DNA of 43,664 bases from sequence record LR597645, one strand, 5' to 3'. The DNA comes from Escherichia phage Fraca. The position numbers were made by a program, and so were the translations under genes. The first letter of the stretch is position 1; the number at the start of each line of letters is the position of its first letter. Below, piece by piece: positions 1 through 43,664 of this stretch. The notes beneath the pieces were generated by a model. The model did no database searches and was not told where the DNA came from. It saw nothing but the letters and a program-made list of their open reading frames with translations.

Positions 1-127
1 GGCGCGCGCCAGGTGGACACGTTCATGCGGATTTTAAATTCTGGCTGCCGGAGGGACGCCTTGAGAAGTGTTCACGCCAGATGGCAGAGCTCTATCGTAA
101 GTGGGCCGAGATGGACAAGCTGATCCT
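1..127. repeat. Exact duplicate of 1843-1969 (internal to the large terminase gene) placed at the contig start; likely assembly or circularisation artifact
   Basis: Base-by-base identity of 1-127 with 1843-1969; junction at 125-127 shares CCT microhomology with 43602-43604. Confidence 0.85.
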
Positions 128-187
128 CTTTTCACATCGCCGCAGGTTAGAAAACTTTTTTTAGGGGTCCCCCACTCGATGATTAAT
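125..187. repeat. Exact copy of the window end (43602-43664); terminal redundancy showing the sequence is circularly closed
   Basis: Identity of 125-187 with 43602-43664, including the 7-T tract and AGGGGTCCCCCACTCGATGATTAAT. Confidence 0.85.
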
Positions 188-201
188 AGGAGTTTTCTAT
201 T

Positions 202-675
202 ATGTCTGGACCACCGAAAACCCCGACCCATCTACGTTTGGTGAGGGGTAACCCATCAAAACGCCCGATTAATGAAAACGAACCTAAGCCAGCTGCAGGG
301 GTACCCCCAACGCCGAAGCATTTCGACAAGCAGGGGAAGTACTGGTTTAAACGGATGGCCGACGAGCTCGATGCTATCGGTGTGATGTCTCAACTGGACG
401 CCAGAGCCCTTGAGCTGCTGGTTGAGGCTTATACCGAATACCGGCACCACTGCGACACGCTTGAAATTGAGGGGTACACCTACCGGACCGAAACACAGAG
501 CGGGGATGTGATGATCAAAGCTCACCCGGCAGCCATCATGAAAGCTGATGTCTGGAAACGCCTTCGCGCCATGCTCGGAGAGTTCGGGATGACACCAGCC
601 AGCCGCTCGAAAGTGAATGCAAAAGGTCCTGATGCGGTTGACCCGCTGGCCGAGTTTATGAAAGCGAGGGATTAA
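202..675 (+). CDS. Terminase small subunit (P27-family-like)
   Basis: 157 aa ORF with AGGAG RBS at 189-193; immediately upstream of and overlapping the large terminase; basic N-terminus typical of terS. Confidence 0.75.
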   Translation: MSGPPKTPTHLRLVRGNPSKRPINENEPKPAAGVPPTPKHFDKQGKYWFKRMADELDAIGVMSQLDARALELLVEAYTEYRHHCDTLEIEGYTYRTETQSGDVMIKAHPAAIMKADVWKRLRAMLGEFGMTPASRSKVNAKGPDAVDPLAEFMKARD

Positions 676-2411
676 TGGCTAAGGTTGCAGAAGGCATCCG
701 CTACGCCGAGAGGGTGGTGGCGGGGGAAATAATTGCCTGTGAGTATGTGCGCCTTGCCTGCCAGCGTTTTCTTGACGATCTGGCACACGGCGAAGAGCGC
801 GGTATTTTCTTCAGTGAGCCACGCGCGCAGCACATTCTGAATTTCTATAATTTTGTTCCTCACGTAAAGGGCGCGCTGGCAGGCCAGCCTATTGAGCTGA
901 TGGACTGGCATGTTTTCATCCTGATTAATATTTTTGGTTTTGTTATCCCGCTGGTTAACGAAGAGACGGGGGAAACCGTTCTGCGTAACGACGGCAGCGG
1001 TCGGCCGGTGATGGTTCGGCGTTTCCGTACAGCAGATGTTGAGGTGGCCCGTAAAAATGCCAAATCAACACTTTGCTCCGGCGTTGGGCTCTATATGGCT
1101 GGCGCTGACGGCGAGGGTGGTGCGGATGTTTATTCCGCTGCAACCACCCATGACCAGGCGCGAATTGTTTTTGAAGACGCAAAAAATATGGTCAAGAAGG
1201 CGAAAGCCACTCTTGGGCGGATCTTCGAATTCAACAAGCTCGCTATCTACCAGGAGCAAACGGCCTCCAAATTCGAGCCTTTATCATCAGATGCGAACAA
1301 CCTGGACGGCCTGAACATTCATTGCGCCATCGTCGACGAGCTGCATGCTCATAAAACCCGTGACGTCTGGGACGTTCTTGAGACGGCCACCGGCGCGCGC
1401 CTGCAATCGCTGCTTTTCGGTATCACCACCGCCGGCTTCAACAAAGAAGGTATCTGTTACGAGCTGCGTGATTACGCCATCAAGGTCCTGCGTGGTCTGG
1501 TAAAAGACGATACGTTTTTTGCCATCATCTACACGTTAGACGAAGGTGACGATCCCTTTGATGAAAAAGTCTGGCAGAAGGCGAATCCGGGGCTGGGTAT
1601 CTGTAAGCGCTGGGATGACCTGCGCCGCCTGGCTAAAAAGGCGAAAGAGCAGGTTTCGGCCAGGATTAACTTTTTCACCAAGCACATGAATATCTGGGTT
1701 ACCGCTGAGTCGGCCTGGATGGACATGATGAAATGGGAAAAATGCGAGTGTATCGCCCCGCAGCACGAACTTAAAACCTATCCCTCCTGGGTGGGCGTTG
1801 ACCTTTCAAACAAAATTGATATCTGTGCAGCCGCTAAAGTCTGGCGCGCGCCAGGTGGACACGTTCATGCGGATTTTAAATTCTGGCTGCCGGAGGGACG
1901 CCTTGAGAAGTGTTCACGCCAGATGGCAGAGCTCTATCGTAAGTGGGCCGAGATGGACAAGCTGATCCTTACCGACGGGGATGTAATCGACCATGCTCAG
2001 ATTAAGGAAGAGCTGCAGGTGTGGGTTGCTGGCGAGAGTCTGAAAGAAATTGGCTTCGACCCGTGGAGTGCGACGCAGTTCAGCCTTGCGCTGGCAGAAG
2101 AAGGGCTGCCGCTGGTGGAAGTGCCGCAGACGGTTCGCAATTTCTCTGAGGCGATGAAAGAGGTCGAAGCACTGGTATACGGTGGCCGCTTCCATCACAG
2201 CGATCACCCGGTAATGAACTGGATGATGTCCAACGTAACCGTCAAACCTGACCGGAACGAGAACATTTTCCCGAACAAGTCCACACCAGAGGCCAAGATT
2301 GATGGCCCGGCGGCATTGTTCACAGCAATGAGCCGCGTTCTGGTTAACGGTGGCAACGACCAGCAGGATCTCTCCGGATTCTTCAATAATCCCATCATGG
2401 TAGGTTTCTGA
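675..2411 (+). CDS. Terminase large subunit
   Basis: 578 aa; ATG overlaps terS stop; size and position upstream of portal; terminase ATPase/nuclease-like sequence. Confidence 0.85.
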   Translation: MAKVAEGIRYAERVVAGEIIACEYVRLACQRFLDDLAHGEERGIFFSEPRAQHILNFYNFVPHVKGALAGQPIELMDWHVFILINIFGFVIPLVNEETGETVLRNDGSGRPVMVRRFRTADVEVARKNAKSTLCSGVGLYMAGADGEGGADVYSAATTHDQARIVFEDAKNMVKKAKATLGRIFEFNKLAIYQEQTASKFEPLSSDANNLDGLNIHCAIVDELHAHKTRDVWDVLETATGARLQSLLFGITTAGFNKEGICYELRDYAIKVLRGLVKDDTFFAIIYTLDEGDDPFDEKVWQKANPGLGICKRWDDLRRLAKKAKEQVSARINFFTKHMNIWVTAESAWMDMMKWEKCECIAPQHELKTYPSWVGVDLSNKIDICAAAKVWRAPGGHVHADFKFWLPEGRLEKCSRQMAELYRKWAEMDKLILTDGDVIDHAQIKEELQVWVAGESLKEIGFDPWSATQFSLALAEEGLPLVEVPQTVRNFSEAMKEVEALVYGGRFHHSDHPVMNWMMSNVTVKPDRNENIFPNKSTPEAKIDGPAALFTAMSRVLVNGGNDQQDLSGFFNNPIMVGF

Positions 2412-3715
2412 TGAAAAAAAACAAACAGCCAGGCAGGGTGAAAAGCGCTCTGCTTAACTGGCTTGGTGTGCCTATCAGCCTGACTACCGGCACGTTCTGG
2501 GAGGAATGGTTTGGCACCAGCAGCAGCGGAAAGGTGGTCACGGCCGATAAAGCCATCCAGCTATCGGCTGTGTGGGCATGCGTAAGACTGTTAAGCGAGT
2601 CTATTTCAACCCTTCCGCTGAAAATATACGTTCGACAGCCTGACGGTTCGCGTAAAGCGGCAACCGATCATCCGGCCTATTCGATACTGTGCCGCCGACC
2701 CAATTCAGAAATGACACCATCACGCTTTATGTTGATGGTGGTCGCCAGTATTTGCCTGCGCGGGAACGCCTTCATTGAGAAGAAATTCATCGCAAACCGC
2801 CTGGTTTCGCTGGTGCCTTTGCTGCCGCAGAACATGGTGGTTAAACGCCTCACTACCGGTGCGCTGGAATACAAATACACTGAAAACGGAAACGAGCGCG
2901 TCATTCCGGTCAAAAACATCATGCACATTCGCGGGTTCGGCCTGGACGGTGTTTGCGGCATGATGCCGATGAAGACTGGCCGGGATGTGATCGGTTCAGC
3001 AATGGCCGTTGAAGAGTCCGCGGCGAAGATATTCGAGCAGGGTCTGCAGAGCTCAGGTTTTCTCTCCGCTGATAATGCGCTGACAGACGATCAACGTGAA
3101 AGACTTCGTGGCTATATGGCATCATTCACCGGCTCCAAAAACGCCGGAAAAATTATGGTTCTTGAAGGTGGCCTGAAATATCAGGGCGTGACCATGAACC
3201 CGGAAGATGCTCAGATGCTCGAAAGCCGCGCATTTAGCATTGAGGAAATCTGCCGATGGTTTCGCGTGCCGCCTTTCATGGTTGGTCACATCACGAAACA
3301 AAGCAGCTGGGCATCAAGCCTGGAAGGTATGAACCTGCAGTTCCTGACTCATACACTTCGACCGCTGCTGGTGAATATTGAGCAGGAAATTGGCCGGTGC
3401 TTACTCGACAGCGATGACGAAGTGTTTGCAGAATTCTCTGTTGAAGGTCTACTGCGAGCCGATAGTGCAGGTCGCGCGGCATACTATACCAGCGCGCTTC
3501 AAAATGGCTGGATGTCCCGTAATGACGTTCGTCGTCTTGAGAACATGCCGCCAATTGAAGGGGGCGATATTTACACCGTTCAGCTCAACCTGACGCAACT
3601 GAAAAATCTCGAAAGCAGCAACCCTGCTGTTCAGGCACTGGCCCTGCGAGAGCTGCATAACCACGTATTCCCCGATATTTACTTTGAACAATCTCCGCTG
3701 AAACAGGCCGCTTAG
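2411..3715 (+). CDS. Portal protein (HK97 family)
   Basis: 434 aa; start overlaps terL stop (ATGA); canonical terL-portal-protease-capsid order. Confidence 0.85.
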   Translation: MKKNKQPGRVKSALLNWLGVPISLTTGTFWEEWFGTSSSGKVVTADKAIQLSAVWACVRLLSESISTLPLKIYVRQPDGSRKAATDHPAYSILCRRPNSEMTPSRFMLMVVASICLRGNAFIEKKFIANRLVSLVPLLPQNMVVKRLTTGALEYKYTENGNERVIPVKNIMHIRGFGLDGVCGMMPMKTGRDVIGSAMAVEESAAKIFEQGLQSSGFLSADNALTDDQRERLRGYMASFTGSKNAGKIMVLEGGLKYQGVTMNPEDAQMLESRAFSIEEICRWFRVPPFMVGHITKQSSWASSLEGMNLQFLTHTLRPLLVNIEQEIGRCLLDSDDEVFAEFSVEGLLRADSAGRAAYYTSALQNGWMSRNDVRRLENMPPIEGGDIYTVQLNLTQLKNLESSNPAVQALALRELHNHVFPDIYFEQSPLKQAA

Positions 3716-3728
3716 GAGCACTTTCCTG

Positions 3729-4577
3729 ATGAGCAAAAAACAACTTCCGGTAGCACCGGCGGGTCGCCCCTGCGCGCGCGTTACCTGTGAAACATTACCG
3801 TCCGCACTGGACCGCTGGGACGGCGGGATCAAAGCGGCGGCCACCGACGATAACAGTATTTCTGTTTTTGATGTTATCGGGCAGGACTACTGGGGCGAAG
3901 GGGTAACAGCTAAACGTATTGCTGGTGCGCTTCGGGCTATGAACGGCGCCGACGTCACGGTGAATATCAACTCACCGGGCGGCGACATGTTCGAAGGTCT
4001 GGCTATTTATAACCTGCTCCGCGAATACGAAGGCCGTGTCACGGTGAAGGTGCTCGGTATTGCCGCCAGCGCCGCCTCGGTCATTGCGATGGCCGGGGAT
4101 GATATTCAGATCGGTCGTGGTGCCTTCCTGATGATCCACAACTGCTGGGTCTACGCGATGGGTAACCGCCATGATTTTGCTGAACTGGCACAGTCACTGG
4201 AACCCTTCGATACCGCTATGGCTGATATCTACGCGGCGCGCTCCGGCCTTGATATGGTAGCCGTTCAGAAACTGATGGACGCCGAGAGTTATATCGGTGG
4301 CAGTGACGCTGTGGCGAAGGGACTGGCAGACAGCCTGCTTTCTGCTGATGCGGTCAGCGACGGCGACGAATCGCCTGCAGCCGCGCTTCGCAAACTTGAT
4401 GCATTGCTGGCTAAAACCAACACCCCGCGCTCTGAGCGCAGAAAACTCATTAAAGCCGTATCCGGTGGCATGCCTGGCGCTGTCACCACCCACGACGGTA
4501 CGCCGGGCGCTGCCGAAGATATCAAACCTGAAACCCTCAATTCACTTGAAAGCGCTCTTGCGGCGTTAGTCAAATAA
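3729..4577 (+). CDS. Prohead maturation protease (ClpP/S14-like)
   Basis: 282 aa with ClpP-like motifs NSPGGDMFEGLAIYN and GIAASAASVIAMAGD; between portal and capsid. Confidence 0.85.
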   Translation: MSKKQLPVAPAGRPCARVTCETLPSALDRWDGGIKAAATDDNSISVFDVIGQDYWGEGVTAKRIAGALRAMNGADVTVNINSPGGDMFEGLAIYNLLREYEGRVTVKVLGIAASAASVIAMAGDDIQIGRGAFLMIHNCWVYAMGNRHDFAELAQSLEPFDTAMADIYAARSGLDMVAVQKLMDAESYIGGSDAVAKGLADSLLSADAVSDGDESPAAALRKLDALLAKTNTPRSERRKLIKAVSGGMPGAVTTHDGTPGAAEDIKPETLNSLESALAALVK

Positions 4578-4586
4578 GGACCCTTT

Positions 4587-5807
4587 ATGTCTGAAGTAAA
4601 CGAAATTCTGAAAAAAGTCACTGCCAGCATTGAAGAGGCAACCGGCAAATTCAACGCGAAAGCAGAAGACGCACTCAAAGAGGCGCAGAAGTCAGGCAGG
4701 CTGTCAGAAGAAACAAAAGCTGCCGTTGATAAAATGGCTTCTGAGTTCAATGCGCTGCGTGAAGCTGAAAAAACCCTGAAGGCCGCAATGGGCGAACTGG
4801 AGCAACATGTTGCCCAGATGCCGCTGGCCAACGCTGCAAAGGTGATCGAGACCGTTGGCCAGACCGTCATCAGCAGCGAAGCACTGAAAGCATTCGCGGC
4901 AAGCGTGGAAGGCGGTAAGCGCGTCAGCGTACCGGTGAACGCCGCGCTTATTTCCACGGATGTCGTCACCGGCGTGGTTGAACCGCAGCGTCTGCCGGGT
5001 ATCGACACCGCACCGAAACAGCGCCTTTTCATCCGCGATCTGATCGCGCCTGGCCGCACCTCAGCACCGGCCATCTTCTGGGTGCAGCAAACCGGCTTCA
5101 CCAATGCGGCGAAAGTTGTGCCGGAAGGCACCGCCAAGCCGTACAGCGATATCCAGTTCGCCACGCAGATCACGCCGGTCACCACCATCGCGCACATGTT
5201 CAAGGCGTCCAAACAGATTCTGGATGACTTCGCGCAGCTGCAGTCCACTATCGACGCCGAGATGCGTTACGGACTGAAGTATGTGGAAGAACAGGAAATT
5301 CTCTTTGGCGACGGTACCGGTGCGCACCTGAAAGGCATCGTGCCGCAGGCCTCGGCGTACGATGCTGCGTTCGCCGTAGAACAACAGAACGGCATCGACG
5401 ATCTGCGCCTCGCAATGCTGCAGGCTCAGCTGGCACGCTTCCCGGCTTCCGGCCACGTCCTGCACTTCATCGACTGGGCGAAGATTGAACTCACCAAAGA
5501 CACGCTGGGCCGCTATATCCTGGCGAACCCAGCGGCCCTGACTGGTCCTACCCTTTGGGGCCTGCCGGTGGTAGCAACCGAAGCCGCAGCATTCCAGGGC
5601 AAGTTCCTGACCGGTGCATTCAACGCTGCGGCACAGCTGTTTGACCGTGAAGACGCCAACGTGGTGATCTCCACTGAGAACGCCGACGACTTTGAGAAAA
5701 ACATGATCTCGATTCGCTGCGAAGAGCGTCTGGCCCTGGCGGTGAAACGCCCTGAAGCGTTCATCTACGGCTCCTTCACTGCGCCTGCAGCAGGTGGCGG
5801 CGCGTAA
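4587..5807 (+). CDS. Major capsid protein (HK97-like fold)
   Basis: 406 aa following the protease; AAGGA RBS; N-terminal coiled-coil delta-like region typical of HK97-type capsid precursors. Confidence 0.8.
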   Translation: MSEVNEILKKVTASIEEATGKFNAKAEDALKEAQKSGRLSEETKAAVDKMASEFNALREAEKTLKAAMGELEQHVAQMPLANAAKVIETVGQTVISSEALKAFAASVEGGKRVSVPVNAALISTDVVTGVVEPQRLPGIDTAPKQRLFIRDLIAPGRTSAPAIFWVQQTGFTNAAKVVPEGTAKPYSDIQFATQITPVTTIAHMFKASKQILDDFAQLQSTIDAEMRYGLKYVEEQEILFGDGTGAHLKGIVPQASAYDAAFAVEQQNGIDDLRLAMLQAQLARFPASGHVLHFIDWAKIELTKDTLGRYILANPAALTGPTLWGLPVVATEAAAFQGKFLTGAFNAAAQLFDREDANVVISTENADDFEKNMISIRCEERLALAVKRPEAFIYGSFTAPAAGGGA

Positions 5808-5848
5808 TCCTTAACGGCGGCCTGCGGGCCGCTTTCACAGGTGGGAAA

Positions 5849-6097
5849 ATGAAACTGATCGCACTCAAACCGATTTATTTCGGCGGTACCGTCGTTACTG
5901 AAGGGCTTCCGCTGGAAACTCTGGAACAGCACGGGCGCGAGCTCATCAAGAAAGGTTATGCGAAGCTCGAAGAATCAGAAAATCCTGCAAAGCAGGAACA
6001 GCAGCAGGAACAGCAGCAGGAACAGCAGCAGGAACAGCAGCAGGAACAGCAGCAGGAACAGCCGGAATTAAAAGCGGAAAAGAAGGCGAAAAAATAA
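5849..6097 (+). CDS. Small head-region protein with EQQQ tandem-repeat tract
   Basis: 82 aa ORF between capsid and connector genes; contains (EQQQ)x5 encoded by a 12-bp tandem repeat. Confidence 0.55.
   Translation: MKLIALKPIYFGGTVVTEGLPLETLEQHGRELIKKGYAKLEESENPAKQEQQQEQQQEQQQEQQQEQQQEQPELKAEKKAKK
5993..6060 (+). repeat. Tandem repeat, 12-bp unit GAACAGCAGCAG x about 5.5
   Basis: Direct reading of 5992-6066. Confidence 0.9.
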
Positions 6098-6423
6098 TGG
6101 TCGATCTTGATGTGGTGAAACAGCACTGCCGCATTGATACCGATTTTTCCGGAGACGATGCCCTGCTGACTTTATACACCGGTGCGGCGGCGCGTTACGT
6201 CCAGACATGGACAAGGCGAACGCTCTATGAAAACCAGAGCTCCCCTGGCTACGCAGATGACCCGGACCCGATTCTACTGAATGATGATGTTAAAGCGGCC
6301 ATGTTATTGCTGATAGGTCACTGGTATGCCAACAGAGAATCAGTTTCCGTCGGTCAGACTGTTGCAGAGGTCCCGTTTGCAGTTGAAGCCTTGCTGCAGC
6401 CATACCGAATTTACGGGGTATAG
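6097..6423 (+). CDS. Head-tail connector / DNA packaging protein (gp6-like)
   Basis: 108 aa; start overlaps upstream stop; position and sequence typical of phage gp6-like head-tail connector. Confidence 0.7.
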   Translation: MVDLDVVKQHCRIDTDFSGDDALLTLYTGAAARYVQTWTRRTLYENQSSPGYADDPDPILLNDDVKAAMLLLIGHWYANRESVSVGQTVAEVPFAVEALLQPYRIYGV

Positions 6424-6432
6424 GAGGACTTT

Positions 6433-6771
6433 ATGCAGGCCGGAAGACTGAGAGACAGGGTGGTGGTTCAGAACCTCACAACATCCAGAGATCCTTCTGG
6501 CCAGCCTGTTGAAGCATGGCATGACGGCGCAGAAACCTGGGCAGAAGTAAAGGGCATTAGTGGGCGCGAGTTGGTAGCCGCTGGTGCTGAAACCGCAGTC
6601 GCCACTATCAGGGTATGGACACGATTTCGTAGCGATATAACTGCTGCGTCCAGACTCAGGGTTATGACTGGCGCGTTCAAGGGGGCCATTTTGAATATCA
6701 TTGGTCCGCCAATCCCTGACTCTCGCGGTATTCAGCTCGAAATTCTTTGCAAACAGGGTACCGAAAAATGA
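6433..6771 (+). CDS. Head closure / head-tail adaptor protein
   Basis: 112 aa; AGGAGG RBS at 6422-6427; position after connector. Confidence 0.7.
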   Translation: MQAGRLRDRVVVQNLTTSRDPSGQPVEAWHDGAETWAEVKGISGRELVAAGAETAVATIRVWTRFRSDITAASRLRVMTGAFKGAILNIIGPPIPDSRGIQLEILCKQGTEK

Positions 6772-7217
6772 TTGAGACGAGCCTTGATTTTTCCGGGCTG
6801 AATGACATCGCAAAGGATCTGGAAGCGCTTAGCCGCGCTGAAAACAACAAGGTTCTGCGTGATGCCACGCGAGCCGGTGCCGAAGTGCTTAAGGAAGAAG
6901 TGATCGCCCGAGCTCCTGTGCGTACCGGGAAACTGAAAAAAAACGTGGTGGTGGTGACCCAAAAAAGCCGACGCCGCGGGGAAATTTCTTCCGGTGTCCA
7001 CATTCGTGGTGTTAACCCGCGCACCGGGAACAGCGATAACACGATGAAGGCGAATAACCCGAGAAACGCCTTTTACTGGCGATTCGTCGAAATGGGTACC
7101 GTTAACATGCCGCCGCACCCTTTCATTCGTCCCGCGTTCGATGTACGCCAGGAGCAGGCGACGGAGGTCGCGATCAGGCGCATGAACCAGGCCATTGACG
7201 AGGCATTAAGCAAATGA
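6768..7217 (+). CDS. HK97 gp10-like tail component
   Basis: ATG at 6768 overlaps upstream stop (ATGA); the track ORF 6747-7217 is trimmed to this start. Confidence 0.65.
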   Translation: MIETSLDFSGLNDIAKDLEALSRAENNKVLRDATRAGAEVLKEEVIARAPVRTGKLKKNVVVVTQKSRRRGEISSGVHIRGVNPRTGNSDNTMKANNPRNAFYWRFVEMGTVNMPPHPFIRPAFDVRQEQATEVAIRRMNQAIDEALSK

Positions 7218-7561
7218 CGGAAGACGATCTCTATCCTCTGCTTGAGTCGCTGGCCGGAGGGCAGGTCTATCCCTATGTTGCCCCACTCGGCAGTGACGGG
7301 AAGCCTTCAGTCTCGCCGCCCTGGGTAATTTTCTCAATTATTACCGACGTGGCCGCAGACGTTCTTTGCGGTCAGGCTGAATCTGCCGTTTCTGTGCAGG
7401 TTGATGTCTATTCCAGCACCATCGCTGAAGCGCGCACGATCAGGAATATGGCGCTTGATGCTCTGCAGGTGCTGAAGCCGGAAAGCATTGTGAAAACGCC
7501 GGGCTATGAGCCTGATCTGCGCTATCACCGGGCGACACTTGAATTTCAGGTAACCGTTTAA
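7214..7561 (+). CDS. Tail terminator / tail completion protein (DUF3168-like)
   Basis: 115 aa; ATGA overlap with upstream gene; directly precedes major tail protein. Confidence 0.65.
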   Translation: MTEDDLYPLLESLAGGQVYPYVAPLGSDGKPSVSPPWVIFSIITDVAADVLCGQAESAVSVQVDVYSSTIAEARTIRNMALDALQVLKPESIVKTPGYEPDLRYHRATLEFQVTV

Positions 7562-7577
7562 CCTTACCCACCATAAC

Positions 7578-7601
7578 AGACCGCTTCGGCGGTCTTTTTT
7601 T
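7578..7601 (+). terminator. Intrinsic terminator hairpin upstream of major tail gene
   Basis: AGACCGCTTCGGCGGTCT stem-loop followed by a T7 tract. Confidence 0.7.
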
Positions 7602-7614
7602 AACTGGAGAAACC

Positions 7615-8085
7615 ATGACCAGTAAGTATGAAGTCACGAAGGGGATGACATTTGCCGTCTCCGACGCACCCGTAACCGCTGATGATTTTAATTCACCAAC
7701 TTTCCCGGGGGCTGGCATTACCTGGCTGGAAGCGGCCTGTGCAACGAAGGAGATCACCTTCACCGGCGGCCAGAAAGGGGATATCGACGTCACCACGCTT
7801 TGTTCAACCGAACAGGAGCAAACCAATGGCCTTGCCGCGCCTGCTGAAATGAGCATTACCCGTAACTGGGTTGGCGATGAAGCAGCACAGGAGGCACTGC
7901 AGACCGCTTACGAAAATGACGAACTGCGCGCGCTGCGCGTGGTATTCCCGTCTGGCAACGGTTTCTACGTGCTGGTGGAGGTACGCCAGAGCTCATGGTC
8001 TGCTGCAACCTCTTCCGTTGTTGGCGCAACCTATTCTCTGCGTGTACGCGGCAAACCTAAACGCATCTACGCGTCTGGTTCCTGA
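7615..8085 (+). CDS. Major tail tube protein
   Basis: 156 aa; position between tail terminator and G/T chaperone; flanked by intrinsic terminators as for highly expressed tail tube genes. Confidence 0.8.
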   Translation: MTSKYEVTKGMTFAVSDAPVTADDFNSPTFPGAGITWLEAACATKEITFTGGQKGDIDVTTLCSTEQEQTNGLAAPAEMSITRNWVGDEAAQEALQTAYENDELRALRVVFPSGNGFYVLVEVRQSSWSAATSSVVGATYSLRVRGKPKRIYASGS

Positions 8086-8107
8086 GCGGCTTCGGCCGCT
8101 TTTTTTA
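8085..8107 (+). terminator. Intrinsic terminator downstream of major tail gene
   Basis: AGCGGCTTCGGCCGCT hairpin followed by a T7 tract. Confidence 0.7.
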
Positions 8108-8139
8108 TCCCTCCGATCATGTAACAAGAGAAAAATGAA

Positions 8140-8541
8140 ATGCAGCAAAAAACATCACAGAATTCATTACGCAACATGGCGCTTACAGCATCGAAAGCCT
8201 ATCGCACCAAAGAAGGTATCACGGTCCCTGAATGGGATGGCGCAAAGGTAACGCTGCGTGAACCCTCTGGCGATGCCTGGGTGAAATTCCGGGAGATCGT
8301 TAATCCCCAGCTCGCCGAGGGCGAAGAGGCACCGACGCTGACGGAGGCGGAAAAGTTTTTGCGTAACAAAGAGGCTGATGTGGTTCTGTTTATTGACGTT
8401 CTGCTTGATGAAAACGGCGAGCGAGTATTCAGCGATGAGGATCAGGAGCAGGTATCTAAAATTTATGGTCCTGTGCACTCCCGCCTGCTGGCTCAGGCCC
8501 TCAACCTCGGCATGAGCCAAGAAGAAGCGGGAAAGCCGTAA
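8140..8541 (+). CDS. G: Tail assembly chaperone (lambda gpG analogue)
   Basis: 133 aa ORF preceding the tape measure gene; ends with a GGGAAAG slippery site. Confidence 0.8.
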   Translation: MQQKTSQNSLRNMALTASKAYRTKEGITVPEWDGAKVTLREPSGDAWVKFREIVNPQLAEGEEAPTLTEAEKFLRNKEADVVLFIDVLLDENGERVFSDEDQEQVSKIYGPVHSRLLAQALNLGMSQEEAGKP

Positions 8542-8828
8542 AGCAGCCGCTGACCTTCTTCCTGATGTCGCTGGCGCTCCGGTTGGGGCGCACTCTCCAC
8601 GAACTGCGCCAGACCATGACAGCCAGCGAGCTCAAAATGTGGATCGAGTTCGACCGCATCAGTCCGATTGGTGACTGGCGCGCCGATGCTCAGGCGGCGC
8701 AGATCTCCGTTGCAATGCTGAACTCTCAGGGCGGGAAATTCACCATTCCTGACGTGATGCTGAAATGGGGTGAGCAGGAAGAAGGCGCTGAAGTCTCTGA
8801 ACTTGAAGAATGGATGTCCAGTCTTTGA
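8140..8828 (+). CDS. Tail assembly chaperone G-T fusion made by programmed -1 frameshift at 8529-8535
   Basis: Slippery heptamer G_GGA_AAG in the zero frame at 8529-8535; the -1 frame matches ORF 8565-8828 (frame congruent 0 mod 3). Confidence 0.75.
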
Positions 8829-8829
8829 T

Positions 8830-8851
8830 GCCCGCGGCTGCGGGCTTTTTT
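8830..8851 (+). terminator. Hairpin plus T-tract immediately upstream of tape measure start
   Basis: GCCCGCGGCTGCGGGC followed by TTTTTT, then ATG at 8863. Confidence 0.6.
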
Positions 8852-8862
8852 ATGGGTGAAAT

Positions 8863-11800
8863 ATGGCAACGCTGCGCGAGCTAATCATCAAAATTTCGGC
8901 GAACTCTTCTTCTTTCCAGTCAGAGATCGCCAGAGCGTCCCGCATGGGAACCGATTACTACCGCACTATGGAACAGGGCGGGAAAAAAGCTGCAGCGGCC
9001 ACGCGTGAAACTCAGCGGTCTTTGGCTGACCTGAATTCTCAGCTTGCAACCGTGCGATCCTCTGCTGCCGGGCTTGCCGGTGCGTGGGCTGGTGCATTTG
9101 CCACGCATCAGCTGATTCAGTTTGCCGACACGTGGAACCAGTTGAATGGGCGTCTTCGCCTTGCGTCCTCTTCCAGTGAGGATTACGTGCAATCCCAGCG
9201 CGTGCTGATGGAGATTAGCCAGCGCACCGGAACATCCCTCGAGGCAAACAGCAACCTGTACAGCAGAATTGCGCAGTCCCTGCGAGATGCCGGTTACGCT
9301 TCTGCTGACGTCGCAAAAGTTACGGAAACCGTAGCAACCTCACTGAAGCTGTCTGGCGCCAGTACCGAAGAGGCAAGTTCTGTTATCACCCAGCTTAGCC
9401 AGGCACTTGGCTCAGGCGTTTTGCGAGGTGAAGAATTTAACTCCATCATGGAGAACGGTGGCCGCCTGGCGAAACTGCTGGCTGATGGGCTGGGTACCAC
9501 TGTTGGTGGCCTGCGAAATATGGCCAACAACGGCGATCTGACGACCAACAAGATCGTCCCGCTGCTGACCAACGTTGAGATCCTCCGTAAAGAATTCGAC
9601 ACCCTTCCTGCATCCATCAGCGGATCTGCACAGAAAGTGCAAAACGCCTTTCTCGCATGGGTTGGCGGGGCGAATGATGCTGTCGGCGCATCATCCACGC
9701 TTTCTGGCGTGCTGGATGGTCTGGCGAATAACATCGATGATGTGGCAAATACAGCCGGTCTTCTGGTTGGTGTTGGCCTCGCTCGTTATTTTGGCAACAT
9801 GGTCGGCAGCGTTGCTCAGTCAACCCGGGCAGTCCTCGCTAATACGGCCGCCGAGGTCGCGCTGGCGCAGGCTCAGGTCCGTGGAGCTCAGGTTAGCGTT
9901 GCTGCTGGTCGCCAGGCTGTTTACCGCGCTCAACAGGCGCGTGCAGCGGCGACGAGTATTGAGGCTCAGATTGTAGCTGAGCGTAATCTTGCTGCTGCTC
10001 AGGCATCACTGAATACGGCGCTTGCTGGCAGGACTTCGGCCGTTAATAACCTCACCAATACAGCCTCGGTGATGTCCCGCCTGGGTAGTGGCGTTCTTGG
10101 TATTCTCGGTGGCTGGCCTGGAGTGATTATCGGTGCCGGCGCTGCGATGTATGGCCTGTATCAGCATACCCAGCAGGTGCACCGTGAGGCGGTAGGTTTT
10201 GCCAACAACCTCGACGAGATCAACACCAAGCTCCAGCAGATGTCGGTGCTTGGCCTGCGTTCGACCGCGGCTGATGCCCGTACATCTTTACAGGCGCAAA
10301 AACAGGACCTGGCCGACCTCGACTCTCAGATCGCGAAGGTGAAAGACAGCCTTAAGGCGGTTGACCAAATCCAGCAGGACTATAACCGCCATCCGACGCT
10401 GACCCTGATTAACACTTTCATGGACCAGGCCGACATCACGGCCAAAAATATCGAGCTGACCGATAAGCTGAACCAGCTGGAGTACCAGCGCGAACAGGCA
10501 GCCTCAAAAGTCGAGCAAACGCAGAAGCTGGTAAACCAGGCCAGCGATCTGGCCACGCAAAAGGCTATCGAACAGGCTGGCGCCGTCTCTATCCTGAAAG
10601 GTGCGTATGACCTGCTTAACCGCTCAATGTCAGCGACCGCTGGCGCCAAGCCGCCGCAATATGCCGGGCCCGTCGTTTCACTGGCAAACGCAACGCCTCA
10701 ACAGCAAACTGCACTGGAGCGCTCGCGCCGAGATAACGAGCTGGCCAGCCTAAGCGGTTTAGAGAAACTCCATCAGCAGCACGTGTATGAAGCAGAAGAC
10801 CTGAAGCTGACGGGAGCACTTTACACCCAGTACATCTACAACAAGGATCAGGCAGCCAAAAAAGATGCAGCGGCTGCGGAGGCAAAAAAAACCTCTACCG
10901 CCGCCTCGAAAGCACAGAGTAAAGCCGAGCGCGAAGCGGCCAGCACCGCCGAACAGTATTCCCGGAAAATGGCCGATCTGAGTGTGGCTATCGACGTGCA
11001 ACGCGTCAGGGCGACGGAAGGCGAAAAAGCCTCCGAGCTTTACGCGGCATCGCACCAGGCAGGCACTAAATGGACCGACGAGCAGCGCAGGGCGATCCAG
11101 GCATCATCAGCAGAGCTGGCAAAATGGACGCAAAAAGCCGACGAGAACGTGCGCAAGCAGCGCGAACAAGCTGATGCCCTGAAAGATTTAACTGAAGCGG
11201 CCCGAAAGTTCAGGGATGAGGCGACGCTGACAACCGAAACCGCAGGCATGAGCGATCGCCAGCGTAGCCGTTTCGACGAGACGCAACAGATCGACCGTGT
11301 TTTTGCTAAAACGGACGGCGGTACCGAGGCCATCGCGCAGCGCGCCGCAGCCCTCGATGCTCTGGATAAGAAATACAAGGCTATTGCAGCAGCTGAAGCG
11401 GATTGGATGTCCGGAGTATCACGCGGCTATGCAAACTGGTTTGATGAAATCAGCAATGTTTCCGGCACGGTTTCTGACGGGGTGAAAACCACACTCGACA
11501 GCGCGTTTAGTAATGTCACCTCAATGCTCGAAGGCAATAAGGTCAGCTGGAAATCCTGGGGTATCTCTGTTTTACAGATTATCGAAAAAGTGGCTCTGCA
11601 GATGGCGGTGGTAAGCGCGATGGGTGGGGCCTCTTCCGGTTCTGGCATCTTTGGCTCTCTCATCGGCAGTGTAGGCAGCTTCTTCGGGGGCGGGGCGGGA
11701 GCATCAGCCAGCACCGGTACGGCGGTTTCCAGTTACGGATCGAACTTCCAGTTTAACGCCAAAGGCGGCGTTTATGACTCTCCATCTCTGAGCGCTTTCA

Positions 11801-12144
11801 GTAATGGGATCGTCAGAAACCCCACCATGTTCGCTTTCGCGAAAGGCGGGGCCGGAATCATGGGCGAGGCCGGGCCGGAGGCAATCATGCCGCTGACTCG
11901 CGCACCGGATGGTTCACTCGGTGTTCGTGCGGTCGGCGCTAGTGGTGGTCAGTCTGTATCTTCGGCGCCACAGGTTTATATCACCATCGATGGCAACGGA
12001 AATACCTCCACGCAGACTTCACCCGGTCTTGAGCAATTTGGTGCTGATGTCGGTAAATATGTTGATCAGCGATATAAGCAGAACATCATGCGAGATATTC
12101 GCCCTGGCGGTGACATCTGGAACGCAATGAAAGGAACCCGATAA
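8863..12144 (+). CDS. Tail tape measure protein
   Basis: 1093 aa, Ala/Gln-rich coiled-coil protein downstream of the G/T chaperone. Confidence 0.9.
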   Translation: MATLRELIIKISANSSSFQSEIARASRMGTDYYRTMEQGGKKAAAATRETQRSLADLNSQLATVRSSAAGLAGAWAGAFATHQLIQFADTWNQLNGRLRLASSSSEDYVQSQRVLMEISQRTGTSLEANSNLYSRIAQSLRDAGYASADVAKVTETVATSLKLSGASTEEASSVITQLSQALGSGVLRGEEFNSIMENGGRLAKLLADGLGTTVGGLRNMANNGDLTTNKIVPLLTNVEILRKEFDTLPASISGSAQKVQNAFLAWVGGANDAVGASSTLSGVLDGLANNIDDVANTAGLLVGVGLARYFGNMVGSVAQSTRAVLANTAAEVALAQAQVRGAQVSVAAGRQAVYRAQQARAAATSIEAQIVAERNLAAAQASLNTALAGRTSAVNNLTNTASVMSRLGSGVLGILGGWPGVIIGAGAAMYGLYQHTQQVHREAVGFANNLDEINTKLQQMSVLGLRSTAADARTSLQAQKQDLADLDSQIAKVKDSLKAVDQIQQDYNRHPTLTLINTFMDQADITAKNIELTDKLNQLEYQREQAASKVEQTQKLVNQASDLATQKAIEQAGAVSILKGAYDLLNRSMSATAGAKPPQYAGPVVSLANATPQQQTALERSRRDNELASLSGLEKLHQQHVYEAEDLKLTGALYTQYIYNKDQAAKKDAAAAEAKKTSTAASKAQSKAEREAASTAEQYSRKMADLSVAIDVQRVRATEGEKASELYAASHQAGTKWTDEQRRAIQASSAELAKWTQKADENVRKQREQADALKDLTEAARKFRDEATLTTETAGMSDRQRSRFDETQQIDRVFAKTDGGTEAIAQRAAALDALDKKYKAIAAAEADWMSGVSRGYANWFDEISNVSGTVSDGVKTTLDSAFSNVTSMLEGNKVSWKSWGISVLQIIEKVALQMAVVSAMGGASSGSGIFGSLIGSVGSFFGGGAGASASTGTAVSSYGSNFQFNAKGGVYDSPSLSAFSNGIVRNPTMFAFAKGGAGIMGEAGPEAIMPLTRAPDGSLGVRAVGASGGQSVSSAPQVYITIDGNGNTSTQTSPGLEQFGADVGKYVDQRYKQNIMRDIRPGGDIWNAMKGTR

Positions 12145-12146
12145 AA

Positions 12147-12485
12147 ATGGCTATCGAAACTTTCACCTGGTGCCCACGAATTAACGCTGAGGCAGATATA
12201 AATTTCCGCGTCAGGAAAGCACAGTTTGGTGATGGATATGAGCAGGTTTCAGGGGATGGATTGAATACCAGAACCCAGCAGTGGACGCTCAACTTTACTG
12301 GCAACGAAACCTACATTTCCGCCATTAAATCTTTTCTCGACAGGCATGAAGGGACGAAAGCCTTTCAGTGGAAGCCACCGCTCGAACCTTTAGGTTTGTA
12401 TCGTTGCGAAACGTATAAACCCACCGGGCTCGGCGCTGGGAAATTCAACCTTGAAGCAACATTCATCCAGGCATTTAAACCATGA
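12147..12485 (+). CDS. M: Minor tail protein (lambda gpM-like)
   Basis: 112 aa directly after the tape measure; sequence resembles lambda M. Confidence 0.8.
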   Translation: MAIETFTWCPRINAEADINFRVRKAQFGDGYEQVSGDGLNTRTQQWTLNFTGNETYISAIKSFLDRHEGTKAFQWKPPLEPLGLYRCETYKPTGLGAGKFNLEATFIQAFKP

Positions 12486-13240
12486 GCTTAAACGCAGACT
12501 ATCAGAAGCTGGAATCAGGGAACGACGTTCGCCTGATTGAGGTGGACGGTTCTTCTTTTGGACTGACGGAAGTTCTCCGCTTTCACAATTACAACATTCC
12601 CCACACCGAAGCGGAAATAGTCGCCGCCGGCGGGGATGAGGCCAAGCTCCCGGCGAAACCAATCTGGTGGCAGGGTAATGAATATTCCGCCTGGCCGTAT
12701 CAGCTGGAAGGGTTGGAGAAATCGACCAGTGGCAGCAATGCGACGCCATCACTGACGGTCGCGAACATCGAAAGCTCTATTTCTGCCCTGTGTCTTGCGT
12801 ATGACGATTTGCTTCAGGCCAAGGTCACTATTCACGACACAAAGTCAAAATATCTCGATGCGAAAAACTTCGCAGGCGGTAACCCTACAGCAGATCCGAC
12901 TCAGGAGAAAATTCAGGTCTGGTATATCGACGGGAAAACGACCGAGCTTGCCGGCGAAACCATCGAGTTTGCACTGTCTAGCCCTATGGATCTTCAGGGG
13001 CAAATGATCCCGACACGGCAGCTTCATTCCCTGTGTACATGGTGCATTCGTAATAAGTACCGCACCGGCGACGGCTGCGACTATGCCGGCACGCGCTATT
13101 TCGACAAAAACAACAACCCGGTAAGCGATCCGTCACTGGATGAATGCAACGGCACACTGACGGCCTGCAAACTTCGGTTCGGTGAAAGCAACGAACTCTC
13201 GTTTGGTGGGTTCCCGGGTACGTCGCTGATCAGGAGTTGA
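12482..13240 (+). CDS. L: Minor tail protein (lambda gpL-like)
   Basis: 252 aa; ATGA overlap with M; C-terminal cysteine cluster as in gpL. Confidence 0.8.
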   Translation: MSLNADYQKLESGNDVRLIEVDGSSFGLTEVLRFHNYNIPHTEAEIVAAGGDEAKLPAKPIWWQGNEYSAWPYQLEGLEKSTSGSNATPSLTVANIESSISALCLAYDDLLQAKVTIHDTKSKYLDAKNFAGGNPTADPTQEKIQVWYIDGKTTELAGETIEFALSSPMDLQGQMIPTRQLHSLCTWCIRNKYRTGDGCDYAGTRYFDKNNNPVSDPSLDECNGTLTACKLRFGESNELSFGGFPGTSLIRS

Positions 13241-13241
13241 T

Positions 13242-13952
13242 ATGCGTCAGAAAACCATTGATGCTATTATGGCGCATGCAGCCGCTGAACATCCACGTGA
13301 GTGCTGTGGTGTGGTGGCGCAGAAAAGCCGCGTTGAACGTTATTTTCCTTGCCGGAATCTTGCCGCGGCGCCGGAGGACAATTTTGTCCTTTGCCCCGAA
13401 GATTATGCATCTGCTGAGGACTGGGGTACGGTGATCGCCATCGTTCACAGCCACCCTGACGCCACTACGCAGCCGAGCGAACTGGATAAAGCGCAATGCG
13501 ACGCAACGCTTTTACCCTGGCATATCGTGAGCTGGCCGGAGGGGGATTTACGCACCATCCAGCCGCGCGGAGAGCTGCCGTTGCTGGAGCGTCCTTTTGT
13601 GCTTGGTCACTTTGACTGCTGGGGGCTGGTAATGAGCTATTTCCGGCAAACTCATGGTATCGAACTCCACGATTACCGGGTTGATTATCCCTGGTGGGAA
13701 AACGACTACCCGGACAACTTCTATCAGGATTGCTGGTACGAATGCGGATTCCGTGAATTCGACGGGCCGCCGAAACCTGGCGATATGGTGATCATGCAGG
13801 TGCAGGCTGATAAGTGGAACCACGCGGGTATATTGCTGGAGGGCAATATGCTGCTGCACCACCTGTACGGTCACCTGAGTCAGCGAGTACCATATGGCGG
13901 TTACTGGCAGGAACGAACGATGAAGATTCTCCGTTACAAATCTCTGTGCTAA
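13242..13952 (+). CDS. K: Tail assembly protein K (JAB/MPN plus NlpC/P60-like)
   Basis: 236 aa; HSHP metal-binding motif and Cys-containing C-terminal half, as in lambda gpK. Confidence 0.8.
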   Translation: MRQKTIDAIMAHAAAEHPRECCGVVAQKSRVERYFPCRNLAAAPEDNFVLCPEDYASAEDWGTVIAIVHSHPDATTQPSELDKAQCDATLLPWHIVSWPEGDLRTIQPRGELPLLERPFVLGHFDCWGLVMSYFRQTHGIELHDYRVDYPWWENDYPDNFYQDCWYECGFREFDGPPKPGDMVIMQVQADKWNHAGILLEGNMLLHHLYGHLSQRVPYGGYWQERTMKILRYKSLC

Positions 13953-13984
13953 CCTTTTGCAAAACGAAAAAAGGGGTTAGGGAT

Positions 13985-14332
13985 ATGAGGAAATTTCTTT
14001 CGATATTAGCGTGTAGCCTGATTATTGTTGGTTGCACACCTTCTGAAAAGGATTTTATTGACATGGGGGAGTCCTTGGTCAAAGACACCCTTAAAGATCC
14101 GGACAGTGCCAAGTTTGAATCATTTTTCCGTGATTTTGGTGAAAATTCTGGATATGTTTGCGGTTATGTGAATGCTAAAAATTCATACGGCGCATACACG
14201 GGTAAAAAACCATATTATGTGCGGATTGAGGTCAAAGATGGAAAGGTCAATAATCATGGACCAATCATCATTATTAATGACCAAGACCAGAAGAAAATTG
14301 ATTCCTATGAGTCAATCTGTCAAAGGGACTGA
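13985..14332 (+). CDS. Lipoprotein (moron in the tail module)
   Basis: ATG at 13985 with GGGG RBS; signal peptide MRKFLSILACSLIIVGC with lipobox; AT-rich relative to neighbours. Confidence 0.65.
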   Translation: MRKFLSILACSLIIVGCTPSEKDFIDMGESLVKDTLKDPDSAKFESFFRDFGENSGYVCGYVNAKNSYGAYTGKKPYYVRIEVKDGKVNNHGPIIIINDQDQKKIDSYESICQRD

Positions 14333-14338
14333 TATGCC

Positions 14339-14674
14339 ATGAAAAAGATTATCCTCCCAATTTTTATCTTCCTGCTGATGGGATGTTCTGTTTCTTCACT
14401 AGAAGAACAAAAACCTATCCTATCAGAGCATTCAACAAAAACTGTTGATGAGGTTAATCGTTGCCTTTCTCCTAAATGGGTGGAGCTACGATCTTCAAGC
14501 TCAAGCATACCCACTGAATCAGGATACAAAATCACAGCATCAGACGATATATTCGGTGCTCTTTCGGTGGTGAATATCGATAAATCAGCGACAGGCGGAA
14601 GCGATATAAAGGTTTATGCCGTCGCGAAAGGATGGAACGACCACTGGGCTACGGCCGCCAGATCATGTCTTTGA
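14339..14674 (+). CDS. Lipoprotein (second moron in the tail module)
   Basis: 111 aa; signal peptide MKKIILPIFIFLLMGC with lipobox; AT-rich. Confidence 0.65.
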   Translation: MKKIILPIFIFLLMGCSVSSLEEQKPILSEHSTKTVDEVNRCLSPKWVELRSSSSSIPTESGYKITASDDIFGALSVVNIDKSATGGSDIKVYAVAKGWNDHWATAARSCL

Positions 14675-14692
14675 AAACCCTAAAATAATCTA

Positions 14693-14717
14693 AGCCACCT
14701 TCGGGTGGCTTTTTTTA
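14693..14717 (+). terminator. Intrinsic terminator after the lipoprotein morons
   Basis: AGCCACCTTCGGGTGGCT hairpin followed by a T7 tract. Confidence 0.75.
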
Positions 14718-14723
14718 TGGAGA

Positions 14724-15329
14724 ATGAAAATGTCAGAGGTTATGACCAGAATTGAGCTCGGCGGTGTTTTGGGTAAAACCTACGGGAAGGTTCACCATCG
14801 TCTAATAAGAACAACCGCAGAAGCGATAAACTCACTTACAAAAACAATAGACGGGCTGGAGAAATTTTTGATAACCAGCAAAGCAAGGGGCCTGACCTAC
14901 GCCGTCTTTAAAGATAAAAAAAATATCGGAAAAGATGATTTTGGTTTTCCGGTAACAGGTGAAGTTATTCGAATTGTCCCTGTAGTGATCGGAAGTAAAA
15001 AAGCTGGAGTTTTACAGACAATTCTTGGAGCTGTTCTTGTCGTTGCGGGGATTGCAGTTGGAATGCTTTCTGGTGGAACACTATCTGCTGTTGGTTACGG
15101 AGCCGCGAAGTTTGGTGCAGCTATGATCGCTGGTGGAGTTGTTCAGATGCTATCGCCTCAACCCGGGGGCCTGGCCAGCAAACAAAGCGCAGATAACCGT
15201 GCATCGTATGCGTTCGGCGGGGTGACAAATACCGCCGCACAGGGTTACCCGGTTCCGCTCCTTTACGGCCGCCGGCGAATCGGCGGGGCAATTATTTCCG
15301 CCGGAATTTATGTCGAAGATCAGCAGTAG
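14724..15329 (+). CDS. I: Tail assembly protein I (lambda gpI-like)
   Basis: 201 aa with a Gly/Ala-rich hydrophobic C-terminal half, as in gpI; position between K and J. Confidence 0.8.
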   Translation: MKMSEVMTRIELGGVLGKTYGKVHHRLIRTTAEAINSLTKTIDGLEKFLITSKARGLTYAVFKDKKNIGKDDFGFPVTGEVIRIVPVVIGSKKAGVLQTILGAVLVVAGIAVGMLSGGTLSAVGYGAAKFGAAMIAGGVVQMLSPQPGGLASKQSADNRASYAFGGVTNTAAQGYPVPLLYGRRRIGGAIISAGIYVEDQQ

Positions 15330-15347
15330 AGAACAAACCTTTTTACA

Positions 15348-15371
15348 AGCCACCCCCGGGTGGCTTTTTTT
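15348..15371 (+). terminator. Intrinsic terminator upstream of J, near-identical to the 14693 element
   Basis: AGCCACCCCCGGGTGGCT hairpin followed by a T7 tract, then ATG at 15383. Confidence 0.7.
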
Positions 15372-15382
15372 ATGGGCGCGAT

Positions 15383-18300
15383 ATGGCTAAAACAATTACC
15401 GGACGAAAAGGGGGGAGCTCCAGTTCCCGAACTCCTACCGAACAGCCTGATGATCTGCAATCTGTAGCGAAGGCAAAGATCCTCGTTGCGCTTGGGGAAG
15501 GGGAGTTTGCTGGACAGCTCACCGGGAAGGATATCTACCTGGACGGAACGGCGCTGGAGAACGCCGACGGCTCCCAAAACTTCAGCGGCGTTACGTGGGA
15601 ATTCCGCGCGGGTACACAGGCCCAGAAGTACATTCAGGGCATTCCCGGTACCGAAAACGAAATCAGCGTGGGCACCGAGGTAACGAGCGCTACAGCGTGG
15701 ACACGAACCTTCACCAATACACAGCTTTCAGCGGTTCGTTTACGCCTGAAATGGCCTTCGCTTTTCAAGCAGGAGGACGATGGCGATCTGGTTGGTTACT
15801 CGGTTAATTATGCGATTGACTTGCAGACGGACGGCGGGACATGGCAGACAGTCCTCAATACCAGTGTGACCGGGAAAACGACCTCAGGTTATGAGCGTAG
15901 CCACCGTATTGATTTACCTCAGGCGGGCAGCACCTGGACAATCAGACTACGCAAAATTACCGCTGACGCCAACAGCGCGAAAATCGGCGACACGATGACG
16001 CTACAGAGCTTCACTGAGGTGATTGATGCGAAATTGCGATATCCGAACACCGCGCTGCTGTACATTGAATTCGACTCCAGCCAGTTTAATGGTTCTATAC
16101 CTCAGATCTCCTGTGAGCCTCGTGGCCGCGTTATTCGGGTTCCTGATACTTACGACCCGGAAACTCGATCTTACAGCGGGACATGGACCGGGGCGTTTAA
16201 GTGGGCATGGACGGATAACCCTGCGTGGATTTTTTACGATCTGGTTGTTTCTGACCGGTTCGGCCTCGGTCACCGTTTGACTGCTGCTAACATCGATAAA
16301 TGGACGCTTTATCAGGTCGCCCAGTATTGCGATCAGATGGTACCGGACGGTAAGGGTGGCGATGGAACAGAACCACGCTATACCTGCAACGTGTACATTC
16401 AGGACCGGAACGACGCTTACACAGTCCTGCGTGATTTTGCTGCTATTTTCCGTGGCATGACGTACTGGGGTGGCGATCAGATCGTTGCTCTGGCCGATAT
16501 GCCCCGTGATGTGGATTACAGCTACACGCGCGCTAATGTTGTTGGCGGTCGCTTCACCTATTCAAGCAGCACCACGAAAACCCGCTACACTACAGCGCTG
16601 GTTTCATGGTCCGATCCCGGTAACGCCTATGCTGACGCGATGGAACCCGTATTTGAGCAGGCTCTGGTGGCGCGGTACGGCTTCAATCAGCTGGAAATGA
16701 CAGCCATCGGCTGTACCAGGCAGTCAGAAGCGAACCGAAAGGGGCGCTGGGGTATTCTCACCAACAACAAGGATCGCGTTGTTTCGTTTGATGTCGGGCT
16801 GGACGGAAACATACCGCAGCCTGGCTATATCATCGCTGTGGCAGACGAGCTGCTTTCCGGAAAGGTTATGGGCGGACGCATCAGCGCCGTTAATGGTCGC
16901 GTTATCAAACTTGACCGTGTAGCTGATGCGGCAGCAGGTGATCGCCTTATCCTCAACCTTCCCTCCGGAGCGTCACAGAGCAGGACCATTCAGGCGGTTA
17001 ACGGGGAATCGGTCACAGTCACCACCGCGTACAGTGAGACGCCTCAGGTCGAAGCTGTCTGGGTGGTTGAGTCAAACGAACTCTACGCGCAGCAGTATCG
17101 TGTTGTGAGTGTCGCTGATAACGATGATGGCACTTTCACCATTACCGGTGCATGGCACGATCCGGATAAATATGCCCGAATCGATACCGGAGCCATCATT
17201 GACCAGCGGCCGGTGAGCGTGATCCCGCCGGGCAACCAGTCGCCGCCTGCGAACATCGTGATCAGCTCGTTTTCTGTGGTGCAGCAAAATATCAGCGTCG
17301 AAACGATGCGGGTGAGCTGGGACCAGGCGCAGAACGCTATCGCCTATGAAGCTCAATGGCGCCGCAACGACGGGAACTGGGTTAACGTGCCGCGCAGCTC
17401 CACCACGTCATTCGACGTTCCGGGGATTTATGCCGGGCGCTACCTGGTGCGCGTGCGCGCAATCAACGCCGCTGAAATTTCTTCCGGATGGGGGTATTCA
17501 GAAGAGAAAACGCTGACGGGTAAAGTGGGCAATCCACCGAAGCCGGTGGGTTTCATCGCGTCTGAAAACGTGGTTTTCGGTATCGAGCTGAACTGGGGAT
17601 TCCCGGCGAATACCGACGACACGCTGAAGACGGAAATTCAGTACAGCCTTACCGGTACCGAAGACGATGCGATGCTGCTGGCCGATGTGCCTTACCCGCA
17701 GCGCAAATATCAGCAGATGGGACTTAAGGCTGGGCAGATTTTCTGGTACCGCGCGCAGCTGGTGGACCGTAGCGGCAACGAATCAGGTTATACCGAATGG
17801 GTGCGAGGACAGGCCAGCATCGATGTTTCCGACATCACAGACGTGATCCTGGAGGAAATTAAGGACTCCGATACGTTCAAAGACCTGATCGAGAACGCGG
17901 TGGACAGCAACGAAAAAATTGCTGGCATGGCTGACGAAATCAAAAACCATGCTGACGAACTCGAGCAGCAGGCGAAAGACATCCAGGAGAACGCTGACGG
18001 GCTGGCTCAGGCCGAAGTGAAGATAGACGAGATCTCTGTGTCGATGGACGGCATGACGGGAGGTGTGAAGAACTCGGCAATTGCGATAATCCAGGCCAAT
18101 CTCGCTCAGGTGGCCACGCGTAAAACGCTGTCGGCATCGGTAGCCGGTAACAGCGCGCAGCTGGACCGCATTGATGAGGTGATCGTCACTGACAGGGAGG
18201 CAACGGCACGCGCATTGCTGAGCCTGCAGACGAACGTCAACGGCAATACGGCATCCATCAACAGTCTGAGCCAGACGGTTTCGAATTACCAGCAGACCAC

Positions 18301-18829
18301 GGCGACGCAGATAAACGCCATCACTGCGACCATAAACGGAAATACGGCGGCGATAACAACGAACGCCCAGGCAATTGCGAACGTAAACGGCCAACTCAGC
18401 GCGATGTACAACATCAAAGTTGCGGTAACGAGTAATGGCCAGTATTACGCCGCAGGCATGGGGATCGGGGTGGAGAATACGCCATCAGGGATGCAGTCGC
18501 AGGTAATCTTCCTGGCCGACCGTTTTGCCGTCACTACGGCAGCAGGAAACAGCGTGGCGTTGCCATTTGTGATCCAGAATGGTCAGACGTTCATCAGGGC
18601 CAGCTTCATTCAGGACGGTACCATTGAGAACGCCAAAATCGGTAACTATATCCAGTCGAATAACTATGTGGCTGGCTCGGCAGGCTGGAAACTTGATAAA
18701 GGCGGCACCTGGGAAAACTACGGCAGCGACGGTCAGGGAGCAAGAAAATCCACCAATGTCACTGACAGTATCAGGGATTCAAATGGCGTGCTCCGCGTGC
18801 AAATCGGCAAACTTACAGGGGTGTTTTGA
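15383..18829 (+). CDS. J: Host specificity / tip attachment protein J (central tail fibre)
   Basis: 1148 aa ORF in the lambda J position; fibronectin-like middle region and C-terminal receptor-binding region. Confidence 0.9.
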   Translation: MAKTITGRKGGSSSSRTPTEQPDDLQSVAKAKILVALGEGEFAGQLTGKDIYLDGTALENADGSQNFSGVTWEFRAGTQAQKYIQGIPGTENEISVGTEVTSATAWTRTFTNTQLSAVRLRLKWPSLFKQEDDGDLVGYSVNYAIDLQTDGGTWQTVLNTSVTGKTTSGYERSHRIDLPQAGSTWTIRLRKITADANSAKIGDTMTLQSFTEVIDAKLRYPNTALLYIEFDSSQFNGSIPQISCEPRGRVIRVPDTYDPETRSYSGTWTGAFKWAWTDNPAWIFYDLVVSDRFGLGHRLTAANIDKWTLYQVAQYCDQMVPDGKGGDGTEPRYTCNVYIQDRNDAYTVLRDFAAIFRGMTYWGGDQIVALADMPRDVDYSYTRANVVGGRFTYSSSTTKTRYTTALVSWSDPGNAYADAMEPVFEQALVARYGFNQLEMTAIGCTRQSEANRKGRWGILTNNKDRVVSFDVGLDGNIPQPGYIIAVADELLSGKVMGGRISAVNGRVIKLDRVADAAAGDRLILNLPSGASQSRTIQAVNGESVTVTTAYSETPQVEAVWVVESNELYAQQYRVVSVADNDDGTFTITGAWHDPDKYARIDTGAIIDQRPVSVIPPGNQSPPANIVISSFSVVQQNISVETMRVSWDQAQNAIAYEAQWRRNDGNWVNVPRSSTTSFDVPGIYAGRYLVRVRAINAAEISSGWGYSEEKTLTGKVGNPPKPVGFIASENVVFGIELNWGFPANTDDTLKTEIQYSLTGTEDDAMLLADVPYPQRKYQQMGLKAGQIFWYRAQLVDRSGNESGYTEWVRGQASIDVSDITDVILEEIKDSDTFKDLIENAVDSNEKIAGMADEIKNHADELEQQAKDIQENADGLAQAEVKIDEISVSMDGMTGGVKNSAIAIIQANLAQVATRKTLSASVAGNSAQLDRIDEVIVTDREATARALLSLQTNVNGNTASINSLSQTVSNYQQTTATQINAITATINGNTAAITTNAQAIANVNGQLSAMYNIKVAVTSNGQYYAAGMGIGVENTPSGMQSQVIFLADRFAVTTAAGNSVALPFVIQNGQTFIRASFIQDGTIENAKIGNYIQSNNYVAGSAGWKLDKGGTWENYGSDGQGARKSTNVTDSIRDSNGVLRVQIGKLTGVF

Positions 18830-19131
18830 TGTCATGGGGTATACAAACATGGGATGCGTCGGGTAAACCCAACAACTACGGTATCAAGCCAGTTTCAGTT
18901 GTTGGGCGTATACAGCTGGCTGCCGGACAAAACTCCGGCAACTGGTCTTTCGCGGTGCCCTCAGGAATGAAGGTCGGCTTTGTGCTCACACTTGATGAAG
19001 GAGGAAGCAGCGTAGGGAGGCGCATTGTCGCGTCAGGGAACACAATAACTGTAACTGCTGCCTCTTCTGTAGGCCTGGGAAATTACCCGGCCTCTAAGTG
19101 TGAGGTGATCGTTTTCATGGAGAAAGCATAG
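18829..19131 (+). CDS. Hypothetical protein downstream of J
   Basis: ATG at 18829 overlaps J stop; contains a WDASGK motif shared with the next gene. Confidence 0.55.
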   Translation: MSWGIQTWDASGKPNNYGIKPVSVVGRIQLAAGQNSGNWSFAVPSGMKVGFVLTLDEGGSSVGRRIVASGNTITVTAASSVGLGNYPASKCEVIVFMEKA

Positions 19132-19805
19132 TGTCTGACTTTGGCGCAATGATATTAATGGAGAACGGCAATCCCTTTGTTACACCACAATCAACGCCTT
19201 TCTGCCTCTACGGAAAATACTCCTTCAATTCCTCAGCTAATGGCAGCTCTCAGCAGGTGGCGCAATATCTTTCGGTTCCTGACGATTATCCGGTAATGGT
19301 CTTCATAAAAACGACTAATACTGCGCAGCCGACTCCGGCCATGTCATATCGGATAGGAGGAAATGTCTATATTAGTGGCGTAAATCCCTATAACCAGGGC
19401 TTTACGCTGACAGCATATGTATTTGCAATTTTTCCGCAAACACTTCCCGCGTGGGGATTTGCTATCTGGGATGCCTCCGGGAAGCTTGTTCTGACGAACG
19501 AATCAAGGGTGCTTTCTGATCTTCAAACAGTGGGCACGCCAGGTGCAAGCGGCGGGATTAATATTGACCAGACGCTGAGCGGGTCATGGGCTGTTGCGCC
19601 TGCACAGCTTGGGCAGACCATCGTTGTGAATAACTCCACCCAGCCTCCGACCATCTACACCATCAATGCTTATTCGGCTTGCAGGTTTGACGGGACTAAT
19701 ACGAGGATAAATGCAGGGGGAACCTCCACCGGAACAGGTTCTCCGGGAGGTGGAACGAATACTGGCATTTCCTTGACCGCGATAAATACAGCGGCCTATG
19801 ACTGA
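19131..19805 (+). CDS. Hypothetical tail-associated protein, paralogous to the preceding gene
   Basis: 224 aa; GTG start overlapping upstream stop with GGAGAAAG RBS; WDASGK motif; Gly/Thr-rich C-terminus. Confidence 0.55.
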   Translation: MSDFGAMILMENGNPFVTPQSTPFCLYGKYSFNSSANGSSQQVAQYLSVPDDYPVMVFIKTTNTAQPTPAMSYRIGGNVYISGVNPYNQGFTLTAYVFAIFPQTLPAWGFAIWDASGKLVLTNESRVLSDLQTVGTPGASGGINIDQTLSGSWAVAPAQLGQTIVVNNSTQPPTIYTINAYSACRFDGTNTRINAGGTSTGTGSPGGGTNTGISLTAINTAAYD

Positions 19806-19916
19806 TTGATCGTTTTGAGCGATCAATAACAAATAATTGATCTATCTAATCAATTATACCCGTTTCTTTCATGTTGGTATTGTCTAAGTTCATGAATACC
19901 TCTGGATACCATCAAT

Positions 19917-20150
19917 ATGATTAAGCTACTTATCTGCATGGCTGGCGCTGTCATGCTTTCAGGCTGCGCTGGAGTAATTGAGAAACAGGAACCAATTTGC
20001 AGCGGAACGGCCATCGTTGGCGGTCAGGAAAATACCGTCCAGATTTACGGTGTTCGTAAACAAAATAACCAGACGCAGTACCGAGCCGGTGATCCCTTTA
20101 ACTGGCGCTGGGTAGGTGCAAATACATTCACTGGCACTACCTGTAAATAA
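19917..20150 (+). CDS. Small lipoprotein
   Basis: 77 aa; signal peptide MIKLLICMAGAVMLSGC with lipobox; preceded by an AT-rich palindromic region. Confidence 0.6.
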   Translation: MIKLLICMAGAVMLSGCAGVIEKQEPICSGTAIVGGQENTVQIYGVRKQNNQTQYRAGDPFNWRWVGANTFTGTTCK

Positions 20151-20208
20151 CCCACCTCATTCGAATACAACTTCGCTCCGGCGGGGTTTTTTGTTGCCTG
20201 GAGAAAAT

Positions 20209-21528
20209 ATGCTTTATAACACTGGCACCATTGCTATCAACGGAAATACCGCCACCGGGACGGGTACAAACTGGACGGCACCCGCCAGCCAGGTTCGCGC
20301 TGGCCAGACGATTATCGTCATGTCGAGCCCGGTACAAATTTTCCAGATCTCAAGCGTGGACAGTTCCACCTCAATGACGGTTACACCTGCCGCCGCTCCG
20401 GCACTTAGTGGCCAGAAGTATGGAATCCTGGTGTCCGACAATATCTCTGTCGACGGACTGGCACAGGCCATGTCGCAACTCATCAAAGAGTATGACGAGA
20501 ATATTGGCGCGTGGGAGACGTTCGCCACAACCTCAGCCAATCAGAGCATCACTGTAACCATCAACGGCACCTCCGTAACCATCCCTGGCATCGGTAAGCT
20601 GGCACAGAAAGGGAGCAACGGCGCGCTAGCTGTCGAAGACGGCGGAACCGGGGCAACCACGGCAGAAGGCAGTCGCACAAACCTCGGTTTGGGAAACAGC
20701 GCCACCAGGAGTGTTGGGACGGTAACTGGTACCGTAGCTGCTGGCGATGATTCTCGCATCACTGGTGCCCTTCAAAAAACTGGCGGGACACTAACAGGTC
20801 AGCTGAATTTGAAAAGCGCGCCAATCGCTGCCGATGCTAACTCTGTTATTTCTGCCAACGGTGGGCTTGATGTTGATCTTTCTAAGGGGTTCGTTTTAAA
20901 AGGAAAGGTGCAGAAGGGGGCAGGTAGGGACAATAATATACTTACAATCTCGGGTGATGGAGATACGCCAACAACAGGATATGTAGGCGCGTTTCAGTAT
21001 AACTGGTATGCCGATGGCTGGATTGCAGGTATCACGCGTGGATCAGGAACAAACACAATTGCGTATTCGATTTACTATAACGGTGCATCATATGGCACTG
21101 GGTCAAAGTTTTGGAGCTTTAATTATGATGGCTCAGCCACTTCTCAGGGCGCCTGGGTTAATGGTTCTGACGAGCGCCACAAGTCGAATATTGAGGCTGT
21201 AGCCAAGCCTCTTCCCGCAGTACTCGCTATGCGTGGCGTGACTTACGATATTAAGGATGGCGGACGAGGCGTTGGCCTTATAGCCCAGGATGTTGAAAAG
21301 TGGTGTCCGGATGCTGTCAAATCATATGGAGACCGCAAGTTTAGCGACGGTGCGGTGATTGAGAATTTTAAATTTCTTGATACATCAGGCGTGGCTGCCG
21401 CCTACCATACTGAAGCAATCAAAGAACTCTTCAATCTGGTGGAACTGGCGCTTAACGATCCGGACAAGGCTCGTGATATTATTAAAGCGGTGAAAGCTGC
21501 CTCAGAGCTTAGCCAGTCAGGTTCGTGA
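20209..21528 (+). CDS. Tail fibre protein with C-terminal intramolecular chaperone (peptidase S74-like) domain
   Basis: ATG at 20209 with GGAGAAAA RBS; C-terminal SDERHKSNI motif characteristic of self-cleaving chaperone domains; the track start at 20116 lies inside a terminator-like region. Confidence 0.75.
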   Translation: MLYNTGTIAINGNTATGTGTNWTAPASQVRAGQTIIVMSSPVQIFQISSVDSSTSMTVTPAAAPALSGQKYGILVSDNISVDGLAQAMSQLIKEYDENIGAWETFATTSANQSITVTINGTSVTIPGIGKLAQKGSNGALAVEDGGTGATTAEGSRTNLGLGNSATRSVGTVTGTVAAGDDSRITGALQKTGGTLTGQLNLKSAPIAADANSVISANGGLDVDLSKGFVLKGKVQKGAGRDNNILTISGDGDTPTTGYVGAFQYNWYADGWIAGITRGSGTNTIAYSIYYNGASYGTGSKFWSFNYDGSATSQGAWVNGSDERHKSNIEAVAKPLPAVLAMRGVTYDIKDGGRGVGLIAQDVEKWCPDAVKSYGDRKFSDGAVIENFKFLDTSGVAAAYHTEAIKELFNLVELALNDPDKARDIIKAVKAASELSQSGS

Positions 21529-21558
21529 ATGATATAGCCAGGCGGCGGGCAAGGAAAC

Positions 21559-21590
21559 CGCCTCCCGTCGTATGCAAAAACGGGAGGCGG
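21559..21590. terminator. Bidirectional terminator between the tail fibre and DinI-like genes
   Basis: Perfect 10-bp stem CCGCCTCCCG / CGGGAGGCGG with 12-nt loop. Confidence 0.7.
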
Positions 21591-21646
21591 CAGGTTGCTT
21601 AGTGTTCATGTCCGAGCAAACGTGGGGAAAATTACACGATAGATAG

Positions 21647-21913
21647 TTAAAGCCCAACCTGGCGAACTGTCGGGAACTCAGAAACAAGCCACATATCTGC
21701 TTCTTCAAACATTTCCTCCAGCATGCGGTTCAGTTTTTCCCGATCGCTTTTGCTGGCATCGCTATTTAAGGCGTTTGCCTGCATCGGCTTCACCTTCACT
21801 TCGGCATCAGGGAAAATCTGGTGCACCCGCTTCGTCAGCTCGGCCAGTATGATCTCTCTGGCCCCTTCGAGCCCCTCAACATTACGCTTGTCATAAATCA
21901 GTTCTACGAACAT
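21647..21913 (-). CDS. dinI: DinI-like protein
   Basis: About 88 aa from ATG at 21913; C-terminal EEMFEEADMWLVSEF resembles the DinI signature ETWESADDWFVSE. Confidence 0.7.
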   Translation of the reverse strand: MFVELIYDKRNVEGLEGAREIILAELTKRVHQIFPDAEVKVKPMQANALNSDASKSDREKLNRMLEEMFEEADMWLVSEFPTVRQVGL

Positions 21914-21989
21914 ACGTGCTCCGCTAACTACTGTTTTAATATACAGTATTTTTGCTTTGGCAGTTTTGTCTGTCAAGGCATCAACCATT

Positions 21990-22267
21990 TGTTTTTAAAT
22001 TTTGGGAAATTTACTGCGGGTGAGCATGCTGCCTTTTTGGCGTGTAGGGCCGATGCTGCCTGAGGTTGGCTAAAATTATCTGTGGGGCATGGATGGGGCA
22101 AAAGTGGTCTGTGAAGTTCGTTAAAGTTCGTTAATCAACCTTTATCTCGATCTCTCTCATCCCTTGTTTAAAGCGCTCCTGGACGATCTTTATCGATTTT
22201 AAAAACTATGAGTTCATATTATACAAATGTAGCGATATGACTGCTAACCACTTGAATTTAAGGTTTT
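21990..22267. other. Candidate attP region adjacent to the integrase 3' end
   Basis: AT-rich non-coding stretch with repeated TGGGGCA motifs (four copies) and direct repeat GTTCGTTAAAGTTCGTTAA. Confidence 0.45.
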
Positions 22268-23560
22268 CTACTGCGCTACTACCATGCTTTGGGGCAGTGA
22301 TGGGGCAGCGTGTGAAAGCGCCTGGTTGAGCAGAGCAACCTGCTCTCCACTCTTCTCTGACATCCACTTTCCATACACCTTGTAAACCATCTGTGCATCG
22401 GTATGTCCCATCTGAGTTGCTATAAAGTTCGGGTTAGCACCAGCCGATAATGACCAGCACGCATAGGTATGCCGTGACTGATAAGCGTTGCGGTAACGAA
22501 TACCGGCGCGCTTGATTATCGGAGCCCAAATTTTATTAATCGAATTAACCGCGTAGTGATATCCTGTGCGAGACCCACGTTTGACGCATTGAGGGCTGAA
22601 AACGAAAGTGCATGGATGTATGACTGACTGGCCATATTCCCGCAAATTCACTTCAACCTCATGCTGCCGGCCAAGGCGCGTCAGTTGGGCCTGATCCCTA
22701 AGGGCATCAATAGCTGGTTGTATGAGATAAATCACCCTGTCAGTGCCTGCCTCGGTTTTTGGCAGGGTGAACTCATACGTTTGGGTAAGGTTACGCTTAA
22801 CCGTAATGGTTCCCGCGGTGAGATCGATGTCTTCCCATGCAAGACCACATAATTCCCCATGCCTCATTCCGGTATAAACGGCGACGGTCCAGAGATTTCG
22901 CATCTGCTGGTGGCCGCATGCCTGAATGAACCTGATGAACTCGTCTGTAGTGAGTGGATCTGGTTCGTCTTTTGCCTTCCTGAGACGGTTAATTCCGCTA
23001 AACGGGTTTTCCTTTGCGTAGCCGTTATCAGCTCCAAACTGGAAGATCTCGGCCATCAGCATCATGTAATTATTCACCGTGGAAGACTTCCGGCCTTTTA
23101 CCTGTGTCCGGTGATCCTTCTTCATTACATGGAAGCCCGTCAGCAACTCCTTCCTTACATACAGCAAATCTTCAGTGGTAACCGCAGAAACCATTTTATT
23201 TTCGCCGATGCGCGGAAGCATGTTTTTTATGATGGATTCGTACCTACTCATGGTATTAGAGCTGATCTCCATTCTCTTCAGCTCTGACCATCTTTCGGTA
23301 AGCTCCAGCACAGTAATTTCCTTTCTATCCTGACCGAACCGGGCAAGGTTCGGTGAGTTTGGGAATTTTTCTGCATAGTTAAAATTCCCCATTCTTATCG
23401 CAAAACAAACCGAAGAACGCAGCTCGCCAGCTATCTTGCGATTTTTTGCAGTGTCAGGGACACCTAGGTTTTCCCTGACACGTTTACCTTTATACAGAAA
23501 CCAGATGCGGAGCGAACCGCCGTGGTTTTCGACGCCTGTCGGGTATGATGCATTAGCCAT
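22268..23560 (-). CDS. int: Tyrosine integrase
   Basis: ATG at 23560 with AGGAGGG RBS; C-terminal catalytic region with R...HxxR...Y (RHTYACWSL...MVYKVYGKW). Confidence 0.85.
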   Translation of the reverse strand: MANASYPTGVENHGGSLRIWFLYKGKRVRENLGVPDTAKNRKIAGELRSSVCFAIRMGNFNYAEKFPNSPNLARFGQDRKEITVLELTERWSELKRMEISSNTMSRYESIIKNMLPRIGENKMVSAVTTEDLLYVRKELLTGFHVMKKDHRTQVKGRKSSTVNNYMMLMAEIFQFGADNGYAKENPFSGINRLRKAKDEPDPLTTDEFIRFIQACGHQQMRNLWTVAVYTGMRHGELCGLAWEDIDLTAGTITVKRNLTQTYEFTLPKTEAGTDRVIYLIQPAIDALRDQAQLTRLGRQHEVEVNLREYGQSVIHPCTFVFSPQCVKRGSRTGYHYAVNSINKIWAPIIKRAGIRYRNAYQSRHTYACWSLSAGANPNFIATQMGHTDAQMVYKVYGKWMSEKSGEQVALLNQALSHAAPSLPQSMVVAQ

Positions 23561-23604
23561 TGATCCCTCCTGACGTCCAGGAGCGTGGACGAGTGTACTG
23601 CTTT

Positions 23605-23862
23605 TCATGCTGTCTTCGCACCTGGTTGATTTTTTTTCTGCGCCTCGATCCACAGATCAACGGCTTTCCTGTTGTACATGCATTCGCTCGAAGGCTTGGG
23701 ATTACCATCTGGTGAAATGTGCAGGTACTCGCGGCCCAGCATCCAGGATTCTTTTCTGGCGCGGGTGATGGTTCCGGGCTTGAGCCCGGTAACCGCAATC
23801 AGAACCTTTTCGCTAACCCAGTCATTCGGCACCAGAAGAACGATTTCAGCACTGGTTTGCAT
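23605..23862 (-). CDS. xis: Excisionase-like protein
   Basis: About 85 aa from ATG at 23862 with GGAGGA RBS; basic small protein immediately upstream of int. Confidence 0.6.
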   Translation of the reverse strand: MQTSAEIVLLVPNDWVSEKVLIAVTGLKPGTITRARKESWMLGREYLHISPDGNPKPSSECMYNRKAVDLWIEAQKKNQPGAKTA

Positions 23863-24217
23863 GGATCTCCTCCATTTTCTCTTTAGCCAGACGCACGCAA
23901 CGCGCAAAAGAGGAGGGCGTTACGATTTCGCGCAGAGCCTGAACCAGGAAGTCGTTGTGCTGCTGGTGTAGCTCCAGGTTGCGCTCTTTTTCCTCATGAC
24001 GCAGAACTGCCAAACGAGCTGTGATGATTCGACGCTTCCCTTTGATCAGCCGCAGCACGTTCTCTGCCTTTTTGCGCCATGTGCTCCAGTCACTACTGCT
24101 GTTCGATCTCGCCAGTTGCTCTTCAATACTGAGCTGCGCTTCTTCTGCGTTAACAAGCTGCTGCAGGCAATCGCTGATAGTGTCCAGGTTGTTTGTCTCC
24201 ACGAAGAATTTGTGCAT
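23846..24217 (-). CDS. Hypothetical coiled-coil protein
   Basis: ATG at 24217 with GGGAGGG RBS; 123 aa. Confidence 0.5.
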   Translation of the reverse strand: MHKFFVETNNLDTISDCLQQLVNAEEAQLSIEEQLARSNSSSDWSTWRKKAENVLRLIKGKRRIITARLAVLRHEEKERNLELHQQHNDFLVQALREIVTPSSFARCVRLAKEKMEEIHANQC

Positions 24218-24219
24218 TC

Positions 24220-24963
24220 TTAACCCTCCCACCCAATCGCCTGGAACAGGCCCATTTTAGGGTGATACCAGCGGGTGCCGCGCGGTTCAGCTTCTGACAT
24301 CATCTGGCGAAACGCGGCCATAAACGGCTCCAGTTCGACGATAGCCCTACGTGACAAAAGCCCGTCTGGAGTCATAAATTCGTGCGTGTCTGTCGGGATG
24401 CGGTAGGCATTGACCAAATTCCGGCACTTGGCGTCACTCATTCCGCTTTTGGCTACCACCTGGCGGTAACCGACATATCCGGCGCGCATGGTCCCGCGTT
24501 TGATGTTCTCCACAGCTTCAGTGACCGTTTCGATCTGCTCTTCAACATGATTCAGGCGCTTCTGCTGGCGAACGGCATCGGCGGCCATTGCGGCGATCAT
24601 CTCGATTTCCGTCAGCGGCGCGCGAGTGCGGAAATAGCTGTTAACCAGCTCACGCTGAACCTGCCAGGCCAGATCGTCCGTGAGTGACTTCGCCACCATC
24701 AGATATCCAGATTCGAAAAGCACAATTCCAGAGGGCGCAAACTTAGAAAACACACCTTCTGGAAGGTCCCGGCGTATAACGTCGGAACCTAATTCAACGT
24801 AATCGACCCCCTCGACAAAGTAGTTCCTGTTTTCACGAAAATTACGTCCTGCTGTTCCATCTGGTCGTTGGTGAGCTTCGTCAATCATTGCGAATGTCAC
24901 AACGCGCTGACCGCGATATTCGACTGCCGGCAGCTGTTTGTTATTGATCGTTACTGTGTTCAT
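24220..24963 (-). CDS. ORF6N-domain-like protein (antirepressor-related family)
   Basis: 247 aa; N-terminal region resembles ORF6N-type phage proteins; family assignment from memory only. Confidence 0.5.
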   Translation of the reverse strand: MNTVTINNKQLPAVEYRGQRVVTFAMIDEAHQRPDGTAGRNFRENRNYFVEGVDYVELGSDVIRRDLPEGVFSKFAPSGIVLFESGYLMVAKSLTDDLAWQVQRELVNSYFRTRAPLTEIEMIAAMAADAVRQQKRLNHVEEQIETVTEAVENIKRGTMRAGYVGYRQVVAKSGMSDAKCRNLVNAYRIPTDTHEFMTPDGLLSRRAIVELEPFMAAFRQMMSEAEPRGTRWYHPKMGLFQAIGWEG

Positions 24964-25008
24964 GCTCGATATCCTTCTGAGTGCCCGGCTTTACGCCGGG
25001 CTGGTGAA

Positions 25009-25836
25009 TCACTTAACCTGGATAAATGGAGTATTGGCGCCGCTGGTCATGTACTGGGGCAGAGTGCCGTTCCATTTGTTGATGGCCTCCAGTTGAAGCA
25101 CTTCAGGGTTTTCGCGCATGGCCTGCCCACGAATCTGGATAGACTTCGCTTCCGCTTCCGCCAGCTTCAACTTTGCGTCTGCCTGGCCATCTGCTTCAGC
25201 GCGCAGCATGTTTGCTTCGGCTTCACGCTGTTTCACTTCTTGCTCGCGCTGCAGGGTCTTCTGGTTGGCGGTGACTTTGGCGTTGATGCTGTCGATAACA
25301 GTCGGCGGGTACTCCGGACGGCCGACGTAAGAAAGGCTGATAACCTGGATTCCTACCGGACCCATGTCGGACTGAATCTCTTTCAGAGCATTTTCAAGCA
25401 GTTCAGCTTTCCCGCCGTCAATGAACTTATCGGTGCTCATGCGGCTTGCGAGACGATTAAGGGCATCGGCAATCTTTTGGCGCAAATCGGTGTCGGTGAT
25501 GTCGTCCACGCCTTTCCGATAGGTCTGAAACACCGTCGTCACTTTGGTCGGATCAACTTTATAGGCGACGCCGATGTGATAGCCGATGGTTGTGCCGTCA
25601 CTCATCTGGAAGTTGAAAGCGTCGTCGTAGGTTTTCATCTGTTTGAAGGTCGGGAAGATGTAAACCTCTGTGTTCCAGCCAGTCCAATAGCGGCCAACGC
25701 CTACCACTTCGCCAACGCCTTTATCGTCACCCAGCTTGTTGACCTTAATCCCAACGTTGCCAGGCTCAACACGATCACAACCAACGAGACCGACGGCAGA
25801 AAGCGCGATAATTGAAGCCATAATTGCTTTTTTCAT
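25009..25836 (-). CDS. SPFH (band 7 / prohibitin-like) domain lipoprotein
   Basis: 275 aa; signal peptide with lipobox LVGC; SPFH-like core and C-terminal Ala/Glu-rich coiled coil; start overlaps upstream stop (ATGA). Confidence 0.7.
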   Translation of the reverse strand: MKKAIMASIIALSAVGLVGCDRVEPGNVGIKVNKLGDDKGVGEVVGVGRYWTGWNTEVYIFPTFKQMKTYDDAFNFQMSDGTTIGYHIGVAYKVDPTKVTTVFQTYRKGVDDITDTDLRQKIADALNRLASRMSTDKFIDGGKAELLENALKEIQSDMGPVGIQVISLSYVGRPEYPPTVIDSINAKVTANQKTLQREQEVKQREAEANMLRAEADGQADAKLKLAEAEAKSIQIRGQAMRENPEVLQLEAINKWNGTLPQYMTSGANTPFIQVK

Positions 25837-26027
25837 TTTTTTTCCTTAGTTACGGTTACAACAAGACCCTTACAGATGACGTAGATGCACGGCGGGGTCA
25901 GAATCGCCAGGGCAAAACCGGATATAACTGCTGTTGTGTCCTTCATCGAAATGAGGATCGGAACGAACAGCCCATAAACGCTGGCGACAATCACCACCGA
26001 TAGAACAACGCGTAAGTAAGCAATCAT
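25833..26027 (-). CDS. Small two-TM membrane protein coupled to the SPFH gene
   Basis: About 64 aa from ATG at 26027; two hydrophobic segments; ATGA overlaps on both sides. Confidence 0.55.
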   Translation of the reverse strand: MIAYLRVVLSVVIVASVYGLFVPILISMKDTTAVISGFALAILTPPCIYVICKGLVVTVTKEKK

Positions 26028-26434
26028 CAGTTGATCCCTTCTGGTTTGCTGGCCTGGAGCTCCGCTTGCTCTTTCACGTAGCGGTCGTGCATGGAGTCCC
26101 ATTTCGCCAGCCACTTACGTGCTTCGCGCTTGCGTTCCAGAATTCGCCGAATGCGCCGCATACAGCGGTTGTGTGCAAAGAGATATTGCTGAGTGTGCTG
26201 GCCCATTCGATTGACGAGCACACCGTTGCTGAACACAGGCTCGTCTGGTTCGTTGGTATTCAAACCGGCCCGGCGAAATGTTTTGGTTACCATGTAGTGA
26301 GCCAGGTTGCTGATCGCCGCACTTCTGCTGAGGAAACGGCGCGAGTAACCGTGCCTCGATACGACATAAACTGGCTGCAACTCCGTAGTAAACGCTCTGT
26401 CGATTGAGGTGGTAGTAATGCGTTTATCGTTCAT
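26027..26434 (-). CDS. Hypothetical basic protein
   Basis: 135 aa; ATGA overlap with upstream and downstream genes. Confidence 0.5.
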   Translation of the reverse strand: MNDKRITTTSIDRAFTTELQPVYVVSRHGYSRRFLSRSAAISNLAHYMVTKTFRRAGLNTNEPDEPVFSNGVLVNRMGQHTQQYLFAHNRCMRRIRRILERKREARKWLAKWDSMHDRYVKEQAELQASKPEGIN

Positions 26435-26652
26435 TTGCGGTCCTTAACTTTGTTGTATCGTTCATGACTCATAACTTCCCAGTTCTGGCCTCCATCTCGT
26501 GAAAGCAGCCTCCAACGCAGGTTCACTTTTAGGCTGAGGTATCCAGTCCTGCGCATTCGCCGCGGTGAAATCCGCTGCTGCCGGAATTGCAGGAGAATTT
26601 TCACTGCCTGAAAGTGAACCCACTCAGGAATTCGTATCGCTGTCAGCGCCAT
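26431..26652 (-). CDS. Hypothetical small protein
   Basis: 73 aa; ATGA overlaps at both ends. Confidence 0.45.
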   Translation of the reverse strand: MALTAIRIPEWVHFQAVKILLQFRQQRISPRRMRRTGYLSLKVNLRWRLLSRDGGQNWEVMSHERYNKVKDRK

Positions 26653-27059
26653 CAGATCCGGGCCTCCACTTTTTGTTTTTTGACGAACTCAACCAGCTCA
26701 GAAATGAGCTCGTCGATTAATTCCTTTCCGCTATCTGTGAGGAATTCACCGCTGCCATTAACATCAACAGAGCTGCTGTAAATTCCCTTAATAGCTTTTA
26801 CGCCTTCGACATTCCCGTACTCACTAATCGCGAGCCTTTCGAATTTTCGTAATAATCCATCGAGAAGAATCTCTGTTAACTCGACCGTGTTAATACCGCC
26901 TTTATTGAGCTTAATAACAAGGCAGTTACTGCCCGTTTTACGCTGGTGGCGTAATAACGCTGCCTTTAAAATTCGGCGGCGGTAGGTTTCAATTACGTTG
27001 TTTTTCACGACGTTCAAACTCCGAATCCATCCACATTGAGACCTGAGCCGACAAGTCAA
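26652..27059 (-). CDS. Hypothetical protein (start uncertain)
   Basis: 135 aa track ORF with no internal Met; overlaps 26989-27192, so the true start may be a GTG/TTG near 27008. Confidence 0.4.
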   Translation of the reverse strand: MTCRLRSQCGWIRSLNVVKNNVIETYRRRILKAALLRHQRKTGSNCLVIKLNKGGINTVELTEILLDGLLRKFERLAISEYGNVEGVKAIKGIYSSSVDVNGSGEFLTDSGKELIDELISELVEFVKKQKVEARI

Positions 27060-27192
27060 GGCAGAGGCCAGACAGAGAAATTATGTGCTCGATATCCATA
27101 TCAATAATATTGGAGTTAATTAATTCCATTAATTGATACAGGTTATCTGCTGTGTTTTTTGCGGTTTCTAGAGAGCTGTCTTTACTGAGCAT
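26989..27192 (-). CDS. Hypothetical small acidic protein
   Basis: 67 aa from ATG at 27192. Confidence 0.4.
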   Translation of the reverse strand: MLSKDSSLETAKNTADNLYQLMELINSNIIDMDIEHIISLSGLCLDLSAQVSMWMDSEFERREKQRN

Positions 27193-27384
27193 ATTCAGAC
27201 CCCGTAAGCTTTGCGCATGAAAAGGTTAGAGATATGGCGGTATTCCTCACCATAGGTCGCGAAGAAAAGCCGTGCTGTTAAATACGCAGATTTATCTTTG
27301 ATGAATGTCATTTTTAACCTAATCCTGTTTTCAGGTTGCAGGAAGCCACACCAGTGAAGGTGTTATTTGTTTTATTATTTAGCG

Positions 27385-27813
27385 TTACTTATTGAATTCG
27401 ATCTTGTCCGCTTTAGAGCTAATAATGCTCTGCATTTCATCCAGTTTTTGGGAGACGAGACTTAAAACCCCAATTGAGTTTGATTCTGTTGGTATATCAT
27501 CCATTGAATTATAAACGGCAAGCTTACAATCGCCGATATCACAAGCCCAAGAGTTAAGTTGATTAGCTAGCGCTGTTGGCGACTCTAATTTTTGTCCCCG
27601 TTGACATTCAGCTCCAGCATGGATGCTAAGTTGCTCCACATACTCGTAAGCAGTTTGGCTGGTCTTTAGCATAGAACGAATCAGGCAGGCAATTGTGTTA
27701 TCGGCTTCCGGTGAAAATTCATTTATGCGGTAAATAACCTCCAGTAACGAAGCATTCTCAGTGATTTCCGCAGCAATATCATTTAGCATTTCGATTGGAT
27801 TTTTCATTAACAT
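27385..27813 (-). CDS. Hypothetical acidic protein in AT-rich island
   Basis: 142 aa; overlaps the upstream 66-aa gene by 7 nt; AT-rich codon usage unlike the structural genes. Confidence 0.5.
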   Translation of the reverse strand: MLMKNPIEMLNDIAAEITENASLLEVIYRINEFSPEADNTIACLIRSMLKTSQTAYEYVEQLSIHAGAECQRGQKLESPTALANQLNSWACDIGDCKLAVYNSMDDIPTESNSIGVLSLVSQKLDEMQSIISSKADKIEFNK

Positions 27814-28007
27814 TTATCCCATTCATTTTTATGGGCCTCGTTTGCATAGTTGCAGACAAACGCGAGAAGAATGTCGCTAATTTCTCTATACTCGTCATCA
27901 TCAACCGCCGATAACAAACTAGCTGCTTCAACAATCAAGGACATATTCTTGAAAGCATCACAAGGATGGATGGACAACCCCTTAAATGTTTTTATCTTCT
28001 GAGACAT
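27807..28007 (-). CDS. Hypothetical small protein, first gene downstream of the putative PL
   Basis: 66 aa ORF starting about 50 bp left of the OL-like operator cluster. Confidence 0.45.
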   Translation of the reverse strand: MSQKIKTFKGLSIHPCDAFKNMSLIVEAASLLSAVDDDEYREISDILLAFVCNYANEAHKNEWDKC

Positions 28008-28029
28008 TTTCTATCACCTCTGAGTTGAT

Positions 28030-28140
28030 TTGATAGAATGATGATAGAGCCTGCTATTGGTATTTGCAATAGATATTGCTATTTAAAATGCTATTGATTT
28101 TTATGTCTTTGATATCAAAAATAAAAAAAATCTATTGCTG
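28030..28140. promoter_or_regulatory. Putative OL/PL operator-promoter region
   Basis: Multiple CTATTG / CAATAG half-sites (28054-28096, 28132-28138) and palindrome TTTGATATCAAA, mirroring the motifs right of cI. Confidence 0.55.
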
Positions 28141-28426
28141 ATGTGTTTGTAACAGCACGGTAGAAATAATTGTCCTTTAGACAGTGATCTACCAATACAT
28201 GAGATATCGGGAGTTGGAGCATCGAAGCTTGAGAATTAAATGGACTGTGAAAGGGCGAGATACTCGCAGAGAGCAAGAGGGTAGGGTAGGAGTTCCGATC
28301 AGGTAGTCGCCCGCCTGGTTGACTGGTGGTTACTATTGTGGGGGCACATAGAAAACCCGACGCACTGGCCGGGTTAAGAATCCATTCAGCTTGTTATGCG
28401 TAAGTTTTTATTTTAATTTGCATTAT

Positions 28427-29134
28427 TCACCCATGCTTCCTGTAGGTCTGCGGCATGCTGCCGATCACCTTTCCGAAGATGAAAATTTTGTTCATCTCTT
28501 CCTTCTCGATTGGTTCCCATGGTAGATAGGTATGGTTGTCAGAGATAACTAAGAGTTTGTCTTTCATCTTTTGTAAGCGCTTAACATGCGATGTGTCATC
28601 GTAGATGAACGCGTATATACCGTCGCCGTCGAAATGCTGAACGCTGATATCGACGAAGAGTAAGTCCCCTGGCTCTATGGTGCCAGACATGCTATCACCT
28701 CGAACGTTGATGATGCGTATCTGCTCCTGTTTCCGGCCATTAAACATTTGACGGGCATCTTCAACTGAGTATTCCACGGAGCGCAGCACCTCCACGAATT
28801 CGCTGTTAATTATGCCCGGGCCAGCACTTACGGTAAGGTCGAGTACGTCAACTCTGAAGATGGCTGGATCTTTTTTGTTATTCATCGGTGGGGGTGGTTG
28901 TTGGTCGTCACCCCTCATTGGTCCAGTACCGTTTGATAGCCACTCCGAACGAACACCCAGGGCATTAGCTATTTCAACGATTTTGGTTGTGCCTCTAGCA
29001 TTTCCAGATGTTATTCGCCATATGGTTGGTTGTGCCATATTCGCCGCTTTGGCTAACTGACCCTGGCTCATGCCCATCTCATGCATTGCGTAGTTAAGTC
29101 TGTCAGCTAGCGTCTTAAGTGTTCTCTCTTGCAT
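28427..29134 (-). CDS. cI: CI-like repressor (HTH plus S24 LexA-like peptidase domain)
   Basis: ATG at 29134 with GGAGG RBS; N-terminal HTH; C-terminal GDSM...K catalytic dyad motif. Confidence 0.85.
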   Translation of the reverse strand: MQERTLKTLADRLNYAMHEMGMSQGQLAKAANMAQPTIWRITSGNARGTTKIVEIANALGVRSEWLSNGTGPMRGDDQQPPPPMNNKKDPAIFRVDVLDLTVSAGPGIINSEFVEVLRSVEYSVEDARQMFNGRKQEQIRIINVRGDSMSGTIEPGDLLFVDISVQHFDGDGIYAFIYDDTSHVKRLQKMKDKLLVISDNHTYLPWEPIEKEEMNKIFIFGKVIGSMPQTYRKHG

Positions 29135-29179
29135 ATTTATAGCCTCCGCTATCACATTCTAGTCAAGCATGATAAACAA

Positions 29180-29229
29180 GTCTATTGCTCATTCCAATAG
29201 CAATTGCTATTATAAGTTCGATAGCAACT
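29180..29229. promoter_or_regulatory. Putative OR/PRM/PR operator region between cI and cro
   Basis: Overlapping palindromes CTATTGCTCATTCCAATAG (29182-29200), AATAGCAATTGCTATT (29196-29211) and TTGCTAT-N10-ATAGCAA (29204-29227). Confidence 0.6.
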
Positions 29230-29248
29230 GAACGGGATTAGCAAAAAA

Positions 29249-29467
29249 ATGAAATCAGCAATTGAAAGAGCTATTGATGCTGCTGGAGGAGTAAATGCTC
29301 TAGCTCGCGCTATAGGTGTAAAACAACCCTCTGTCTCTCGCTGGAGAAAGGTTGGTGTTGTTGGGGTGGAACATGTGCCTGATGTTGCGGCCTTTACTGG
29401 GATTCCCGCCCATGAACTGAGACCTGACAAACCAAAATTATTCCCTCACCCGGGCAATGAGGTGTGA
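29249..29467 (+). CDS. cro: Cro-like HTH regulator
   Basis: 72 aa divergent from cI across the operator cluster; HTH region GGVNALARAIGVKQPSVSRW. Confidence 0.7.
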   Translation: MKSAIERAIDAAGGVNALARAIGVKQPSVSRWRKVGVVGVEHVPDVAAFTGIPAHELRPDKPKLFPHPGNEV

Positions 29468-29468
29468 C

Positions 29469-29678
29469 ATGTCACACCCAATCACTACCGAAAACCAAAT
29501 TAAGCCATTGGATATCGATTATCGCGATCCGCGCGGTGTGATTGTGCATGTCACCGGCTGGAATCGGGATAAACAGCAGGTGTATTTCACCAGACAGAAT
29601 TATCCGCATGAATGCATGCAGCCTGTCTGGAAGTTCCAACAATATTTTACGAAGGTCTCGGAGGCGCAAAATGCGTGA
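29469..29678 (+). CDS. Hypothetical protein (cII position)
   Basis: 69 aa; ATG at 29469 with GAGGTG RBS, 2 nt after the cro stop. Confidence 0.45.
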   Translation: MSHPITTENQIKPLDIDYRDPRGVIVHVTGWNRDKQQVYFTRQNYPHECMQPVWKFQQYFTKVSEAQNA

Positions 29679-30693
29679 TTACGGAAAGGTGTCTCCTCAC
29701 TTCTGGATTGGCAGAACAGGCAAAGAGCTGCGTCAGGCTGGGCCAGAGTCTCAGCTTGTGGCGTTGTACCTGCTTACCAGTCCGCACGCCAATATGATCG
29801 GTCTTTATTACATGCCCCTTGCGTTCCTGTCTCATGAGACTGGATTAACCTTGGAAGGGGCTAAGAAGGGGCTTAATAGCGCCATTAAAGCCGGGTTTTG
29901 TAAGTACGACGAGCATTCAGAGATGGTGTGGGTCATCGAAATGGCAACGCATCAAATCGGCGAGGCGCTGAAACCCGGAGACAAGCGCTGTACTGGAGTA
30001 CAGAACGAATACAACAAAGTATCGGATAACCTATTTCTTTCAGAGTTTTACGAGAAATATTCGAAGCAGTTCAATATGACCTGTCCCCGTAGTAGTGAGC
30101 TCCAGATCCCGGAAGTAAATGAAGGGGCTTCAAAGGGGCTTGCAAGCCAAGAGCAGGAACAGGAGCAGGAGAAAGAACAAGATCAAACTAATTTGTCCGA
30201 TTCGAATCGGACTGATGGCGATAAACCTGACGAGTCGAAAGGGAAACCTTCACAGGAAAAACCTGATTCAGAATCAGATGATGCTGAAGGCCAAGATCCA
30301 GTCGATGTCGCTTTCGAAAATATTTTTTGGGGGGCAGGTCTGAGAAAGGATGCCAAGGTCAAGGCTAAGTCAGCGTTCAGGACCAAATATCGCGACTGGA
30401 AAAAAGCGAACCGAGGTACGCCTGAGAACTTCGCCGTTATGCTGGCTGAAGATATCAGCCTCCGGGTGAAAACACAGCAAATGGGGTTCGACAAACTCCT
30501 GCCAGCGTCATACCTGAACGGAGAGCGCTGGAACGATGAAAAACCAAATGGAGCTCCTCAGATATCCGCAAGCGCAAACGCCATCGGTGGGACAGGTGCT
30601 TCCTGGTTCGCAAAACCAAGTGACGGTTCGGCTGAGGTATTTATCAGCCAGGCAGCCATTGACCGCATGAAGCGCGGAGCTAACCGCCCATGA
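29671..30693 (+). CDS. Putative replication initiation / DNA-binding protein with acidic low-complexity linker
   Basis: 340 aa from ATG at 29671; lies upstream of the primase-helicase; EQ/D-rich linker around 30130-30300. Confidence 0.45.
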   Translation: MRDYGKVSPHFWIGRTGKELRQAGPESQLVALYLLTSPHANMIGLYYMPLAFLSHETGLTLEGAKKGLNSAIKAGFCKYDEHSEMVWVIEMATHQIGEALKPGDKRCTGVQNEYNKVSDNLFLSEFYEKYSKQFNMTCPRSSELQIPEVNEGASKGLASQEQEQEQEKEQDQTNLSDSNRTDGDKPDESKGKPSQEKPDSESDDAEGQDPVDVAFENIFWGAGLRKDAKVKAKSAFRTKYRDWKKANRGTPENFAVMLAEDISLRVKTQQMGFDKLLPASYLNGERWNDEKPNGAPQISASANAIGGTGASWFAKPSDGSAEVFISQAAIDRMKRGANRP

Positions 30694-30796
30694 AAAGAAT
30701 CCTCAAACGTCTACTGGTTGCTGGCTATAACCGCGGCTTTTTGCGTGAGGAATTCGTGACTATGTGCTTTATAAAATTCGATTTACGGAGTGTGTG

Positions 30797-32668
30797 ATGA
30801 CCCCTGCTGAGTTATCTGAAAAATTATGGGACAACGCCGAAAGAGTTGCGAAATACCTGCTTCCACGAGGACACCTCGAGGGCAAGGAGTGGTGCGCTGG
30901 TAATACCAATGGTGATGCCGGTAAGAGCCTGAAAATTAATCTCGGTGGTAAGAAGACTTGGGCAGATTTTGCAAGCGGCGACAGCGGAGACCTGCTTGAT
31001 CTTTGGGTTCTGGTGCGTAACTGCCAGCTGCACGACGCTATGCGGGAAGCGAAAGAGTTCCTTGGGCTGAAGGACGACGATAACCACTTCGAGGCGAAGA
31101 AAAAAACCTTCTCACGTCCAACCAAAAAAGGCGTTAAAAAGGCGAGCCATTGCTACGACTACCTCTCTTCCCGTGGCATCACCCGAGAGACAGCTGATCA
31201 ATTCCGTGTTTCGGACGCAGTCGTCTGGTACCACGATGAAAACCGCGAAATTCCGGCAGTGGCGTTTCCGTATCTTCGCAACGGTGAGCTTTTGCAGGTA
31301 AAGCGAATCGGCACTGAACGACCAAATGGCAAAAAGTTGATCATGGCTGAAGCTGATTGCGAGCCATGTCTGTTTGGCTGGCAGGCTATGGACGCGAAAG
31401 CTCGCGCTGTTGTGCTTTGCGAAGGAGAGATTGACTGTATGACCTACTCGCAATTCGGTATCAGTGCTCTATCGGTACCGTTCGGCGGTGGAAAAGGGGC
31501 CAAACAGCAATGGATCGAATACGAGTATCACAACCTCGACCGATTCGAAGAAATTTGGTTAAGCCTCGATAACGATGATGTAGGGCGCGAAGCCGCAAAA
31601 GAAATTGCTCGTCGTCTAGGGGAGCATCGTTGCCGCCTGGTAGAGCTGCCGCACAAAGATATCAATGAATGCCTGACCTCCGGGATGAGCGAGGATGAAA
31701 TCTGGCACTACTTGGGGACCGCTAAATTCTTTGACCCTGATGAACTCTGCTCTGCGGGTGATCTCCTTCAGGAAACACTGGATGCGTTCGAGCATCGAGA
31801 CGTTGGATTATTTTCCAGCCCGTGGGATTCGCTGAACAGTAATTTCAAATTCCGCGCCGGCGAGCTGACGCTGGTTAACGGAGTAAACGGCCACGGAAAA
31901 ACCGAGCTGGTGGGACATATCGCCGTCAATGCCATGAGCCAGGGAGTCCGGGTATGCATTGCCTCGCTGGAGCTTAAGCCTGGGAAAATGTTGGCTCGTC
32001 TTACCCGGCAAACCATTTGTAGAAAAAACCCAGAACGTACTGAAATCATCATGACTAACGAGTGGTTTTCTGATCGTCTTTGGGTGTTCAAACTCACCGG
32101 AACAGCCAAGGCCGATCGCCTGCTGGAAATATTTGCCTATGCCAGACGCCGCTATGGAATCGATCTTTTCGTTATCGACAACTTGGCAAAATGTGGACTC
32201 GATGAAGAGGACTACGGTGGACAAAAAGAATTTATCGATACCCTCTGCGACTTTAAAAACGAGCACAACTGCCATGTTCTGCTGGTAACGCATGCCAGAA
32301 AAACAAACGAAGCTGCACCAACAGGGAAAATGGATGTTAAAGGCACTGGCGCTTTAACTGACATGCCCGACAACGTTATGGCCGTCTGGCGTAATATCCC
32401 GCGCGAACTGGCGCAGCGCAAAGCTGAAAGAATGGGGTATGAGAGCCTTGATAAGGACGAACAGACTGCTATCCAAATGCCCGCTTCGATGATCCGCCTG
32501 TTGAAACAACGTGAAGGGGAAGGCTGGATCGGAGACATAGGGGCTAACTTTGATTCCCGCTCACACCAGTTTATCGAGGGTGATAAAGGGCCCTTCAATT
32601 ACTTGGCCGGCAAACAGCAAAGTGAACTTGATATTGAGTGGGAAGCCACCAACGCAACGAGGTATTAA
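30797..32668 (+). CDS. DNA primase-helicase (Toprim plus DnaB/RecA-like ATPase)
   Basis: ATG at 30797; Toprim-like VLCEGEIDCMT; Walker A GVNGHGKTE; Walker B-like LFVIDNL. Confidence 0.75.
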   Translation: MTPAELSEKLWDNAERVAKYLLPRGHLEGKEWCAGNTNGDAGKSLKINLGGKKTWADFASGDSGDLLDLWVLVRNCQLHDAMREAKEFLGLKDDDNHFEAKKKTFSRPTKKGVKKASHCYDYLSSRGITRETADQFRVSDAVVWYHDENREIPAVAFPYLRNGELLQVKRIGTERPNGKKLIMAEADCEPCLFGWQAMDAKARAVVLCEGEIDCMTYSQFGISALSVPFGGGKGAKQQWIEYEYHNLDRFEEIWLSLDNDDVGREAAKEIARRLGEHRCRLVELPHKDINECLTSGMSEDEIWHYLGTAKFFDPDELCSAGDLLQETLDAFEHRDVGLFSSPWDSLNSNFKFRAGELTLVNGVNGHGKTELVGHIAVNAMSQGVRVCIASLELKPGKMLARLTRQTICRKNPERTEIIMTNEWFSDRLWVFKLTGTAKADRLLEIFAYARRRYGIDLFVIDNLAKCGLDEEDYGGQKEFIDTLCDFKNEHNCHVLLVTHARKTNEAAPTGKMDVKGTGALTDMPDNVMAVWRNIPRELAQRKAERMGYESLDKDEQTAIQMPASMIRLLKQREGEGWIGDIGANFDSRSHQFIEGDKGPFNYLAGKQQSELDIEWEATNATRY

Positions 32669-32669
32669 A

Positions 32670-32981
32670 ATGGATCGCCTAATTAGAGAAATGTCGTATC
32701 TCTTTACCAAGCAGCGTTTTATGGAGCTTCAGGAAACGGCAAAAGACATCGCAATCGGTCATAGTGATTTTCCTGAGTGTTTCGGTCTTATTGCTGACGC
32801 CATCGCTGAATTTGTTGAAGACACTCCTGATGATGAGTGGCGAGAGCATGAAAAAATCCTTATGCACTACGTTGCTATGCGTGTTCTGACGCTGTGGGGT
32901 AACGGCGATAAAGTGACTGATGTCCAGTGGGCACACCCTGGCTGGTTTGGCACTGCTGAAAAGGGGGAAACCATTCAATGA
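32670..32981 (+). CDS. Hypothetical protein
   Basis: 103 aa; ATG at 32670 two nt after the primase-helicase stop; overlaps the next start. Confidence 0.5.
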   Translation: MDRLIREMSYLFTKQRFMELQETAKDIAIGHSDFPECFGLIADAIAEFVEDTPDDEWREHEKILMHYVAMRVLTLWGNGDKVTDVQWAHPGWFGTAEKGETIQ

Positions 32982-33760
32982 AGTTGGAAGCATCACTAAA
33001 ACACTTTAGCCCTCAGGGTGTGCACATCAGCGACGACGTGAAAGGAACCTCTCCGGATCGTCTCACCGGCACTGATGTAATGGCGGCAATTGGCACCACC
33101 AGCAGCCGTGCGCGCTTCGGACTGGCGGCGTTCTTCGGTAAAGCGGGAATCAGCAAAACGGATGAACAGCTCGCAGTTCAGGCGCTGGCGCGATATGCGA
33201 TGGATGTCGCACCGAAGAATGTTCGCAAAGCAGCTGGTGGGCAGTTCGGATGGTGCATGCAGATGCTGGCACAATTTGCCTTTGCTGATTACTCCCGTTC
33301 AGCGGCTACCAGCGTGACGTGTCACAGCTGCAGTGGTACCGGGTTTATCTTCGGTAATGAGGATGTGGTTAAACATCCTGGTATTTTCGATGCAGACGGT
33401 GCCGAAGTGGTGGCTCCGAAGATAAAAAATGAGCTGGTGAAAAGGGTTTGCGGAACATGCGGAGGAAAGAAAGTGATCCTTGCCCGGTGCAGGTGCGGCG
33501 GTAAAGGCGAAGTGTTGGACCGCAAAGCGACTAAAGACAGCGGCGCACCGGTTTTCAAAACGTGTGAACGTTGCTCTGGTAATGGCTTCTCTGCTATCTC
33601 CTCGGCGACGGTACACCGTGCCATTCTGAAGCGTCTCCCTGACCTCCATCAGTCCTCATGGTCACGCAACTGGAAACCCTTTTATGAAATGCTGGTGGAC
33701 ACTCTGCGCCAGGGGGAGCGTCATGCAGCAGTGGAATTTGAGAAGGCGACAACTTATTAA
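32978..33760 (+). CDS. Putative late antiterminator Q-like protein with DnaJ-type zinc finger repeats
   Basis: 260 aa with four CxxCxGxG motifs; sits between replication genes and the late promoter/lysis region. Confidence 0.5.
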   Translation: MKLEASLKHFSPQGVHISDDVKGTSPDRLTGTDVMAAIGTTSSRARFGLAAFFGKAGISKTDEQLAVQALARYAMDVAPKNVRKAAGGQFGWCMQMLAQFAFADYSRSAATSVTCHSCSGTGFIFGNEDVVKHPGIFDADGAEVVAPKIKNELVKRVCGTCGGKKVILARCRCGGKGEVLDRKATKDSGAPVFKTCERCSGNGFSAISSATVHRAILKRLPDLHQSSWSRNWKPFYEMLVDTLRQGERHAAVEFEKATTY

Positions 33761-33802
33761 TATGATCGGAACAAATGGCGACACTTTTTTGCACGTTAGT
33801 GT

Positions 33803-33840
33803 TGACTTTGCATAAAACTGTCCTGTATGCTTCTGATTAT
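33803..33840 (+). promoter_or_regulatory. Candidate late promoter (PR'-like)
   Basis: TTGACT at 33803-33808, then 17-18 nt spacer and weak -10 (TATGCT); followed about 40 nt later by a terminator. Confidence 0.35.
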
Positions 33841-33876
33841 GGAGTATAGCGCCTGTAGATAATTAACCTCTAAAAG

Positions 33877-33903
33877 CCCGCCACGTTGCGGGTTTTTTTA
33901 TTT
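33877..33903 (+). terminator. Intrinsic terminator (tR'-like) in the late leader
   Basis: CCCGCCACGTTGCGGG hairpin followed by an 11-nt T-rich tract. Confidence 0.7.
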
Positions 33904-34195
33904 CCAGCAAGGTTTTTCTTCATTGCGTTTGTTATGTTGTGTTTTTTAACTGAGGGTCAGTTGATGAGCGCAGATGAAAACTTGTTGAGTAAAATTCAGG
34001 AAGTACGGACGGTAGAGGATGTGGAGCAAGTCAATTTGGGCCTTTCTAAAGGCTGGGTGATTTTGATGATCACCGAGAGCTCTACAGTCTGGGAAGATGG
34101 CAGCAAAAGCAGCCTTGTTACATATCACATGGGCAAGCCGAAGGCATTGCCGGTCTGATCAAGCCTTACCAAATCAAAAATTTCAATCATATATA

Positions 34196-34219
34196 GGCCA
34201 CCTCACGGTGGCCTTTTTT
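34196..34219 (+). terminator. Intrinsic terminator
   Basis: GGCCACCTCACGGTGGCC hairpin followed by a T6 tract. Confidence 0.7.
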
Positions 34220-34436
34220 GTTTCCCCTCGTTCTGAGAGGACTCATGGCAATGATGCATTGACCGTAGGAATGAATTCGGCGTAACTTATTTATGTGGTG
34301 AATTCTTTCTAAGCGAAAGGGCGTTCCAGTCAACTGCTATTTGCAGGTATGCGCGCGTCTTTGCTAACTGGGGCAGAGACACCGGGAGGCACCCGGCACC
34401 ATGACAACAACAATACAATTTTGAAATTCCTTGAGA

Positions 34437-34464
34437 GCCTGCCATAAAACGCAGGCCTTTTTTT
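34437..34464 (+). terminator. Intrinsic terminator
   Basis: GCCTGCCATAAAACGCAGGC hairpin followed by a T7 tract. Confidence 0.6.
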
Positions 34465-34613
34465 ATGGTTTTGTTAACTGCTGCTACGCTTTGAGTTGTG
34501 GGAAGTTCCTGAATGCCCGGTGGTTCTCCTGAACCTGGCGTGAATCAGCCGATACAGCTTCATCCGGGATGCAAGATCAACTCACACCTACCTCACAAAT
34601 AGTCAACTCATTG

Positions 34614-34641
34614 GCCCGCTTCATAAGAGCGGGCTTTTTTT
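34614..34641 (+). terminator. Intrinsic terminator upstream of the holin
   Basis: GCCCGCTTCATAAGAGCGGGC hairpin followed by a T7 tract. Confidence 0.7.
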
Positions 34642-34682
34642 ATTCTTACGCACAACACCCGCACACAGCGAGGTGAGAGACC

Positions 34683-34985
34683 ATGAAAATGAATGATTCA
34701 GGGAACATTTTCACGCAGTTCTTCGCGTGGGTAGCGGCTCTGGCGTCTGCAATCGGATTTACCACTCAGGATCTGGTGTTCATGTTCTTTGGCGCGGCTG
34801 GTCTGCTTTTATCCCTCGCCTCCTACGTGAACGGGCGTGTGGATGCCCGCCGAAAGCGCAGGGAAGACGAAAAGCGCACCCAGATGGTTAATGACTACCT
34901 GAAAGGTGTAGGTGATAAGCCTCTCCATGAACGGCCAGCAGCGGCAAGTGTAGTTGTTGAGGCCTTACAAAAGGAAAGTGAGTAA
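34683..34985 (+). CDS. Holin (class II, pinholin-like)
   Basis: 100 aa with two TM segments and a charged C-terminus; MKM dual-start-like N-terminus; immediately precedes the SAR endolysin. Confidence 0.65.
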   Translation: MKMNDSGNIFTQFFAWVAALASAIGFTTQDLVFMFFGAAGLLLSLASYVNGRVDARRKRREDEKRTQMVNDYLKGVGDKPLHERPAAASVVVEALQKESE

Positions 34986-35521
34986 TGGGAACCAGGGCAA
35001 AGTTAAGCGCGGCAGTTCTGGGGCTCGTCCTCGCTGGAGCTCCGGCTTCAGTTATCCTCGATAAGTTTCTGGATGAGAAGGAGGGCAACAGCCTGACGGC
35101 CTATAAAGATGGCTCCGGGATCTGGACTATTTGTCGTGGTGCCACAATGGTTGACGGTAAGCCAGTTGTGCAGGGCATGAAGTTAACGCAAGCCAAATGC
35201 GACAAGGTTAATGCCATCGAACGGGATAAGGCTCTGGCGTGGGTTGACCGCAATATCAAAGTTCCTCTGACCGAACCGCAGAAAGCCGGAATCGCATCTT
35301 TCTGCCCGTACAACATAGGCCGAGGCAAATGCTTCCCATCGACGTTCTATAAGCGTCTTAATGCAGGCGACCGCAAAGGGGCCTGCGAGGCTATCCGATG
35401 GTGGATAAAAGATGGAGGCCGTGACTGCCGACTGACAAAGGGTCAGAAGAATGGGTGCTACGGGCAGGTTGAACGCCGTGACCAGGAAAGTGCACTTGCC
35501 TGCTGGGAGATAGAAAAGTGA
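34985..35521 (+). CDS. SAR endolysin (lysozyme, GH24-like)
   Basis: 178 aa; N-terminal Gly/Ala-rich weakly hydrophobic signal-anchor segment; lysozyme-like [20 protein letters not shown]. Confidence 0.75.
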
Positions 35522-36063
35522 ATCCGTCTCCGTTAATTGCAGCAATAAAAGCCTGGTGGAAGCCGTTTTTAGTATTGATTGTTGTGGTCGCCGCGTTTAT
35601 CGCTGGCAATGTCTGGAGTAACCGGGCATGGGAAAAAAAGTGGGCAGACCGTGATAGTGCCGAGTCCTCGCAACAAGTCAACGCGCAGACCGCCGCCAGA
35701 ATGATAGAGCAAGGGCGAATTATTGCCCGTGATGAGGCCGTTAAAGATGCTCAAGAGAAAGCAGCTGCCGCGCGTGATGTTTCTGCCCGTTTGGCTGGCA
35801 CTGTTAGTCAGCTGCAGCAACAGGCAAGAAAACTCGCCACCCGCCTGGACGCCGCAAAGCACACCGCAGATCTTGCCGCTGCCGTCAGAGGCAAAACAGC
35901 CGGAGCCAACGCCACAATGCTCGCCGACATGCTCGGAGGTCTTGCAGCAGAAGCTAAATATTATGCTGAACGATCTGACGAAAGCTATCGAGCAGGAATG
36001 ACCTGTCAGCGTATTTATGACTCGGTGAGAGAGTCAAACAACCAATCTGGAGCCTCGCAATAG
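35518..36063 (+). CDS. Rz-like i-spanin
   Basis: 181 aa; N-terminal TM segment then Ala/Gln-rich coiled coil; GTG start overlapping the endolysin stop. Confidence 0.7.
35777..36001 (+). CDS. Rz1-like o-spanin lipoprotein embedded in the +1 frame of Rz
   Basis: ATG at 35777 encodes [14 protein letters not shown] (lipobox) followed by a Pro-rich sequence, wholly inside the Rz gene. Confidence 0.65.
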
Positions 36064-36074
36064 TGGGGCTTTTT
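36052..36074 (+). terminator. Terminator hairpin, copy 1 of a duplicated element
   Basis: GCCTCGCAATAGTGGGGC (7-bp stem with wobble pairs, AAUA loop) followed by T5. Confidence 0.55.
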
Positions 36075-36092
36075 ACTAACCGAGGAAACCAA

Positions 36093-36317
36093 ATGTCCGT
36101 TCGCGCTAAATTCCGCTGCCACTTCATTCAGAAAGCAGAAGACGATTCACACCGCACAATCTACATGAGTCCTGTAACTGCAGATACCACCGAAAACAAG
36201 TCGTGGTCAAAGTATACACCTGGCGGCCAGCTGCAGATGGTCATCTCGAACCCTGCAGCGTTCGAACTCTTCGAGCAAGGCAAAGAATACTTCATCGACA
36301 TACAACCGGCGAAGTAG
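36093..36317 (+). CDS. Hypothetical protein (moron bracketed by duplicated terminators)
   Basis: ATG at 36093 with GAGGAAACC RBS; 74 aa. Confidence 0.5.
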   Translation: MSVRAKFRCHFIQKAEDDSHRTIYMSPVTADTTENKSWSKYTPGGQLQMVISNPAAFELFEQGKEYFIDIQPAK

Positions 36318-36331
36318 TAAAGAAATTTCCA

Positions 36332-36354
36332 GCCTCGCAATAGCGGGGCTTTTT
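36332..36354 (+). terminator. Terminator hairpin, copy 2 of the duplicated element
   Basis: GCCTCGCAATAGCGGGGC followed by T5; near-identical to 36052-36074. Confidence 0.6.
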
Positions 36355-36381
36355 ATTACCAGAAGAAGCAGGAGAAGAAGC

Positions 36382-36609
36382 ATGTTAACAGTAAAAGTAA
36401 TGTCGCCTGGCGGCGGCGAAGAGATTCATTGTGGTCTGAGTGTGGGTTTCAATCCGGCGCAGCAGAGTATCGCCGTGTCCGGTATGGACAAAAATGTTTT
36501 CCTGAAACCCGGTGAGGTTGCCTACGTGATGAACCAGAACGGGAAGACGGTATCTCGTTACGAGCATATCGCGCGTCAGGAAGTGCTGCATAATGCGGTG
36601 GAATCGTAG
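36382..36609 (+). CDS. Hypothetical protein
   Basis: 75 aa; GGAGAAG RBS. Confidence 0.5.
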   Translation: MLTVKVMSPGGGEEIHCGLSVGFNPAQQSIAVSGMDKNVFLKPGEVAYVMNQNGKTVSRYEHIARQEVLHNAVES

Positions 36610-36699
36610 CCATTACAAAGCTCACCTGCTGGTGGGCTTGATAATGGTTATCCCAACGAGCGGATAAGACAATCAACATACCCACCAGAGGATTAGAGC

Positions 36700-36894
36700 A
36701 TGGCAAGCATGCCAATGTCCGTTCATCACGAAGGGAAAGACTGGTACCCGTTCTCTGTTAACTTTTCCGATGCAGATGGGCGTTCTTTCTCCTTCACTAT
36801 ATACGCCGTAAACCGTGAGCATGCCTCCTATATTGTCCAGGAGATACGCGAGACGGCTACTCTCGGCGATCAGATTGACAGCATCGTCAAATAG
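36700..36894 (+). CDS. Hypothetical protein
   Basis: 64 aa ORF. Confidence 0.4.
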   Translation: MASMPMSVHHEGKDWYPFSVNFSDADGRSFSFTIYAVNREHASYIVQEIRETATLGDQIDSIVK

Positions 36895-37015
36895 CCAACC
36901 TTGAGCGCATCGCACGCGCACATCAAAGAAAGTCTTTCAGCTGTGAGCCTGGGCAAACCGTTAACTTTAGGCGGCTTTGCCGTGCGACAGGCTCACGCCT
37001 AAAAGGAAACACCAA

Positions 37016-37858
37016 ATGAAACATTTACCACTTAAAGCCGTTATGACAGGGCTGGAAATCATCGAAACTGATGAAGGTTGTGAGCTGCACAGTCCAGCTG
37101 GCGAGGCGAAATACGATGCATGGGGTGCCCGCCGTGAAGTGAACGGCATACCGGAATACTTCCCGTTATCGATTTCAATGAAAAAGCGTGTACCTGCTGC
37201 AACAGACGTTAAAAAGGCTGAGAACATTACTTTATCCGGCGCTGCGACGGATGTTCTGTATTCGCTGTTCTTTCGTGGTGCATTGCAATGCGCTGAGCTG
37301 CCATCTAAATCTGGTGCTGCTGAGCTTCGCGAACTGGGGTTCGCGGTAACCCGATATACAGCGACGGAATATCTGAAGGAAAGTTATTTCACCTTCCTGA
37401 CCGCTGAAGGGCAGGAATTTGCCATTAAGCACCTGGCAGATACGCGCTTTGGTAAGCCGGTTGATAAACAGTATCGCGGCGCAATCACTATTGGCGTTGA
37501 GCTGGACACCTCAGACGTACAAAAAGCTATTGATGAGATGGACGAAAAAATCCGTAACAGCGAGGCATTCAAGATCCTTAAAGATGGCTGGAAGCATGAA
37601 AAAAACGGAACGATGATTATTAATAAAGGCCAGGTGTTCATTCGCGATGAGAAGAGTGCAGTAACCGTTCGCGTCGGTAAATTTGGTATTCATAGCGGCG
37701 TCGATATAAACCTTGATGAAATCATAAAAAACGCCCTAGCTTCTGATGCCGCTATTCAGCAAATCAGAAAGGATATTGCAACGGTTGTGGAAGATGAGAT
37801 TGCCAAAAAGCTTAAGCCCGGTGGCACAATATGGGATTGCTTACGACGTGGATTCTGA
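37016..37858 (+). CDS. Hypothetical protein upstream of the glycosyltransferase
   Basis: 280 aa from ATG at 37016; AAGGAAA RBS; no recognisable motif. Confidence 0.55.
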   Translation: MKHLPLKAVMTGLEIIETDEGCELHSPAGEAKYDAWGARREVNGIPEYFPLSISMKKRVPAATDVKKAENITLSGAATDVLYSLFFRGALQCAELPSKSGAAELRELGFAVTRYTATEYLKESYFTFLTAEGQEFAIKHLADTRFGKPVDKQYRGAITIGVELDTSDVQKAIDEMDEKIRNSEAFKILKDGWKHEKNGTMIINKGQVFIRDEKSAVTVRVGKFGIHSGVDINLDEIIKNALASDAAIQQIRKDIATVVEDEIAKKLKPGGTIWDCLRRGF

Positions 37859-37869
37859 CGGGAGGTTTT

Positions 37870-39327
37870 ATGCAGGTCACTATTGATGGTGTCCCGTTTG
37901 TTCCTGCGTGTGCTTCAGCGTCACGGGTTGGCATTGCCATTACTACCCACAATAGGCCAGACGTTTTAAAGCGCGCCATTGAGCAGCACATGAAACATCT
38001 GCCAGCCGGTGCGCTGGTGGTTGTTATCGATGATGGTTCCTACCCTGCAGCAGTAGTGCCTGACGGCGTGCAGCTGCTTCGCCATGAAAAATCACTCGGC
38101 ATTGTTGCCTCGAAGAACGCCAGCCTGTCAGCCCTGATGGATGCCGGGTGCGAGCATCTTTTTCTGTGGGATGATGATGCATGGCCCATCGCCGATAACT
38201 GGCACCTCCCTTACATCGAATCACCTGAGCCACACCTGGCTTACCAGTTTCTCGATCTGGCTGGCCGCAACAAGCTGAATGACCTTTCGGTGCTTTACCG
38301 TGATGATAAGCATGTTGCTTACACCGGGCAGCGTGGCGTGATGCTTTACTACCACCGCAGTGCCATTGAGAAGGTTGGAGGATTCGATCCGGTATATGGT
38401 CGCGGCATGTACGAACACAGCGACCTCGCCCTGCGCATTCATAACGCTGGATTGACTACGTGGTCTTATGCCGATGTGACTGATTCAGAAAAGCTGATTC
38501 ATTCTCTCGATGAGCATGAGGCCGTGGAGCGTTCGGTACCGAAACCAGACCGTCAGGCGCTGGTGGAACGTAACGTAAAAATCCACAACGAACGGCGTGA
38601 TACCGGGTTTACCGGTTATGTGGAGTACCGGCGGCAACGCGATGTGGTAATCACTACGCTACTGACCAGTCAGCCAGATCCGCAGCGTGGTACCAGACTG
38701 AAGCCAGAGCAGGCGCTTATTGCGAAATGGGTCGCATCTATCAAAGGCGGCGAAGCGGTAATTCTCGCTGACGAGTTTGAATATTCTCCACCGGGCCAGC
38801 TTACGGTGCGTGTGCCTGCGGTCGATATGAACGTGTATTTCCGCCGCTGGCTGCATATCTGGCAGCACCTGCGTGATCATCCTGAATACCGGTTCGTCTG
38901 GTGTACCGATGGAACCGATGTCGAAATGCTTCGCGCGCCGTGGGAAGAAATGGAAGCCGGAAAGGTGTATGTCGGTTCAGAACCAAAGACCTACGCCGAT
39001 ACCTGGGCAAAGCAGAATCATCCGGAGCGCATCTATCAGGAGTTCATTGAAGCGCACCGAAACGATGTAATGCTTAACGCTGGGCTGCTGGGTGGTACCC
39101 GCGCTGATGTGATGGCGTTCGCCCACGGAATTATTCGCCTTTACTACCGGATCGAGAGTTATCGTTTCTGGAAGAAAGAACAGGCTGGCACCGCGGTGGG
39201 GGATATGATCGCTTTTGGCATTGTCGCTAAGTCTTTTGGCGATCGCATTGTCACCGGCCCGCGCATCCACACAGTTTTTAAGACTGATGGTATTGGCAAA
39301 GAATGCGCTTGGTTTAAACACAAATAG
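37870..39327 (+). CDS. Glycosyltransferase family 2 (GT-A fold) protein with extra C-terminal domain
   Basis: ATG at 37870 with GGAGG RBS; GT2-like motifs GIAITTHNRP, VIDDGS and WDDDAW; about 250 aa C-terminal extension. Confidence 0.7.
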   Translation: MQVTIDGVPFVPACASASRVGIAITTHNRPDVLKRAIEQHMKHLPAGALVVVIDDGSYPAAVVPDGVQLLRHEKSLGIVASKNASLSALMDAGCEHLFLWDDDAWPIADNWHLPYIESPEPHLAYQFLDLAGRNKLNDLSVLYRDDKHVAYTGQRGVMLYYHRSAIEKVGGFDPVYGRGMYEHSDLALRIHNAGLTTWSYADVTDSEKLIHSLDEHEAVERSVPKPDRQALVERNVKIHNERRDTGFTGYVEYRRQRDVVITTLLTSQPDPQRGTRLKPEQALIAKWVASIKGGEAVILADEFEYSPPGQLTVRVPAVDMNVYFRRWLHIWQHLRDHPEYRFVWCTDGTDVEMLRAPWEEMEAGKVYVGSEPKTYADTWAKQNHPERIYQEFIEAHRNDVMLNAGLLGGTRADVMAFAHGIIRLYYRIESYRFWKKEQAGTAVGDMIAFGIVAKSFGDRIVTGPRIHTVFKTDGIGKECAWFKHK

Positions 39328-39333
39328 GCTGAT

Positions 39334-39843
39334 ATGAAAAAGACCAGAACTTTCAGTGAAAGATTCTGGGAAAAGGTCGTTGTTGCCTCTCCAGATGAAT
39401 GCTGGATCTGGAATGCGGCTAAGAGAAAGAGTCCTATAGGCGGTGGGAAGTATTTATTTTACGGGCATTTGAAAGCTGGAGTTACTGCTGGCGGGCCTGG
39501 AAAGATGATTCTTGCACACAGAGCTTCATGGGAACTTTGCAACGGACCTATCCCAGACGGATATTTGATTGACCATACCTGCCATAACACTCTTTGCGTC
39601 AACCCAAAACATCTTCGAATAGCAACACCAAAACAAAACGCTGAAAACAGGCATCGTCACTCCTCTGCGTCAGGATTTCGTGGCGTTACTTGGAATCGGG
39701 ATATGAAGAAATGGTGTGCTCACTATAAAGAGCATGGTACCCGTCATCACCTTGGTTACTTTGACTGTAAGCATGAAGCCGCTGAGGTTGCACGACGAGC
39801 CCGTAATAAGGTGTTTACCCATAATGATGCTGACAGATATTAA
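39334..39843 (+). CDS. HNH endonuclease with AP2-like DNA-binding domain
   Basis: 169 aa; HNH-like region around IDHTCHNTLCVNPKHLRIATPKQN; AP2-like FRGVTWNRDMKKWCAHYKEHGTRHHLGYF. Confidence 0.7.
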   Translation: MKKTRTFSERFWEKVVVASPDECWIWNAAKRKSPIGGGKYLFYGHLKAGVTAGGPGKMILAHRASWELCNGPIPDGYLIDHTCHNTLCVNPKHLRIATPKQNAENRHRHSSASGFRGVTWNRDMKKWCAHYKEHGTRHHLGYFDCKHEAAEVARRARNKVFTHNDADRY

Positions 39844-40414
39844 GTTTGTGGTGGTCGGTCATGTCTCTCGCATAGGTCATGCACAACGTCTTGCTGCGCT
39901 GCTGGATGCTCATCTGCTTATTGATGACGGTAACCACGGTGCGAACTGGAATCACCGCCGCGCGCTTGAGTGGGCAGCAGAACAAACCTGCCGGGTAGTT
40001 GTTGTTGAAGATGATGCGATGCCAGTGGACTTGTTCTTCACTTCAGTCACGAGCTGGCTTAACCGCTTCCCGGAATCTCTGGTGAGTTTTTACCTGGGCA
40101 CTGGCCGACCACCACAGTATCAGATGCAGGTAGCCGAACGTCTGATAGTTGCTGATAAGACTCAGGCTGACTACATCACACTGCCGCGGCTGATACACGG
40201 CGTTTGTTATAGCGTACCTTCTCAGCATATTGAACGAGTCCTTTCTCGATGGGACAGCAGCAAGCCCGCCGATTACGCTGTGGGTGATGCCTGGGGCGGT
40301 TCAGTGGTCTATCCGTGTTACTCGCTGGTGGATCATGCTGATGGTGAGCCTGTTGAGCGTCACCCTGATTCAGCGCAACGAACAGAACGCCGTCGAGCGT
40401 GGAGGTTAGCCTGA
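39824..40414 (+). CDS. Hypothetical protein, possibly nucleotide-sugar transferase-like (start uncertain)
   Basis: ATG at 39824 or 39827; VVVGHV...LLIDDG and VVVVEDDAMP resemble a GT-A-like Rossmann core. Confidence 0.4.
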   Translation: MMLTDIKFVVVGHVSRIGHAQRLAALLDAHLLIDDGNHGANWNHRRALEWAAEQTCRVVVVEDDAMPVDLFFTSVTSWLNRFPESLVSFYLGTGRPPQYQMQVAERLIVADKTQADYITLPRLIHGVCYSVPSQHIERVLSRWDSSKPADYAVGDAWGGSVVYPCYSLVDHADGEPVERHPDSAQRTERRRAWRLA

Positions 40415-40770
40415 TGCCTGCGTTAATACCGAGAGCATGCCGCAAGCGTGGCTGTCCTGGCACAACCACAGACCGCTCAGGCTATTGCCCCAAACACCTT
40501 AACGAAGGCTGGCAGCAGCATCAGCGGGGACAGAGCAGGCATCAGCGCGGTTATGGCAGTAAGTGGGACAGGCTGCGCCCAATCGTTCTCGACAGAGATA
40601 AACACCTTTGTCAGGAATGCCTGCGAAATGGAAGGTATACACCCGCTGAGACGGTGGACCACATAAAGCCGAAAGCTCACGGTGGCACTGACGATCTTTC
40701 TAATCTGGAATCAATTTGCCGCGGCTGCCATAAAGCTAAGACAGCACGCGAGCGCCTGAACAGAAATTAA
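40414..40770 (+). CDS. HNH endonuclease (HK97 gp74-like)
   Basis: ATG at 40414 with GGAGG RBS; Cys pairs and HIKPKAHGG...CRGCH HNH motif. Confidence 0.7.
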   Translation: MPALIPRACRKRGCPGTTTDRSGYCPKHLNEGWQQHQRGQSRHQRGYGSKWDRLRPIVLDRDKHLCQECLRNGRYTPAETVDHIKPKAHGGTDDLSNLESICRGCHKAKTARERLNRN

Positions 40771-40964
40771 GGGGTATTCGGAAAAGAGTGTGTACAGATC
40801 TTAGGTGTAGGTATAGAATCTAGTTGTTGCGATTCGGATTATAGTGAGTATCAGCAACATGAAAAAGGGCCGGGTGGCCGCTACCAACGAACCCACCCAG
40901 CCCAGCCAGTGGAACGAGTTAACCACTGGCTATGTGATTAGACCAAAAACGAGGAGAGTTGAGA

Positions 40965-41231
40965 ATGAATAGCCATCTAAAAGTTGAGCTTAACGCCACC
41001 AAGTTAGTTATCTCTATAGGCAAAGAAACTCTGTTACATGCTATTGAAACAGGTCGGTCTTATGGCCTTGGTGACATCAAAATCACAGACAAAGAGCTGT
41101 TTCTTGAAGAGGTTGTTCGTGAGCTCAACGCTGAGAGTGAGGATGGATCCACCCTAATACATGAGGCACTTGACCAAGCGGTTAGTAACGCACTTGATAA
41201 TGGCGCTGATGGCGTTGAATACGATGATTAA
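40965..41231 (+). CDS. Hypothetical acidic protein
   Basis: ATG at 40965 with GAGGAGAG RBS. Confidence 0.45.
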   Translation: MNSHLKVELNATKLVISIGKETLLHAIETGRSYGLGDIKITDKELFLEEVVRELNAESEDGSTLIHEALDQAVSNALDNGADGVEYDD

Positions 41232-41246
41232 TAGGGGGGAGGCGTG

Positions 41247-41465
41247 ATGATTACGTTAAGCGGTAAAGACTTGATGGAGCTACTTGATTACATCAGCCCA
41301 GACCGAGAGAGCGACCCTGAGCAGCTGGAGACTGAGGTAAGCGTCATCAAGATGGACAAGACGTTTGCCTCTAGCGAGGGGGATATCAGGCCGGCAGGTG
41401 TGTACGCATATCTGACAGAGTACCCTGAAGAAGGGCTTTATGGCCCGATTGGATCAGTTGAATAA
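41247..41465 (+). CDS. Hypothetical acidic protein
   Basis: ATG at 41247 with GGGGGAGG RBS. Confidence 0.45.
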   Translation: MITLSGKDLMELLDYISPDRESDPEQLETEVSVIKMDKTFASSEGDIRPAGVYAYLTEYPEEGLYGPIGSVE

Positions 41466-41477
41466 GCCGGGGGAACG

Positions 41478-42791
41478 TTGCTCAACCTACCAAATGTTGT
41501 GATTACCGGCAGGGATGAGGATGAGGAGAGTTACCTCATCCATGCCGAATCAGAAGCCACAGTCAGGTTGTGCCCTGGCTGTGGCTCTTTCAATTCCGTG
41601 GTGATCGGGAGCCGTAATCAGCCGTTCGTAGACACGCAGATGCATGCCAAGACGGTGCGGATCCTATTCACCCGCAAGCGCCTTAAGTGCAAGGACTGCG
41701 GAAAGACCTACTTTGAGCTGCTTGAGTGGCTACATGAGGACTTCCGCATGCCAACCCGCACCGTTGACTACATCATCAAGCGAGCGGCCAGAGTGCCGTT
41801 CCTGAGCGTAGCCAGCGAGCTGGGCGTTGATGAGAAGACCGTGCGCAACGTGTTCGCCAACTATGTGGAGTTCATCGAGAGCAAACACGACTGGCAGGCT
41901 CCGAGGGTACTCGGGATCGATGAAACACATTTCAGCCAAAAGATGCATCTAGTCCTGACGGATATCGAGCGAAAGACCCTGCTCGACCTCCGGCGAGACC
42001 GCTCTCAAGAGGCAGCCAAAAGCGCCATCGTTCGCCTTCGTGGATGGGCGGGCATTGAGATTGTCTGCATGGATATGTGGCGACCGTACAGGAACGCAGT
42101 GCGTGACATCCTGCCCAATGCAGTGGTTGTCATCGACAGGTTCCACGTTGCCAGGATGGCGAACGAGGCAATGGAGGCGGCCCGCAAGGGCCTGCGAGCA
42201 TCACTATCGAAGAAGGAGCGGATCAGGTTGAAGGATGACCGCAAGATACTGCTCAAGCGCCGAGACAACATCACCGGACTGAATGAGCTCGCCAGCTTCC
42301 ATTTCTGGACTGAGGAATATCCAGAGCTGATGTCTGTCTATAACGCCAAAGAGGCGTTCCTAGACCTGTGGCTCATGCCTACCAGGGACGATGCAATGGA
42401 GTATTGGGAGAACTGGCTGCGTATCACTGACAGCGAAACCAAGAAGCATTTCTCCCAGGCGGTCACGGCAATGAGGAACTGGCATGAGGAGATCTTCAAC
42501 TGGTGGGACTTCCGGTACACGAACGCGCTGACTGAAAGCCTGAACAACCTGATCAAGGCAGCTTTCAGATCTGGTCGTGGTTACAGTTTTGAGGTGCTCA
42601 GGGCCAAGCTGTTGTTCACGAAAGGGGGTCTTGAGACCACCGCAGAATCTCTCAACAAGCCGAGACCAGAACCCACTGAGATGATCCTGATCGAGGAGCC
42701 TGAGCTGTTTCTCCATGGCACCAGAATTGACATGCCAGTGCTTGCTTTTGATCTGGTTGCGGATCATACAGATACACACAACCAGAGTTGA
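41478..42791 (+). mobile_element. ISL3-family transposase gene (IS element or remnant; element ends not identified)
   Basis: 437 aa; N-terminal zinc ribbon CPGCGS...CKDCGK; DDE region with GIDETHF and VVVIDRFHV; TTG or GTG start. Confidence 0.7.
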
Positions 42792-42799
42792 TCTGATAA

Positions 42800-42833
42800 G
42801 AGCATTGATTTGATTGATATTTAATCAATGCTC
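42800..42833. repeat. Perfect 11-bp inverted repeat hairpin just after the transposase gene
   Basis: GAGCATTGATT-N12-AATCAATGCTC. Confidence 0.8.
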
Positions 42834-42872
42834 ACTCTAATCCGCATACCCAAATTAAGTAACGAGGTGAAG

Positions 42873-43523
42873 ATGACTGAATCGAAACATGGTTCAGGGC
42901 TTCCGCACGCCCATGCTGCCTGCATTGTGGATGGATGCGAATTATCGGTACGATCCCGTAACAGCCACTACTGTGAAAAGCATTACATGCGCGTCCGGCG
43001 TCATGGAACGACAGAGAAGCTCAGCACAAGAAAGGATGGCAAGCTGGAGCACACTGGCGGATATCTGCTGGTGTATGCGCCCGATCATCCTTTGGCATGT
43101 GGGAGTCCTCGTGTTTACGAGCACCGGAAAGTCTATTACGACAAACATGGGGCTGGACCGTTCCGTTGTCACTGGTGTGCAAAAACCGTTGGCTGGGACA
43201 CCCTTCACATCGACCACCTCGATGACTGTAAGACCAATAACGAGCCTGACAATCTTGTGCCAAGTTGCCCTGTGTGCAATCAGAAGCGAGGCGTAGACAA
43301 GATGAGAAAGACAATGCGAGAGAACTCCGACCGCAGATATACCGCTCACGGCAAGACGATGTGTCTTAACGAATGGGCGGATTACCTGGGTATTTCGAGA
43401 AACTCCATTGAGTATCGACTGAAGGCAGGCTGGGACATCAGTAAGGTGTTCAGCCCTCGCATTGGTAACAGTGGTCCCCCGAGCCGGAAACTGGCGAAAA
43501 TCGTGCATGAGTCGGTTAAATGA
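42873..43523 (+). CDS. HNH endonuclease adjacent to the terminase
   Basis: ATG at 42873 with GAGGTGA RBS; HNH motif CHWCAKTVGWDTLHIDHLDD...CPVCNQKRG. Confidence 0.7.
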   Translation: MTESKHGSGLPHAHAACIVDGCELSVRSRNSHYCEKHYMRVRRHGTTEKLSTRKDGKLEHTGGYLLVYAPDHPLACGSPRVYEHRKVYYDKHGAGPFRCHWCAKTVGWDTLHIDHLDDCKTNNEPDNLVPSCPVCNQKRGVDKMRKTMRENSDRRYTAHGKTMCLNEWADYLGISRNSIEYRLKAGWDISKVFSPRIGNSGPPSRKLAKIVHESVK

Positions 43524-43664
43524 TATCTGCTCTCATTTGCGCGGTCTTGGGGAGGGCGGGTAAAAACCTCAGGGAAATCACCCTAAAGGACCGCCGCCTA
43601 ACCTCTTTTCACATCGCCGCAGGTTAGAAAACTTTTTTTAGGGGTCCCCCACTCGATGATTAAT
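43524..43664. other. Non-coding packaging (cos/pac) region continuing into 188-201 upstream of terS
   Basis: Non-coding stretch between the HNH and small terminase genes with GGGGTCCCCC palindrome and T7 tract; exact site undetermined. Confidence 0.4.

Follow-up and report, generated by a model that had tools for sequence, protein, structure and literature searches.

The late region of Escherichia phage Fraca probably encodes a two-gene system for the glycosylation of virion proteins, formed by the glycosyltransferases GT485 and GT196, split by an HNH-AP2 gene, which would place an O-linked glycan on major virion subunits ending in Gly-Ser, in Fraca the tail tube only. This reading was drawn from sequence data, namely from the homology, folds and motifs of the enzymes, the position of their genes and their association with the Gly-Ser ends. 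Throughout, the window is the whole stretch of DNA analyzed (43,664 nucleotides, record LR597645).

Organization of the late gene cluster

Fraca is a temperate lambdoid phage that encodes an integrase, a CI-like repressor, a primase-helicase and the antiterminator Q. The cluster and its surroundings comprise the following features:

32978-33760, Q antiterminator gene, late regulator upstream of the cluster
33738..33831, + strand, candidate late promoter region just after Q, with promoter-like sites
34683-34985, holin, lysis gene upstream of the cluster
34985-35521, lysozyme, lysis gene upstream of the cluster
35518-36063, spanin, lysis gene upstream of the cluster
37016..37858, + strand, 280-aa protein (phrog_17079/16910), neighbouring cargo outside the glycosylation module
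37870..39327, + strand, GT485, probable tandem GT-A glycosyltransferase of 485 aa (AF2 model, homologues and motifs)
39334..39843, + strand, free-standing homing endonuclease with HNH_3 and AP2 domains (Pfam), at the GT485/GT196 junction
39824..40414, + strand, GT196, probable GT25-like glycosyltransferase of 196 aa (phrog_854, E=9e-75)
40399-40770, HK97 gp74-like HNH gene, downstream border of the cluster

The four ORFs of the cluster all lie on the + strand between the lysis genes and the HK97 gp74-like HNH gene, as the earlier note had described, and Pfam confirmed the HNH_3 and AP2 domains of the endonuclease it had named. That note treated the four genes as one phage modification module, a description borne out for the GT485 and GT196 pair and not for the set as a whole. 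Relatives of the 280-aa gene are present in the GT-negative phages phi80, mEp043/213/237 and phiKO2, and among 80 related GT-positive loci only 2 have the gene beside the module; on this distribution a role for its product in the module, as component or as acceptor, was rejected. Searches of Pfam, NCBIfam, PADLOC and PDB gave no match for this protein, nor did the PADLOC models of anti-phage defence systems for the small ORFs neighbouring the cluster. The HNH-AP2 gene is a selfish homing-endonuclease insertion splitting the two glycosyltransferase genes: it is absent from LMessi, where the two genes overlap, it occupies the same site in mEp390 in diverged form, and in Fraca its last 20 nt supply a new 5' end for GT196. 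Terminal inverted repeats of an ISL3-type element were looked for and none was convincing.

Among the late genes the glycosyltransferases come last, ahead of the HNH gene, cos and the terminase. The sole + strand promoter-like sites upstream of the module are those at 33738..33831; none was found on this strand when 33832-40790 was scanned, and no terminator pair flanks the module. The Q-dependent promoter most likely drives late transcription of GT485 and GT196 along with that of the structural genes. None of the four cluster proteins has a transmembrane segment (maximum 19-aa hydropathy of at most 1.3, against 2.07 for the holin used as control) and both glycosyltransferases are soluble, in agreement with the proposal in the earlier note of late-operon cytoplasmic glycosyltransferases acting without a Gtr-type membrane partner.

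The two glycosyltransferases and their mycobacteriophage relatives

The larger enzyme had been read as a 498-aa protein. The corresponding ORF (37831-39327) exists, but the start is almost certainly the ATG at 37870, giving 485 aa, because a GGGAGG ribosome-binding site lies 5 nt upstream of it and about 100 of the best 120 homologues are 485 aa long, the rest having 486 aa. The Pfam GT2 match of GT485 taken alone falls under threshold (E=5e-4, 20.4 bits; cut-off 23.3); the assignment stands through its homologues, which match GT2 in 57 of 60 cases and Glyco_transf_7C in 40 of 60, and through an AF2 model (pLDDT 92.4) with a GT-A fold and invariant DD and DDD motifs. The N-terminal domain (approximately residues 18-250) is GT2/Glyco_transf_7C-like, carries D54 D55, D101-D103 and E182 H183, and has the Rossmann-like GT-A fold with a DxD metal/nucleotide-sugar site. 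The C-terminal domain (approximately 255-485) has no PDB or Pfam match at the sequence level, profile search included; it conserves DPQR, D347xTD350, G369xE371, N403xG405..GG409, DM and a terminal HK, and its DxTD, GxE and NxG..GG motifs fit a second GT-A domain.

Using Foldseek, GT485 aligned end to end (486-548 columns, E from about 1e-10 to 1e-7) with tandem GT-A enzymes, among them the E. coli K4 chondroitin polymerase, the Pasteurella heparosan synthase 2 and human COLGALT1, all two-domain GT-A proteins. However, the identity to these enzymes is only 11-13%, the C-domain motifs of GT485 are its own and nothing found points to a polymerizing activity. COLGALT1 is a protein O-glycosyltransferase of family GT25, a family also matched by relatives of GT196. 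Alignments with GT6 alpha-3-GalT and ABO transferases extend over about 255-290 columns. A sequence search of PDB with GT485 gave nothing useful, PADLOC gave no match and the BFVD fold search returned only generic viral GT-A matches.

GT196 displays the motifs EDDA at 62-65, invariant in the family alignment, and SLVDHAD at 167-173. The earlier note had described it as GT-A-like; it has no Pfam match of its own, and its family phrog_854 reaches Pfam Glyco_transf_25 (PF01755) via its mycobacteriophage members (2/10 members, E=1.2e-7). The AF2 model, built on an alignment of 87-94% identical sequences, reached a pLDDT of 43 and is unusable, and therefore the fold assignment rests on the motifs and the family-level Pfam match. 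PDB searches with the sequence and with the family profile gave nothing useful, PADLOC gave no match, and an hhalign comparison of GT485 with the GT196 family aligned the DxD strand only.

Both enzymes have homologues in mycobacteriophages, so that the module is not wholly uncharacterized as had been supposed. Aligned over its full length, GT485 shares 44% identity with Fruitloop gp99 (E=1.7e-139), and GT196 is 34% identical to Che8 gp110 (E=1.6e-24) and likewise 34% identical to Fruitloop gp102; approximately 570 mycobacteriophage records match GT485 and 660 match GT196. In Che8 and Fruitloop the homologous genes occupy the extreme right end, before an HNH gene, cos and the terminase, exactly as in Fraca, and the Gordonia phage Phendrix has the pair embedded in its structural operon. 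Citing papers attribute O-glycosylation of the capsid and the tail tube to the Che8 glycosyltransferases (Freeman 2023, via PMC11256854, PMC11600133, PMC10877033 and PMC13445384). No relationship between the GT485 family and Che8 gp108 or gp109 was detected by hhalign, and therefore the experimentally studied phage shares only the GT196-type enzyme with Fraca.

The Cluster F set (Fruitloop gp99 and gp102; Che8 gp108-110) resembles the Fraca module in its homologous glycosyltransferases, right-end position and Gly-Ser-ended virion proteins. Unlike the Cluster F phages, Fraca infects a Gram-negative enterobacterium, and where they carry a small kinase gene between the two glycosyltransferase genes Fraca has the HNH-AP2 endonuclease. 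Judged from these similarities, the Fraca module would be a new, Gram-negative member of the mycobacteriophage-type virion glycosylation systems. The capsid glycosylation genes of chlorovirus PBCV-1 (A64R, A111/114R, A075L) offer a more distant comparison, since this eukaryotic virus bears N-linked glycans at internal sites, without a C-terminal tag, and its enzymes have no specific homology to those of Fraca.

The C-terminal Gly-Ser tag and its predicted acceptors

The tag survey covered 62 GT196-bearing loci from Proteobacteria and Actinobacteria. No other C-terminal dipeptide is as frequent in these loci as GS, which ends 86 of 1596 same-strand ORFs (5.4%), as against about 1% in the controls (12/1236 opposite-strand ORFs and 10/1131 ORFs in GT-negative relatives). 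When the reference proteins of Che8, Phendrix and HK97-type phages are added to the 62 loci, the GS-ended proteins make up 41 families unlinked by BLAST, in which the residues at -3 and -4 are variable and only the last two are conserved. Four consecutive virion proteins of Phendrix end in GS, and Che8 and Fruitloop have Gly-Ser ends on both capsid (NKTGS) and tail (YSDGS) proteins, whereas in Fraca the tag is found on the tail tube and not on the capsid. Within the Fraca capsid family GS ends occur in 5 of 5 GT-positive genomes and in 0 of 49 GT-negative ones (Fisher p=5.5e-6); among members that are at least 89% identical, GAGS ends go with the presence of the glycosyltransferases and GGGA ends with their absence. 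Among HK97-type capsids ending in GS, 60 of 62 are GT-positive, and all the loci with a Fraca-type tail tube for which 10 kb of upstream sequence is complete (more than 50) carry GT196. The tag tracks GT196 with strong statistical support, and it is the candidate site of the acceptor residue.

The tag is not exclusive to these loci, and this bears on an alternative in which the enzymes would act on some other acceptor (for instance a small molecule, a signal used in defence or a phage protein that is not structural), the Gly-Ser ends being a legacy of head, tail and glycosyltransferase modules that are linked and share their ancestry. The GT-negative phage HK97 has a capsid ending in SSGS, and tail tubes ending in ASGS without GT196 are found in mEp506 and four IMG/VR loci; moreover, glycosyltransferase and structural genes are neighbours that are exchanged together, and given this physical linkage part of the association could be due to co-inheritance. 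Nevertheless, we regard this alternative as unlikely, as the tag recurs on the 41 unlinked families in phages whose hosts belong to different phyla, with only the last two residues conserved, and a single capsid family switches its end in step with the enzymes.

The proteins of Fraca that bear on the virion-protein reading are:

4587..5807, + strand, major capsid protein, ending ...APAAGGGA, without the Gly-Ser tag
7615..8085, + strand, major tail-tube protein (Pfam tail-tube families), ending ...KRIYASGS, predicted glycan acceptor
20116..21528, + strand, tail fibre bearing an S74 chaperone domain at its C-terminus, last residues ...SQSGS

The capsid protein is 98.8% identical to that of the GT-negative phage mEp235. 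A frameshift artefact as the origin of its GGGA end was ruled out, given that dozens of GT-negative relatives have the same end, which is therefore genuine. Since the capsid ends in GGGA while the tail tube has ASGS, we predict a tail coated with glycan and a head free of it, the capsid protein being left unmodified; a tagged tail tube beside an untagged capsid thus provides an internal negative control within one virion. Among ORFs of at least 80 aa in the window, only the tail tube and the tail fibre end in GS, and the latter, with its SQSGS end, may be a second acceptor or may end in this way by chance.

The acceptor residue, the order of action, the sugars and the benefit are inferred as follows. 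Cytoplasmic GT196 and GT485 would build an O-linked glycan on the short C-terminal Gly-Ser-COOH tag of major virion subunits. GT196, the component shared with Che8, is the candidate priming enzyme and would recognize the tag and add the first sugar. GT485 would then extend the glycan using both catalytic domains, the N-terminal one (GT2/GT7-like) probably inverting and the C-terminal one (GT6/GT8-like) probably retaining. In Fraca the glycan would be found on the tail alone. The coat probably takes the part played in relatives by Ig-like decoration domains, or it may shield the particle from antibodies, as virion glycosylation reportedly does for Che8.

Host and DNA targets, and the reach of the system

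The earlier note had offered virion proteins, phage DNA and a host target as possible substrates, of which the evidence favours the first and disfavours the other two. A host target, either a glycan (LPS core, O-antigen, ECA or capsule) or a protein, would be modified to convert the lysogen, to exclude superinfecting phages or to take over the host. PHROGs places both families in the class "moron, auxiliary metabolic gene and host takeover", LPS is a target of GT25 enzymes in bacteria, morons are often found in the lysis-to-cos region of lambdoid phages, and polysaccharide synthases are among the structural neighbours of GT485. Nonetheless, we consider a host target quite improbable, because the pair is kept in phages whose hosts have unrelated envelopes: phages of Actinobacteria and of Proteobacteria alike conserve GT485 together with GT196, while GT485 occurs with a second small glycosyltransferase in those of Bacteroidota, envelopes that share no such acceptor. 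The absence from the module of a promoter-like site of its own, of flanking terminators and of transmembrane segments or a membrane partner also argues against it, as does the position of the Phendrix pair within the structural operon, and the tag association would be left unexplained. The GtrA/GtrB/GtrV cassettes are similar in that a temperate enterobacterial phage carries a GT2-like enzyme; unlike them, Fraca has no flippase and no membrane-embedded transferase, and its genes are in the late operon and not beside the integrase. O-antigen conversion by the classical route is therefore unlikely, as previously proposed.

Glycosylation of phage DNA to evade restriction, in the manner of TET-associated GT-A (TAGT), base-J (JGT) and T4 glucosyltransferases, seems to us very improbable: although 23 of 60 GT485 homologues weakly match Pfam TAGT (best E=1.3e-5), the N-domain has the R...DDD...E(D/H) layout described for DNA GT-A enzymes on a common GT-A fold and the genes adjoin the packaging genes, the TAGT matches are far weaker than those to GT2 and GT7C, the tag association would stay unexplained, and known DNA glycosylation needs a pre-existing hydroxyl on 5hmC, 5hmU or 5-hydroxycytosine, made in TAGT/JGT systems by encoded partner enzymes, whereas Fraca encodes no route to such a base (no TET/5mYOX, thymidylate-synthase-like hydroxylase, C5-methyltransferase or DNA polymerase in a Pfam search of 20 other window proteins).

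Returning to glycosylation of virion proteins, to our knowledge and in the literature searched, modification of this kind has been shown in phage particles only for actinobacteriophages, where it is said to blunt antibody recognition. The same glycosyltransferase pair and a Gly-Ser-ended tail tube are present in Fraca, and therefore the particles of Gram-negative phages may likewise bear a coat of sugars. If so, virion glycosylation would be no actinobacteriophage peculiarity, with a bearing on the immune recognition of gut and therapeutic phages and on virion binding by mucus and surfaces, and it would change the reading of cryo-EM density and mass spectra of such virions; the module might also supply a minimal tag-and-enzyme tool with which proteins of choice could be glycosylated in the cytoplasm of E. 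coli. A broader proposal, for and against which we see the case as evenly balanced, is that Gly-Ser-COOH could be a portable glycosylation signal read by GT25-like phage enzymes across Proteobacteria and Actinobacteria, standing in functionally for the Ig-like decoration domain of the tail tube in HK97-like phages, and that many Enterobacterales prophage particles would be glycan-coated on tails and heads, the gut genera covered being Enterobacter, Citrobacter, Klebsiella, Escherichia and Salmonella. Prophages of clinically important Enterobacterales commonly carry both the module and the tag, and one cluster at 90% identity holds 4,655 sequences.

The glycosyltransferase genes and their neighbours

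The window (43.7 kb) comprises the whole genome of a temperate, HK97-like phage. Its gene order starts with the small terminase (202-675), continues with head, tail, integrase, repressor, replication, Q and lysis genes and leads up to the glycosyltransferase region, whose genes have their closest protein matches in Enterobacter hormaechei and E. kobei prophages. The features considered are:

4587-5807, + strand, capsid
7615-8085, + strand, tail tube
20116-21528, + strand, tail fibre whose C-terminal part is an S74 intramolecular-chaperone domain
37870-39327, + strand, large glycosyltransferase (GT485)
39334-39843, HNH-AP2 endonuclease
39824-40414, + strand, small glycosyltransferase (GT196), forming the module with GT485

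The four ORFs described in the earlier note are all present where it placed them. The largest, read there as 498 aa, should start at ATG 37870 rather than at 37831 and encode 485 aa; this codon has GGGAGG 5 nt upstream, and a length of 485 aa is shared by about 100 of the 120 cluster representatives nearest to GT485, the remainder being 486 aa. HNH_3 and AP2 domains were confirmed in the proposed endonuclease, the end of whose gene overlaps the first 20 nt of GT196. The two glycosyltransferase genes of LMessi overlap directly and mEp390 carries a diverged HNH gene at the same junction; therefore, the HNH-AP2 gene is a homing-endonuclease insertion and no working part of the module. Searches with the 280-aa protein, also suspected of belonging to the cluster, gave no Pfam, NCBIfam, PADLOC or PDB match. 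Its relatives occur at the right end of phages without the module (GT-negative), such as phi80, mEp043/213/237 and phiKO2, and accompany it in only 2 of 80 related loci, a distribution that places the gene outside the module, as unrelated cargo.

A search of 1.8 billion representative proteins returned 1610 relatives of GT485 (261 at E<=1e-30), nearly all with a two-part layout of 450-490 aa. In an alignment of 41 members (29-54% identical), R29, D55, D101, D103 and H183 are invariant and D54, D102 and E182 near-invariant in the N-terminal half, while D270-P-Q-R, D347-x-T-D350, G369-x-E371, N403-x-G405..G408-G409, D445-M446 and a terminal H-K are invariant or nearly so in the C-terminal half. 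The AF2 model (pLDDT 92.4, from 60 diverse sequences) has a GT-A-type fold, and Foldseek matched it along its entire length with heparosan synthase 2, chondroitin polymerase and COLGALT1, all tandem GT-A enzymes, and over stretches the size of one domain with retaining GT6 transferases. Of 60 homologues, 57 match Pfam GT2 and 40 match Glyco_transf_7C. In our reading GT485 is bifunctional, with a catalytic GT-A domain in each half; for the second domain, activity is suggested by fold and motifs only.

GT196 belongs to phrog_854, a family in which the EDDA and SLVDHAD motifs are kept. A relation to Glyco_transf_25 is suggested at the family level by 2 of 10 members, presumably the mycobacteriophage proteins Che8 gp110 and Fruitloop gp102, that reach this profile (E=1.2e-7); GT196 itself has no Pfam match. 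No transmembrane segment was found in GT485 or GT196. That the enzymes glycosylate phage DNA, as weak TAGT matches suggest, is difficult to reconcile with the hydroxylated base needed by every known route, since no enzyme to make one was found in the window genome, where Pfam scans covered 20 other proteins.

Relation to the mycobacteriophage glycosylation system

Both enzymes belong overwhelmingly to mycobacteriophage families: among 50,697 phage genomes searched by tblastn, Mycobacterium phage records number 568 for GT485 and 662 for GT196, with only about 30 records from enteric phages. GT485 shares 44% identity with Fruitloop gp99 along its whole length, and GT196 shares 34% with both Fruitloop gp102 and Che8 gp110. 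In these two Cluster F phages the glycosyltransferase genes come last at the right end, followed by an HNH gene, cos and terminase, the same arrangement as in the window. For Che8, phage glycosyltransferases are reported to attach O-linked glycans to the capsid and tail-tube subunits of the virion, which shield the particle from antibodies (Freeman et al. 2023, as cited in PMC11256854, PMC11600133, PMC10877033 and PMC13445384). Che8 gp108 and gp109 have no detectable relation to GT485, and therefore the small enzyme is the shared core.

A small kinase-like gene (phrog_3297), whose product may phosphorylate the glycan or a sugar, lies between the large and small glycosyltransferase genes of Fruitloop (gp100; locus L007, 4216-4674) and of an unrelated metagenomic phage (locus L004, 9460-9936), whereas enteric phages have nothing or an HNH gene there.

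Gly-Ser C-termini of virion proteins

The Che8 glycans are reportedly located at C-termini. In Che8 and Fruitloop the capsid ends in NKTGS and the major tail protein in YSDGS; the window tail tube ends in IYASGS. Enteric phages with the module (GT-positive) have tail tubes ending in ASGS, AAGS, ESGS, EPGS or DPGS and capsids ending in FSSGS or STGAGS. Related sequences are included in all the counts that follow. In IMG/VR, GT196 is present at every locus that has a tail tube of the window type and extends 10 kb upstream (more than 50 loci), and at 45 of 52 loci with a short HK97-type tail tube ending in GS; of 62 GS-ended capsids of the HK97 type, 60 are GT-positive, and one ending in FSAD is GT-negative.

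HK97-type tail tubes occur in two forms, one of 234 aa with a C-terminal Ig-like domain (HK97 gp12; locus L011, 3201-3905) and one of 147 aa ending in ESGS, compared here using locus L012 (3201-3644) and the window (7615-8085). The 147-aa form stops exactly where the Ig domain would start, and is nearly always accompanied by the module, so the tail seems to be decorated by either a glycan or an Ig domain. This exact fusion point, considered with knowledge of lambda gpV-type tail tubes, suggests that the C-terminus faces outward and that the two decorations are alternatives. HK97, which lacks the module, carries the Ig-like domain; its capsid nonetheless ends in SSGS.

The association could reflect linkage only, as the GS ends kept in GT-negative HK97, mEp506 and four IMG/VR loci would allow, an explanation weakened by two observations. 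Firstly, the end switches inside one capsid family. The cleanest control is the family to which the window capsid belongs (at least 89% identity): all five GS-ended capsids are GT-positive, and at the 49 GT-negative loci the capsid always ends in GGGA, PAGA or similar (Fisher p 5.5e-6, not corrected for relatedness); of two GT-positive exceptions, one is arranged exactly as the window, with a GGGA capsid and a GS tail tube. Secondly, the tag recurs on many BLAST-unlinked proteins. A GT196 family profile, scanned against one genome per bacterial species, found 62 loci spanning Enterobacterales, Pseudomonas, Rhizobiaceae, Luteimonas, Methylophilaceae, Nocardia, Microbacterium, Glycomyces and others, and among their same-strand ORFs of at least 100 aa no C-terminal dipeptide is as frequent as GS (86/1596, 5.4%; opposite strand, 1.0%; GT-negative relatives, 0.9%). 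Once nine reference proteins (from Che8, Phendrix and HK97-type phages) are added, the GS-ended proteins form 41 BLAST-unlinked families, many of sizes typical of capsid and tail-tube proteins, across which conservation is limited to the last two residues. In the Gordonia phage Phendrix, four consecutive virion proteins (gp74-gp77; locus L338, 36572-40388), namely capsid, gp75, major tail protein and head-tail adaptor, end in GS directly upstream of the glycosyltransferase pair gp79/gp80, within the structural operon; gp82, a second 'major tail protein', has no such end.

Among window ORFs of at least 80 aa, only the tail tube and the S74 tail fibre (SQSGS) end in GS. The S74 chaperone domain is normally cleaved off, and therefore the fibre end may be a coincidence or a second acceptor.

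Proposed pathway and genome mosaicism

The earlier observation is real, and its modification module is best read as one that glycosylates the virion (tail) and is a homologue of the mycobacteriophage system; a virion-protein target is favoured over DNA or the host, and the type is already known in mycobacteriophages. Our literature search found no report of such a module in the window's host group. No promoter-like site was found within or just upstream of the module, whose transcription most likely starts at the late promoter that follows Q. In the proposed pathway, subunits, assembled or unassembled, would be recognised by GT196 through their free C-terminal Gly-Ser and receive a first sugar from it, after which the two domains of GT485 would attach more. 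Modification of a host glycan or protein agrees with the PHROG label and is contradicted by the absence of membrane parts and of an own promoter-like site, by the retention of the genes in phages of hosts whose envelopes are unrelated, and by the structural-operon position in Phendrix.

The window head genes (1-6700) resemble those of GT-negative mEp235 (capsid 98.8% identical), and the tail genes (6736-21900) those of GT-positive mEp390, LMessi and HK542. The genome is a mosaic, which explains a capsid without the Gly-Ser end beside a tail tube with it, so only the tail would be expected to be coated.

The interval from the Q gene and its candidate late promoter to the holin gene contains four strong hairpins of terminator type within less than 800 bp (33872-34635, + strand), whereas lambda has a single tR'. 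A second HNH protein (231 aa) and an ISL3-family transposase (41478-42791, + strand; DDE_Tnp_ISL3, E=7e-57; flanking ORFs 40959-41231, 41244-41465 and 42828-43523) are encoded in the stretch from the gp74-like HNH gene to the genome end/terminase, where mEp390 and like relatives have two tiny ORFs only; a search for terminal inverted repeats of the element gave no convincing ones. Directly 3' of the capsid gene, an 82-aa ORF (5849-6097, + strand) encodes about 30 residues of perfect (EQQQ)n repeat and then a lysine-rich tail; it may specify a protein that decorates or cements the head, or may be spurious. Near the integrase, minus-strand genes for a DinI-like protein (21647-21988), an ORF6N-domain protein (24220-24963) and an SPFH/Band-7 protein (25009-25836) are candidate lysogen-expressed morons.

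Follow-up and report, generated by a model that had tools for sequence, protein, structure and literature searches.

Insertion sequences of the ISL3 family, according to the ISfinder definition, are 1.3-2.3 kb long, carry terminal repeats of 15-39 bp, generate an 8-bp target duplication and encode one DDE transposase. Passenger-carrying insertion sequences are also known within the family, ISPpu12 of Pseudomonas putida being a member. In the genome of Escherichia phage Fraca (record LR597645; the window is the whole stretch of 43,664 nucleotides that was analysed), we consider that positions 40772-42851 very probably represent a complete passenger-carrying ISL3-family transposable element (a transporter IS, or small unit transposon) with a length of 2,080 bp. 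Its transposase domains, DDE residues, repeat length, A+T-rich 8-bp duplication and overall length all resemble those of an ISL3 insertion sequence. However, the element is not transposase-only: two passenger ORFs and a structured leader lie within its ends, upstream of the transposase. It also differs in having a second, subterminal left repeat, a palindrome at the right end, and a C-terminal extension of the transposase that runs approximately 55 aa past the Pfam domain and is conserved in the clade. A 2.53-kb, four-copy ISL3 element of P. putida shares the GGGTAT termini and likewise has an ORF between the left repeat and the transposase; therefore, this cargo layout is not unique to phage-borne members. 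In contrast, the P. putida element has a transposase of 37% identity and shows no sign of cargo turnover or phage association.

The cargo can also be compared with phage morons, anti-defence islands and the leading-region anti-defence cassettes of conjugative plasmids, which are small, early-expressed accessory genes with their own promoters, as the Fraca cargo is predicted to be. The leader and ORF types of Fraca recur in Aeromonas phage-like replicons and IncA/C plasmids, and the methyltransferases and Lar protein carried by relatives of the element are classical anti-restriction functions. Unlike those cassettes, the Fraca cassette is enclosed between transposon ends and would travel by DDE transposition, creating an 8-bp duplication, and not by illegitimate or homologous recombination alone. 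The presence of a DDE transposase gene within a tailed-phage genome recalls Mu-like phages and laboratory IS insertions in lambda. However, replication and integration of Fraca, a cos-packaging lambdoid, are not carried out by this transposase as they are in Mu-like phages. The paper on phage Seahorse read a homologous transposase as a phage integration function; that reading is not supported, and element ends with a duplication were found there. The isolation of Fraca as a temperate phage that forms plaques (PMC6969025) shows that the insertion is tolerated.

The first-pass annotation of this region described a transposase gene with undefined ends and reported neither inverted repeats nor a target-site duplication. 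Both exist, and the left end is 706 bp farther upstream than the start given in that annotation; its right-hand limit, 42833, was placed there because the 3′ arm of a hairpin ends at that position. The terminal repeats are 26 nt long and imperfect, with identical GGGTAT termini, and start with GGGTAT(T/G)CGGA (Table 1). Only two exact GGGTATNCGGA sites occur in the whole window, and they are inverted to each other. An exact match of 8 nucleotides at fixed ends would arise by chance with a probability of approximately 1.5e-5. Alignment with related genomes lacking the insertion had been proposed as a check, and it located the uninterrupted site in the E. coli prophages KCJ3K291 and QL57EC, which are identical across the junction; W409 provides a third, more diverged example. 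The empty sites L006 and L008 have a single copy of the 8-mer AAATTAAG, and the sequence AAATTAAGTAACGAGGTGAAGATGACTG of the flank with the second HNH-like gene is the same in the empty sites. Precise loss of the element would leave the junction sequence CAGAAATTAAGTAACGAGG. Because the site is uninterrupted in two E. coli prophages, we regard 40772-42851 as a mobile insertion and not as a domesticated gene or a remnant.

Table 1. Features of the element and its flanks in the Fraca window (43,664 nt)
Feature	Position	Strand	Basis or remark
HNH endonuclease, flanking phage gene outside element	40399-40770	+	PF01844, 1e-16
Target-site duplication, left copy AAATTAAG	40764-40771	.	Same 8-mer at 42852-42859
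Left terminal inverted repeat (IRL) GGGTATTCGGAAAAGAGTGTGTACAG	40772-40797	+	19/26 vs reverse complement of 42826-42851
Putative inward sigma-70-like promoter: -35 TGTACA (inside IRL), 17-nt spacer, -10 TAGAAT	40791-40819	+	Consensus scan
Subterminal second repeat copy (IR-b) ATTCGGATTATAGTGAGTAT, oriented as IRL	40832-40851	+	Repeat search and alignment
Conserved non-coding leader (first part of cargo), followed by Shine-Dalgarno	40867-40958	+	Plasmid/replicon matches, covariation
Cargo ORF1, 88 aa, acidic, pI 4.5	40965-41231	+	Inside element ends
Cargo ORF2, 72 aa, acidic, pI 4.1	41247-41465	+	Inside element ends
ISL3-family transposase gene, 437 aa, TTG start	41478-42791	+	Pfam and NCBIfam matches
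Strong hairpin over zinc-ribbon codons, transposase 5′ coding region	41555-41586	+	Terminator-like match, z = -4.25
Right-end palindrome	42800-42833	+	Arms 42800-42810 / 42823-42833
Right terminal inverted repeat (IRR) GGGTATGCGGATTAGAGTGAGCATTG (minus-strand reading)	42826-42851	-	Pairs with IRL
Target-site duplication, right copy AAATTAAG	42852-42859	.	Single copy in empty sites
Second HNH-like protein, flanking phage gene outside element	42874-43523	+	Weak HNH match; annotated homologue

The element landed close to cos, on its upstream side, in a spacer of 13 bp that separates two HNH genes; both genes remain undisrupted. The transposase had indeed been described as lying between HNH endonuclease genes, and this placement holds, with a clear family match upstream and, downstream, a match of 7e-4 that is under the cut-off, together with an E. 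coli homologue annotated as an HNH endonuclease. The last codon and the stop of the upstream gene fall within the target site, and its homologue in E. coli prophages adjoins a second HNH gene and the small terminase gene. The Shine-Dalgarno sequence and ATG of the downstream gene are intact directly after the duplication; its true start is probably the ATG at 42874 and not 42828, a position within IRR.

We examined 16 related elements of 60-93% identity. The terminal repeats are conserved in them, and all 16 have perfect 8-bp duplications, at different, non-homologous sites that are 79% A+T. The clade is found mainly in Vibrio, Aeromonas and Shewanella, and the nearest relatives of the Fraca element come from Aeromonas and metagenomes. 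Approximately two thirds of the related elements reside in phages, prophages or phage-plasmids (lambdoid, P2-like, N15-like and Vibrio phages), an enrichment that is partly a sampling effect, given that two phage-specific collections were among those searched; four elements are plainly chromosomal. The lambdoid hosts are the Fraca window itself and L050, with the lambdoid-type phage contig L047; the P2-like prophages are L016, L032 and L037; and the Vibrio phages are K256, Seahorse and Val-yong3, with further copies on IMG/VR viral contigs. From the phage-plasmid L044 only the right end was recovered, and this copy was left out of the 16.

These elements have a common left-end layout, in which the terminal repeat is followed by an inward promoter-like site, a second copy of the repeat, the cargo and the transposase; in Fraca, the order ends with the palindrome overlapping the right repeat. 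In 13 divergent left ends, the -10 hexamer of the putative promoter recurs as TAnnnT with constant spacing to a TGTACA that does not vary, whereas the scan of the single sequence performed no better than shuffles (2 found vs 2.0 expected). The second repeat copy, IR-b, lies approximately 56 bp inside IRL, immediately ahead of the cargo, in all 13 aligned elements, and resembles IRR more than IRL does. A minus-strand promoter-like site in IR-b was set aside; it needs the GGATTATAG repeat variant, which is missing from the CGTAAAAG subgroup. At the right end, the 11-bp perfect hairpin that had been reported as a nearby structure is real (-15.8 kcal/mol; z = -4.4 vs shuffles). However, it belongs to the element, with a 3′ arm that extends over the inner half of IRR. 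Compensatory arm changes occur in most of the 13 aligned right ends, and the palindrome is imperfect in a few. In the mechanism that we propose, host RNA polymerase acting at the left-end promoter would transcribe the cargo and the transposase as one operon, and IR-b together with the hairpin in the transposase 5′ region would hold transposase output low. Hairpins occur at the equivalent transposase position in relatives, with different sequences (z from -2.9 to -5.9), and the Fraca hairpin is possibly an attenuator of transposase expression.

Comparison of the elements identifies the segment from the second repeat copy to the transposase start as a variable cargo slot. Three elements with transposase DNA that is 92-93% identical each carry different cargo, and in L032 the boundaries of the cargo swap fall exactly at the ORF1 stop and the transposase start. 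The cargo of relatives includes orphan DNA methyltransferases (D12 and N6_N4), a Lar restriction-alleviation protein (37.5 bits; cut-off 28.6), a PAPS-reductase-like protein (PHROG match), and small acidic or Cys-rich proteins. We found no description of this IS clade, or of phage ISL3 elements with anti-restriction cargo, in the literature; an IS name may already exist.

The Fraca cargo begins with the leader, which forms two hairpins (40867-40903 and 40905-40930), the second with three covarying pairs, and which shares 84-90% identity with intergenic stretches of IncA/C plasmids and of Aeromonas circular replicons of 38-39 kb. A search of 40300-43664, including the 92-nt leader, with Rfam covariance models returned nothing at E<=1. 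The 42-aa ORF at 40844-40972 that overlies the leader is not a gene, its frame being broken by an indel in the plasmid copies. The two small ORFs that follow had been noted as acidic and as lying upstream of the transposase; they are acidic, but they are passengers within the element and not neighbours. ORF1 is 100% identical to a Fraca hypothetical protein and 93% identical to an ORF in the A. veronii copy. Its family comprises 811 cluster representatives and has no Pfam model, its PHROG matches lack an assigned function, and its larger homologues yielded one RNase_T fusion and otherwise nothing in Pfam; the structure model is of low confidence (pLDDT 61), too poor for a structure search. The ORF2 model is better (pLDDT 86.5) and gave no PDB match at E<=0.001, with one viral match at that level, to an uncharacterised protein. 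In the 93%-identical A. veronii element, the place of ORF2 is taken by a different gene. The nearest homologues of both ORFs are in accessory regions of Aeromonas phages.

By analogy with the cargo of the relatives, ORF1 and ORF2 may act early, in counter-defence or host takeover, to the advantage of the phage that carries them. Neither ORF matched a family of known function or a solved structure in Pfam, NCBIfam, PHROGs or PDB, whereas the relatives' cargo has the anti-restriction matches D12, N6_N4 and Lar. It is therefore conceivable, and to us a serious if less favoured possibility, that the small ORFs are accessories or regulators of transposition, or neutral hitch-hikers acquired by recombination. 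Some cargo proteins share an HTH-like tail just ahead of the transposase gene, the ORF that replaces ORF2 in A. veronii looks like a zinc-finger/HTH protein, and chromosomal members carry cargo too. Against an essential role in transposition, near-identical elements differ in their cargo; moreover, the identifiable cargo is repeatedly of a DNA-modification or anti-restriction kind (two methyltransferase families, Lar and the PAPS-reductase-like protein). Homologues of ORF2 are also encoded where no IS is present, within the early region of a Mu-like Aeromonas prophage and in accessory DNA of phage-like Aeromonas contigs of 38-39 kb.

The assignment of the 437-aa ORF to the ISL3 family, proposed by the first-pass annotation, is borne out by the matches to NCBIfam NF033550, 'ISL3 family transposase' (272 bits; cut-off 180), and to three Pfam domains: DDE_Tnp_ISL3 (PF01610; 7e-57, 193 bits, cut-off 23), Zn_ribbon_ISL3 (PF14690; 1.5e-7, 32.2 bits, cut-off 25.5) and HTH_Tnp_ISL3 (PF13542; 6.7e-7, 29.1 bits, cut-off 27.4). 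The N-terminal zinc ribbon and DDE region that it described are thus both present. Across 20 aligned ISL3 transposases, with identity down to 36%, D148 is conserved in at least 90% and D220 and E353 are invariant; from general knowledge of the family, we take these three residues to be the catalytic triad. The protein is full length with respect to homologues of 60-98% identity. The near-identical cluster (P0001, 98%) is known from a 1.7-kb contig only, without context, and a PDB sequence search with the transposase gave no match.

The same annotation left open whether the gene was part of an intact IS, a remnant or a domesticated transposase; the ends, the duplication and the empty site favour the first over the other two. 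An element that is structurally complete but dead, its transposase or ends having become inactive after a recent insertion, would fit the TTG start, the imperfect repeats, the highly stable hairpin in the 5′ part of the transposase coding sequence, and the lack of a second copy in the window by repeat search. The element also had no megablast match in any of 5,426 complete E. coli genomes, so that neither an E. coli source nor a second insertion site was found. Nevertheless, we consider such inactivation unlikely: the ORF is full length with its D, D and E conserved, and the duplication is still perfect. The pattern of imperfect repeats and the hairpin position are common to every relative and are therefore family traits and not decay. 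The element is accordingly read here as intact, and its sequence predicts that it may still be competent for transposition. The visible footprints, namely the duplications and the empty site, are those of past transposition only.

Insertion sequences are well known to hop into lambdoid phages during propagation, and Fraca is a singleton isolate, so the insertion might have arisen in the laboratory or the isolation host and not be natural to the phage. This origin seems very unlikely. The Aeromonas and metagenomic affinities of the element speak against it, and a standard E. coli host is an improbable donor because the element is absent from the complete E. coli genomes searched. Among phages, 40700-43664 was matched by megablast only over the cos-proximal 79 nt, and among plasmids the element was matched only over the 100-nt leader. 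Finally, we give almost no credence to a domesticated transposase, an IS-derived phage gene that no longer moves and serves, for example, packaging alongside the HNH and terminase genes: its position among HNH and packaging genes beside cos and its close homologues in several phages would suit this idea, and the recurrence of the gene at this position in related phages, with IS ends lacking, had been named as an argument for it, but the repeats are intact, the duplication is perfect, the empty site is exact, relatives of Fraca lack the gene, and the homologues occupy 16 unrelated positions, each with its own duplication.

The ordinary answer to the question of the Fraca transposase is that it belongs to an intact ISL3 element, of which the small ORFs and the hairpin are parts; the annotations of Fraca, Seahorse, Val-yong3 and the K-series Vibrio phages record a 'transposase' only. 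Less ordinary is the observation that one IS backbone, often with 92-93% identical DNA, carries different cargo in different phages. We tentatively suggest, as a possibility that we would not yet call probable, that this ISL3 clade is a phage-adapted cassette shuttle, in which a host-type promoter and a recombination-prone slot move counter-defence genes (orphan methyltransferases, Lar, and small acidic proteins such as ORF1 and ORF2) between unrelated phages, linking lambdoid phages, P2-like phages, N15-like phage-plasmids and Vibrio phages. The Fraca element sits at the cos-proximal right end, which would be the first to enter the cell if Fraca ejects its DNA in the way understood for lambda, and the cargo would then be expressed before restriction takes effect. 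If the cargo does aid in the evasion of defence, counter-defence genes would be able to pass by DDE transposition between phage families without shared homology for recombination, and the slot, including ORF1 (approximately 800 clusters) and ORF2, would be worth mining for new anti-defence proteins.

The transposase gene of Fraca is part of an intact insertion sequence. The repeat search paired the second left-hand repeat copy with a segment at the right end and detected a further similar copy (see the table). In the whole window, GGGTATNCGGA has just two exact occurrences, 40772 (+) and 42851 (-). They mark the outer tips of imperfect inverted repeats of 26 nt (identity 19/26), both of which are flanked by the octamer AAATTAAG. 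Therefore, the element spans 2,080 bp, and its ends are not undefined, as the first-pass annotation had described them. The two small upstream ORFs, which are acidic as that annotation proposed (pI 4.5 and 4.1), and the downstream 11-bp hairpin, which is genuine, fall within these boundaries. The predicted 437-aa ORF is confirmed. It matches DDE_Tnp_ISL3 (7e-57), Zn_ribbon_ISL3 and HTH_Tnp_ISL3 also exceed their Pfam thresholds, and the match to NCBIfam NF033550 (272 bits; cut-off 180) further upholds the ISL3 family call. Across 20 aligned ISL3 transposases, with identities down to 36%, residues D148, D220 and E353 are conserved.

According to the first-pass annotation, the gene could be an intact IS, a remnant or a domesticated transposase, and related genomes lacking the insertion should be sought. 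We removed the element and one octamer copy from the window and searched the joined sequence against complete E. coli genomes. The prophages of strains KCJ3K291 and QL57EC read ...GAACAGAAATTAAGTAACGAGGTGAAGATGACTGAATCG..., are identical over the junction and contain AAATTAAG once; a prophage of strain W409 shares this uninterrupted layout, with lower sequence identity. In all three prophages, the two HNH genes are directly followed by those for the small and large terminase subunits. The insertion lies in the 13-bp spacer that separates the stop codon of one HNH gene from the Shine-Dalgarno sequence of the next, and the target duplication restores both signals. Of the proposed HNH neighbours, the upstream one is clear; the downstream gene has a weak HNH likeness, and its homologue in E. 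coli carries an HNH annotation. The empty site excludes both a domesticated gene and a remnant. We regard a bona fide ISL3 insertion with these ends as virtually certain, and the whole account of the element, including transposition competence and its promoter, as highly probable.

Positions of features in the window and in the loci used for comparison
Locus	Feature	Position	Remarks
Window	Third HNH gene	39334-39843	HNH_3 and AP2 domains, homing-endonuclease type; between glycosyltransferase genes and packaging HNH
Window	HNH endonuclease gene	40399-40770	Upstream neighbour of element; HNH match 1e-16
Window	Target octamers	40764-40771, 42852-42859	
Window	ISL3 element	40772-42851	
Window	Further similar repeat copy	40776-40794	
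Window	Putative inward promoter	40791-40819	TGTACA-17-TAGAAT
Window	Second repeat copy	40832-40851	Paired with 42828-42847
Window	Outward promoter-like site	40838-40865 (-)	TTTTCA-16-TATAAT, 10/12
Window	Non-coding leader	40867-40958	92 nt; two hairpins; ends at Shine-Dalgarno sequence
Window	ORF1	40965-41231	88 aa
Window	ORF2	41247-41465	72 aa
Window	Transposase ORF	41478-42791	TTG start; 437 aa
Window	Zinc-ribbon hairpin	41555-41586	z = -4.25
Window	11-bp hairpin	42800-42810, 42823-42833	Arms; z = -4.4
L047	Target octamer	6171-6178	
L050	Target octamer	2856-2863	
Seahorse (L002)	Tandem left-end modules	3741-3822, 4143-4222	Terminal repeat, -10, second repeat copy
L001	D12 methyltransferase	3974-5008	Tail: residues 268-344
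L010	N6_N4 methyltransferase	84-1025	Tail: residues 236-312
L004	Leader copy	4001-4103	
L005	Leader copy	4001-4093	
L029-L031, L042, L043	Leader copies		

The window is a complete cos-to-cos lambdoid genome of the HK97/mEp235 type (43,664 bp). Across its left 24 kb it aligns at 86-92% with the structural genes of mEp235, mEp390, HK542 and related phages. In the right part, the match extends to the regulatory, lysis and glycosyltransferase genes of these phages as far as ~40405, and the final 79 nt correspond to the mEp235 end next to cos. Fraca, a temperate siphophage isolated from samples of infant gut, forms plaques; its description mentions no transposase and suggests an origin outside E. 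coli (PMC6969025). Three HNH genes and one IS lie within 4.3 kb at its right end.

Related elements were drawn from phage records, IMG/VR, reference genomes, assemblies and one metagenome scan. Full-length homologues (64-71% identity) occur in Vibrio phages K256 (with 16 sister records), Seahorse and Val-yong3. The protein search delimited a tight clade of ~37 clusters at 60-98% identity, chiefly from Vibrio, Enterovibrio and Shewanella, outside which transposase identity falls sharply, to 53% or less. All 16 elements with the same repeats have a perfect 8-bp duplication at a non-homologous site that differs each time; these duplications are 79% A+T, and positions 4-5 are invariably A or T. 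One further locus, L011, is a remnant truncated at its 5′ side. The carriers include lambdoid phages or prophages (window, L050), a lambdoid-type phage contig (L047), P2-like prophages (L016, L032, L037), the Vibrio phages of K256 type, Seahorse and Val-yong3, IMG/VR viral contigs (L009, L010, L012), plasmid-like or large replicons (L017, L046) and plainly chromosomal loci (L018, L019, L035, L036). A phage-plasmid (L044), of which only the right end was recovered, stands outside the 16. Approximately half of the 12 loci from searches that had no restriction to phage collections are phage, prophage or phage-plasmid DNA; in an informal comparison, this clearly exceeds the fraction of a genome that prophages usually make up. 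Many clade transposases (matches P0003-P0027) lie on contigs as long as the element itself (2.0-2.7 kb); because assemblers yield such contigs from multi-copy repeats, some genomes or samples probably contain several copies.

The window and L047 share the target octamer AAATTAAG, L050 has AAGTTAAG, and the three insertions are independent. A TAA and a Shine-Dalgarno sequence come after the target site in the window and L047. Together, these observations hint that this sub-lineage prefers targets at gene ends. In the Seahorse genome paper, the transposase was taken to serve the integration of phage DNA and to be evidence of lysogeny (PMC7012835). Its repeats and GCCATTTC duplication do not support this reading and identify an IS insertion.

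The cargo slot, which reaches from the second repeat copy to the start of the transposase gene, differs between elements. It holds a D12 (Dam-like) methyltransferase in K256, L016 and L017, an N6_N4 methyltransferase in L010 and L050, a Lar restriction-alleviation protein with two small ORFs in L047, a PAPS-reductase-like protein in L009, and small acidic or Cys-rich proteins in the window, Seahorse, Val-yong3 and L036. The element of L046 has the same length as that of L009 (2,328 bp) and a near-identical left end, and carries an unannotated 284-aa ORF. Most informative are three elements whose backbones are nearly identical, those of the window, L032 and L050. The L032 copy, from a P2-like prophage of A. 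veronii, is 93% identical to the element of the window across the left end, leader and ORF1, and the same holds for the transposase and right end; in the stretch that begins after the stop codon of ORF1 and ends where the transposase gene starts, a 145-aa zinc-finger/HTH-like ORF replaces ORF2. In the metagenomic lambdoid copy L050, the transposase gene is 92% identical at the DNA level, and the sole cargo is the methyltransferase. Therefore, the backbone diverges far more slowly than cargo is swapped, and the breakpoints fall at gene boundaries. The unrelated L001 and L010 methyltransferases share a tail of 72-77 aa (47% identical) directly preceding the transposase gene; the L050 methyltransferase lacks this tail, which may be a module of the element and not of the methyltransferases. 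A counter-defence role for the cargo of the clade is a tentative reading, to which we give slightly less than an even chance.

For ORF1 and ORF2 specifically, such a role would be less probable still, and it is proposed because of the company they keep. ORF1 is a member of a large family that has no annotation (811 cluster representatives) and occurs alone or as a C-terminal domain. ORF2 homologues are found in the early region of an Aeromonas Mu-like prophage and among the small accessory ORFs of Aeromonas phage-like contigs, alongside Sequestin-domain and methyltransferase genes; related Aeromonas replicons, fetched via the leader match, have a Lar gene in the corresponding region. The structure model of ORF2 is confident, and the search with it found no known structural relative. 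The leader, which makes up the first 92 nt of the cargo of the window and is conserved, is 84-90% identical to intergenic DNA of IncA/C plasmids and of circular phage-like Aeromonas replicons of 38-39 kb, with diverse ORFs downstream; two IMG/VR contigs are also among its carriers. Its second hairpin has three covarying pairs, and a comparison with Rfam gave no match. This ~92-nt stretch may serve accessory genes as a mobile 5′ leader or as a regulatory RNA.

The left end of the clade comprises a terminal repeat closing with the invariant GTGTGTAC, a TAnnnT hexamer ~17 nt further on (TATAAT, TATATT, TATAGT, TAGAAT and similar), and, ~56 nt from the tip, a second repeat copy in the same orientation; the start codon of the first cargo gene comes directly after this copy. 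The promoter match in the window is by itself no better than chance; the argument for an inward promoter is that its position is conserved across otherwise diverged spacers. Relative to this putative promoter, the second repeat copy is placed like an operator. At the right end, a palindrome overlaps the inner half of the right terminal repeat, and its pairing is kept by compensatory changes (GAGCATTGATT, GAGTATTGATTA, GGGTATTGATTA). Moreover, every subgroup has a stable hairpin of differing sequence over the zinc-ribbon codons of the transposase gene (z from -2.9 to -5.9 in relatives), which may act as a transcriptional or translational attenuator; L001, L002, L035 and others have a stable hairpin at the same position as the window. 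The cargo and transposase would form a single operon, in which operator binding and attenuation would hold transposase output low. The outward promoter-like site, which faces away from the second repeat copy in the direction of the upstream HNH gene, is confined to the GGATTATAG repeat variant and is probably incidental. Seahorse has two tandem left-end modules separated by an acidic ORF of 97-101 aa, and only the outer module pairs with the duplication; this arrangement suggests that cargo was captured via an alternative, more distant left end.

The element was not found in 5,426 complete E. coli genomes. Its closest copies, like both cargo genes, suggest an Aeromonas origin. The nearest relatives of the IS, both cargo genes and the leader are in Aeromonas, and window positions 24001-39327 share long segments with Aeromonas phage AsXd-1 at 88% identity; such resemblances suggest gene flow between Aeromonas and enterobacterial lambdoid phages.

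The Fraca element has every testable sequence-level feature that defines the ISL3 family except "transposase only", and is a passenger-carrying ISL3 element. A Pseudomonas putida element (four copies, 37% identical) has, like that of Fraca, GGGTAT termini and an ORF upstream of the transposase; therefore, the basic layout is not new. In the literature, with ISfinder outside the scope, we found no description of the clade's phage association, conserved promoter-plus-second-repeat left end, rapid cargo exchange or anti-restriction content. The question of the Fraca transposase has an ordinary answer, an intact IS, and the pattern at the level of the clade is moderately interesting and testable.
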